Shown here one piece after another: positions 1-32,931 of a stretch of 32,931 bases of DNA. The DNA lies in the IMG/VR virus record IMGVR_UViG_2740892235_000010, positions 1 through 32,931 of that record; one strand, written 5' to 3'. The position numbers were made by a program, and so were the translations under genes. A model generated the notes under the pieces. That model made no database searches, had not been told where the DNA came from, and worked only from the letters and a program-made list of their open reading frames with translations. Origin of the DNA: a virus (Duplodnaviria > Heunggongvirae > Uroviricota > Caudoviricetes). How positions within the stretch are numbered: the first letter of the stretch is position 1; the number at the start of each line of letters is the position of its first letter.

Positions 1-996
1 TTATGGACGCATTATGGACATTCCTGACACCGGGTTAAGAGTCACAGCATCTTGTAAGAAATCCGGTGCAAAGTGTGCGTAGGTCATAGTTTGCTGAATG
101 TTAGAATGACCCAGGATGCGCTGCAATGTGATTATGTTACCTCCATTCATTATAAAATGTGTGGCAAATGTATGCCTCAAAACATGCACTGCCTGTCCGT
201 CAGGTAAATCGGGTTTTACTTCCCTGAGAGCGTTGCGCACTTTGTAGTAACTGGCATTAAAAAGCCTGCCTGAATTTTTGGTCTTGATCCGTTTAATCAG
301 GTCCTGCGAAACGGGAATTGTCCTGCGCTTTCCGTTTTTAGTTTTCATAAACGTAACCATCTGGTTAATGATGTGTTCAGCTTTCAAATTAGACACTTCA
401 CTCCAGCGTCCACCAGTAGAAAGGCAGACCAGAGTTGCATTTAACTCATCGCCATCAAGCATGGATAACAGCCGCGTAATCTCTTCACTGGACAAAAAAG
501 CCATTTCCGTAACAGCTTCACGTAATCGCTTAACCTCACGGAACGGGTTGTGAGAGTGATATTCACCGGCGTCAATTAACTTGGTGAACATCCCGCTCAT
601 TATTGCCAGATGCCGATTTACGCTGGCTGGTTTTAGACCATCGTTCATCATTACAACGCGATAATCAGTTATCGTTTTCTTTGTTAGCTGGTCCGCCCTG
701 GACACTCCCATCTCAGCAAATTTGGCGATTATTGTCGTCAAACGCCCTCGTTCAATATCTCCACGCTCATGTGATTTTCCGTGATATATCCACCATCTGC
801 CTAACAACTCTGTAAGAGTTCGGCGGTCGGCCGGCTTCTCCAGCCACTCTTTGTTGTGGAAGTTAACCAGTACATGACGTTCGAATGCCTGAGCTTCACC
901 TTTAGTTTTAAATTTCCGCCTGATACGTTTTCCATCTGCACCCTGCGGTCTGACGTCCACTTCATAACGACCATCATCGAGCTTTTTAATAGACAT
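1..996 (-). CDS. int: Tyrosine integrase (P2 Int-like), 331 aa
   Basis: Complete ORF with ATG at 994-996 and stop at 1-3. C-terminal tyrosine-recombinase box (LRHTFATHF...GHSNIQQTMTYAH). Sits at the prophage end next to the repressor gene, as in P2. Confidence 0.9.
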   Translation of the reverse strand: MSIKKLDDGRYEVDVRPQGADGKRIRRKFKTKGEAQAFERHVLVNFHNKEWLEKPADRRTLTELLGRWWIYHGKSHERGDIERGRLTTIIAKFAEMGVSRADQLTKKTITDYRVVMMNDGLKPASVNRHLAIMSGMFTKLIDAGEYHSHNPFREVKRLREAVTEMAFLSSEEITRLLSMLDGDELNATLVCLSTGGRWSEVSNLKAEHIINQMVTFMKTKNGKRRTIPVSQDLIKRIKTKNSGRLFNASYYKVRNALREVKPDLPDGQAVHVLRHTFATHFIMNGGNIITLQRILGHSNIQQTMTYAHFAPDFLQDAVTLNPVSGMSIMRP

Positions 997-1089
997 AAAG
1001 CCCTCCGATGACGCTGTTTACTTCTACTACTTGAAAATTAATGCAATTTTCTTTCGTACATTTACTGCACACATATGCTGAATAAATCG

Positions 1090-1389
1090 TCAGCCAGTCT
1101 TTTGGTCTGAGTGGTGCAAGGTTGTTGAGTCTTGCCCAATGTGTGCGAGCGCCGGGGCTATTTGTCCGGCAGCGGGATCTGTCTCATCAAACATGAACCA
1201 GTCACGATATTTACGGAATCTTGGGTGTTTCAGAAGTCGCACTACCGCGTCATGTGAAATGGATGATTTCCCATTTTCGTACCCCACATAGGTAACGTAA
1301 TTAATACCTGTCATTTCAGCTACTTCCTTCTTCTTGAGGCGTTCAGACTCACGAATAAGTTTAAGTTTCTCACGAATCTCAATTGACAT
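1090..1389 (-). CDS. C: Immunity repressor C-like HTH protein, 99 aa
   Basis: 99-aa ORF, the same size as P2 C, with an HTH-like segment (KKEVAEMTGINYVTYVGYENG). Lies between int and a divergent cox-like gene. Confidence 0.7.
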   Translation of the reverse strand: MSIEIREKLKLIRESERLKKKEVAEMTGINYVTYVGYENGKSSISHDAVVRLLKHPRFRKYRDWFMFDETDPAAGQIAPALAHIGQDSTTLHHSDQKTG

Positions 1390-1493
1390 AATGAATCAGA
1401 TCTCTTATTTTTAATCCGTTGTGATATTCCACACCTAACTCTAGCCAACTCTAACTAGCTTTAGTTTGTGGAGCCAATTAGGAGAATAGCAAA
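1390..1493. promoter_or_regulatory. Divergent early control region (Pc/Pe-type) with tandem direct repeat AACTCTA(G/A)C
   Basis: 104-bp intergenic region between divergent C and cox. Two adjacent 10-bp direct repeats at 1437-1446 and 1447-1456, which is how P2 C operators are arranged (direct repeats). Exact -35/-10 elements not assigned. Confidence 0.45.
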
Positions 1494-1850
1494 ATGAATG
1501 TCGGATCTGAAATTTCTGACGAGACAAGACAAGAAGTCTCAGTTCTTACAAAAGCAAAACGTCATTCAGTTAAATTGGCTGCTGTGCCTTCAGATTTGCT
1601 GTCGAAAGAGGGTTTTGCTCTTTACATAGGTAAGACACCACGCGCTGTAGCAGAAATGGCGAGAGCAGGCAAGCTCCCTGCGTTCTATATGACAGACCCA
1701 CTGAAGCCAGGGGGGAATGCTGAGTTATGGATTAATCGTCGTGAGTGGGACAAATATGCAGCTCAACTAGTCGATGAAGCTCCGACAGAATGGCATGACT
1801 GGAAGAACCGCATAAGTTATAGCAAGTCGAAATTAGGGCGTATGGTGTGA
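1494..1850 (+). CDS. cox: Cox-like excisionase/early regulator, 118 aa
   Basis: ATG at 1494 preceded by AGGAG. First gene of the rightward early operon, divergent from C. HTH-like segment (ALYIGKTPRAVAEMARAGKLPAFYMTDP) resembles Cox/Apl-type proteins. Confidence 0.6.
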   Translation: MNVGSEISDETRQEVSVLTKAKRHSVKLAAVPSDLLSKEGFALYIGKTPRAVAEMARAGKLPAFYMTDPLKPGGNAELWINRREWDKYAAQLVDEAPTEWHDWKNRISYSKSKLGRMV

Positions 1851-1859
1851 GGGCATGTT

Positions 1860-2456
1860 ATGAACACTATAGTAGGAAACACGGCAGCTAAAAAAATTCA
1901 ATCGTTGATCATCGAGCTGCGCACGAGACTTTTGTCGATTGAAGGGCAATCTAACGTATCAGCCATAGTTGATGACATAGAAATTGAAGCGAAAAAATTA
2001 GAAGAAGAAGTTAATTTTCTGGCTTTACCTGTAAGAGCTGCAGAAATTGAGACTTTGACGCATTTAATTAAATGTGGATGTGTCAGGCTGGAAAATAACA
2101 AAAGAGATGAACGTAATGAGATTATAAATAATTTACAAGAGTCATTTGCGTTAATCAGCCAGAATCAACATGCCCCAACTAAAACAAAAAGAAGCAAATC
2201 AAGTAAATTTGAGATTTTGCGTTTTGGTGATCTTTCTATTATTGGTTGCGAGCTAACCCCATTACGCAACTATGTGACTCTATACTGTAGAGCTTGTTAT
2301 GAAAATGACAGATTTATCGGTCATGTGTACTACGGAGTATCAAAGTTATCGGGTGACGAAAAAGGTTATAGCGAATTTGATGCACTGAGTATTATTAATG
2401 CTGTAGAAAAATATGCGCCAGGAATGCAAAAATACTCATGGCGCAAAGTAGATTGA
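1860..2456 (+). CDS. Hypothetical protein, 198 aa (AT-rich early-region cargo)
   Basis: ATG at 1860. Visibly AT-rich relative to the structural genes. No motif recognised. Confidence 0.55.
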   Translation: MNTIVGNTAAKKIQSLIIELRTRLLSIEGQSNVSAIVDDIEIEAKKLEEEVNFLALPVRAAEIETLTHLIKCGCVRLENNKRDERNEIINNLQESFALISQNQHAPTKTKRSKSSKFEILRFGDLSIIGCELTPLRNYVTLYCRACYENDRFIGHVYYGVSKLSGDEKGYSEFDALSIINAVEKYAPGMQKYSWRKVD

Positions 2457-2458
2457 AA

Positions 2459-2713
2459 TTATTTTTCTTTATTCAGCTCTAAGTATTCGCCGATAGTAGC
2501 ATGAAGATTTTTTAATTGCTCGAGTTGAATACTAATTGCAAGAACATTATCGCTTTTTAGGTTTAAGTCGGTATGAAGGTGTGCGAGTAGTCTCATCTTA
2601 CCCTCACTGACAATACCATCGATAGTGATTTTGTCTGGAAATACAGTAACAGTTTTTTTGTCCATTTTTACACCTTTTGTGGTTGGTTGTTTTTGGCGAT
2701 TCGATCTTACCAC
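2459..2713 (-). CDS. Hypothetical small protein, 84 aa (possibly 68 aa from internal Met at 2665)
   Basis: Convergent with the 198-aa ORF, tail-to-tail with a 2-bp gap. AT-rich. No motif recognised. Confidence 0.4.
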   Translation of the reverse strand: MVRSNRQKQPTTKGVKMDKKTVTVFPDKITIDGIVSEGKMRLLAHLHTDLNLKSDNVLAISIQLEQLKNLHATIGEYLELNKEK

Positions 2714-2764
2714 AAGACCATGTGCCGGACATGGCTAAAAACCGGCTCTGTTTCAGGAGGAGTT

Positions 2765-2935
2765 ATGCCGGAACCTCGTTGTATTGCTCAGTTATTGCGT
2801 AACGAAAGCCCAAGGGCGATTGACTTCACCATCACCCACGGTAAGGGGCGTAAGGGAATCATTATCCGCACCAAAAAACAGAGTCCGTTAAAAAAGGCTC
2901 TGACCTTTCTGAAAAGCCGGAGAGTATGGAAATGA
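2765..2935 (+). CDS. Small early protein, about 56 aa
   Basis: ATG at 2765 preceded by GGAGG. Basic protein. Position is analogous to P2 orf78. Confidence 0.4.
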   Translation: MPEPRCIAQLLRNESPRAIDFTITHGKGRKGIIIRTKKQSPLKKALTFLKSRRVWK

Positions 2936-3432
2936 CAGTGATGACGCTCAATCTCGTTGAAAAACAGCCAGCAGCTATGCGCCGGATAATTGGTAAGCAT
3001 CTTGCCGTTCCTCGCTGGCAGGATACATGTGATTATTATAATCAGATGATGGAGCGCGAACGGCTAACAGTTTGCTTTCATGCGCAGTTAAAACAACGTC
3101 ACGCAACGATGCGTTTTGAAGAAATGAACGACGTCGAACGTGAACGGCTGGTTTGTGCAATTGATGAATTGCGTGGGGCATTCTCAAAACGCCGTCAGGT
3201 TGGCGCAAGTGAGTATGCATATATTAGTTTTTTAACAGTAAGTCAGCGTCGCACTTTATTTATGCACGCACGACTGACAGAAAAAGAATTTAACCAGCCG
3301 TACTGGCGAATTAATGAAGAATCATGTTACTGGCGTGATGCTTTATTCCGTGCATTACGTGAATTATTCAGTCTGTTTGAGTATGCACCGACAATTCTGA
3401 CGTCGGTAAAACCAGAGCAATATCTGCATTAA
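2926..3432 (+). CDS. Early protein, 168 aa; candidate P2 B-like replication protein
   Basis: Size and position (between cox and A) match P2 gene B (about 166 aa). No sequence motif confirmed from memory. Confidence 0.5.
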   Translation: MEMTVMTLNLVEKQPAAMRRIIGKHLAVPRWQDTCDYYNQMMERERLTVCFHAQLKQRHATMRFEEMNDVERERLVCAIDELRGAFSKRRQVGASEYAYISFLTVSQRRTLFMHARLTEKEFNQPYWRINEESCYWRDALFRALRELFSLFEYAPTILTSVKPEQYLH

Positions 3433-3495
3433 GTAATTAACCAGAGTTTTTAACGCACTTAATCGTGCGGGGCTTCTTTTTGCCTGGAGAAAGTC

Positions 3496-3708
3496 ATGCA
3501 TACAGTTTCTGAAAATCAGTGCGGTAAATACGCATTAATGCTGCAACAGGCCAGAACCGAAGCACAGGCCGACGCAGCAACGCGCTTTTCGTCTCATCTT
3601 GATGCCATGATTCGCCACATCACAAAGGCGGAGTTATCCCGCGTGGAGATAGTCGAGTTGCTCAGTCAGGAGTCTGCCAAATTCCATAATCTAGGACTCA
3701 ATAAATAA
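3496..3708 (+). CDS. Hypothetical early protein, 70 aa
   Basis: ORF in the early operon between the B-like gene and A. No motif recognised. Confidence 0.45.
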
Positions 3709-3716
3709 CAGGAAAG

Positions 3717-3968
3717 TTGGAGATGACAAATACAAAATGGTTCAGGAAACGCTTAACAGATTATCAACTTTCATTACTTAAAAAATTAGATGACAAGACT
3801 CCACTACATCCATCAAGCGATGTCTTCCGCTCCTGGCCTAGTCGTGTGGAAAAAGCATTTATAGCAATGGGGAAATGGGGGCTTGTGACCAAATCAAGAG
3901 AAGGTTTCTGTATTACCGATAATGGCCGGGAAATGATTGATTCTGCGGAGAGGGCATATAGCGAATGA
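3717..3968 (+). CDS. Hypothetical early protein, 83 aa
   Basis: ORF whose stop overlaps the next gene's start (3965). AT-rich. Confidence 0.5.
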   Translation: MEMTNTKWFRKRLTDYQLSLLKKLDDKTPLHPSSDVFRSWPSRVEKAFIAMGKWGLVTKSREGFCITDNGREMIDSAERAYSE

Positions 3969-4255
3969 AAAATATATTGCTTAATAACTGGCTGAAGATT
4001 TCAGTTATGAAAAATGGTGATTTGTCGCTAGCTGATATTAAACGCGATAAAAACACTGGGGATATGGTTGAATCAACTATAGCCATTTATGCGGATAAAT
4101 TAAATCTCCTGTCTGATGTGGTCAATTTACTTGTTAAACGCGCTGTATTTCATAAGCAAATTTCCTCCGTGGATGAACTGACAAAATTAACGACAGAAGT
4201 CACCAGCTATTGCGCTGATGAATTTAAAAACCTTAACGACAAAAGGAACTGGTAA
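3965..4255 (+). CDS. Hypothetical early protein, 96 aa
   Basis: ORF translationally coupled to its neighbours on both sides. AT-rich. Confidence 0.5.
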   Translation: MKNILLNNWLKISVMKNGDLSLADIKRDKNTGDMVESTIAIYADKLNLLSDVVNLLVKRAVFHKQISSVDELTKLTTEVTSYCADEFKNLNDKRNW

Positions 4256-4479
4256 TGCCGGACAACGTAGATTTTATTCAGGAACAACAGGCTGAATTAC
4301 TGGAGCGCCAGATTAACGCGGCAAGGGTAAAACATTGCGGTGCTTCTGCGCTGGTTTGCGAAGAGTGTGACGCGCCAATACCTGCTGCCCGTCGTGCGGC
4401 TTATCCGTCAGCCACGCGTTGTGTTTCCTGTCAGTCAGTCTTTGAAGCAAAAAACAAACATTACCGGAGAATGGCATGA
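4255..4479 (+). CDS. TraR/DksA-type C4 zinc-finger protein, 74 aa
   Basis: CxxC-17-CxxC motif (CEECDAPIPAARRAAYPSATRCVSC). Position matches P2 orf82. Confidence 0.75.
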   Translation: MPDNVDFIQEQQAELLERQINAARVKHCGASALVCEECDAPIPAARRAAYPSATRCVSCQSVFEAKNKHYRRMA

Positions 4480-4751
4480 GCATTCGTATTGAAATTGGCG
4501 AACGTTATGTCGTTACCAGTGACAGCTTTCAGTTTATTCTCCACGAGAAAAAGAGAGCGGAAAGCGGTAAAAACGCCGGTCAGGAATGGCTGGCGGTGGT
4601 TGGTTATTACCCGAAATTAAGCCAGCTCGTTTCCGGCCTGATGCATCACGATATTCTGACCGGAAGCGCAAAATCTTTTGCCGATTTAAACGCGCAGGTT
4701 GAGCAACTCAGCAAGCGTTGTTCAGAGGCTTTTGGCACACATGGCCGTTAA
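4476..4751 (+). CDS. Hypothetical early protein, 91 aa
   Basis: ORF immediately upstream of and overlapping the A start. Confidence 0.55.
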   Translation: MSIRIEIGERYVVTSDSFQFILHEKKRAESGKNAGQEWLAVVGYYPKLSQLVSGLMHHDILTGSAKSFADLNAQVEQLSKRCSEAFGTHGR

Positions 4752-7011
4752 AGCCTCCGGGCGTTTTGTCCCTTCGTCAGCATTTGCCGCAGGCACCGGT
4801 AAGACGTTTACCGGTGCTTATACATGGAACGCGCCACGTGAGGCTGTCGGGCGCGAAAGACCCCTTACACGTGATGAGATGCGTCAGGTGCAAGGTGTTT
4901 TATCCACGATTAACCGCCTGCCTTACTTTTTGCGCTCGCTGTTTACTTCACGCTATGACTACATCCGGCGCAATAAAAGCCCGGTGCACGGGTTTTATTT
5001 CCTCACATCCACTTTTCAGCGTCGTTTATGGCCGCGCATTGAGCGTGTGAATCAGCGCCATGAAATGAACACCGACGCGTCGTTGCTGTTTCTGGCAGAG
5101 CGTGACCACTATGCGCGCCTGCCTGGAATGAATGACAAGGAGCTGAAAAAGTTTGCTGCCCGTATCTCATCGCAGCTTTTCATGATGTATGAGGAAATCT
5201 GCGATGCCTGGGTGGATGCGCATGGCGAAAAAGAATCGCTGTTTACGGATGAGGCGCAGGCTCACCTGTATGGTCATGTTGCTGGCGCTGCACGTGCTTT
5301 CAATATTTCCCCGCTTTACTGGAAAAAATACCGTAAAGGGCAGATGACCACGAGGCAGGCATATTCTGCCATTGCCCGCCTGTTTAACGATGAGTGGTGG
5401 ACTCATCAGCTTAAAGGCCAGCGTATGCGCTGGCATGAGGCGTTACTGATAGCTGTCGGGGAGGTCAATAAAGACCGTTCTCCTTATGCCAGTAAACACG
5501 CCATTCGTGATGTGCGTGCGCGCCGCCAGGCAAATCTGGAATTTCTTAAATCGTGTGACCTTGAAAACAGGGAAACCGGCGAGCGCATCGACCTTATCAG
5601 TAAGGTGATGGGCAGTATTTCTAATCCTGAAATTCGCCGGATGGAGCTGATGAACACCATTGCCGGTATTGAGCGTTACGCCGCCGCAGAGGGTGATGTG
5701 GGGATGTTTATCACGCTGACCGCGCCGTCAAAGTATCACCCGACACGTCAGGTCGGAAAAGGCGAAAGTAAAACCGTTCAGCTTAATCACGGCTGGAACG
5801 ATGAGGCATTTAATCCAAAGGATGCGCAGCGTTATCTCTGCCGCATCTGGAGCCTGATGCGCACGGCATTCAAGGATAATGATTTACAGGTCTACGGTTT
5901 GCGAGTCGTCGAGCCACACCACGACGGAACGCCGCACTGGCATATGATGCTTTTTTGTAATCCACGCCAGCGTAACCAGATTATCGAAATCATGCGTCGC
6001 TATGCGCTCAAAGAGGATGGCGACGAAAGAGGAGCCGCGCGAAACCGTTTTCAGGCAAAACACCTTAACCGGGGCGGTGCTGCGGGATATATCGCGAAAT
6101 ACATTTCAAAAAATATCGACGGCTATGCACTGGATGGTCAGCTCGATAACGATACCGGCAGACCGCTGAAAGATACTGCAGCGGCTGTTACCGCATGGGC
6201 GTCAACGTGGCGCATTCCGCAATTTAAAACGGTTGGTCTGCCGACAATGGGGGCTTACCGTGAATTACGCAAATTGCCTCGCGGCGTCAGCATTGCTGAT
6301 GAGTTTGACGAGCGCGTCGAGGCTGCACGCGCCGCCGCAGACAGTGGTGATTTTGCGTTGTATATCAGCGCGCAGGGTGGGGCAAATGTTCCGCGCGATT
6401 GTCAGACTGTCAGAGTCGCCCGTAGCCCGTCGGATGAAGTTAACGAGTACGAGGAAGAAGTCGAGAGAGTGGTCGGCATTTACGCGCCGCATCTCGGCGC
6501 GCGTCATATTCATATCACCAGAACGACGGACTGGCGCATTGTGCCGAAAGTTCCAGTCGTGGAGCCTTTGACTTTAAAAAGCGGCATCGCCGCGCCTCGG
6601 AGTCCTGTCAATAACTGTGGAAAGCTCACCGGTAGTGATGTTTCGTTACCGGCTCCCACACCTTCTGAGCACGCCGCCGCAGTGCTTAATCTGGTTGATG
6701 ACGGTGTTATCGAATGGAATGACCAGGAGGTCGTGAGGGCGCTCAGGGGCGCATTAAAACACGACCTGAGAACACCAAACCGTCAGCAAAGAAGCGGAAG
6801 CCCGTTAAAACCGCATGAAATAGCGCCATCGGCCAGACTGACCCGGTCGGAACGAATGCAAATTACCCGTATCCGCGTTGACCTTGCTCAGAACGGTATC
6901 AGGCCGCAGCGATGGGAGCTTGAGGCGCTGGCGCGTGGGGCAACTGTAAATTACGACGGGAGAAGCTTCAGTTATCCTGTTATATGTGATTGGAGAGCGT
7001 ATGAATTATGA
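4741..7011 (+). CDS. A: Replication initiation endonuclease gpA (rolling-circle nickase)
   Basis: 756-aa protein starting MAVKASGRFVPSSAF at ATG 4741 (the ORF track's 4699 start is upstream and in frame). Size and N-terminus match P2 A. Follows the early genes. Confidence 0.9.
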   Translation: MAVKASGRFVPSSAFAAGTGKTFTGAYTWNAPREAVGRERPLTRDEMRQVQGVLSTINRLPYFLRSLFTSRYDYIRRNKSPVHGFYFLTSTFQRRLWPRIERVNQRHEMNTDASLLFLAERDHYARLPGMNDKELKKFAARISSQLFMMYEEICDAWVDAHGEKESLFTDEAQAHLYGHVAGAARAFNISPLYWKKYRKGQMTTRQAYSAIARLFNDEWWTHQLKGQRMRWHEALLIAVGEVNKDRSPYASKHAIRDVRARRQANLEFLKSCDLENRETGERIDLISKVMGSISNPEIRRMELMNTIAGIERYAAAEGDVGMFITLTAPSKYHPTRQVGKGESKTVQLNHGWNDEAFNPKDAQRYLCRIWSLMRTAFKDNDLQVYGLRVVEPHHDGTPHWHMMLFCNPRQRNQIIEIMRRYALKEDGDERGAARNRFQAKHLNRGGAAGYIAKYISKNIDGYALDGQLDNDTGRPLKDTAAAVTAWASTWRIPQFKTVGLPTMGAYRELRKLPRGVSIADEFDERVEAARAAADSGDFALYISAQGGANVPRDCQTVRVARSPSDEVNEYEEEVERVVGIYAPHLGARHIHITRTTDWRIVPKVPVVEPLTLKSGIAAPRSPVNNCGKLTGSDVSLPAPTPSEHAAAVLNLVDDGVIEWNDQEVVRALRGALKHDLRTPNRQQRSGSPLKPHEIAPSARLTRSERMQITRIRVDLAQNGIRPQRWELEALARGATVNYDGRSFSYPVICDWRAYEL

Positions 7012-7104
7012 GATTGTGATAAAAAGTAAATAATTAATATAATGCAATTGCTTGACTGTTTTAAAAGGGACAACGTAGTTGTGAACTATATTGTCCCGGG
7101 AGTA

Positions 7105-8160
7105 TTAATTTTTAAATATGGATTGTATGTATTCTATAGTGCTATCTTTAGCTCTGATGTCTTTTAAAGTGTTATTTATGAAATCTATTATTCTGTCATT
7201 ACTTAATAGTGGCGATAACGCATAACATGTTGTTGTGAATGTCATGACGTCACTAAAGCTTAGTGAAACACCTTTTGTCGCAGCGTTCTCAATCGCAAGA
7301 GACTCATCAATATCTAAGTTTGTTGCTCTTGGCCCTTTAAGGAAGATAACTTTTGAAATCCCGGATGCAGATGCTTTTGAAACGGCGTGATTAACATCTT
7401 GATAATTAAATGGTTTGTCTTTCACTTCTATAGAAAGGAAAACTATATCATCATGATATACATCTATGTCCAGTATCTCTTTTGAGGAGCTACCGGCCTG
7501 ATTGACGGGATGTGCTTTTATTATCCATCCTCTTTGTTCACCTAATAAATGTAACGAAATTGCGGCAGCAATCGCGCATGTTTCTCCATCACAAGGATGA
7601 GATATAATATTATAAATAATCTTATGGAAATCAAAATTAATTGAGTTCGGCGTTATAACTCTATTGGTTCGCTGTAGGGTAAAATATAATGCAATAACAA
7701 GCATTTCATAAGCTAAGGTTTGGGTTGTTGCTGCATGTAATATATCAATTGAAAGTTGTTGTAAAACCTTATCATTTCCTCTGCGCACAGGGTTATCAGA
7801 GGAGTGGAGCATGTAACGAGCTGGTTTATTTAGAAATGGCTCATTTGATGCGCCTAACTTACCCTCTAAAAATGGGCCTTCTACTTTGCCTACTATTACC
7901 GAATGACATAAACTTCTTGCATCATAGGCTCCGTCTACGGGGGCATTAGCTTGTAAAGCCAGAGGGTTTACTCTAGGGTCTGTTGCTTTTGCAAGTAAAC
8001 CAGTAATAAGTATATATCTGTATGTAAGGTGGGTGCCTAAAATTACATTTTGAATGGAGACCCATTGATTATTTGTTTTGTAATCAGTTAATTTTTTTGC
8101 ATCGTTGATTGCATTTATAATTACATTATAGGCTTGCTCATGATTTACTAATACTTTCAT
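7105..8160 (-). CDS. Candidate type II restriction endonuclease, 351 aa (family not assignable from memory)
   Basis: ATG at 8158-8160. Its start is overlapped by 23 nt by the upstream HTH controller gene. Divergent from a C5-MTase. Possible PD-(D/E)xK-like segment DIDVYHDDIVFLSIEVK. AT-rich. Confidence 0.5.
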   Translation of the reverse strand: MKVLVNHEQAYNVIINAINDAKKLTDYKTNNQWVSIQNVILGTHLTYRYILITGLLAKATDPRVNPLALQANAPVDGAYDARSLCHSVIVGKVEGPFLEGKLGASNEPFLNKPARYMLHSSDNPVRRGNDKVLQQLSIDILHAATTQTLAYEMLVIALYFTLQRTNRVITPNSINFDFHKIIYNIISHPCDGETCAIAAAISLHLLGEQRGWIIKAHPVNQAGSSSKEILDIDVYHDDIVFLSIEVKDKPFNYQDVNHAVSKASASGISKVIFLKGPRATNLDIDESLAIENAATKGVSLSFSDVMTFTTTCYALSPLLSNDRIIDFINNTLKDIRAKDSTIEYIQSIFKN

Positions 8161-8407
8161 AGGTGTCCTTTAGTAAGATATCCATTGGTAGACCTAATCG
8201 GCTTGCAACCACCTCTAATAATTCAAATAGTTCTAAAGCATCTAATCGCCTTTCAAAGCTTTCGATTTTAGATATATCTGATTGTGATAATCCTAGAAAA
8301 ATGGCCAATTCTGACTGCGAAAGAGAAGCTTCTTTGCGTAGTTTGGTGAGAAGCTGGACTAGGCACCTGTATCTATGATCATGTATAGTTGGTTGTCGTT
8401 TTGCCAT
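8138..8407 (-). CDS. Controller (C-protein)-like XRE-family HTH regulator, about 89 aa
   Basis: HTH segment LSQSELAIFLGLSQSDISKIE. Immediately upstream of and overlapping the 351-aa gene. Start taken at ATG 8405-8407; an alternative ATG at 8450-8452 would overlap the MTase start. Confidence 0.6.
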   Translation of the reverse strand: MAKRQPTIHDHRYRCLVQLLTKLRKEASLSQSELAIFLGLSQSDISKIESFERRLDALELFELLEVVASRLGLPMDILLKDTYESISKS

Positions 8408-8490
8408 GTGGTTTAGAAGGTGATTGATTGTGTGTCGATCCTTACCTATCATTGGTTTTATTCCAAAATCGAATAATTGGTGCTAAAGAA
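8408..8490. promoter_or_regulatory. Divergent promoter/operator region of the R-M-like module (candidate C-box location)
   Basis: Short region between the divergent controller and MTase genes. Operator position inferred from C-protein systems; no convincing palindrome assigned. Confidence 0.3.
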
Positions 8491-9582
8491 GTGAACAAAA
8501 TTTCAGCGGTGAGCTTATTTACTGGGGCAGGAGGGATGGATGTCGGTTTCTCTAATGCCGGGTTCCGAACAGTTTGGGCCAATGATATAGATAAGGATGC
8601 ATGTGATACATTTAAGCTTAATCATGAATCACCTGTTTTTTGTGGTGATATTGATGAGATGCTAAGTGAATTGTCTGGGCTGAAAAATATAGGTTGTGTT
8701 TTTGGTGGGCCTCCATGCCAAGGATTTTCTGTGGCAGGGAAAATGGACGCTCATGATCCACGTAGTAAGCTGGTTATGTCATTCATGCGGGCGGTGGATA
8801 TAATTCAACCAGAATGCTTTGTTATGGAGAATGTTAAGGCTTTAGCACAGTTGTCCAAATTTGAACCAGTTAGGTGTGAACTGTTTAAGATGGCTGAAAA
8901 GTCAGGCTATCGTTCAGCCTTGCTGGTGCTGAATTCTAAAGATTTTGGCGTTCCTCAGAATAGGGAACGTATGTTTTTTATAGGGTTTCGTTCCGAAAAT
9001 GATGTGAAACGAGTTGAGGCGGCGATAAAAAAATACCAATATCTTTCGCCAACAGTTGGTGAGATTATTCGGCCTTTAGGGCGAGCGGGTAATCCAAACA
9101 ATTCAAGAGTCTGTAATGCAAGGATTACAAATGCTGCTAAGCCAGTATTACGGAAGTCACCTTACGCGGGAATGATGTTTAACGGGCAGGGAAGACCAAT
9201 TAACCCGAATGGGTATGCTTCAACTATAGCTGCTTCTATGGGGGGGAATAGGACACCAATTATTGATGAAGAACACCTTTATGATGGCTCAACAAGTTAT
9301 GTTGAGACTTATCATAATCATCTAATGAATGGTGGTGAGCCAAAAGATATGCACGATGTACCTAGTCGTTTACGTCGACTAACGATAGATGAGGCTCTTT
9401 TGATTCAAACATTCCCGAGTAATTATGTCTTTGTGGGGAAAAATTCGTCAATTTGGCGTCAGATAGGGAATGCTGTGCCTTGTAAATTGGCGCAGGCTGT
9501 TGCTGCAGGGGTTTTGGATGTCCTTACTGGTAAAACTATTAATGTTCAAAAGAGTCAAACAGAGTTGAGTTTGAATTCGTAA
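8428..9582 (+). CDS. DNA (cytosine-5)-methyltransferase
   Basis: Motif I FTGAGGMDVGF, motif IV GGPPCQGFS, motif VI FVMENV, motif VIII QNRERMFFIGF, motif X RQIGNAVP. Start is TTG at 8428 preceded by AGGTGA; alternative GTG at 8491. Confidence 0.9.
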   Translation: MCVDPYLSLVLFQNRIIGAKEVNKISAVSLFTGAGGMDVGFSNAGFRTVWANDIDKDACDTFKLNHESPVFCGDIDEMLSELSGLKNIGCVFGGPPCQGFSVAGKMDAHDPRSKLVMSFMRAVDIIQPECFVMENVKALAQLSKFEPVRCELFKMAEKSGYRSALLVLNSKDFGVPQNRERMFFIGFRSENDVKRVEAAIKKYQYLSPTVGEIIRPLGRAGNPNNSRVCNARITNAAKPVLRKSPYAGMMFNGQGRPINPNGYASTIAASMGGNRTPIIDEEHLYDGSTSYVETYHNHLMNGGEPKDMHDVPSRLRRLTIDEALLIQTFPSNYVFVGKNSSIWRQIGNAVPCKLAQAVAAGVLDVLTGKTINVQKSQTELSLNS

Positions 9583-9738
9583 AACGGATCACATTTTCAA
9601 ACCGATGGATGCAGAATTTAACATTGCTGCATGAGTTTGCATCTTGAAATCATAAGCTGTACTGCTTGGCTTGACCAGAATTGATGTGGGTAAGAAGTGG
9701 TTATGCACCCGCATTAAAACCGCCCCATTAAGCGGGCG

Positions 9739-9757
9739 GGCGAGGCGGGGAAAGCAC
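9739..9757. other. cos cohesive-end sequence (GGCGAGGCGGGGAAAGCAC) of P2-type phages
   Basis: Exact 19-nt string recalled as the P2 cohesive end. Lies in the GC-rich non-coding stretch between the cargo and Q, where P2 cos is located. Confidence 0.6.
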
Positions 9758-9899
9758 TGCGCGCTGGCGGTGGTGCTGATTTTATTTTTTCAGCGTCTGA
9801 GCGCGTCGTGGCGGCGTTTAGATTTTGCGCCGGGGCGTTGCTGTGTCTGCGGGCTGTTTTGTGCGGTGGTGAGCGTGTGAGGGCGTGATGACTGGGTGT

Positions 9900-9921
9900 A
9901 AAAAAGCCGCCCGCAGGCGGC
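9900..9921 (-). terminator. Rho-independent terminator downstream of Q (end of the Q-P operon)
   Basis: Stem GCCGCC/GGCGGC (9906-9911 / 9916-9921) with a 4-nt loop, followed on the minus strand by T6 (complement of A 9900-9905). 5 nt after the Q stop. Confidence 0.6.
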
Positions 9922-9926
9922 GATGT

Positions 9927-10961
9927 TCAGCCGTTGTCAGTGTCCAGTGAGTAGTTTTTAAAGCGGATGACCTCCTGACCGAGCCAGCCGTTTATCTCGC
10001 GGATCCTGTCCTGTAACGGGATAAGCTCATTGCGGACAAAGACCTTTGCCACTTTCTCAATATCACCCAGCGACCCGACGTTCTCCGGCTTGCCGCCCAT
10101 CAACTGAAAGGGGATGCGGTGCGCGTCCAGCAGGTCAGCGGCGCTGGCTTTTTTGATATTAAAAAAATCGTCCTTCGTTGCCACTTCACTGAGCGGGATA
10201 ATTTTAATGCCGTCGGCTTTTCCCTGCGGGGCATAGAGAAACAGATTTTTAAAGTTGTTGCGGCCTTTCGACTTGACCATGTTTTCGCGAAGCATTTCGA
10301 TATCGTTGCGATCCTGCACGGCATCAGTGACGTACATGATGTATCCGGCATGTGCGCCGTTTTCGTAATACTTGCGGCGGAACAGCGTGGCTGACTCATT
10401 CAGCCAGGCAGAGTTAAGGGCGCTGAGATATTCCGGCATGCCGTACAGCTCCTGATTAATATCCGGCTCCAGCAGATGAAACACGGAGCCGGGCGCGAAA
10501 GGTGTCGGCTCGTTGAAGGACGGCACCCACCAGTAAACATCCTCCTCCACGCCACGGCGGGTATATTTTGCCGGTGAGGTTTCCAGTCTGATGACCTTAC
10601 CGGTGGTGCTGTAACGCTTTTCCAGAAACGCATTACCGAACACCAGAAAATCCAGCGCAAAGCGGCTGAAATCCTGCTGGGAAAGCCACGGATGCGGGAT
10701 AAATGTCGAGGCCAGAATATTGCGTTTGACGTAAATCGGGGAGCTGTGATGCACGGCAGCACGCAGGCTTTTTGCCAGACCGGTAAAGCTGACCGGTGGC
10801 TCATACCATCTGCCGTTACTGATGCACTCGACGTAATCCAGAATGTCACGGCGGTCGAGTACCGGCACCGGTTCACCAAAGGTGAATGCCTCCATTTTCG
10901 GGGCGCTGGCGGTCATTTTTTTTGCCGCAGGTTGCGGTGTTTTCCCTTTTTTCTTGCTCAT
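9927..10961 (-). CDS. Q: Capsid portal protein gpQ
   Basis: 344-aa ORF, same size as P2 Q, and the sequence agrees with what I recall of P2 Q. Operon with P, divergent from O. Confidence 0.9.
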   Translation of the reverse strand: MSKKKGKTPQPAAKKMTASAPKMEAFTFGEPVPVLDRRDILDYVECISNGRWYEPPVSFTGLAKSLRAAVHHSSPIYVKRNILASTFIPHPWLSQQDFSRFALDFLVFGNAFLEKRYSTTGKVIRLETSPAKYTRRGVEEDVYWWVPSFNEPTPFAPGSVFHLLEPDINQELYGMPEYLSALNSAWLNESATLFRRKYYENGAHAGYIMYVTDAVQDRNDIEMLRENMVKSKGRNNFKNLFLYAPQGKADGIKIIPLSEVATKDDFFNIKKASAADLLDAHRIPFQLMGGKPENVGSLGDIEKVAKVFVRNELIPLQDRIREINGWLGQEVIRFKNYSLDTDNG

Positions 10962-12733
10962 CAGTAAAACTCCAGAATGGTGGATGTCAGCGGTGTGCTG
11001 ATACCGGCGGTGAGTGGCTCATTTAACAGGGCGTGCATGGTCGCCCATGCGAGGTCGGCGTGGCTGGCTTCCTCGCTGCGGCTGGCCTCATAGGTGGCGC
11101 TGCGTCCGCTGCTGGTCATGGTCTTGCGGATAGCCATAAACGAGCTGGTGATGTCGGTGGCGCTGACGTCATATTCCAGACAGCCACGACGGATAACGTC
11201 TTTTGCCTTGAGCACCATTGCGGTTTTCATTTCCGGCGTGTAGCGGATATCGCGCGCGGCGGGATAGAACGAGCGCACGAGCTGGAACACGCCGACACCG
11301 AGGCCGGTGGCATCAATACCGATGTATTCGACGTTATATTTTTCGGTGAGTTTGCGGATGGATTCCGCCTGGGTGGCAAAGTCCATACCTTTCCACTGGT
11401 GACGCTCAAGTATTCTGAATTTGCCACCGGCCACCACCGGCGGTGCCAGTACCACGCATCCGGCGCTGTCGCCACGGTGTGACGGGTCGTAACCAATCCA
11501 TACCGGTCGGGAGCCGAACGGATTTGCGGCAAACGGCGCATAGTCTTCCCATTCTTCCAGCGTGTCGACCATGCAGCGTTGCAGCTCCTCGAACGGGAAT
11601 ACCGATGCCTTGTCATCAACAAATTCACACATGAACAGGTTTTTAAAATCGTCGGCGCTGTTTTCGCGTTTAAGCTGCTCAATGTCGAACAATGTGCAGC
11701 CACCTTTCAGGGCGTCCTCAATGGTGACAATCTGCCGCCACTGGCCGTCCGCACAGAGAAGCCCACTGGCAAGGGCGTTATGACTGACGTCGATTTCCAC
11801 GCGTTCGGCGGCGCTGGCGCGTCCCCGGTTGAACAGTTCACCTGACCAGAACGGGTAGGCGTCGTGCGCCAGCGTGGACGGGGTGGAGAAATAGGTCGAG
11901 CGCAGGTGACTCTGTGAGGCCATACCTGATGCCACCTTACGCAGTACCTGAAAATTCGGGATCCAGAAAATCTCGTCGACGTACAGGTCGCCGTTATGGC
12001 TCTGTGCGGTGTTGGAGTTGGTGCCGAGAAAAATCAGTTTTGCGCCGTTATTGCCCAGGACAATCGGGTCACCGGTCAGGTCAACGTCAACCAGACGGGC
12101 AAAGGCGATGATGTATTCGCGGAACACATACGCCTGCGTTTTACTGGCCGACAGAAAAATCTGGTTATGACCGGTTTTCAGGGCGCGCAGCAGCGCCTCG
12201 CGGGAAAAATAAAACGTCGCGCCAATCTGGCGGGATTTCAGGATATCGCGGATGCGGTGCTCAAGCCCGGCGCGATACCAGTGCAACTGATATTCGAAAG
12301 ACTGCTCAAAGAAAATCTGCTCCAGCTTTTCGATGGCCTCGTCACTGAAAAAATTCTTTTTCGGTTTGCGACGCCCGCCTTTGTTGCGGTTAGCGATGTT
12401 CGGATTAAGGTCTGCCTCGTTGCCGGTCTGGCTGTAGCGGTTTACCCGTGCCAGTCGTTCAATCTGGCGTCCGAGCAGGTCAATTTCCTTGAAGTCACCG
12501 CCGGTTTTCTGCGGTTTGATGATGAGCTGGGTCAGCCGCGCTTCCAGACTCATTTCGACACGGCTGATGGGGGCAACACTGTCCCAGCCGTCGCGCTGTT
12601 TCCAGCTCTGCACCGTCGGGCGTTTCATCTGCAACATGGCGGCAATCTGCGGCACGGAAAACCCCTGCCAGTACAGCAGCGCCGCCTGACGACGCGGGTC
12701 GTGTAAAAGAGTGGTGTCTGTGGTGATGGTCAT
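10961..12733 (-). CDS. P: Terminase large (ATPase) subunit gpP
   Basis: Starts MTITTDTTLLHDPRRQAALLYWQGF at ATG 12731-12733 (the ORF-track start at 12763 is upstream). About 590 aa, as in P2 P. Confidence 0.9.
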   Translation of the reverse strand: MTITTDTTLLHDPRRQAALLYWQGFSVPQIAAMLQMKRPTVQSWKQRDGWDSVAPISRVEMSLEARLTQLIIKPQKTGGDFKEIDLLGRQIERLARVNRYSQTGNEADLNPNIANRNKGGRRKPKKNFFSDEAIEKLEQIFFEQSFEYQLHWYRAGLEHRIRDILKSRQIGATFYFSREALLRALKTGHNQIFLSASKTQAYVFREYIIAFARLVDVDLTGDPIVLGNNGAKLIFLGTNSNTAQSHNGDLYVDEIFWIPNFQVLRKVASGMASQSHLRSTYFSTPSTLAHDAYPFWSGELFNRGRASAAERVEIDVSHNALASGLLCADGQWRQIVTIEDALKGGCTLFDIEQLKRENSADDFKNLFMCEFVDDKASVFPFEELQRCMVDTLEEWEDYAPFAANPFGSRPVWIGYDPSHRGDSAGCVVLAPPVVAGGKFRILERHQWKGMDFATQAESIRKLTEKYNVEYIGIDATGLGVGVFQLVRSFYPAARDIRYTPEMKTAMVLKAKDVIRRGCLEYDVSATDITSSFMAIRKTMTSSGRSATYEASRSEEASHADLAWATMHALLNEPLTAGISTPLTSTILEFY

Positions 12734-12906
12734 GAATACCTCGCCGTGATGAATACACGGCAAGGCTACTGAGTCGCGCCCTGCGATTCGCTAAGGTGCT
12801 GTTGTGTCAGTGATAAGCCATCCGGGACTGATGGCGGAGGATGCGCATCGTCGGGAAACTGATGCCGACATGTGACTCCTCTAATCACTATTCAGGACTC
12901 CTGACA
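12734..12906. promoter_or_regulatory. Divergent late promoter region (P_P / P_O)
   Basis: Intergenic region between divergent P and O. Inferred from P2 organisation. TGT/ACA-like elements are present but no clean TGT-N12-ACA dyad was assigned. Confidence 0.35.
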
Positions 12907-13761
12907 ATGGCAAAAAAAGCATCAAAATTCTTTCGTATCGGCGTTGAGGGTGACACCTGTGACGGGCGTGTCATCAGTGCGCAGGATATTCAGGAAATGG
13001 CTGAAACCTTTGACCCGCGTGTCTACGGTTGCCGCATTAACCTGGAACATCTGCGCGGCATCCTGCCTGACGGTATTTTTAAGCGTTATGGCGATGTGGT
13101 CGAACTGAAGGCCGAAAAGATTGATGACGATTCGGCGCTGAAAGGCAAATGGGCGCTGTTTGCGAAAATCACCCCGACCGATGACCTTATCGCGATGAAC
13201 AAGGCCGCGCAGAAGGTCTATACCTCAATGGAAATTCAGCCGAACTTTGCCAACACCGGCAAATGTTATCTGGTGGGGCTGGCCGTCACCGATGACCCGG
13301 CAAGCCTCGGCACGGAATACCTGGAATTCTGCCGCACGGCAAAACACAACCCTCTGAACCGCTTCAAATTAAGCCCTGAAAACCTGATTTCAGTGGCAAC
13401 GCCCGTTGAGCTGGAATTTGAAGACCTGCCTGAAACCGTGTTCACCGCCCTGACCGAAAAGGTGAAATCCATTTTTGGCCGCAAACAGGCCAGCGATGAC
13501 GCCCGTCTGAATGACGTGCATGAAGCGGTGACCGCTGTTGCTGAACATGTGCAGGAAAAACTGAGCGCCACTGAGCAGCGCCTCGCAGAGATGGAAACCG
13601 CCTTTTCCGCACTTAAGCAGGAGGTGACTGACAGGACGGATGAAACCAGCCAGGCATTCACCCGCCTGAAAAACAGTCTCGACCACACCGAAAGTCTGAC
13701 CCAGCAGCGCCGCAGCAAGGCCACCGGTGGTGGCGGTGACGCCCTGATGACGAACTGCTGA
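12907..13761 (+). CDS. O: Capsid scaffolding protein gpO
   Basis: Starts MAKKASKFFRIGVEGDTCDGR at ATG 12907. 284 aa, as in P2 O. Confidence 0.9.
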   Translation: MAKKASKFFRIGVEGDTCDGRVISAQDIQEMAETFDPRVYGCRINLEHLRGILPDGIFKRYGDVVELKAEKIDDDSALKGKWALFAKITPTDDLIAMNKAAQKVYTSMEIQPNFANTGKCYLVGLAVTDDPASLGTEYLEFCRTAKHNPLNRFKLSPENLISVATPVELEFEDLPETVFTALTEKVKSIFGRKQASDDARLNDVHEAVTAVAEHVQEKLSATEQRLAEMETAFSALKQEVTDRTDETSQAFTRLKNSLDHTESLTQQRRSKATGGGGDALMTNC

Positions 13762-13819
13762 CCGGCGTCAGTCAGTCCGGGAAAACCTTCACGATTAACC
13801 CTTAATTTCAGGAATAACT

Positions 13820-14893
13820 ATGCGCCAGGAAACCCGCTTTAAATTTAATGCCTACCTGTCCCGTGTTGCCGAACTGAACGGCATCGACGCCGGTGATGTG
13901 TCGAAAAAATTCACCGTTGAACCGTCGGTCACCCAGACCCTGATGAACACCATGCAGGAGTCCTCTGATTTTCTGACCCGCATCAACATTGTGCCGGTCA
14001 GCGAAATGAAAGGGGAAAAAATTGGTATTGGTGTCACCGGCTCCATCGCCAGCACCAGCGACACCGCCGGTGGCACCGAGCGTCAGCCGAAGGACTTCTC
14101 GAAGCTGGCGTCAAACAAGTACGAATGCGACCAGATTAACTTCGATTTTTATATCCGCTACAAAACGCTTGACCTGTGGGCGCGTTATCAGGATTTCCAG
14201 CTCCGTGTCCGTAACGCCATTATCAAACGCCAGTCCCTTGATTTAATCATGGCCGGTTTTAACGGCGTGAGGCGTGCCGAAACCTCTGACCGCAGCAGTA
14301 ATCCGATGCTGCAGGATGTGGCGGTCGGCTGGCTGCAGAAATACCGCAATGAAGCCCCGGCGCGTGTGATGAGCAAGGTCACTGACGAGGAAGGGCACAC
14401 CACCTCTGAGGTTATCCGCGTGGGTAAGGGCGGTGATTATGCCAGCCTTGACGCACTGGTGATGGATGCGACCAACAACCTGATTGAACCGTGGTATCAG
14501 GAAGACCCTGACCTTGTGGTGATTGTGGGGCGTCAGCTACTGGCGGACAAGTATTTCCCCATCGTTAACAAGGAGCAGGACAACAGCGAAATGCTGGCCG
14601 CTGACGTCATCATCAGCCAGAAACGCATCGGTAACCTGCCAGCGGTACGCGTCCCGTACTTCCCGGCGGATGCGATGCTCATCACGAAGCTGGAAAACCT
14701 GTCCATCTACTACATGGATGACAGCCATCGCCGCGTGATTGAGGAAAACCCGAAACTCGACCGCGTGGAGAACTACGAGTCAATGAACATTGATTACGTG
14801 GTGGAAGACTACGCCGCCGGTTGTCTGGTGGAAAAAATTAAGGTCGGTGATTTCTCCACACCGGCTAAGGCGACCGCAGAGCCGGGAGCGTAA
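13820..14893 (+). CDS. N: Major capsid protein gpN
   Basis: 357 aa, as in P2 N. Follows O. Confidence 0.92.
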   Translation: MRQETRFKFNAYLSRVAELNGIDAGDVSKKFTVEPSVTQTLMNTMQESSDFLTRINIVPVSEMKGEKIGIGVTGSIASTSDTAGGTERQPKDFSKLASNKYECDQINFDFYIRYKTLDLWARYQDFQLRVRNAIIKRQSLDLIMAGFNGVRRAETSDRSSNPMLQDVAVGWLQKYRNEAPARVMSKVTDEEGHTTSEVIRVGKGGDYASLDALVMDATNNLIEPWYQEDPDLVVIVGRQLLADKYFPIVNKEQDNSEMLAADVIISQKRIGNLPAVRVPYFPADAMLITKLENLSIYYMDDSHRRVIEENPKLDRVENYESMNIDYVVEDYAAGCLVEKIKVGDFSTPAKATAEPGA

Positions 14894-14896
14894 CCG

Positions 14897-15640
14897 ATGA
14901 CGAGTCCCGCACAGCGCCACATGATGCGGGTCTCGGCAGCGATGACCGCGCAGCGGGAAGCCGCCCCGCTGCGACATGCAACTGTCTATGAGCAGATGCT
15001 GGTTAAGCTCGCCGCAGACCAGCGCACACTGAAAGCGATTTATTCAAAAGAGCTGAAGGCCGCGAAAAAACGCGAACTGCTGCCGTTCTGGTTGCCGTGG
15101 GTGAACGGCGTTCTGGAGCAGGGCAAAGGTGCACAGGATGACATTCTGATGACGGTCATGCTGTGGCGTCTGGATACCGGCGATATTGCCGGTGCGCTGG
15201 AGATTGCCCGTTATGCCCTGAAGTACGGTCTGACCATGCCGGGTAAACACCGCCGCACCCCGCCGTACATGTTCACCGAGGAAGTGGCACTCGCGGCCAT
15301 GCGCGCTCACGCTGCCGGTGAGTCTGTGGATACCCGCCTGCTGACGGAGACCCTTGAACTGACCGCCGCTGCTGACATGCCTGATGAAGTGCGCGCAAAG
15401 CTGCACAAAATCACCGGTCTGTTTCTGCGTGACGCTGGTGATGCCGCAGGGGCGCTGGCGCACCTGCAACGTGCGACACAGCTCGACTGTCAGGCAGGCG
15501 TCAAAAAAGAGATTGAACGACTGGAGCGGGAGCTGAAACCGAAGCCGGAGCCGCAGCCAAAAGCGGCCACCCGTACCCCGCGTAAGACCCGGAGCGTGAC
15601 ACCGGCAAAACGTGGACGCCCGAAAAAGAAAGCCAGTTAA
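14897..15640 (+). CDS. M: Terminase small (endonuclease) subunit gpM
   Basis: 247 aa. Position and size match P2 M. Basic C-terminal tail. Confidence 0.85.
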   Translation: MTSPAQRHMMRVSAAMTAQREAAPLRHATVYEQMLVKLAADQRTLKAIYSKELKAAKKRELLPFWLPWVNGVLEQGKGAQDDILMTVMLWRLDTGDIAGALEIARYALKYGLTMPGKHRRTPPYMFTEEVALAAMRAHAAGESVDTRLLTETLELTAAADMPDEVRAKLHKITGLFLRDAGDAAGALAHLQRATQLDCQAGVKKEIERLERELKPKPEPQPKAATRTPRKTRSVTPAKRGRPKKKAS

Positions 15641-15739
15641 CAACCGAATGCGCCCCGCGCCAGGGCGGCACGCCGGTCAGTGAGGGTGAATCACCTGACA
15701 CTGCACCGGCGTCCACCGCCCGACTTTTCAGAGGTAGTC

Positions 15740-16249
15740 ATGATGACGCTGATTATTCCGCGAAAGGAGGCTCCCGTGTCCGGTGAGGGTACGGTGGTCA
15801 TCCCGCAACCGGCAGGCGACGAGCCGGTGATTAAAAACACGTTCTTTTTTCCCGATATCGACCCGAAGCGCGTCCGGGAACGTATGCGCCTTGAGCAGAC
15901 CGTCGCCCCCGCCCGTCTGCGTGAGGCCATCAAGTCAGGCATGGCGGAGACGAATGCGGAGCTGTACGAGTACCGCGAACAGAAAATTGCCGCCGGTTTT
16001 ACGCGTCTGGCGGACGTCCCGGCGGACGACATCGACGGTGAAAGCATCAAAGTTTTTTACTACGAGCGCGCCGTGTGTGCGATGGCGACCGCATCACTTT
16101 ATGAGCGTTATCGCGGCGTGGATGCCAGTGCGAAAGGCGACAAGAAGGCCGACAGCATTGACAGCACCATTGATGAGCTGTGGCGGGATATGCGCTGGGC
16201 GGTGGCGCGTATCCAGGACAAGCCGCGCTGCATCGTGAGTCAAATCTGA
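15740..16249 (+). CDS. L: Head completion/stabilisation protein gpL
   Basis: Starts at the tandem ATG 15740/15743 preceded by GAGG (ORF-track start 15680 is upstream). About 169 aa, as in P2 L. Confidence 0.8.
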   Translation: MMTLIIPRKEAPVSGEGTVVIPQPAGDEPVIKNTFFFPDIDPKRVRERMRLEQTVAPARLREAIKSGMAETNAELYEYREQKIAAGFTRLADVPADDIDGESIKVFYYERAVCAMATASLYERYRGVDASAKGDKKADSIDSTIDELWRDMRWAVARIQDKPRCIVSQI

Positions 16250-16452
16250 TGAAGACCTTTGCGCTACAGGGCGACACGCTCGACGCCATTTGTGTCCGGT
16301 ATTACGGGCGCACTGAGGGCGTGGTTGAGACCGTGCTCGCCGCAAATCCGGGACTGGCTGAACTGGGTGCGGTGCTGCCGCACGGCACCGCCGTCGAACT
16401 GCCCGACGTTCAGACCGCGCCCGTGGCTGAAACTGTCAATCTGTGGGAGTAA
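16249..16452 (+). CDS. X: Tail protein gpX, 67 aa
   Basis: ATG at 16249 overlapping the L stop. 67 aa, as in P2 X. Confidence 0.75.
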   Translation: MKTFALQGDTLDAICVRYYGRTEGVVETVLAANPGLAELGAVLPHGTAVELPDVQTAPVAETVNLWE

Positions 16453-16455
16453 CGC

Positions 16456-16737
16456 ATGACAGCAGAAGAAAAAAGCGTCCTGTCGCTTTTCATGATTGGG
16501 GTGCTGATTGTTGTCGGCAAGGTGCTTGCCGGTGGTGAACCCATCACCCCGCGTCTGTTTATCGGGCGCATGTTGCTCGGTGGTTTTGTCTCGATGGTTG
16601 CCGGTGTTGTTCTGGTGCAGTTTCCTGACCTGTCACTGCCTGCGGTGTGCGGCATCGGCTCCATGCTGGGTATCGCCGGTTATCAGGTGATTGAGATTGC
16701 CATTCAGCGCCGCTTTAAGGGCAGGGGGAAACCGTAA
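16456..16737 (+). CDS. Y: Holin gpY
   Basis: 93 aa with hydrophobic transmembrane segments. Immediately precedes the endolysin. Confidence 0.8.
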   Translation: MTAEEKSVLSLFMIGVLIVVGKVLAGGEPITPRLFIGRMLLGGFVSMVAGVVLVQFPDLSLPAVCGIGSMLGIAGYQVIEIAIQRRFKGRGKP

Positions 16738-17234
16738 TGCCGGTAATTAACACGCATCAGAATATCGCCGCCTTTCTCGACATGCTGGCCGTGTCCGAAG
16801 GGACGGCGAACCATCCGCTGACGAAAAACCGGGGCTATGACGTGATAGTCACCGGGCTGGACGGAAAGCCGGAAATTTTCACCGACTACAGTGACCACCC
16901 GTTCGCGCATGGCCGACCGGCGAAGGTGTTTAACCGTCGCGGTGAAAAGTCCACGGCCTCCGGTCGCTATCAGCAGCTTTACCTGTTCTGGCCGCATTAC
17001 CGCAAACAGCTTGCCCTGCCGGATTTCAGTCCGTTGTCACAGGACAGGCTCGCCATTCAGTTGATCCGCGAACGCGGTGCACTGGATGACATCCGGGCGG
17101 GACGCATTGAGCGCGCCATTTCACGCTGTCGCAATATCTGGGCGTCCCTGCCGGGTGCCGGTTACGGTCAGCGTGAGCATTCACTGGAAAAACTGGTCAC
17201 CGTCTGGCGTACCGCCGGCGGTGTACCGGCTTAA
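16737..17234 (+). CDS. K: Endolysin gpK (lysozyme-like)
   Basis: 165 aa, as in P2 K. Position in the lysis cassette. Confidence 0.85.
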   Translation: MPVINTHQNIAAFLDMLAVSEGTANHPLTKNRGYDVIVTGLDGKPEIFTDYSDHPFAHGRPAKVFNRRGEKSTASGRYQQLYLFWPHYRKQLALPDFSPLSQDRLAIQLIRERGALDDIRAGRIERAISRCRNIWASLPGAGYGQREHSLEKLVTVWRTAGGVPA

Positions 17235-17248
17235 ACGGAGTAAACACC

Positions 17249-17674
17249 ATGAAGAAATTATCCCTTTCACTGATGCTGAACGTGTCGCTGGCGCTGATGC
17301 TGGCACTGTCCCTGATTTACCCGCAGAGCGTGGCCGTCAGTTTTGTCGCCGCCTGGGCGATTCTGGCGACGGTTATCTGTGTGGTTGCCGGTGGTGTCGG
17401 CGTGTATGCCACTGAGTATGTGCTGGAACGCTACGGGCGGGAGCTGCCGCCGGAATCGCTGGCCGTGAAGATTGTCACGTCGCTGTTTTTGCAGCCGGTG
17501 CCGTGGCGCAGACGGGCGGCGGCTCTGGTAGTGATGGTGGCGACGTTTATCTCGCTGGTCGCTGCCGGGTGGATTTTTACCGCGCTGATTTATCTCGTGG
17601 CATCGGTGTTCTTCCGGCTGATACGTACGGCCTGCCGTCAGCGTTTTGAGGGGCGGGAACCATGTCAAAGCTGA
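17249..17674 (+). CDS. lysA: Lysis regulator LysA (membrane protein)
   Basis: 141 aa with multiple hydrophobic segments. Position after K. Confidence 0.7.
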   Translation: MKKLSLSLMLNVSLALMLALSLIYPQSVAVSFVAAWAILATVICVVAGGVGVYATEYVLERYGRELPPESLAVKIVTSLFLQPVPWRRRAAALVVMVATFISLVAAGWIFTALIYLVASVFFRLIRTACRQRFEGREPCQS

Positions 17675-18087
17675 TGACTGTGCTGGTTGTGTTGTTATCA
17701 CTGGCGGTGGCCGGTCTGTTTCTGGTGAAACACAAAAATGCCAGCCTGCGCGCCTCGCTGGACAGGGCGAACAACGTCGCCAGCGGGCAGCAGACGACCA
17801 TCACCATGCTGAAAAATCAGCTTCATGTTGCCCTCACCAGAGCAGACAAAAACGAGCTGGCGCAGGTGGTACTGCGTCAGGAACTGGAGAACGCCGCGAA
17901 GCGTGAAGCACAGCGCGAGAAAACCATCACGAGGTTACTGAATGAAAACGAAGATTTTCGCCGCTGGTACGGTGCTGAGCTGCCTGATGCTGTGCGCCGG
18001 TTGCACCAGCGCCCCGCCTGCACTGACGCCAGTGATTGTCGCCAACGCCTGCCCGAAAGTGAGCCTTTGCCCGATGCCGGGCAGTGA
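17662..18087 (+). CDS. lysB: LysB (Rz-like spanin, inner-membrane component)
   Basis: 141 aa with an N-terminal transmembrane segment and coiled-coil. lysC is embedded in another frame. Confidence 0.7.
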   Translation: MSKLMTVLVVLLSLAVAGLFLVKHKNASLRASLDRANNVASGQQTTITMLKNQLHVALTRADKNELAQVVLRQELENAAKREAQREKTITRLLNENEDFRRWYGAELPDAVRRLHQRPACTDASDCRQRLPESEPLPDAGQ

Positions 18088-18232
18088 CCCGCAGACGAAC
18101 GGCGATTTAAGTGCCGATATCCGGCAGCTTGAGAACGCGCTGGCACGCTGTGCCAGCCAGGTAAAAATGATTAAACACTGTCAGGACGAAAACGATGCTC
18201 AAACCCGACAGCCTGCGCAGGGCGCTGACTGA
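17942..18232 (+). CDS. lysC: LysC (Rz1-like outer-membrane lipoprotein spanin)
   Basis: Starts inside lysB in a different frame. Lipoprotein signal with lipobox LCAGC (MKTKIFAAGTVLSCLMLCAGC). Confidence 0.65.
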   Translation: MKTKIFAAGTVLSCLMLCAGCTSAPPALTPVIVANACPKVSLCPMPGSDPQTNGDLSADIRQLENALARCASQVKMIKHCQDENDAQTRQPAQGAD

Positions 18233-18662
18233 TGCCGTCACGGTGCTGAAAACCAGTCCCGAGATGTTGCGGATATTCGTGGATAACGGGAGTATTGCCT
18301 CCACACTGGCGACGTCGCTGTCATTTGAAAAGCGTTACACGCTCAATGTCATTGTGACCGACTTTACCGGTGATTTTGACCTGCTCATCGTGCCGGTGCT
18401 GGCGTGGCTGCGGGAAAATCAGCCCGACATCATGACCACCGACGAAGGCCAGAAAAAGGGCTTCACGTTTTATGCGGACATCAACAATGACAGCAGCTTT
18501 GATATCAGCATCAGCCTGATGCTGACCGAGCGCACGCTGGTCAGTGAGGTGGACGGCGCGCTGCATGTGAAGAATATCCCGGAACCTCCGCCGCCGGAGC
18601 CGGTCACCCGCCCGATGGAGCTTTATATCAATGGCGAACTGGTGAGTAAGTGGGATGAATGA
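18195..18662 (+). CDS. R: Tail completion protein gpR
   Basis: 155 aa, as in P2 R. Confidence 0.8.
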   Translation: MLKPDSLRRALTDAVTVLKTSPEMLRIFVDNGSIASTLATSLSFEKRYTLNVIVTDFTGDFDLLIVPVLAWLRENQPDIMTTDEGQKKGFTFYADINNDSSFDISISLMLTERTLVSEVDGALHVKNIPEPPPPEPVTRPMELYINGELVSKWDE

Positions 18663-19107
18663 GTTTAAGCGTTTTGAAGACCGGCTGACCGGACTGATTG
18701 AATCGCTGTCACCGTCAGGGCGTCGGCGACTGAGTGCCGAACTGGCGAAGCGCCTGCGGCAGAGTCAGCAGCGTCGGGTGATGGCACAGAAAGCCCCGGA
18801 CGGCACACCCTACGTGCCACGCCAGCAGCAGAGCGCCAGAAAAAAGACTGGTCGTGTTAAGCGAAAAATGTTTGCGAAACTTATCACCAGTCGTTTTTTG
18901 CATATCCGCGCCAGCCCGGAACAGGCATCAATGGAATTTTACGGCGGAAAGTCACCGAAAATCGCCAGTGTGCATCAGTTCGGTCTGTCGGAAGAAAACC
19001 GGAAAGACGGTAAGAAAATTGATTATCCGGCGCGTCCCCTGCTCGGCTTTACCGGTGAGGATGTGCAGATGATTGAAGAGATTATTCTGGCGCACCTCGA
19101 CCGTTAG
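18655..19107 (+). CDS. S: Tail completion protein gpS
   Basis: 150 aa, as in P2 S. Overlaps the R stop. Confidence 0.8.
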   Translation: MNEFKRFEDRLTGLIESLSPSGRRRLSAELAKRLRQSQQRRVMAQKAPDGTPYVPRQQQSARKKTGRVKRKMFAKLITSRFLHIRASPEQASMEFYGGKSPKIASVHQFGLSEENRKDGKKIDYPARPLLGFTGEDVQMIEEIILAHLDR

Positions 19108-19108
19108 T

Positions 19109-19126
19109 TGTGCCATTCCCGACACC
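19109..19126 (+). promoter_or_regulatory. Candidate Ogr-dependent late promoter P_V (imperfect TGT-N12-ACC dyad)
   Basis: TTGTGCCATT...ACC in the S-V intergenic region, sharing the TTGTGCCATT half-site with the element upstream of FI. One mismatch to the TGT-N12-ACA consensus. Confidence 0.45.
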
Positions 19127-19173
19127 TCATCGTCACATTGCCGCCGGTATGACCCGGCGGCATCCTTCCCGTT

Positions 19174-19809
19174 ATGAACACTCTCGCAAATATTCAGGAA
19201 CTCGCGCGCGCACTGCGCAACATGATTCGCACCGGCCTTGTTGTCGAAACCAACCTTAACGCCGGTCGCTGCCGTGTGCAGACCGGCGGCATGTGCACTG
19301 ACTGGCTTCAGTGGCTGACCCATCGTGCCGGTCGTTCGCGCACATGGTGGGCACCTTCCGTGGGGGAGCAGGTGCTGATTCTGGCCGTGGGCGGTGAACT
19401 CGACACGGCGTTCGTTCTGCCGGGGATTTATTCCGGCGATAACCCCGCGCCGTCTGCGTCGGCGGATGCCCTGCATATCCGTTTCCCTGACGGAGCGGTG
19501 ATTGAGTATGAACCTGAAACCAGTGCACTCACGGTAAGCGGAATTAAAACGGCCAGCGTGACGGCTTCTGATTCTGTTACCGCCACGGTGCCGGTGGTCA
19601 TGGTGAAAGCATCAACCCGCGTCACCCTGGACACACCGGAGGTGGTCTGCACCAACAGGCTGATTACCGGCACGCTGGAAGTACAGAAGGGCGGGACGAT
19701 GCGCGGCAACATTGAACACACCGGCGGTGAACTCTCATCAAACGGTAAGGTACTGCATACCCATAAACACCCCGGCGACAGTGGCGGCACAACAGGGGAA
19801 CCTCTATGA
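19174..19809 (+). CDS. V: Baseplate spike/assembly protein gpV
   Basis: 211 aa, as in P2 V. Confidence 0.9.
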   Translation: MNTLANIQELARALRNMIRTGLVVETNLNAGRCRVQTGGMCTDWLQWLTHRAGRSRTWWAPSVGEQVLILAVGGELDTAFVLPGIYSGDNPAPSASADALHIRFPDGAVIEYEPETSALTVSGIKTASVTASDSVTATVPVVMVKASTRVTLDTPEVVCTNRLITGTLEVQKGGTMRGNIEHTGGELSSNGKVLHTHKHPGDSGGTTGEPL

Positions 19810-20153
19810 CTGCGCGTTATCTCGGAATGAATCGCAGTGATGGCCTGACGGTCACTGACCTTGAGCATATCAGCCAGAGTATCGGCGATATCCTGCGCAC
19901 ACCGGTCGGCTCGCGGGTGATGCGTCGTGATTACGGCTCGTTGCTGGCATCAATGATTGACCAGCCGCAGACCCCGGCGCTTGAGTTGCAGATTAAGGTC
20001 GCCTGTTACATGGCGGTGCTGAAATGGGAACCCCGCGTCACCCTGTCATCCGTCACCACTGAGCGCAGTTTTGACGGGCGAATGACGGTCACGTTAACCG
20101 GTCAGCACAACGACACCGGCCAGCCACTTTCGTTAACCATTCCTGTGAGTTGA
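19806..20153 (+). CDS. W: Baseplate wedge protein gpW
   Basis: 115 aa, as in P2 W. Confidence 0.9.
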   Translation: MTARYLGMNRSDGLTVTDLEHISQSIGDILRTPVGSRVMRRDYGSLLASMIDQPQTPALELQIKVACYMAVLKWEPRVTLSSVTTERSFDGRMTVTLTGQHNDTGQPLSLTIPVS

Positions 20154-20157
20154 AACC

Positions 20158-21066
20158 ATGCCGATTATCGACCTGAATCAGCTACCCGCACCGGATGTGG
20201 TCGAGGAGCTGGACTTTGAAACCATTCTTGCCGAACGCAAGGCGACACTGATTTCCCTTTACCCGGAAGACCAGCAGGAGGCGGTCGCCCGTACCCTGAC
20301 GCTGGAATCTGAGCCTCTCGTCAAACTGCTGGAGGAAAATGCTTATCGTGAGCTTATCTGGCGTCAGCGTGTGAATGAGGCCGCACGGGCGGTGATGCTG
20401 GCTTGTGCCGCCGGTAATGACCTTGATGTGATTGGTGCCAATTACAACACCACGCGCCTGATTATCACCCCAGCAGATGATTCGACTATCCCGCCGACAC
20501 CGGCAGTGATGGAATCTGACACCGATTATCGTCTGCGTATTCAGCAGGCTTTTGAGGGCTTAAGCGTCGCCGGGTCAGTGGGAGCCTATCAGTATCATGG
20601 ACGCAGTGCCGACGGGCGTGTCGCCGATATTTCTGTCACCAGTCCGTCTCCTGCCTGCGTCACCATCTCCGTGCTGTCACGTGAAAATAACGGTGTCGCA
20701 TCCGAAGACCTGCTGGCTGTGGTGCGTAACGCCCTTAATGGTGAGGACGTCAGGCCGGTGGCTGACCGTGTGACCGTGCAGTCTGCCGCCATTGTTGAAT
20801 ACCAGATAAACGCCACGCTTTACCTTTACCCTGGTCCCGAAAGCGAACCCATTCGCGCTGCCGCCGTGAAAAAACTGGAAGCGTATATCACAGCACAGCA
20901 CCGGCTGGGGCGTGACATCCGTCTGTCTGCCATTTATGCCGCTTTGCATGTGGAAGGTGTGCAGCGTGTCGAACTGGCTGCACCACTGGCCGACATCGTG
21001 CTCAACAGTACGCAGGCGTCTTTCTGTACCGAATACCGCGTCGTGACCGGAGGCTCGGATGAGTGA
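20158..21066 (+). CDS. J: Baseplate assembly protein gpJ
   Basis: 302 aa, as in P2 J. Confidence 0.9.
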   Translation: MPIIDLNQLPAPDVVEELDFETILAERKATLISLYPEDQQEAVARTLTLESEPLVKLLEENAYRELIWRQRVNEAARAVMLACAAGNDLDVIGANYNTTRLIITPADDSTIPPTPAVMESDTDYRLRIQQAFEGLSVAGSVGAYQYHGRSADGRVADISVTSPSPACVTISVLSRENNGVASEDLLAVVRNALNGEDVRPVADRVTVQSAAIVEYQINATLYLYPGPESEPIRAAAVKKLEAYITAQHRLGRDIRLSAIYAALHVEGVQRVELAAPLADIVLNSTQASFCTEYRVVTGGSDE

Positions 21067-21670
21067 TTCGCGACTGCTGCCGACCGGCTCATCACCGCTT
21101 GAAGTCGCCGCCGCAAAAGCCTGTGCGGAAATTGAAAAAACGCCGGTCAGTATTCGTGAGCTGTGGAACCCGGATACCTGTCCGGCAAATCTGCTGCCGT
21201 GGCTGGCGTGGTCATTTTCGGTTGACCGCTGGGATGATAAATGGCCGGAAGCGACAAAACGCGCTGTTATCCGCGATGCGTATTTCATTCACTGCCATAA
21301 GGGCACTATAGGCGCAATCCGGCGTGTGGTGGAGCCGCTCGGCTATCTGATTGAGGTGAGGGAGTGGTGGCAGCTCAACGAGGAGCCGGGGACGTTCCGC
21401 ATCGTTGTTGGCGTGCTTGAGCAGGGTATTACCGAGGAAATGTATCAGGAGCTGGAGCGCCTCGTTGCTGATGCAAAACCGGCAAGCCGCCATCTGACGG
21501 GACTGGCTATCAGCTTAAGTACAACCGGCAACATTTTTGCCGGTGCGGGATGCTATCACGGTGACGCCCTGACGGTTTATCCCTACACCCCGGAGGCCAT
21601 TATTGTCGGAGGGGATTATTTCCCGGCCTCGGCCATTCATTTAATTGATAACCTGAGAGTAAACGCATGA
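21059..21670 (+). CDS. I: Baseplate/tail protein gpI
   Basis: 203 aa. Position between J and H. Confidence 0.85.
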   Translation: MSDSRLLPTGSSPLEVAAAKACAEIEKTPVSIRELWNPDTCPANLLPWLAWSFSVDRWDDKWPEATKRAVIRDAYFIHCHKGTIGAIRRVVEPLGYLIEVREWWQLNEEPGTFRIVVGVLEQGITEEMYQELERLVADAKPASRHLTGLAISLSTTGNIFAGAGCYHGDALTVYPYTPEAIIVGGDYFPASAIHLIDNLRVNA

Positions 21671-23397
21671 CAGTGAAATACTACGCCATTCTGACTAATC
21701 AGGGCGCGGCACGGCTGGCTAACGCGACGATGCTCGGCAGTAAGCTGAATCTGACGCAAATGGCCGTTGGTGATGCGAATGGTGTCTTGCCGACACCAGA
21801 CCCGGCACAGACAAAACTGATTAACCAGAAACGCATCGCGCCGCTGAATCTTCTGAGTGTTGACCCGAACAACCAGAGCCAGATTATTGCGGAGCAAATC
21901 ATCCCTGAGAACGAGGGCGGATTCTGGATCCGTGAGATAGGTCTTTATGATGATGAAGGCGTACTCATTGCGGTGGCGAACTGTCCGGAAACGTACAAAC
22001 CACAGTTACAGGAAGGCAGTGGTCGTACCCAGACCATCCGTATGATTCTGGTCGTCTCGAATACCGAAGCCATCACGCTGAAAATCGACCCGTCAGTGGT
22101 GCTTGCGACCCGCCAGTATGTAGATCAGCAAATAGAAGTTCATGAGCAATCGCGCCGTCATCCATCTGCTTCTTTGACAGAAAAGGGATTTGTACGTCTG
22201 TATAGCGGTGTGGAAAGCAATGATGAAACAGTCGCTGCAACGCCAAAAGCAGTGAAAATAGCGATGGATAATGCCAGCGCCAGACTGGCAAAAGACCGCA
22301 ATGGTTCTGATATTCCCAATCCGGCACTGTTTGTTCAGAATCTGGGATTGAAAACGACTGTTGATAAAGCAGCATCAGCGATTCAGCCAGGAGATTATGG
22401 AATTGGTCTGGCTTATCTGAAAACCATGGGAACCAAATCGCAATTTTTTGCTTACAGTACAGCTGTCGGCTATCCAGAAGTGCCAACACATGGTGCTGGT
22501 TTCCAGGCCTGTTACAACGACAATCGGCGTGCACAAATTTATGTCGCTAATGATGGCAAGATGTACTGTCGATTCAGCATGTTATCGAAAATTGCCGATG
22601 ATGAAACACCGTGGAATCAGGTGTTCACCAGTGCACATTATCCAGAAGCATCAGTGAGTGTTAAAGGAATGGTGCAACTGGGGAACGATGTAAACAGCGT
22701 GTCAGAAAATGTTGCGGCGACATTGAAAGCGGTAAAAATTGCGATGGACAACGCCAGTGCGAGACTGGCAAAGGACCGCAATGGTGCTGATATTCCTGAC
22801 CCGACTTTGTTTATTCAGAATCTGGGACTTAAACCGACGGTTGATAAGGCTGAAAGTGCTCTGCAACAGGGAGCATACGGAATCGGTAGCAATAATAACT
22901 ACGAAATGGGTGAGGTTTCACAGTTTCTTGCATATTCAGGTAATGCAGATGAAGTGCCATCGAATGGTGCAGGTTTTCAGGCTGCGTATAACAAGAACAG
23001 ACGCGCGCAGATTTTCATCACCGGAGCAGGGGAAATGTATCACCGTTTCAGCGGCTCTGATACGGTTAAAGACAGTACAACACTATGGCGTCGGGGTGTT
23101 TGTGAAGATGAATTTTCATTTGGCAGCAATTATCACCGAATAACTGGCGGTGTGCTGAAGCAGTTTTTTAACAGTTATTTTTCCGGGGCAACTGGTGTGG
23201 TGAATAAAGAGTATCAGGTGAATTTTCCGACACCATTTGCCCGTCAGTGCTGGTACGTGATCCCCGTTTTCCGTTCGTCACACGGTGGGAGTGTTGAGGG
23301 TGTCGCCATTACAGCTATTACTGCAACTGGCTTTACCCTGAGCATCACCGGAGATAACGGTGGATGGAATATTGGGTTTATTGCGGAGGGGGTCTGA
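21667..23397 (+). CDS. H: Tail fibre protein gpH (contains an internal ~160-aa duplication)
   Basis: 576 aa. Position after I and before the tail-fibre assembly gene. Its 3' end lies inside the duplicated sequence flanking the N gap. Confidence 0.85.
   Translation: MTVKYYAILTNQGAARLANATMLGSKLNLTQMAVGDANGVLPTPDPAQTKLINQKRIAPLNLLSVDPNNQSQIIAEQIIPENEGGFWIREIGLYDDEGVLIAVANCPETYKPQLQEGSGRTQTIRMILVVSNTEAITLKIDPSVVLATRQYVDQQIEVHEQSRRHPSASLTEKGFVRLYSGVESNDETVAATPKAVKIAMDNASARLAKDRNGSDIPNPALFVQNLGLKTTVDKAASAIQPGDYGIGLAYLKTMGTKSQFFAYSTAVGYPEVPTHGAGFQACYNDNRRAQIYVANDGKMYCRFSMLSKIADDETPWNQVFTSAHYPEASVSVKGMVQLGNDVNSVSENVAATLKAVKIAMDNASARLAKDRNGADIPDPTLFIQNLGLKPTVDKAESALQQGAYGIGSNNNYEMGEVSQFLAYSGNADEVPSNGAGFQAAYNKNRRAQIFITGAGEMYHRFSGSDTVKDSTTLWRRGVCEDEFSFGSNYHRITGGVLKQFFNSYFSGATGVVNKEYQVNFPTPFARQCWYVIPVFRSSHGGSVEGVAITAITATGFTLSITGDNGGWNIGFIAEGV
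22181..23055 (+). repeat. Diverged tandem duplication (~480-bp unit) inside tail-fibre gene H
   Basis: GCGATGGATAATGCCAGCGCCAGACTGGCAAAAGACCGCAATGG at 22261 reappears as GCGATGGACAACGCCAGTGCGAGACTGGCAAAGGACCGCAATGG at 22741, exactly 480 bp later. Matching protein segments run from ...AATPKAVKIAMDNASARLAKDRNG... to ...RRAQIYV... Confidence 0.85.
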
Positions 23398-23567
23398 TGA
23401 GTTATTTTTACAGTCCANNNNNNNNNNCCACACGGTGGGAGTGTTGAGGGTGTCGCCATTACAGCTATTACTGCAACTGGCTTTACTCTGAGCATCACCG
23501 GAGATAACGGTGGATGGAATATTGGGTTTATTGCGGAGGGGGTCTGATGAGTTATTTTTACAGTCCA
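23279..23567. repeat. 139-bp direct duplication flanking a 10-N scaffold gap (23418-23427); probable assembly artefact
   Basis: 23279-23417 and 23429-23567 are identical except for one mismatch (23337 C vs 23487 T), separated by the N run. Confidence 0.9.
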
Positions 23568-23981
23568 TCAAGAAATGCATTTTATAACAGTGAACTGAAA
23601 TCTGATTATTACGATGCTCTCGATGCGTGGCCGGATGACTGTATTGAGGTAAGTGATGCAGTCTATCAGGAGTTTTATCTTGGTTATCGGGAAGGGTACA
23701 AAATGGTTGCAGGCACTGATAACCAGCCATCATGGGAAGAACGTCCACCATTGACCCATGAGGAACAGGTGGAACAGGCAGAAATGATGAAACAGATGCG
23801 CATTAATGAGGCTAACAACCTGATTAATGAAAAACAATGGCCATCAAAATTACAGCTTGGCAGGCTGAACGAAATGGAGACAACCAGATTTAATGCGATG
23901 CTGGATTATCTTGAGTTACTTGAAAATATTAATGTAAGTGATGCCCCGGATATAGTCTGGCCTTTATCACCAGAAGTCTGA
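23547..23981 (+). CDS. G: Tail fibre assembly protein gpG
   Basis: Starts MSYFYSPSRNAFYNSEL at ATG 23547, overlapping the duplicated H stop by 1 nt. Position after H. Confidence 0.8.
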   Translation: MSYFYSPSRNAFYNSELKSDYYDALDAWPDDCIEVSDAVYQEFYLGYREGYKMVAGTDNQPSWEERPPLTHEEQVEQAEMMKQMRINEANNLINEKQWPSKLQLGRLNEMETTRFNAMLDYLELLENINVSDAPDIVWPLSPEV

Positions 23982-23986
23982 ATACA

Positions 23987-24004
23987 TCCCCGCGTCTGCG
24001 GGGA
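23987..24004 (+). terminator. Weak hairpin after G (possible terminator)
   Basis: TCCCCGC-gtct-GCGGGGA stem-loop 6 nt after the G stop. The trailing T-tract is poor. Confidence 0.35.
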
Positions 24005-24020
24005 TTCCTGTATCCGCCGT

Positions 24021-24038
24021 TGTGCCATTTTTCATACA
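24021..24038 (+). promoter_or_regulatory. Ogr-dependent late promoter P_F activator site (TGT-N12-ACA)
   Basis: TGT at 24021-24023 and ACA at 24036-24038 with a 12-nt spacer. Lies about 90 nt upstream of the FI start, consistent with a -55 centred activator site. Confidence 0.55.
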
Positions 24039-24113
24039 AACCACATAACGTGCATCCTGCTCGTATCAACCAGAACATAGGCAGACCCCCTCTACTACCG
24101 GAGAGACTGCCTT

Positions 24114-25286
24114 ATGGCTCAGGATTACCACCACGGGGTGCGCGTTGTTGAAGTCAACGAAGGCACCCGATCCATTACCACGGTGAGCACCGCCATCGTG
24201 GGTATGGTCTGCACGGGCGATGATGCCGATGCAAAAATGTTTCCTCTTAACAAACCTGTGCTGATCACTGATGTGCTGACTGCCAGCGGTAAAGCGGGTG
24301 AGTCCGGCACGCTGGCCCGTTCGCTGGATGCCATCGCTGACCAGGCAAAACCCGTGACCGTTGTTGTGCGTGTGCCGCAGGGGGAAACGGAAGACGAAAC
24401 CACGACTAATATCATCGGCGCAGTGACCGCTGAAGGTAAAAAAACTGGCATGAAAGCCCTGTTATCTGCCCAGTCACAGCTCGGGGTGAAACCGCGCATT
24501 CTGGGTGTACCAGGTCACGACACCAAGGCGGTAGCTACTGAGTTGCTGAGCGTGGCGCAAAGCCTGCGTGGGTTTGCTTACCTGTCAGCGTATGGCTGCA
24601 AGACGGTGCAGGAGGCGCTCACTTACCGTGAAAACTTCAGCCAGCGAGAAGGGATGCTGATTTGGCCTGACTTTACTGGCTGGGACACGGTGTTGAATGC
24701 TGAAGCAACGGCATATGCCACCGCCCGTGCGCTTGGTCTGCGCGCCAAAATTGATGAGCAGACCGGATGGCACAAAAGCCTGTCCAACGTGGGCGTGAAC
24801 GGTGTCACCGGAATTTCTGCAGATGTGTTCTGGGATCTGCAGGGCCCGGCAACAGATGCAGGTCTGCTGAACCAGAACGACGTCACCACGCTTATCCGTA
24901 AAGACGGTTTCCGCTTCTGGGGTTCCCGCTGCCTGAGTGATGACCCGCTCTTTGCCTTCGAAAACTACACCCGCACGGCGCAGGTACTGATGGACACGAT
25001 GGCAGAAGCGCATATGTGGGCGGTGGACAAACCGCTGAACCCGTCGCTGGCCCGCGACATTATCGAAGGTATCCGCGCCAAAATGCGCAGCCTGGTCAGT
25101 CAGGGCTATCTCATTGGTGGTGATTGCTGGCTGGACGAGTCGGTGAATGACAAAGACACGCTGAAAGCCGGAAAACTCACCATCGACTATGACTACACGC
25201 CAGTGCCGCCACTTGAAAATCTGATGCTGCGTCAGCGCATCACCGATCAGTACCTGGTGAATTTTGCCAGCCAGGTCAGCGCGTAA
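24114..25286 (+). CDS. FI: Contractile tail sheath protein gpFI
   Basis: 390 aa. Sequence closely matches P2 FI as recalled (DYHHGV...[11 protein letters not shown]...). Confidence 0.95.
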
Positions 25287-25295
25287 GGGGACAAC

Positions 25296-25811
25296 ATGGC
25301 TTTACCACGCAAATTAAAACATCTGAACCTGTTTAACGACGGGAACAACTGGCAGGGGATCGTAGAGTCTCTGACGCTGCCGAAATTCACCCGCAAATAT
25401 GAGAAGTATCGCGGCGGCGGAATGCCGGGTGCAGTGGATGTGGATCTGGGGCTGGATGACGGCGCACTGGATACGGAATTTTCCATTGGTGGTACTGAAC
25501 TGCTGCTGTTTAAGCAGATGGGCAAAGCCACGGTGGATGGTATCCAGTTGCGCTTTACCGGCTCTATCCAGCGTGACGATACCGGGGAAGTGCAGGCCGT
25601 GGAGCTTGTGGTGCGTGGACGTCACAAAGAAGTGGATTCCGGCGAGTGGAAGACGGGCGAAAGCAACACCACCAAAGTGACCAGTACCAACAGCTACGCG
25701 AAGCTGACTATAAATGGTGAGGTGCTCTATGAAGTGGACCTTATCAACATGGTGGAAATTGTGGACGGTGTGGACCTGATGGAAGCGCACCGCAACGCCC
25801 TCGGCCTCTGA
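25296..25811 (+). CDS. FII: Tail tube protein gpFII
   Basis: 171 aa, as in P2 FII. Follows FI. Confidence 0.95.
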   Translation: MALPRKLKHLNLFNDGNNWQGIVESLTLPKFTRKYEKYRGGGMPGAVDVDLGLDDGALDTEFSIGGTELLLFKQMGKATVDGIQLRFTGSIQRDDTGEVQAVELVVRGRHKEVDSGEWKTGESNTTKVTSTNSYAKLTINGEVLYEVDLINMVEIVDGVDLMEAHRNALGL

Positions 25812-25865
25812 TGTATCTGAACGGCGCGGGATACCGCGCCAGAACCCAATTTACAGGACAGCAAA

Positions 25866-26168
25866 ATGAGCGATAAGCAGACTGAAAAGACTATTCAACT
25901 GGATACCCCCATCAAGCGCGGTAAAACAGAAATCACCGAAATTGTGCTGCGTAAACCGCAGTCCGGTGCGCTGCGCGGTACACGCCTGCAGGCCATTATG
26001 GATATGGATGTGAACGCGATGATGACCGTGATCCCCCGCATCTCCAGTCCGGCACTGACTGCACAGGAAATTGCAGAGATGGACCCGGCAGATCTCACTG
26101 CCATGTCGGTTGAGGTTGTCACTTTTTTGTTGAAGAAGTCGGTGCTTGCCGGTTTACCGACAGCCTGA
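25866..26168 (+). CDS. E: Tail assembly chaperone gpE
   Basis: 100-aa ORF directly upstream of the tape-measure gene, containing a T6G slippery site near its 3' end. Confidence 0.85.
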   Translation: MSDKQTEKTIQLDTPIKRGKTEITEIVLRKPQSGALRGTRLQAIMDMDVNAMMTVIPRISSPALTAQEIAEMDPADLTAMSVEVVTFLLKKSVLAGLPTA

Positions 26169-26302
26169 CGGTTGACGATCTGGTGGCTGATATCGCCACC
26201 ATCTTTCACTGGCCGCCATCCGTTACTGACGTTATGCCGCTGACCGAAGTGCTGGAATGGCGGTATAAAGCGATTCAGAGAAGCGGGGCCAACGATGAGT
26301 GA
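25866..26302 (+). CDS. E': gpE+E' extended chaperone produced by -1 programmed frameshift at T_TTT_TTG (26123-26129)
   Basis: Slippery heptamer in the E frame. The -1 frame stays open to TGA 26300-26302, overlapping the T start at 26295. Conserved arrangement in P2-like phages. Confidence 0.6.
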
Positions 26303-29300
26303 TAATAACCTGCGCCTGCAGGTCATTCTTAATGCGGTTGACAAACTCACCCGCCCATTCCGTGCTGCACAGGCCAGTTCGAAAGAGCTGGCTGGCGCAA
26401 TTCAGAATACCCGAAACAGCCTCAAAGAACTGAATAAGCAGGCTGGCAGAATTGATGAATTTCGCAAGACGCGCTCGCAACTAGCCATAACAGCCAACAA
26501 CCTGAACGCAGCCCGCGAAGAGGCGGCAAAACTCGCCACACAATTTGCTGCCACTAACAGGCCAACCGCCGCGCAGGCAAAGTTATTCAGTCAGGCCAAA
26601 ACACGAGTACAGGAACTTCAGCAGACCTATAACGGCTTGTTGGGGGCGGTCCAGAGACAACGTCAGGCACTTAAAGAATCAGGGATTGATACCAGACAAC
26701 TCAGTAGTGCCCAGCGAGAACTTAAGAAAAATGCCGAAGAAACTCGTCAGGCACTGGAGGGCCAGCAAAAAGCACTTAAACGTCTGGGTGAACAACAGGC
26801 ACGGATGAACGCTGCCAGAGAACAATACTCAAGACGGCTTGAAGTGCGCGATCGCATCGCAGGAGCCGGAGCCACCACCACGGCTGCAGGGCTGGCAATG
26901 GGCGCGCCAGTGATGGCGGCGGTAAAAAGCTATACCAGCATGGAAGATGCCATGAAAGGTGTGGCAAAGCAGGTCAATGGTCTGCGTGACGATAATGGCA
27001 ACCGCACTGCGCGTTTTTACGAAATGCAGGATGCCATCAAAGCTGCCAGTGAACAGCTGCCAATGGAAAACGGTGCTGTGGACTTCGCCGCACTGGTTGA
27101 AGGTGGTGCGCGCATGAATGTGGCAAACCCTGACGACAGCTGGGAGGACCAGAAACGTGACCTGCTGGCCTTCGCCAGTACGGCAGCAAAGGCGGCAACA
27201 GCCTTTGAGCTGCCAGCGGATGAACTGTCAGAAAGTCTGGGGAAAATCGCCCAGCTCTACAAAATACCAACCCGCAATATTGAACAGCTCGGTGATGCGC
27301 TGAACTATCTGGATGATAACGCTATGTCGAAAGGGGCAGACATCATTGATGTCATGCAACGCCTGGGCGGTGTGGCTGATCGTCTGGATTATCGTAAAGC
27401 GGCGGCGCTGGGTTCCACCTTCCTGACACTGGGTGCTGCGCCGGAGGTCGCTGCCAGTGCTGCCAACGCGATGGTGCGTGAATTGTCCATTGCCACCATG
27501 CAAAGCAAGAGTTTCTTTGAAGGAATGAATCTGCTGAAACTCAATCCTGAAGTGATTGAAAAGCAGATGACGAAGGATGCGATGGGAACTATCCAGCGCG
27601 TACTGGAGAAGGTGAACGCACTGCCGCAGGATAAGCGCCTGTCTGCCATGACCATGTTGTTTGGTAAAGAGTTTGGCGATGATGCGGCGAAACTGGCAAA
27701 CAACCTGCCGGAACTGCAGCGCCAGCTAAAACTGACAGCTGGCAATGATGCGCTCGGTTCGATGCAGAAAGAATCCGACATTAACAAGGACTCACTTTCT
27801 GCGCAGTGGTTGCTGGTCAAAACCGGAGCGCAGAACACCTTCAGCAGCCTGGGCGAAACGCTGCGCCAGCCGCTGATGGATATTCTGTACACGGTGAAAA
27901 GCATCACGGGGGCGTTGCGTCGCTGGGTGGAAGCTAACCCTGAACTGACGGGCACACTGATGAAAGTAGCAGCGGTTGTGGCTGCTGTTACTGTGGGCCT
28001 CGGCACCCTGGCTGTGGTGTTGGCTGCTGTGCTGGGACCGCTGGCAGTCATCCGTCTGGGATTCTCTGTGCTGGGTATCAAAACGTTACCTTCCGTTACG
28101 GCAGCAGTAACGCGAACCAGCAGCGCGTTGTCCTGGTTGGCTGGCGCACCACTTGCACTGCTGCGACGCGGGCTTGCTTCATCGGGCAACGCCGCAGGTT
28201 TACTTACTGCGCCGTTGTCGTCTTTGCGCCGCACGGCATCACTGACGGGAAATGTCCTGAAAACTGTAGCAGGTGCGCCGGTTGCACTTTTGCGGTCTGG
28301 ATTATCCGGTTTACGTGCTGTTGCTGTGATGTTTATGAATCCTCTGGCGGTACTGCGCGGTGGACTGGCCTCCGCAGGCACGGTGCTGCGAGTACTGGCA
28401 TCTGGTCCACTGGCGATGCTGCGCGTTGCCCTGTATGCCGTATCTGGTCTGTTAGGTGCTCTGCTCAGTCCGATAGGTCTTGTGGTTACTGCACTGGCGG
28501 GCGTGGCGCTGGTTGTCTGGAAATACTGGCAACCCATCACCGCATTTCTTGGTGGCGTGGTGGAAGGATTCAAAGCGGCGGCAGGTCCCGTCAGTGCAGC
28601 ATTCGAAGCGCTTAAGCCCGTGTTCCAGTGGATTGGCGACAAAGTACAGGCGCTGTGGGGCTGGTTTACTGATCTGCTGACGCCCGTTAAGTCGACCTCT
28701 GCCGAACTGCAGAGTGCAGCGGCAATGGGGCGGCGATTCGGGGAGGCACTGGCGGAAGGGCTGAATATGGTCATGCATCCGCTGGACTCCCTGAAATCCG
28801 GCGTTTCCTGGTTGCTGGAGAAACTCGGCATTGTCAGTAAAGAGGCTGCAAAGGCGAAACTGCCGGAAAGAGTGACGCGTCAGCAACCTGCGACGGTGAA
28901 TGCAGACGGTAAAGTGATGATGCCATCGGGGGGGGTTCCGTCATGGGGATATGGCTTTGCGGGGATGTATGACAGCGGCGGCTATATCCCGCGCGGGCAG
29001 TTTGGCATCGTCGGTGAAAACGGGCCGGAAATTGTTAACGGCCCGGCAAATGTGACCAGCCGGAGAAATACAGCTGCACTGGCTGCCGTTGTTGCCGGAA
29101 TGATGGGCGTTGCTGCCGCGCCTGCAGAGCTTCCACCGTTGCATCCTTTGGCACTTCCCGCGAAAGGCGACGAAGCGATGGTGAGTCGTGCAGCCACTGT
29201 GCCGCCCGTTCACCGGATTGAGGCACCGACGCAGATCATCATTCAGACGCAGCCAGGACAAAGTGCGCAGGATATTGCGCGGGAGGTGGCACGCCAGCTT

Positions 29301-29372
29301 GATGAACGTGAACGCAGGCTGAAGGCAAAAGCCAGGAGTAACTACAGCGATCAGGGGGGATACGACGCATGA
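26295..29372 (+). CDS. T: Tail tape-measure protein gpT
   Basis: 1025 aa. Coiled-coil N-terminus, hydrophobic repeats in the middle. Position between E/E' and U. Confidence 0.9.
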   Translation: MSDNNLRLQVILNAVDKLTRPFRAAQASSKELAGAIQNTRNSLKELNKQAGRIDEFRKTRSQLAITANNLNAAREEAAKLATQFAATNRPTAAQAKLFSQAKTRVQELQQTYNGLLGAVQRQRQALKESGIDTRQLSSAQRELKKNAEETRQALEGQQKALKRLGEQQARMNAAREQYSRRLEVRDRIAGAGATTTAAGLAMGAPVMAAVKSYTSMEDAMKGVAKQVNGLRDDNGNRTARFYEMQDAIKAASEQLPMENGAVDFAALVEGGARMNVANPDDSWEDQKRDLLAFASTAAKAATAFELPADELSESLGKIAQLYKIPTRNIEQLGDALNYLDDNAMSKGADIIDVMQRLGGVADRLDYRKAAALGSTFLTLGAAPEVAASAANAMVRELSIATMQSKSFFEGMNLLKLNPEVIEKQMTKDAMGTIQRVLEKVNALPQDKRLSAMTMLFGKEFGDDAAKLANNLPELQRQLKLTAGNDALGSMQKESDINKDSLSAQWLLVKTGAQNTFSSLGETLRQPLMDILYTVKSITGALRRWVEANPELTGTLMKVAAVVAAVTVGLGTLAVVLAAVLGPLAVIRLGFSVLGIKTLPSVTAAVTRTSSALSWLAGAPLALLRRGLASSGNAAGLLTAPLSSLRRTASLTGNVLKTVAGAPVALLRSGLSGLRAVAVMFMNPLAVLRGGLASAGTVLRVLASGPLAMLRVALYAVSGLLGALLSPIGLVVTALAGVALVVWKYWQPITAFLGGVVEGFKAAAGPVSAAFEALKPVFQWIGDKVQALWGWFTDLLTPVKSTSAELQSAAAMGRRFGEALAEGLNMVMHPLDSLKSGVSWLLEKLGIVSKEAAKAKLPERVTRQQPATVNADGKVMMPSGGVPSWGYGFAGMYDSGGYIPRGQFGIVGENGPEIVNGPANVTSRRNTAALAAVVAGMMGVAAAPAELPPLHPLALPAKGDEAMVSRAATVPPVHRIEAPTQIIIQTQPGQSAQDIAREVARQLDERERRLKAKARSNYSDQGGYDA
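28141..28440 (+). repeat. Degenerate ~60-nt (20-aa) tandem repeats inside the tape-measure gene
   Basis: About five consecutive units encoding PL(A/S)xLRxGLxSxG (APLALLRRGLASSG, APLSSLRRTASLTG, APVALLRSGLSGL, NPLAVLRGGLASAG, GPLAMLRVALYAV). Confidence 0.7.
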
Positions 29373-29854
29373 TGATGGTGCTGGGATTGTACGTGTTTAT
29401 GCTGCGCACCGTTCCGTATCAGGAACTGCAGTATCAACGCAGCTGGCGACATGCGGCAAACAGCCGGGTAAACCGTCGTCCGTCCACGCAGTTTCTGGGA
29501 CCGGACAACGACATGCTGACGCTTTCTGGTGTTCTTATGCCGGAGATAACGGGCGGCAGGCTGTCGTTGCTGGCTCTGGAGCAAATGGCAGAACAGGGAA
29601 AAGCATGGCCCCTGATTGAAGGCAGCGGCACGATTTACGGCATGTATGTGATTGAGGGACTGAATCAGACTAAAACGGAGTTTTTCCGCGATGGTATGCC
29701 GCGCCGGATTGAGTTTACCCTGTCGCTCAAACGGGTGGATGAATCCCTGTCCGATATGTTCGGTGATCTCAGTGCGCAGCTGAATAATTTGCAGGATACG
29801 GCAACGTCTGCCTTAAGCGATATCAGTAAAACGGTGGGAGGGCTGCTGTCGTGA
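29369..29854 (+). CDS. U: Tail protein gpU
   Basis: 161 aa. Position after T. Confidence 0.9.
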   Translation: MMMVLGLYVFMLRTVPYQELQYQRSWRHAANSRVNRRPSTQFLGPDNDMLTLSGVLMPEITGGRLSLLALEQMAEQGKAWPLIEGSGTIYGMYVIEGLNQTKTEFFRDGMPRRIEFTLSLKRVDESLSDMFGDLSAQLNNLQDTATSALSDISKTVGGLLS

Positions 29855-30951
29855 ATTTCAGCTCTGAACTGCTTAACAAAGGCAACAAAACTCCCGCATT
29901 CAGCATCAGTATTGAGGGGAAGGATATCACCACTGTGCTGGACAAACGCCTGATGGGGCTTACGCTGACGGATAACCGGGGCTTTGAAGCGGACCAGCTT
30001 GATCTGGAGCTGGACGACGTCGACGGAAAAATCGTGCTGCCGCGCCGTGGTGCGGTCATTACGCTGGCGCTGGGTTGGAAGGGGCAGCCGCTTTTCCCGA
30101 AAGGGGCATTCACGGTGGACGAGATTGAACACACTGGCGCACCGGACCGCCTGACTATCCGGGCGCGAAGTGCTGATTTTCGGGAAACGCTGAATACCCG
30201 CCGTGAAAAATCGTGGCATAACACCACCATCGGGGAAGTGGTGAAGGAAATAGCCGCGCGGCACAAGCTGAAGATGGCACTGGGTAAAGACCTGTCGGAT
30301 AAGCCCGTGGAGCATATAGACCAGACTAATGAGAGTGACGGCAGTTTTTTGATGCGGCTGGCGCGCCAGTACGGTGCCATTGCATCGGTGAAAAATGGCA
30401 ATCTGTTATTCATCCGGCAGGGACAGGGCAAAAGCGCCAGCGGTAAACCACTGCCGGTGATTACTATCACACGTAAGGACGGCGACAGTCACCGCTTTAC
30501 CCTGGCAGATCGCGGAGCTTACACGGGGGTAATTGCCAGCTGGTTGCATACCCGCGAACCCGCGAAGAAAGAAAGCACTACGGTGAAGCGTAAGCGCAGG
30601 ACTAAGAAGCAGAAGAAAGAGCCGGAAGCGAAGCAGGGCGATTACCTGGTGGGGACGGATGAAAACGTGCTGGTACTTAATCGCACTTATGCCAACCGGA
30701 GCAACGCTGAACGGGCAGCGAAAATGCAGTGGGAACGCCTGCAACGTGGCGTTGCGTCATTCTCGCTACAACTGGCGGAAGGGCGGGCAGATCTCTACAC
30801 GGAAATGCCTGTGAAGGTCAGTGGTTTTAAACAGCCAATAGATGATGCGGAATGGACCATTACGACTCTGACACATACCGTCAGCCCGGATAACGGTTTT
30901 ACAACCAGTATTGAACTCGAAGTGAAGATTTATGATCTTGAAATGGAATAA
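29851..30951 (+). CDS. D: Tail protein gpD
   Basis: 366 aa. Last late gene before ogr. Confidence 0.9.
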   Translation: MNFSSELLNKGNKTPAFSISIEGKDITTVLDKRLMGLTLTDNRGFEADQLDLELDDVDGKIVLPRRGAVITLALGWKGQPLFPKGAFTVDEIEHTGAPDRLTIRARSADFRETLNTRREKSWHNTTIGEVVKEIAARHKLKMALGKDLSDKPVEHIDQTNESDGSFLMRLARQYGAIASVKNGNLLFIRQGQGKSASGKPLPVITITRKDGDSHRFTLADRGAYTGVIASWLHTREPAKKESTTVKRKRRTKKQKKEPEAKQGDYLVGTDENVLVLNRTYANRSNAERAAKMQWERLQRGVASFSLQLAEGRADLYTEMPVKVSGFKQPIDDAEWTITTLTHTVSPDNGFTTSIELEVKIYDLEME

Positions 30952-31019
30952 AGTGTTCTCAATATTGATATTTTGTGTATCATTACAATGATTCTGATAG
31001 CAAAGGTAGGGATCTGGAT

Positions 31020-31238
31020 ATGATGAATTGTCCAAAGTGTGGTCATGCGGCACACACAAGGAGCAGTTTTCAAGTAACTGAAAGCACCAAAGAGCGTTAC
31101 TGCCAGTGCCAAAATATTAACTGCGGGAGCACTTTTGTTACCCATGAAACAGTGGTCCGGTTTATTGTGACACCCGCACTGATTGCTACTGCTCCTCCAC
31201 ATCCATTGCCAGGTGGTCAGGGGCATATGAATTTTTGA
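31020..31238 (+). CDS. ogr: Late gene activator Ogr (zinc-finger)
   Basis: Starts MMNCPKCGHAAHTRSS at ATG 31020. CxxC...CxxxxC zinc finger resembles P2 Ogr. Last phage gene before the attachment end. Confidence 0.85.
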   Translation: MMNCPKCGHAAHTRSSFQVTESTKERYCQCQNINCGSTFVTHETVVRFIVTPALIATAPPHPLPGGQGHMNF

Positions 31239-31245
31239 GAAAGAG

Positions 31246-31269
31246 AACCTGCTACGGCAGGTTTTTATT
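31246..31269. terminator. Hairpin terminator after ogr (possibly bidirectional)
   Basis: AACCTGC-tacg-GCAGGTT followed by TTTTATT on the plus strand. Overlaps the stop of the convergent minus-strand gene. Confidence 0.6.
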
Positions 31270-31748
31270 CATCTGGGATCTCACCCGTTTCAAGAAAATG
31301 TATAAAGCCAGGCTCATCTATGATGATTGTGCCTTTCATCCGGGCTGCCGATACTTTTGATGGGCCTGCATTGTAACCGCAACAGAGCATCTGAAGGCTT
31401 TGGGTTACAGAGGTTCTTACCGTTAATCCTTGTTCATTCGCCTTATCAACCAATCTTTCTTTATCTGCTTTCTTAAATCCGGTGAAACATACATCGAATG
31501 TATTTTTTTTTCGGACCAGACTGCTTGGTGAGATGTGAGTAGTTTTCGGGGAGGAATGACGCGCACTCCTGAATGGCTTGTTCTGGTGAATCGTACTGTT
31601 TAAGAATGCGGTCTTTTCGGAAGGTTTTTATTCGATCGGTGTTCTTACAAATGCCCTGTATATGATTTTCGCTATAACTGATGCTCTGTATAGAGTGAAC
31701 ACCGATACGACCATTTGCATTGATGTAAACAAAGTGAAGTTCTTCCAT
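31265..31748 (-). pseudogene. Small WYL-like + BRCT-like protein gene split by a frameshift at an A9 homopolymer (31503-31511)
   Basis: The N-terminal frame (31473-31748) carries a WYL-type signature (HIQGICKNTDRIKTFRKDRI). The downstream frame encodes a BRCT-like segment (FDVCFTGF...GPSKVSAARMKGTIIIDEPGF). Removing one A from the A9 run joins the two into one ORF of about 160 aa. Confidence 0.5.
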
Positions 31749-31832
31749 GTGAAACCTCTTTGCATGATTTCAAGATGGCGACAGGCAAGATGGACGCAAA
31801 AGTCTGTCGCCATTTTGCCGCCACTACCAAAG

Positions 31833-31861
31833 AAAAAGGGGCTACGCTTTCACGTAACCCC
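31833..31861 (-). terminator. Rho-independent terminator of ssrA
   Basis: On the minus strand, a GGGGTTACG-tgaaag-CGTAGCCCC hairpin followed by TTTTT, 10 nt after the tmRNA 3' CCA. Confidence 0.6.
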
Positions 31862-31871
31862 TTGATTTATT

Positions 31872-32234
31872 TGGTGGAGCTGGCGGGAGTTGAACCCGCG
31901 TCCGAAATTCCTACATCCTCGGTACTACATGCTTAGTCAGTCTTTACATTCGCTTGCCAGCTGCGGACGGACACGCCACTAACAAACTAGCCTGATTAAG
32001 TTTTAACGCTTCAACCCCAGGCAGGGCTTCCACGCGATCTCTTTTGGGTTTGACCTCTCTTGATCCCCGTCCTAAGAGCGGAGGCTAGGGAGAGAGGGCT
32101 CTAAGCAGGTTATTAAGCTGCTAAAGCGTAGTTTTCGTCGTTTGCGACTATTTTTTGCGGCTTTTTACGAGGCCAACCGCCCCTCGGCATGCACCTTGGG
32201 TTTCGCAAATCCCGTCGAATCCAGAATCAGCCCC
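31872..32234 (-). ncRNA. ssrA: tmRNA (SsrA), 363 nt
   Basis: Reverse complement reads GGGGCTGATTCTGGATTCGACGGG...GCGGGTTCAACTCCCGCCAGCTCCACCA, the E. coli tmRNA sequence as recalled, including the tag-coding region. Confidence 0.95.
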
Positions 32235-32448
32235 AATGTGTAAAGGTAAGTATACCAGATTTATGAGCGCCATGACCAGCCTCAATGGCGTTATCGTTAA
32301 AGATTTAGCACCCATGTAGCCTGATTTTTATTCGATTAAGCAATGGGATGGCAACATTTGTGTCGGATGTGATAGCCAATAAGATGTTCATTCGCGCCGC
32401 CGGAGAGGGAGGCGCGGTGAGGAACTGGTCAATAATTGGAGTGCAGGT

Positions 32449-32931
32449 TTAACGGTGGGCGTTTTTCATGATACGTGCTTTATCCACCTGCCATTCGCGT
32501 TCTTTGATATCTGAACGTTTATCGTGCTGTTTTTTACCTTTGGCGACGCCGATTTTCACTTTGCACCAGGCATTTTTCCAGTACAGGGAGAGCGCCACTA
32601 CGGTATAGCCTTCTCGATTGACGCGACCGTACAATGAGTCCAGTTCGCGTTGGTTGAGAAGTAACTTGCGGGTACGGGTAGGATCGCACACCACATGCGT
32701 GGAGGCCACGGCCATTGGCGTGATGTTAGCGCCAAACAGAAATGCCTCTCCGTCACGCAGAAGGACGTAGCTGTCGCTGATATTGGCTTTTCCTGCGCGC
32801 AGGGATTTAACCTCCCAGCCTTGCAGGGCAAGTCCCGCTTCGAACTCTTCTTCGATAAAGTATTCGTGACGGGCGCGCTTGTTAAGCGCGATGGTCGCTG
32901 AACCAGGTTTATGTGCTTTTTTCTTCGTCAT
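32449..32931 (-). CDS. smpB: SsrA-binding protein SmpB, 160 aa
   Basis: [33 protein letters not shown]... matches E. coli SmpB as recalled. Start codon is at the window edge (32929-32931). Upstream of ssrA in the same orientation. Confidence 0.95.

Follow-up and report, generated by a model that had tools for sequence, protein, structure and literature searches.

The cox–orf78 junction carries a convergent gene pair

The window, meaning the whole stretch of 32,931 nucleotides analysed here, comes from an E. coli P2-like prophage. At its cox–orf78 junction lies a two-gene insert, composed of a 198-aa plus-strand ORF (F1) and a facing minus-strand ORF (R1). The features of the early region are as follows.

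1383..1411, plus strand: Pe-like early promoter, TTGACA-17-TATTTT, from a consensus scan; P2 has its annotated Pe in the same position with respect to C and cox
1494..1850, plus strand: cox, 118 aa, left anchor of the insertion site (Pfam Phage_Cox, 101.5 bits; PHROG 1831)
1851..2764, unstranded: inserted segment, about 914 bp, 36% GC, delimited by composition and by comparing the junction with P2 and the empty-site locus L002
1860..2456, plus strand: F1, forward slot, 198 aa, directly after the cox stop, with a GAGG-type ribosome-binding site of its own; its 90% cluster is the only one among 5.8 billion proteins
2459..2665, minus strand: R1, reverse slot, 68 aa, convergent with F1 across a 2-bp gap; PGAP calls the same CDS
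2671..2676, minus strand: Shine-Dalgarno-like AAGGTG of R1, read from the sequence, preceding the ATG at 2665
2765..2935, plus strand: orf78 homologue, 56 aa, right anchor; overlaps the start of B, matches P2 Orf78 in length and position, and is conserved in all loci

The original prediction had described a tail-to-tail pair separated by 2 bp, with a 198-aa ORF at 1860–2456 (plus strand) and an 84-aa ORF at 2459–2713 (minus strand). The forward ORF exists and starts with ATG, and the two stops end at 2456 and 2459. The reverse ORF also exists, but its start most likely lies at the ATG at 2665, giving 68 aa, and not at the GTG at 2713, which would give 84 aa. The NCBI annotation of a 99.9% identical genome has the same 207-bp gene, and all six homologues, of 67–68 aa, begin at the equivalent methionine.

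The AT-richness first noticed in the region is real, with 34–36% GC in 200-nt windows over 2000–2700 against 45–52% in the flanking phage genes. The cassette as a whole has 35.7% GC, compared with 43.5% in the left and 44.6% in the right flank, so that it deviates from the backbone as an accessory cassette would; other cassettes at the junction range from 37 to 44%. P2 itself has only orf78 between cox and B, as had been noted (NC_001895: cox ends at 26280, the 56-aa Orf78 starts at 26291 and B at 26458). A scan of positions 1412–3014 detected neither an intrinsic terminator nor a plus-strand promoter, and cox, F1 and the replication genes further downstream would all be transcribed from the Pe-like promoter.

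Both genes are coding and keep their arrangement in diverged homologues

Judged by their sequences, F1 and R1 are both real genes, with diverged homologues in the same arrangement and dN/dS below 1 where dS was measurable (0.2–0.55 for F1 and 0.13–0.56 for R1). Among 1.84 billion representatives, F1 has five distant relatives with 23–46% identity, all at the same junction and each facing a homologous gene of 67–68 aa. R1 homologues, with 28–66% identity, occupy the same position in five other prophages, and one was detected in a 186-like phage (A2 HMM, E 3.5e-19). This context is repeated in Salmonella, Citrobacter and three enterobacterial contigs. The minus-strand ORF, for which a lack of coding signal in homologues had been considered beforehand, is clearly coding in them. 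We define the F1/R1 family by a forward protein encoded directly after cox with the motifs AE.ETL.HLIK.G and SR.YY.NG.H.G.IYYG, and by a facing protein of 67–68 aa with V.VYP.KIT..G...HLHTDL.LK..D.L (alignments A1 and A2).

Searches of F1 and R1 against Pfam, PHROG, PADLOC and NCBIfam returned only noise, as did Pfam scans over all members of the family. Profile searches of PDB sequences with F1 and R1 gave no match, nor did a single-protein scan with the Salmonella R1. In a word-indexed search of 5.8 billion proteins, both proteins matched their own 90% clusters only, and an alignment search added no relatives to those already found. PADLOC models matched none of F1, R1 and orf78, and the other cassette proteins gave a single weak match, of F4 to a CARF model (E 0.0033). 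R1 is hydrophilic, without a hydrophobic stretch. For F1, low-confidence AlphaFold2 models (pLDDT 48 for the sequence alone, 57 with a six-sequence alignment) suggest an N-terminal helical domain (about aa 8–101), a basic linker and a C-terminal beta-rich part. Given this low confidence and the lack of any Foldseek match below E 0.1 in BFVD and PDB, the fold of F1 could not be assigned. Zinc binding by C129, C142, C145 and H155 of F1 was also considered and was rejected because the cysteines are not conserved.

The junction is an exchange site with two shuffled slots

P2 and L002 have an empty junction, as do 77 of the 80 IMG/VR prophages that are close relatives and about 27 of 33 relatives at the species level. 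The cassette is therefore missing from close relatives in which the intact core flanks adjoin each other. Only 9 of 5426 complete E. coli genomes contain the cassette of the window. The E. coli copies are at least 98.8% identical while their flanks are 91–96% identical, and this better conservation of the cassette suggests recent spread. Unrelated alternative cargo, with at least seven forward and at least five reverse families, occupies the same junction in other phages. Empty sites, rarity and alternative cassettes thus support the accessory (moron) insertion originally proposed for this early region, and the two ORFs are not conserved early genes of the P2 family with known roles. The junction is a further exchange site inside the P2-like early operon, defined here, and is distinct from the gpA–gpQ and tail hotspots.

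The layout of a forward and a convergent reverse ORF recurs in the unrelated cassettes F2/R2, F3/R3, F4/R2b, F5/R4, F6/R6 and F7/R7. Across cassettes, the two genes lie 0–29 bp apart or overlap by up to 38 bp. R1 is found facing F1 and the unrelated F8, and the R2 family faces F2, F6 and F4. Locus L141 carries a pair of reverse genes and lacks a convincing forward one, and in 186-like prophages a cassette with its element sits right after cII. Forward and reverse families change partners from phage to phage, so that they resemble two semi-independent slots, of which the forward one would be expressed early in the lytic cycle and the reverse one in the prophage. The shuffling also weakens the idea of an obligate cognate pair, either toxin–antitoxin or decoy–target. 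The genes do not resemble a type II toxin–antitoxin system, being convergent, without a Pfam or NCBIfam match and with shuffled partners, nor a type I system, R1 being hydrophilic and no promoter for a short antisense RNA having been found.

A conserved element of about 80 nt accompanies every cassette

All cassettes share a conserved element of about 80 nt, which is present in a single copy in the window and has the following parts.

2704..2715, minus strand: invariant TTGTGGTAAGAT, extended -10-like motif (TGnTAnnAT), 38 nt upstream of the R1 ATG
2675..2717, plus strand: hairpin HP1 (RNAalifold), inverted repeat CTTGTGGT / ACCACAAG with a structured interior
2718..2746, plus strand: two interleaved covarying helices, CCAUG/CAUGG (2718–2722 with 2730–2734) and GCCGGA/ACCGGC (2724–2729 with 2741–2746)

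All 11 of 11 cassettes have the motif TTGTG.TA..AT unchanged, even where the neighbouring sequence differs, and TTGTGGTAAGAT is a putative promoter of the reverse gene. It has no good -35 and was missed by the consensus scan. An element with this invariant motif precedes every reverse gene, which fits the suggestion of an autonomous unit, but neither a -35 nor an intrinsic terminator was found. Compared with the classical definition of a moron, with its own promoter and terminator, the cassette offers only the extended -10-like motif, without a -35, and the forward gene has no promoter of its own.

On the plus strand, the core helix of HP1 is 96% paired and includes two covarying pairs, and in L004 a hairpin with the base of HP1 forms although its interior is unrelated. 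An Rfam search gave no family above threshold. The only Rfam match of HP1, to RNA-OUT (RF00240), reached 20.7 bits against a gathering threshold of 41 (E 0.82), which is far too low for HP1 to be a member of that family. The second of the interleaved helices, GCCGGA/ACCGGC in the window, has the consensus GCCGGG/CCCGGC; the CCAUG/CAUGG and GCCGGG/CCCGGC helices are paired in 100% and 88% of cells, respectively, with compensatory changes in L142, L159, L014 and the L037 clade. Their topology suggests that together they form a probable H-type pseudoknot with an A-rich third loop. Of the cells, 91.9% are paired, compared with 31–44% when the partners are slid, and six pairs show compensatory change, a covariation drawn from related sequences that amounts to perhaps 6–7 independent events. 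The folding energy of the element is not unusual (z -0.7 to -1.9), and its palindromes could instead be protein-binding sites on DNA.

Three forward families share a motif with the portal protein

The most conserved block of the F1 family resembles part of the portal protein encoded elsewhere in the window.

2265..2339, plus strand: portal-like motif of F1, aa 136–160, RNYVTLYCRACYENDRFIGHVYYGV
9927..10961, minus strand: portal gene gpQ, 344 aa (Pfam Phage_portal, 51.1 bits); residues 188–213 (NESATLFRRKYYENGAHAGYIMYVTD) are the block copied in F1

Aligned by hhalign with the prophage's own portal, A1 matched portal residues 188–212 with 87.9% probability (E 3.3e-6). The portal was the sole non-self match among the 462 ORF segments of the window (18.9 bits), and none of 5000 shuffled controls reached 12 bits. 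F1, F5 and F7 all copy RRKYYxNGAHAGYIMY, the most conserved block of P2-type portals, and share with gpQ 191–210 the pattern L(Y/F)xRxYYxNGxHxGxIxY, which corresponds to the FFxNG block of the HK97 portal; the gpQ block aligns to QRDFFANGAKSPQIL of the HK97 portal 8CEZ. The gpQ block does not vary among the portals of four prophages that carry F1. The likeness to P2- and HK97-type portals (PF04860) extends over about 25 residues, and the remainder of these proteins is unrelated and far too short for a portal subunit. The local match covers only 25 columns, and Pfam scans of F1 and its relatives did not return Phage_portal; the likeness of F1 to the portal is a shared motif and not family membership. 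The motif is absent from F2, F3, F4 and F8 and therefore cannot explain the whole site. A search for resemblance between late proteins and F2, F3 or F4 was negative.

A proposed role and its alternatives

We regard the region as an accessory cassette with two semi-independent gene slots around the conserved element, in which F1 would be expressed early and R1 in the lysogen, and we give this reading a probability of about one half. It has been reported that counter-defence genes need early expression, and defence genes lysogenic expression (10.1101/2024.10.15.618418). F1 lies in the early lytic operon and would be made only when Pe fires, on infection or induction, long before the late portal protein. 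R1 would most likely be transcribed leftward from a putative weak extended -10 promoter inside the element and would therefore be the product present in the lysogen, where the C repressor shuts Pe. With no terminator between F1 and R1, early transcription would run antisense through the whole of R1 and head-on into its promoter, crossing the gene to reach the essential orf78-B-A genes. The firing of Pe should therefore silence R1, and transcription of R1 should damp stray early transcription. The hairpin and the probable pseudoknot sit just past the antisense stretch and just before the ribosome-binding site of orf78, where they may insulate or stabilize the message of the replication genes downstream, or help the 5' end of the R1 mRNA to pair faster with its antisense RNA.

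As to the proteins, on the reading we favour F1 would serve in conflict early on, its C-terminal hairpin mimicking the block that P2-type portals conserve best and thereby occupying a portal-engaging factor, such as a host portal sensor or a factor of a competitor. R1 would be a small lysogenic-conversion protein. Portal proteins trigger bacterial immunity via Avs4 and Avs11; the known Avs sensors recognize whole folds and not short motifs, which counts against mimicry by 25 residues (PMC13581612). That F1 is specifically a portal-mimic counter-defence protein is possible but doubtful. It is unlikely that forward-slot proteins such as F1 mimic the portal through a hairpin, made early and copying the invariant RRKYYxNGAHAG block, that disarms a portal-directed immune sensor or competitor factor ahead of the real portal, and that, in addition, the hairpin and pseudoknot of the element are a previously undescribed RNA device. 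If this were true, temperate phages could use such a device, as an insulator or antisense switch, to place a gene for the lysogen in reverse orientation within an essential early operon.

The two genes might also be a poison and its antidote, F1 being a toxic early protein for host take-over and the lysogen-made R1 neutralizing leaky F1, with convergent transcription letting only one of them dominate. The tight apposition of F1 and R1 agrees with this, as does the equivalent slot in 186, which holds the host-toxic fil and dhr. The two proteins also co-diverge (41% and 66% identity between the window and L010, 46% and 60% between L008 and L009, with L014 an outlier in both) and B follows another tree, but linkage alone predicts such co-divergence. 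R1 also occurs with F8 and the R2 family with F2, F6 and F4, some cassettes have reverse genes only, and the convergent genes are not an operon. Neither protein matched a toxin or antitoxin family, and the portal-like motif would be left unexplained. Overall, we consider a poison–antidote pair improbable.

It is quite improbable, too, that these are two unrelated hitch-hiking genes with no role in conflict, serving for instance host physiology or virulence, or decaying junk. Functional annotation is entirely absent, the cassette is rare, and P2-like morons can serve host fitness, as neaT does (PMC3573123). Such a reading fits poorly with purifying selection on both genes across 23–66% identity, with a position and layout strictly conserved in several genera, and with the recent spread suggested by a cassette more conserved than its flanks within E. 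coli; the portal-derived motif, in turn, points to phage biology.

A mainly regulatory role, with the small proteins secondary, appears very unlikely. The leftward transcript would be antisense to F1 and cox, would collide with transcription from Pe and may read into C and int, stabilizing lysogeny. The promoter-like element is indeed conserved whatever the cargo, the scan found no terminator between R1 and the same-strand C–int genes, and phage 186 establishes lysogeny via the leftward promoter pE inside its early operon. However, R1 and other reverse ORFs are preserved at the protein level (dN/dS as low as 0.13), most P2-like phages thrive without the element, and Rho likely stops untranslated antisense RNA.

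Finally, R1 of the prophage might bind the conserved portal block and block superinfecting phages, with early F1 soaking up R1 on induction so that the phage can assemble its own portal. This single scheme would account for an early protein with a portal motif, for the silencing geometry and for the sequence in which the genes are expressed, but is highly unlikely, as the motif-bearing F1, F5 and F7 pair with three unrelated reverse families (R1, R4 and R7), R1 also pairs with the motif-less F8, and binding by R1 is purely hypothetical.

Comparison with known phage loci

Few sources of new anti-phage systems have been mined as thoroughly as P2-like prophages, but attention has so far been on the gpA–gpQ and tail hotspots. 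The cassettes at cox–orf78 share several properties with these moron loci (old/tin between gpA and gpQ; Z/fun in the tail region), namely AT-rich cargo between conserved core genes, unrelated alternative cargo in close relatives with a turnover decoupled from the backbone, and some cargo oriented against its neighbours, with a promoter of its own that is putative in the present cassettes (PMC9122126, PMC3573123, 10.1101/2024.10.15.618418, PMC13586616). Unlike those hotspots, the present site lies inside the essential early operon, its cargo is very small (0.5–1.1 kb), a forward early slot and a reverse slot are always combined with the same structured element, and no cargo matches known defence models. 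The site can be described by a simple rule: a conserved element of about 80 nt has a reverse gene on its left side, in most cases together with a forward gene that follows cox or cII. This rule is usable to harvest cargo from short contigs. Judged by expression timing, the early forward genes would be candidates for counter-defence or take-over and the reverse genes candidates for lysogenic conversion, which makes both testable. The portal-derived motif in three forward families offers a concrete starting point for asking how a phage could forestall the recognition of a structural protein that is conserved, and the covarying element is a candidate new regulatory RNA.

In the related peduovirus 186, fil and dhr occupy the same place in the early operon. 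Located behind cII, the two are likewise small, non-essential and expressed early, and they block division and replication of the host, but 186 has neither a reverse gene nor the conserved element, and Fil and Dhr share no sequence similarity with the forward or reverse proteins. Face-to-face transcription is also known from IS10 RNA-IN/RNA-OUT, lambda oop and the interference between pR and pL of 186. The likeness to RNA-IN/RNA-OUT includes a stem-loop RNA with a loop complementary to the 5' end of the opposing mRNA, its ribosome-binding site and start. At the cox–orf78 junction, no promoter was detected from which a short antisense RNA could start separately, so that the early operon transcript would have to act as the antisense partner.

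The cox–orf78 junction carries a rare accessory cassette

The window is a P2-like E. coli prophage, and its left end contains the following features.

1–996, minus strand: int
1090–1389, minus strand: repressor gene C
1383–1411: Pe-like (early) promoter
1494–1850: cox, which precedes the F1 and R1 ORFs
1860–2456, plus strand: F1, the 198-aa forward ORF
2459–2713, minus strand: ORF containing the reverse gene R1, as first described, facing F1
2668–2757: conserved element of ~80 nt, located in every cassette between the start of the reverse gene and the ribosome-binding site of orf78
2675–2717, plus strand: hairpin HP1
2718–2722 with 2730–2734, plus strand: helix CCAUG/CAUGG
2724–2729 with 2741–2746, plus strand: helix GCCGGG/CCCGGC
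2765–2935: orf78 homologue, 56 aa
To the right of the orf78 homologue, in order: B, the DUF2732, DUF5405 and TraR genes, and A

As the original prediction had described, the two ORFs lie tail to tail with a 2-bp gap; the stretch has 34–36% GC compared with 45–52% around it. The small minus-strand ORF does hold a gene, but its start is most likely ATG 2665, giving 68 aa, rather than 2713: this ATG is served by an AAGGTG ribosome-binding site, the same CDS is annotated by NCBI in a 99.9% identical genome, and the equivalent Met is the start in every R1 homologue. The Cox protein of the window has 118 aa, extended at the N-terminus relative to the 91 aa of P2, and its Pfam match covers residues 26–106 only.

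P2 indeed has only orf78 in this interval (a gap of 10 bp, the 56-aa Orf78, then B), and comparison across P2-like phages bore out the proposed accessory insertion: the cox–B interval is variable, empty in P2 and most relatives, and filled with unrelated cargo in others, and the GC content of the insert is deviant. The junction was empty in 77 of the 80 IMG/VR prophages with B proteins 99–100% identical, in roughly 27 of the 33 relatives at species level and in the comparison locus L002. Of the 5426 complete E. coli genomes, 9 contain the F1/R1 cassette, as does none of the deposited phage genomes. Its identity among E. coli carriers is 98.8–99.9%, compared with just 91–96% for the flanking cox region, a pattern that suggests recent spread by recombination. 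F1/R1 is a real, rare cassette of an ordinary kind (a moron). It belongs to the general class of phage accessory cassettes in a variable site, since relatives lack it, other cargo can take its place and its composition deviates; what is unusual is its rule-like architecture.

Among the carriers, E. coli TUM11352 has the cox-F1-R1-B stretch on an 88-kb plasmid record typed as non-mobilisable (NZ_CP134387.1, 39505–41023), which could reflect either a phage-plasmid or a problem with the assembly, and a second copy with several frameshifts on the chromosome. In E. coli 2013C-4830 (also 2012C-4227), an IS3-family element inserted in the locus (4300–5528) separates the R1 start region from the −10/HP1 part of the conserved element, and cox is frameshifted; this is a decaying copy. 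A P2 B protein sharing 88% identity with that of the window is encoded on NZ_JAVHZE010000081.1, a 620-bp contig assigned to the actinobacterium Kocuria sabuli; the contig is probably contamination of that assembly.

F1 and R1 form a conserved gene family

Neither protein matched Pfam, PHROGs, PADLOC, NCBIfam or PDB sequences. In a set of 5.8 billion proteins, each of the two falls into just one 90% cluster, with members from E. coli, Shigella and Salmonella Newport. Scanning 1.84 billion representatives exhaustively with HMMER yielded five distant F1 relatives (206–284 aa, 23–46% identity), all five directly after cox in P2-like prophages, with hosts including Salmonella Manhattan and Citrobacter werkmanii, and each faced by a convergent 67–68-aa R1 homologue (28–66% identity). 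Where synonymous change was unsaturated, dN/dS was 0.20–0.55 for F1 and 0.13–0.56 for R1. The two genes diverged in parallel, and the tree of B differs from theirs. Judged from sequence conservation, the two ORFs are real genes that together make up a family.

The site appears to behave as two semi-independent slots

In other phages the unrelated cargo at this junction is nearly always a forward ORF following cox and a convergent small reverse ORF, their ends 0–29 bp apart or overlapping by up to 38 bp, with no intrinsic terminator found. The other forward (F) and reverse (R) families are:

F2/R2: 154 and 64 aa; L003, E. albertii
F6/R6, a diverged version of F2/R2: 139 and 63 aa; locus L137
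F3/R3: 62 and 58 aa; locus L004 and Yersinia phage vB_YpM_115
F4/R2b: 79 and about 62 aa; Huaxiibacter, Enterobacter and about 17 IMG/VR contigs
F5/R4: 66 and 91 aa; Scandinavium
F7/R7: 199–203 and 62–64 aa; IMG/VR contigs

In 186-like prophages (IMG/VR contigs L145, L147, L165, L170, L174, L141 and L153), convergent cassettes with the conserved element lie directly after cII. R1 is partnered by F1 and also by an unrelated 141-aa protein, the R2 family by F2, F6 and F4, and one cassette has two reverse genes without a convincing forward gene. Because partners are not fixed, the site is better read as a pair of semi-independent slots than as holding obligate cognate pairs. Forward proteins are also mosaic, which points to domain shuffling among cargo genes: in F7 (L159 and L147), a helical N-terminal region resembling that of F1 is joined to the portal-like motif and to a C-terminal domain with homology to F4, the 79-aa protein (E about 1e-14).

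F1 carries a portal-like motif

Conservation within the F1 family is highest in the block L(Y/F)SR.YY.NG.H.G.IYYG, in which R144, Y147, G154, Y158 and G159 are invariant. This block matches residues 188–212 (NESATLFRRKYYENGAHAGYIMYVT) of gpQ, the portal protein of the same prophage (hhalign probability 87.9%, E 3.3e-6). When the F1-family HMM was run against 462 ORF segments from the window, gpQ was the sole non-self match (18.9 bits; next best 3.2), and no score above 6.8 bits was reached by gpQ shuffled 5000 times. Three different forward proteins independently gave weak PHROG matches, all to one set of positions in the portal family phrog_68. The motif is doubled in one F1 relative, takes the form CRPYYFNGSHAGNIHY in F7, and makes up nearly all of the 66-aa F5, which is scarcely more than the motif hairpin. 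The portal block is invariant in the portals of four F1-carrying phages, and its counterpart in the HK97 portal (8CEZ) is QRDFFANGAKSPQIL. In the AF2 models the F1 motif lies in a beta-hairpin, with low confidence.

A conserved element marks occupied sites

The ~80-nt element, present once in the window, is kept across cassette types and genera and missing from empty sites. Of 5426 E. coli genomes, 64 carry it (alongside F3/R3 in about 47, F1/R1 in 9, F2/R2 in 4 and F6/R6 in 4), and an exact-pattern scan located it in 36 IMG/VR contigs. On the minus strand, TTGTG.TA..AT is invariant and lies 38–41 nt upstream of the reverse ATG (in F3/R3, 56 nt); it reads as a putative promoter with an extended −10 (TGnTAnnAT) and no good −35.

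Three plus-strand helices were tested on 21 distinct sequences; among these related sequences, 91.9% of helix cells pair, against 31–44% with partners slid. Changes on both sides affect six pairs and 17 cells, values reached by 0–4 of 500 shuffles. We infer that the CCAUG/CAUGG and GCCGGG/CCCGGC helices may interleave as an H-type pseudoknot on the plus strand, with a first loop of 1 nt and an A-rich third loop (CUAAAA); the geometry is poor on the minus strand. Folding energies are unremarkable, and protein-bound DNA palindromes would give a similar pattern. The sole Rfam signal was a sub-threshold RNA-OUT match to HP1, and the hairpin with the possible pseudoknot (2668–2757, A7 alignment) matched no Rfam family. 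This makes the element a candidate for a new cis-regulatory RNA in the early operons of peduoviruses.

Possible working of the cassette

In the lysogen, C would shut Pe and only the leftward element promoter could fire, so that R1 would be the prophage-expressed product. On infection or induction, the Pe transcript would cover cox and F1, run antisense across R1 and head-on through its promoter, and continue into orf78, B and A. From this geometry, and since scanning found neither terminators nor internal plus-strand promoters, F1 would be made early and R1 switched off upon Pe firing. The plus-strand structured element sits exactly at the end of the antisense overlap and the start of the essential replication message, which it might insulate or stabilise, or it might aid antisense pairing.

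It is established that portal proteins trigger bacterial immunity via Avs4 and Avs11 (PMC13581612), and counter-defence needs early timing (10.1101/2024.10.15.618418). Molecular mimicry of the portal block is the best-supported idea for F1; that F1 is an early mimic with a counter-defence role is a tentative reading, to which we give roughly one chance in four. R1 is most likely a small lysogenic-conversion protein with a putative role in exclusion or regulation. Alternatively, F1 and R1 could be a poison–antidote pair or an exclusion factor with a self-decoy, the locus could act mainly through a regulatory antisense transcript, or the genes could be neutral hitch-hikers.

Relation to other variable sites

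The cassette is not a member of the known defence, toxin-antitoxin, Rfam or portal families, since it lacks each of their defining features that was tested. Two of its conserved features, the element and the portal-like motif, are unexplained. Recorded hotspots of P2-like phages lie between gpA and gpQ, in the tail region and beside the repressor (PMC9122126, PMC3573123, 10.1101/2024.10.15.618418); no description of the cox–orf78 site, the F and R families, the element or the motif was found in the searchable literature. In phage 186, the slot after cII is taken by fil and dhr, two host take-over genes; unlike the 186-like prophages with cassettes, phage 186 lacks the conserved element. At the classical gpA–portal hotspot (7011–9927), the window carries a type II restriction-modification pair, with ORFs at 7105–8160 (minus) and 8428–9582 (plus) and, as products, an endonuclease of the SacI family (258 bits) and a C-5 cytosine methylase (226 bits).

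Follow-up and report, generated by a model that had tools for sequence, protein, structure and literature searches.

Gene content of the locus

The window, by which we mean the whole 32,931-nucleotide stretch of DNA analysed, covers a P2-like prophage. Between the replication gene A and the cos site lies a block of approximately 2.7 kb, made up of a gene for a small helix-turn-helix (HTH) protein, C, which overlaps a restriction endonuclease gene, R, and a divergent gene for a C5-cytosine (m5C) methyltransferase, M. The features are as follows.

4741..7011, plus strand: P2 replication gene A, the left conserved flank (Pfam Phage_GPA, E = 3.4e-124; 95-97% DNA identity to P2 gene A)
6981..9710, no strand: variable AT-rich cargo block in the cos-proximal P2 gpA-gpQ hotspot
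7105..8160, minus strand: ecoT38IR, R.EcoT38I restriction endonuclease, 351 aa, SacI family, with a PD-(D/E)xK catalytic domain
8138..8407, minus strand: ecoT38IC, controller (C) protein, XRE-type HTH, 89 aa (Pfam HTH_3)
8424..8452, plus strand: putative M promoter, TTGATT-17-TATCAT, a promoter-like scan match
8438..8466, minus strand: putative weak activator-dependent C/R promoter, with a -35 TTGGAA (8466-8461) in the C-box, a 17-nt spacer and a -10-like AAGGAT (8443-8438)
8458..8476, no strand: predicted C-box operator, an inverted repeat reading TTATTC-GATTTTG-GAATAA on the C-sense strand
8491..9582, plus strand: ecoT38IM, m5C DNA methyltransferase, 363 aa from the most likely start, GTG 8491
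9739..9757, plus strand: cos (cohesive end site), from the P2 alignment
9927..10961, minus strand: portal gene Q, the right conserved flank (ORF; RefSeq 'phage portal protein' at the identical locus; 97.6% identity to P2)

The start of gene A was set by the 2271-nt length of the RefSeq CDS at the identical locus. In a DNA alignment to the window, homology to P2 and PhiR44_1 ends at 6964-6980 and restarts at 9698-9711, and GC content is 0.33-0.42 over positions 7000-9600 compared with 0.52-0.57 in the flanks. P2 positions 1-9369 correspond to window positions 9739-19109. The position of cos is confirmed, since P2 base 1 (cosL) aligns to 9739 and P2 cosR to 9711-9757. The flanks are approximately 97% identical to those of P2-like phages, and the cargo differs between them: at the same site other P2-like phages carry tin/old, Fic/VbhT, ParaMORC3 with Dcm, CDT or a retron RT. 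The gpA-gpQ interval is a documented cargo hotspot, and validated anti-phage systems are its main occupants (Rousset 2022). An earlier note on this DNA had described an AT-rich block between the gene A stop at 7011 and cos, in an interval that it took for a hotspot of variable cargo; the GC profile and the P2 alignment bear out the first point and the different cargo of other P2-like phages the second. The ORF positions that it gave for the end of gene A, the 351-aa ORF, the HTH ORF and a 384-aa methyltransferase ORF were all reproduced.

The prophage is located at ssrA and is identical to a prophage of E. coli strain 10. Judged by ORF size it has a full-length P2-type gene complement, and its int/immunity region and tail module are diverged. 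RefSeq annotates the block in 20 of 5,426 complete E. coli genomes, and no record with this block was found in the INPHARED phage collection. The identical cargo is also present on a different P2-like backbone, beside pflA. That it occurs on at least two different P2-like backbones, and at different integration sites, is consistent with an exchange of cassettes at the hotspot.

The restriction endonuclease

The 351-aa protein had been flagged as a probable restriction endonuclease that could be placed in no family. It is identical at 351 of 351 residues to PDB 7E8R and 7EDB, which are described as 'EcoT38I restriction endonuclease (complexed with DNA)', and it matches Pfam RE_SacI (PF09566) far above threshold (E = 1.9e-76; 258 bits, with a cut-off of 19.3; aligned over profile positions 4-276 of 276). 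PADLOC REase_II matches it with 834 bits, RefSeq labels the gene as SacI-family, and no NCBIfam family was matched. The protein is therefore a restriction endonuclease, as had been supposed, and the 'unplaceable nuclease' is R.EcoT38I. The value of this result is mostly one of correct annotation.

Our search found 1,419 SacI-family homologues. In 32 homologues, with identities down to 38%, residues D231, D233, E245 and K247 are invariant. The earlier note had suggested a DIDVY...IEVK motif, and this corresponds to D231/D233...E245-x-K247, the PD-(D/E)xK nuclease motif, whose catalytic role in R is a prediction from the sequence. The catalytic domain has the PD-(D/E)xK fold, with a restriction-endonuclease-like alpha/beta core. 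Two of the checks proposed for this protein, on a nuclease fold and on conserved catalytic residues, came out in favour of a nuclease.

The methyltransferase and the controller protein

The divergent ORF had been called a C5-cytosine methyltransferase, and this is supported by matches to Pfam DNA_methylase (PF00145; 225.7 bits, cut-off 22) and TIGR00675 dcm (200 bits) and by the catalytic GPPCQGFS and ENV motifs in its translation. The longest version of this ORF has 384 aa (8428-9582, plus strand, TTG start at 8428), and RefSeq makes the same call. Read instead from GTG 8491, M is identical at 362 of 363 residues to UniProt Q83VT0 (363 aa, taxon Peduovirus P2), the sole difference being a start codon read as V and not M. 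Because Q83VT0 has the short form and homologues begin at the same point, GTG 8491 is most likely the true start, giving a 363-aa protein, and RefSeq has probably placed it 21 codons too far upstream. We rejected the 384-aa form, which would cross the operator and the opposing promoter and is longer than the UniProt and homologue forms. With a start at 8491 the gap between R and M is 330 nt. A figure of 330 nt is said to appear in the original description of EcoT38I, which reportedly also assigns C a dual regulatory role.

The rare codons listed for EcoT38I in PMC6456624 Table 3 are an AUA at codon 15 of R and GGG at codons 12 and 15 of M. This fingerprint fits both genes here, and fits M only with the 8491 start. 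For M the agreement is partial, as the M gene here also has a GGA (codon 14) and a GGG (codon 24) that the table does not list, and we regard it as supportive, not decisive. Taken with its taxon and length, the fingerprint suggests that Q83VT0 is the deposit of Kita 2003.

The C gene encodes a protein with an HTH_3 score of 28.3 bits and a weak match to the PADLOC Control_protein models (E = 2e-4). Residues 6-89 are identical (84 of 84) to PDB 2EF8, an E. coli entry named only 'Putative transcription factor', and we infer that 2EF8 is C.EcoT38I. A literature search found no publication on structures 7E8R, 7EDB or 2EF8. The longest possible C ORF has 104 aa, from ATG 8452; like the 384-aa form of M it would cross the operator and the opposing promoter, and it was rejected in favour of the shorter form seen in homologues and in the PDB. 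The last 23 nt of the C gene overlap the start of R. In 25 SacI-family loci a C-like gene takes the corresponding place, with the C to R order and a divergent M. The ORF layout, the overlap and these loci together uphold the proposal of a C-R operon with a divergent M gene, the layout of controller-type type II restriction-modification (R-M) systems.

Co-conservation of the endonuclease and the methyltransferase

An orthologous methyltransferase (48-78% identity, full length) adjoins R in 71 of 80 SacI-family loci from many phyla, and starts at the short form. In most of the other nine loci R lies at a contig edge. This bears on a second reading, offered in the earlier note, in which the HTH gene and the 351-aa protein would be a defence module of their own (or, in a variant of it, a toxin module) beside an orphan phage methylase with no relation to them. 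Orphan Dcm-type phage methylases do occur in the hotspot, for example the Dcm of PhiR44_1 beside ParaMORC3. The adjacency in 71 of 80 loci contradicts this reading, as do the crystallisation of R as a DNA-bound restriction endonuclease and the operator shared between the C/R and M genes, and we consider it effectively refuted, with scarcely any probability left to it.

The block is almost certainly the EcoT38I type II R-M system, which a P2-like prophage carries as cargo in its cos-proximal A-Q hotspot, and nothing that we observed speaks against this identification. The finding is already known, in that the EcoT38I system was published years ago, with its cloning, characterisation and crystallisation, and the hotspot is well documented. 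The published system reportedly lies between A and Q, with R and M head-to-head and C overlapping R.

Specificity and depletion of recognition sites

SacI recognises GAGCTC and EcoT38I, reportedly, the relaxed sequence GRGCYC. The original abstract and REBASE are said to give the EcoT38I site as GRGCY^C, with the inner cytosine reportedly methylated; our literature search found no paper tying EcoT38I to GRGCYC. As Pfam names the family after SacI, one might ask whether the system here has a specificity other than the published one, such as strict GAGCTC, and the earlier note had likewise raised an uncharacterised specificity. The 100% identity of R to the PDB EcoT38I chain and the match of M to Q83VT0 imply the same specificity as EcoT38I, and they leave a different one hardly credible.

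We also considered whether avoidance of GRGCYC could serve as evidence of specificity. In the window GRGCYC occurs twice against an expectation of 28.7 +/- 4.7. The counts are 0 against 26 expected in P2, 2 against 27 in pro483 and 1 against approximately 27 in this prophage. Many palindromic hexamers occur just 0-1 times, and the depletion is as strong in P2 and pro483, neither of which has the cargo, so that it tells nothing about specificity. P2-like phages as a lineage avoid GRGCYC, whether they bear the cargo or not.

C-controlled type II R-M systems can act as selfish addiction modules. The system could thus be EcoT38I and yet be selected mainly for post-segregational killing that stabilises the prophage, and not for anti-phage defence. 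The near-absence of GRGCYC sites from P2-like relatives speaks for this, as EcoT38I would then be unable to exclude its closest competitors. The two roles are compatible, however, the hotspot holds mainly validated anti-phage systems, and palindrome avoidance is general in P2-like phages rather than GRGCYC-specific. We regard addiction as the main selected role as unlikely. In the system as proposed here M.EcoT38I, a monomeric-type C5-cytosine methyltransferase, would shield host and prophage DNA while R.EcoT38I would cut incoming unmodified DNA.

Operator and a possible mode of regulation

The earlier note had proposed a search for a C-box palindrome in homologous loci, and such a conserved element was found. 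Upstream of C in approximately 20 of 22 related loci, which span several phyla, lies the sequence ATAT[G/T]C-GATTTTG-G[C/A]ATAT. The element in the window is a 19-bp palindrome with 6-bp inverted arms and a 7-bp spacer, and is the single match in the window, where 0.09 would be expected by chance. The asymmetric GATTTTG spacer is invariant from enterobacteria to cyanobacteria. The comparative definition of this operator is a minor addition of the present work.

The putative C/R promoter was deduced from aligned upstream regions, in which TTGGCA, 17 nt and TCAAAT/CAAGAT recur, and it scores under the promoter-scan threshold. On the other strand, the predicted M transcript start lies near 8459, inside the left arm of the predicted C-box. 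These positions suggest the following order of events. A dimer of C would bind the single palindromic operator at 8458-8476, between the divergent promoters. Bound C would activate transcription of its own gene, because the -35-like TTGGAA of the weak C/R promoter lies within the operator, and the 23-nt overlap between the two genes would cause R to be expressed along with C. As the operator spans the predicted M transcript start, bound C would at the same time turn M down. It would follow that in a newly entered cell M is made first, and R only once C has accumulated. The binding of C to the operator, the two promoters as placed here and the sequence in which the genes are expressed are offered as a model drawn from the arrangement of the locus.

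One may speculate further that the P2-like phage which carries this copy at ssrA is intact and inducible, making it a live vehicle of R-M genes between strains, and that its C-box represents a biochemically uncharacterised class acting as a one-site bidirectional switch. We think it rather doubtful that both hold together.

Comparison with known systems

The closest known system is EcoT38I of E. coli TH38. The layout reported for that system is shared with the locus described here: the A-Q location in a P2-type prophage, the head-to-head arrangement of R and M and the overlap of C with R. At the protein level R is identical to 7E8R/7EDB, M to Q83VT0 and C to 2EF8, which links R and M, and probably C, to the TH38 system (Kita, Kawakami and Tanaka 2003). 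To judge from its title, that paper (Kita et al. 2003, J Bacteriol 185:2296) concerns an EcoT38I R-M system transferred by P2 phage. The published hosts are, again going by the title, defective P2 prophages, whereas the prophage here has a full-length gene complement and lies at ssrA. The SacI family is similar in its full-length HMM match and in an m5C methyltransferase usually paired with R; a C gene is found in about a third of its loci, and EcoT38I is among those that have one.

PvuII, BamHI, AhdI, Esp1396I and EcoO109I likewise have a small XRE HTH gene upstream of and overlapping R, a divergent M and, between C and M, a palindromic operator. Systems of the PvuII type have a double operator of 35 bp with GTG at its centre (Sorokin 2009). 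In contrast, the operator here is one palindrome of 19 bp whose asymmetric GATTTTG spacer does not vary, and it more resembles the EcoRV and EcoO109I classes, which likewise have a single palindrome.

With P2 tin/old and other gpA-gpQ cargo the block shares the cos-adjacent site, the AT-richness and a similar size (2.7 kb here, mean 3.2 kb), and differs in content, where a type II R-M system takes the place of Old/Tin, retrons, Fic and others (Rousset et al. 2022). The EcoO109I R-M system of P4-like satellites (Kita et al. 1999) is also a C-controlled type II system at a cos-adjacent hotspot of the P2/P4 system, but it belongs to another enzyme family, has another specificity and is carried by the satellite rather than by the helper phage.

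Organization of the cargo block

The AT-rich block that follows the P2 replication gene A holds three genes, R, C and M, listed here after gene A itself:

ORF ending at 7011, gene A (stop at 7011)
7105-8160, minus strand, 351-aa ORF (R)
8138-8407, minus strand, XRE-type HTH ORF (C); the longest possible ORF reaches 8452
8428-9582, divergent, 384-aa ORF (M)

The ORFs, the 23-nt overlap between the end of C and the start of R, the AT-richness of the block and cos were all recovered as the earlier note had described them. GC content is 0.33-0.42 across 7000-9600 vs 0.52-0.57 in the flanks. The position of cos, 9739-9757, is confirmed by the alignment of P2 base 1 to 9739. Pfam DNA_methylase (225.7 bits) and TIGR00675 (200 bits) both match the 384-aa ORF.

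The nuclease is R.EcoT38I

The 351-aa protein had been considered a nuclease of unknown specificity that fits no family. This does not hold, as R matches the Pfam family PF09566 RE_SacI (E = 1.9e-76, 258 bits; cut-off 19.3 bits) and is identical at 351/351 residues to the "EcoT38I restriction endonuclease" of PDB entries 7E8R/7EDB, which are structures of the enzyme alone and DNA-bound. A PADLOC type II REase model also matches R from end to end (834 bits), and RefSeq already carries the label "restriction endonuclease, SacI family". The nuclease is R.EcoT38I, which is published, listed in REBASE and crystallised. The whole block is present at at least 99.7% identity in 20 of 5,426 complete E. 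coli genomes in RefSeq. The guess that DIDVY...IEVK is a PD-(D/E)xK-like motif fared better: it is the conserved core, because D231, D233, E245 and K247 are invariant in an alignment of 32 homologues reaching down to 38% identity. E193, H217, N220, E228, D248 and K249 are likewise invariant in this alignment.

Residues 6-89 of C are identical (84/84) to PDB 2EF8, an E. coli entry titled "putative transcription factor". Read from a GTG at 8491, M is identical at 362 of 363 residues to UniProt Q83VT0 (363 aa, filed under Peduovirus P2), the start residue being the sole difference, and the gap between R and M is then exactly 330 nt. An independent fingerprint is available in the REBASE data of PMC6456624 Table 3, where R.EcoT38I has AUA as codon 15 and M.EcoT38I has GGG as codons 12 and 15. 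Codon 15 of R in the window is AUA, and the GGG codons of M fit the table only from the 8491 start; the match for M is partial, because GGA at codon 14 and GGG at codon 24 are not listed there. The RefSeq CDS for M starts at a TTG at 8428 (384 aa). Neither the homologues nor Q83VT0 have its 21-codon extension (8428-8490), which spans the predicted M promoter and the predicted C-box. The more likely start is GTG 8491.

A 2003 description of EcoT38I by Kita et al. reportedly has R and M head-to-head and 330 nt apart, with the C gene in the gap and overlapping R, and the system is said to lie between P2 A and Q, the portal gene. C is reportedly an activator of R and a repressor of M, and the recognition site is said to be G(A/G)GC(C/T)C. 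As far as these points can be checked in sequence, the window fits all of them.

A single restriction-modification system

The earlier note read the block as a C-controlled restriction-modification system, with the alternative that the HTH and 351-aa genes form a separate defence module beside an orphan methyltransferase. We compared 80 SacI-family loci from genomes of Proteobacteria, Cyanobacteria, Firmicutes, Bacteroidetes, Planctomycetes and Archaea. In 71 of them the gene directly beside R encodes an orthologous m5C methyltransferase (48-78% identity over the full length), and in the other nine R is mostly at a contig edge. The window-like layout, with a C-like HTH gene directly upstream of R and M divergent, is found in 25 of the 80 loci. 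These results refute an orphan methyltransferase beside a separate defence module; the restriction-modification reading was right.

The closest relative outside E. coli, in Enterobacteriaceae bacterium UBA7338 (L004:2076-4976), has the same layout, with identities of 82% for C, 65% for R and 78% for M. Just past the end of R there is a fragment resembling gpA (60% over 80 aa), so the link of this restriction-modification lineage to the P2 A-side hotspot may reach beyond E. coli.

Hotspot, cassette exchange and prophage context

Homology to P2 and PhiR44_1 ends at 6964-6980 and restarts at 9698-9711. The flanks share about 97% identity with many P2-like phages, which carry other cargo at the same position, including tin/old, Fic/VbhT, ParaMORC3 with Dcm, DUF4238, cytolethal distending toxin and a retron RT. 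The proposal that the block occupies a variable hotspot was therefore right. According to Rousset et al. (2022), gpA-gpQ is a hotspot whose 18,150 occurrences show 1,650 arrangements. No record with the EcoT38I block was found in the phage collection searched. Identical cargo is found in E. coli strain 64, in a prophage beside pflA with a different early region, and the early region of the window occurs at at least 99% in only one genome. The EcoT38I cassette is thus common to different P2-like backbones.

The window has an identical counterpart in E. coli strain 10 (NZ_CP146507.1), spanning the origin of that record. Judged by ORF size, all P2 structural genes are apparently present. Features outside the cargo block are:

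1860-2456, plus strand, 198-aa ORF
2459-2713, minus strand, 84-aa ORF, convergent with the 198-aa ORF
31872-32234, minus strand, tmRNA gene ssrA (tag ANDENYALAA)
32449-32931, smpB

The final ~1 kb (31872-32931) is host DNA with ssrA and smpB, which indicates a P2-like prophage integrated at ssrA. The backbone is mosaic: identity to P2 is 95-98% in the head, lysis and baseplate genes and only 66-71% in the tail sheath-to-D module (24123-30270) and the int/repressor region (1-1200). The region 1860-2713, directly after cox, is AT-rich (GC ~0.35), and its two ORFs have no Pfam or PHROG match; the strain 64 prophage is ~890 nt shorter in the early region. A second small site of variable cargo may lie here. 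At 31265-31748, two neighbouring ORFs on the minus strand (62 and 91 aa) match, respectively, the C-terminal and N-terminal halves of the 167-position PHROG 2561 ('DNA ligase'); this gene, located between ogr and the attachment site, seems to be split or frameshifted.

In four complete E. coli genomes in RefSeq (NZ_CP146507.1, NZ_AP027697.1, NZ_CP062876.1 and NZ_CP075640.1) the cargo lies exactly at 2272-5000. These chromosome records therefore begin at base 1 of P2 gene A (2271 nt), probably an assembly-rotation artefact in which the phage replication gene was mistaken for a replicon start gene.

Avoidance of GRGCYC sites

The window holds two GRGCYC sites against 28.7 +/- 4.7 expected; just one of them is within the prophage, where about 27 are expected. 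This depletion is uninformative about the cargo, because cargo-free P2 (0 vs 26 expected) and pro483 (2 vs 27 expected) are equally depleted and many palindromic hexamers, for example GAGCTC, GGCGCC, CCGCGG and GGTACC, are at 0-1 copies. We therefore reject it as a signal of EcoT38I; palindrome avoidance is a lineage-wide trait of P2-like genomes with or without this system.

Predicted operator and promoters

The earlier note proposed seeking a C-box palindrome upstream of the controller gene in homologous loci. A candidate lies upstream of the C genes in about 20 of the 22 loci that were aligned. The element, ATAT[G/T]C-GATTTTG-G[C/A]ATAT, has 6-bp inverted arms and an almost invariant, asymmetric 7-bp spacer. 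Its copy in the window is:

8458-8476, predicted operator, TTATTC-GATTTTG-GAATAA

This copy is a perfect 6/6 palindrome, both arms being altered symmetrically relative to the common form, and is the sole match in the window (chance expectation 0.09). Within the conserved element lies TTGGCA, which is TTGGAA in the window; 17 nt further on comes TCAAAT or CAAGAT, with AAGGAT (8443-8438) as the window form. We read TTGGAA-17-AAGGAT as a putative weak, activator-dependent C/R promoter with its -35 within the predicted operator. The opposite strand has a promoter-like TTGATT-17-TATCAT at 8424-8452, from which an M transcript would start at ~8459, inside the predicted operator. In the loci from cyanobacteria, the predicted operator lies immediately next to the start codon of M. 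Since the operator would hold both the C/R -35 and the M transcript start, bound C would switch C/R on and M down. Such a switch would be the delayed-restriction scheme that is standard for C-controlled restriction-modification systems, and it would agree with the roles of C reported in 2003.

Sorokin et al. include C.EcoT38I in their list of systems for which a site is predicted. The PvuII type of Sorokin et al. has a 35-bp double box, from which the predicted operator of the window differs.

Follow-up and report, generated by a model that had tools for sequence, protein, structure and literature searches.

The pairing of a WYL domain with a BRCT domain is among the known WYL fusions surveyed by Makarova et al. 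(2014, PMC4012209), who proposed the combination as a ligand-sensing module. The WYL-domain regulators of DNA damage and defence PafBC, DriD, CapW and BrxR are transcription factors that carry a helix-turn-helix (HTH) DNA-binding domain, and the BRCT domains of LigA and RFC1 p140 are attached to ligase or clamp-loader modules. The RFC1 BRCT region helps bind 5′ junctions (PMC9293004), and the first BRCT domain of XRCC1 (BRCT1) binds nicked 5′-phosphorylated DNA (PMC6334254). Interrupted genes offer a second comparison: in bacteria, transcriptional slippage usually sets in at runs of nine A or T, and an Escherichia coli frameshift mutation in a run of As has been described in which transcriptional slippage restores the open reading frame (ORF) (Baranov et al. 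2005, PMC1088944).

The gene described here encodes the same two-domain combination as that reported in PMC4012209, but in a Peduoviridae family, a repressor-adjacent position and with a homopolymer polymorphism that the survey does not include. Unlike PafBC, DriD, CapW and BrxR, its product has no HTH and consists of a WYL domain and a single BRCT domain, and unlike LigA and RFC1 p140 it is free of ligase or clamp-loader modules. As in the slippage-rescued alleles of PMC1088944 and of C. rodentium tssM (PMC4256274), an ORF that is otherwise conserved is broken by nine consecutive As, and an mRNA with one A less or two additional As would bring the frame back. Unlike in those alleles, the out-of-frame state here is rare rather than fixed.

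The window, by which we mean the whole stretch of 32,931 nucleotides that was analysed, begins with the integrase gene (1-996, minus strand), contains a complete P2-like prophage and reaches the ssrA-smpB junction of the host. The features at its ssrA end are as follows.

29851-30951, plus strand: gpD, matching the annotation of a 99.9% identical locus
31021-31238, plus strand: ogr/Delta-like late activator, convergent neighbour of the gene, likewise matching the annotation of a 99.9% identical locus
31246-31263, no strand assigned: terminator-like hairpin, common to the convergent ogr and WYL-BRCT genes
31265-31748, minus strand: the whole frameshifted WYL-BRCT gene, 160 aa when the run is A8
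31283-31495, minus strand: predicted BRCT domain, corresponding to residues 85-155 of the fused protein; in the window its frame differs from that of ORF1
31473-31748, minus strand: ORF1, ATG start, 91 aa, C-terminal end ...QSGPKKKYIRCMFHRI before the stop
31503-31511, minus strand: A9 homopolymer, in the low-confidence inter-domain linker (pLDDT about 65)
31530-31748, minus strand: predicted WYL-type domain, corresponding to residues 1-73, a barrel of five strands with two helices; signature HIQGIC...TFRKDRI
31755-31760, minus strand: Shine-Dalgarno-like AAGAGG, 6 nt upstream of the ATG, read from the sequence
31836-31863, minus strand: terminator-like hairpin and T-run directly after ssrA and upstream of the gene, conserved in other genera
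31872-32234, minus strand: ssrA (tmRNA), whose 3′ end is the prophage attachment site, in the same orientation as the WYL-BRCT gene
32449-32931, minus strand: smpB, next after ssrA

The gene has a GC content of 41.7%, compared with 51.5% in the prophage, and is AT-rich cargo of a P2-like (Peduoviridae) prophage integrated at ssrA. The sequence-only reading had placed it between ogr and the ssrA junction, and this setting is as it was described, down to identifications that agree with the annotated 99.9% identical locus. The attachment at the ssrA 3′ end is supported by the loss of similarity to other contexts at 31885-31925. A search of the interval from the ssrA terminator to the start codon found no sigma-70-like promoter. 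This interval also contains a 14-nt inverted repeat (31771-31784 and 31804-31817; 13 of 14 positions complementary, 19-nt spacer) that lies 23-69 nt upstream of the ATG. We considered it as an immunity operator and rejected this, as the C/cox intergenic region has no copy of it and other genera retain just the ssrA-proximal arm (GGCGGCAAAATGGCGACAG) and not the second. It is therefore probably part of attP.

The prophage is a mosaic. Its arm from tail sheath to ogr (24113-32931) is 99.1% identical to a prophage of STEC 2012EL-2448 (NZ_CP027586.1), whereas positions 1-24112 align only in patches of about 64-68% identity. At 25793-25852, near the end of the major tail tube gene, the closest complete genome, NZ_CP027586.1 (loci L001 and L017), has 2 nt fewer and the gene is annotated as incomplete, and here the window looks like the intact version. 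The gap of ten Ns mentioned earlier as a sign of draft quality is real; it is a scaffold gap at 23418-23427, flanked by ORFs 21667-23397 and 23514-23981 in the tail-fibre/fibre-assembly region. A segment of 38.5% GC (7105-9582), with the replication gene (4699-7011) on one side and the portal gene (9927-10961) on the other, encodes a SacI-type restriction endonuclease (7105-8160, minus strand; Pfam RE_SacI, 1.9e-76) and a C5 cytosine methylase (8428-9582, plus strand; 1.3e-66), which, judged by these matches, is a restriction-modification system carried by the prophage as cargo.

The longest homopolymer within the window is a T9 run on the plus strand at 31503-31511 (GAATGTA-T9-CGGACC; A9 on the minus strand). 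ORF1 takes in all of the WYL domain and the linker and then reads 10 residues out of frame up to its stop (...TKQSGPKKKYIRCMFHRI at the tail in the detailed translation). A second minus-strand frame is open from well upstream of the run and ends with a stop at 31265-31267 (translation ...VRKKNTFDVCFTGF...GEIPDE, in the fuller reading ...VRKKNTFDVCFTGFKKADKERL...ETGEIPDE); it has no usable start, as the listed TTG at 31453 falls inside the domain of the BRCT half. When the sequence and translations were rechecked, the coordinates and arithmetic of the two ORFs split by the nine-base run proved right, and the expected fusion of about 160 aa after deletion of one base was borne out, as removal of one A joins the frames into a single ORF of exactly 160 codons. 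The accompanying statement that both frames read KKK across the run holds for ORF1 but not for the downstream frame, which reads R-K-K-N. In the intact A8 form, the codons are CCG AAA AAA AAT, giving P-K-K-N.

Sequence comparison identifies the two ORFs as one frameshifted gene and not a chance ORF pattern, because the fused product matches both phrog_2561 (residues 1-159 of 160 against profile positions 2-167 of 167, E=2e-77) and a protein annotated in complete E. coli genomes. The latter, WP_000391794.1, is encoded at the same position, matches the fused translation exactly, and is annotated as one CDS under the name ‘BRCT domain-containing protein’ or ‘hypothetical protein’. Relatives that share 99.1-99.9% identity likewise carry A8 and a CDS annotated at 160 aa, and in four complete genomes the only difference from a 681-nt query is the missing A. 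Comparison of A8 and A9 at homologous loci, as the sequence-only reading had proposed, found intact genes rather than split ones: homologues are single ORFs of 157-190 aa throughout Enterobacterales and far beyond, and a profile search of 1.8 billion representatives returned 2611 proteins at E<=1e-3 and 210 clusters at E<=1e-30.

The gene is present in about 170 of 5426 complete E. coli genomes. A spread sample from complete genomes, drawn with a query of 484 nt (the gene), gave 58 full-length copies, of which 56 were 483 nt long (A8), two were 482 nt and none was 484 nt, so that the in-frame A8 form is found in about 97% of the sampled complete genomes. Among the best 40 complete-genome matches to a larger query, 39 had the A8 length and one (ET734) was A7. 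The exact 91-aa ORF1 product was indexed on 40 contigs (73 index blocks), and all ten loci retrieved have A9: three from NCBI draft genomes, six from ENA metagenome assemblies of several projects and one from a Logan run. Their gene sequences are otherwise identical, and over 3.3-4.5 kb of flanking sequence they have 0-11 SNPs relative to the window; an exact-sequence look-up finds the same protein haplotype only, and the independence of these A9 contigs is thus only partly established. Two A9 haplotypes (P0121 and P0134) and at least three A7 haplotypes (P0149 on 85 contigs, P0150 on 42 and P0151 on 10) were found, and both gain and loss of tract length are therefore present in natural populations. 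Since nearly all complete-genome copies have A8, we read A8 as the normal state and A9 as a rare derived state that is not confined to the window assembly, and the tract, by the alleles that it has produced, as a recurrent slippage hotspot.

Some of the A7 alleles may be long-read artefacts. In ET734 (NZ_CP100922.1, locus L006), a neighbouring phage tail gene is also flagged as frameshifted, making homopolymer errors in that assembly possible; the ET734 prophage adjoins an HNH endonuclease gene and another integrase rather than ssrA. Several database ‘proteins’ (P0063, P0076, P0091, P0101, P0109, P0170 and P0171) have multiple frame changes typical of noisy assemblies. A phage-collection record titled ‘plasmid p13P477T-2’ (CP019275.1, 30679-34359; locus L003) contains chromosomal ssrA and smpB, and its copy of the gene has A8 yet a different 1-nt insertion and is annotated as frameshifted, reflecting either an independent disruption of the gene or a long-read error.

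The sequence-only reading had left three origins for the split: a homopolymer sequencing error, a true pseudogene, or on/off switching by slippage. By the first, the true sequence would be A8 and the source strain would have an intact gene. In favour of this, the window is of draft quality and contains an N gap, errors classically fall in homopolymers, A8 on a haplotype identical to the window is very common (at least 1000 contigs), and the four complete genomes identical except for one base fit this explanation as well. We nevertheless consider an error quite unlikely, as A9 recurs in independent assemblies, in the ten loci from NCBI, ENA and Logan, from different projects and with slightly different flanks, and the 91-aa product is entered twice in one genome record. 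Furthermore, where the window and NZ_CP027586.1 align over 8.8 kb, nothing but the A run breaks a frame on the window side, and the G8 run in the tape-measure gene is in frame.

A similarly small probability attaches to the A run being a device, either a contingency locus that switches adaptively by replication slippage or a site of recoding by programmed transcriptional or +1 ribosomal slippage. Such a device should be conserved, and the tract is not: orthologues of six other genera (Erwinia, Klebsiella, Citrobacter, Tatumella, Plesiomonas and others) have no run at that position (with a linker of, for example, AAG CCC AGG GCT), and neither a conserved slippery tract nor a two-frame arrangement was found among the single-ORF homologues. 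The +1 (P0121, P0134) and -1 (P0149-P0151) alleles on several haplotypes would suit a switch, bacterial RNA polymerase begins to slip appreciably at nine As (PMC1088944), and an extra Lys would be tolerated in the flexible linker in which the tract lies. Against this stand the roughly 97% of sampled complete genomes that are in frame, the classical -1 shift on A AAA AAA, which would lead into the third, wrong frame, and the fact that a stimulatory element was not identified. Because the tract is not conserved, we read A9 as ordinary replication slippage; the switching proposal is not supported, and a true frameshift allele, be it a pseudogene or an attenuated gene, is the best supported of the three origins. 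The genomic comparisons make a real, non-programmed frameshift of the WYL-BRCT gene highly probable, and the explanation as a whole, in which a non-programmed A8 to A9 slippage struck the linker of a prophage WYL-BRCT cargo gene whose product would have a DNA-binding role in lysogeny, is in our judgement likely.

The assignments of both domains are supported by relatives and predicted structure. The N-terminal domain was predicted separately from the window’s own ORF1 and adopts the Sm/SH3-like five-stranded beta-barrel fold. Its ‘YL’ strand is followed by F-R-x-D-R-I, with T42, F43, R44 and D46 invariant or nearly so, and the family profile aligns HIQGIC...TFRKDRI with the PafBC WYL motif YFEAYC...NFRLDRV. 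A profile search of PDB sequences with this domain gave only a marginal match to PafBC (E=1), so fold comparison was needed to settle the WYL assignment. Pfam WYL (PF13280) does not match the window protein at E<=10; it matches four of 61 close relatives at E<=0.01, three more distant members of the family (P0190, P0209 and P0255) exceed the cut-off of 21.8 bits with 25-28.5 bits, and PADLOC models of CRISPR-associated WYL proteins give matches down to 3.7e-9. The earlier recognition of a WYL signature is thus supported by the fold and by distant relatives above the Pfam cut-off.

The BRCT comparison made earlier with LigA also finds support, at the level of the family and of structure. In an AlphaFold2 two-domain model built from 61 homologues (first row P0001, 99% identical to the fused protein), the mean pLDDT is 90.8, only the inter-domain linker (about 65) is of low confidence, and the C-terminal half has the beta-alpha-beta-beta-alpha-beta-alpha order of the BRCT fold. 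The Pfam search proposed for the fused translation, which was expected to return both domains, falls just short for BRCT (PF00533; 19.5 bits against a cut-off of 21.3) and fails for WYL. Among the relatives, 40 of 61 match Pfam BRCT at E<=0.01 (best 2e-6), and the best sequence matches of this half are the RFC1 BRCT domain and LigA C-termini. T89, G90, F91, L99 and K131 are invariant; in the model T89-G90-F91 follow strand 1 and K131 stands at the start of helix 2, aligned with the K of GQSK in the RFC1 BRCT domain. T89-G90 and K131 may correspond to the BRCT phosphate-binding pocket known from the literature on BRCA1 and RFC1.

That the intact protein is an enzyme, as the name ‘DNA ligase’ in phage 500465-1, PHL101 and phrog_2561 and the name ‘putative exonuclease’ in Cartapus would have it, is extremely unlikely, since the weak matches to LigA and DEDDh exonuclease models involve only their BRCT tails (LigA positions 549-650 of 652, 19.6 bits against a cut-off of 444; NF004719 positions 229-307 of 331, 26 bits against 389), which leaves these names unsupported, and the 160 residues are accounted for by the WYL and BRCT folds with no catalytic domain, neither the adenylation (nucleotidyl-transferase) domain and full-length score of a LigA nor the catalytic domain of a DEDDh exonuclease. 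Membership of the SspE and PDC-S48 families was also rejected, the matches being confined to BRCT or marginal; for PADLOC PDC-S48 (411 positions), only the last 70-110 or so positions, the BRCT part alone, match the window protein and its longer relatives. No enzymatic domain was found fused in the longer relatives, only extra BRCT repeats and WYL matches, and fusions thus provide no functional clue. We found no functional study of the WYL-BRCT family in the literature on BRCT proteins of prophages, P2-like phages or anti-phage systems; the one match was to an unrelated gene name, ‘Brc’.

The position of the gene in other prophages places the family more precisely. The sequence-only reading took it for a moron at the ogr-att end, which is true of the E. 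coli group, but the wider pattern is a position beside the immunity repressor and integrase module. In Enterobacterales loci (L018-L022, L025), the gene is convergent with ogr and gpD and adjoins ssrA; adjacency to gpD or ogr extends through Enterobacterales and Pasteurellaceae, and adjacency to gpD also to Wohlfahrtiimonas and Ignatzschineria. At 14 of 49 genome loci, the same-strand upstream neighbour, immediate in 11 and one gene further in three, belongs to one of two conserved groups, HTH_3 plus Peptidase_S24 (eight loci) or Phage_CI_repr plus Phage_CI_C (six loci), whose identity as CI-type repressors comes from one representative tested per group. The gap between repressor and gene is about 6-20 nt in closely spaced cases. 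Described phages show the same arrangement: in Mannheimia phage PHL101, the CI-like repressor ORF35 is followed after 3 nt by the WYL-BRCT gene ORF34; in Vibrio phage PV94, the order is repressor gp05, WYL-BRCT gp04, gp03 and int; and in a Burkholderia phage, an XRE regulator and one further gene precede the WYL-BRCT gene, which is convergent with gpD.

On the circular map of the E. coli group, C (1090-1389, minus strand), int (1-996, minus strand), attP and the WYL-BRCT gene follow one another on one strand, so that upon integration the gene ends up at the opposite extremity of the prophage, immediately downstream of ssrA and oriented like it. From this gene order, the WYL-BRCT family is assigned to the lysogeny (immunity/integration) module, a placement that argues for expression in lysogens, where the gene is probably made. 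The interval from the WYL-BRCT gene to int is filled by variable cargo in other P2-like prophages (loci L039, L040, L042 and L045; about 4500-6300 in each), namely KAP-family P-loop NTPases, DUF7380/DUF4209 and bPH-SHOCT proteins, and this interval looks like a defence-type hotspot.

How the protein might act can be outlined by analogy. Its N-terminal domain would belong to the class that senses single-stranded DNA in DriD and CapW, and its single C-terminal BRCT domain appears to be of the LigA/RFC1 type, with the residues expected of the phosphate pocket (T89-G90...K131) conserved. By comparison with RFC1 and XRCC1 BRCT1, the BRCT domain could bind a 5′-phosphate at a duplex junction or a phosphorylated partner, and the two domains together might recognise gapped, resected or single-stranded DNA with 5′-phosphate junctions. 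We infer that such a DNA signal would be linked to prophage or host through control of induction, exclusion of incoming DNA or modulation of repair. A specific role in sensing DNA structure is, on these analogies, a tentative proposal, somewhat less than an even chance. The regulatory, ligand-sensing role suggested in the sequence-only reading is tentative as well. In the A9 allele, translation would stop 10 codons after the run and yield a free-standing WYL domain, with the BRCT half left lacking a usable start; RNA polymerase slippage on the nine As could restore the frame in a minority of transcripts and give some full-length protein, and BRCT function would otherwise be lost. A more elaborate version, in which the protein is a lysogeny-module factor that senses single-stranded or gapped DNA independently of RecA/LexA and tunes induction or superinfection exclusion, with the E. 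coli A-tract as a mutational or slippage-buffered toggle, we regard as unlikely.

The WYL+BRCT architecture, the RefSeq annotation of the intact protein and the presence of the frameshift allele in public databases are known already, and the frameshift event itself is routine. What is new here is the assignment of the WYL domain by fold, the rejection of the ligase and exonuclease names, and the consistent placement next to the immunity repressor across Peduoviridae. The two ORFs should be annotated together as a single gene with a frameshift flag, and the names ‘DNA ligase’ and ‘exonuclease’ replaced by WYL-BRCT protein. The natural A8, A9 and A7 alleles would provide ready-made isogenic on/off controls. 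The gene family is more interesting than the frameshift: it is widespread and repeatedly found directly after the P2-like immunity repressor, and this spread and adjacency, together with two nucleic-acid-sensing modules free of an enzyme or HTH, make the WYL-BRCT protein a candidate prophage-encoded sensor of DNA damage or incoming DNA.
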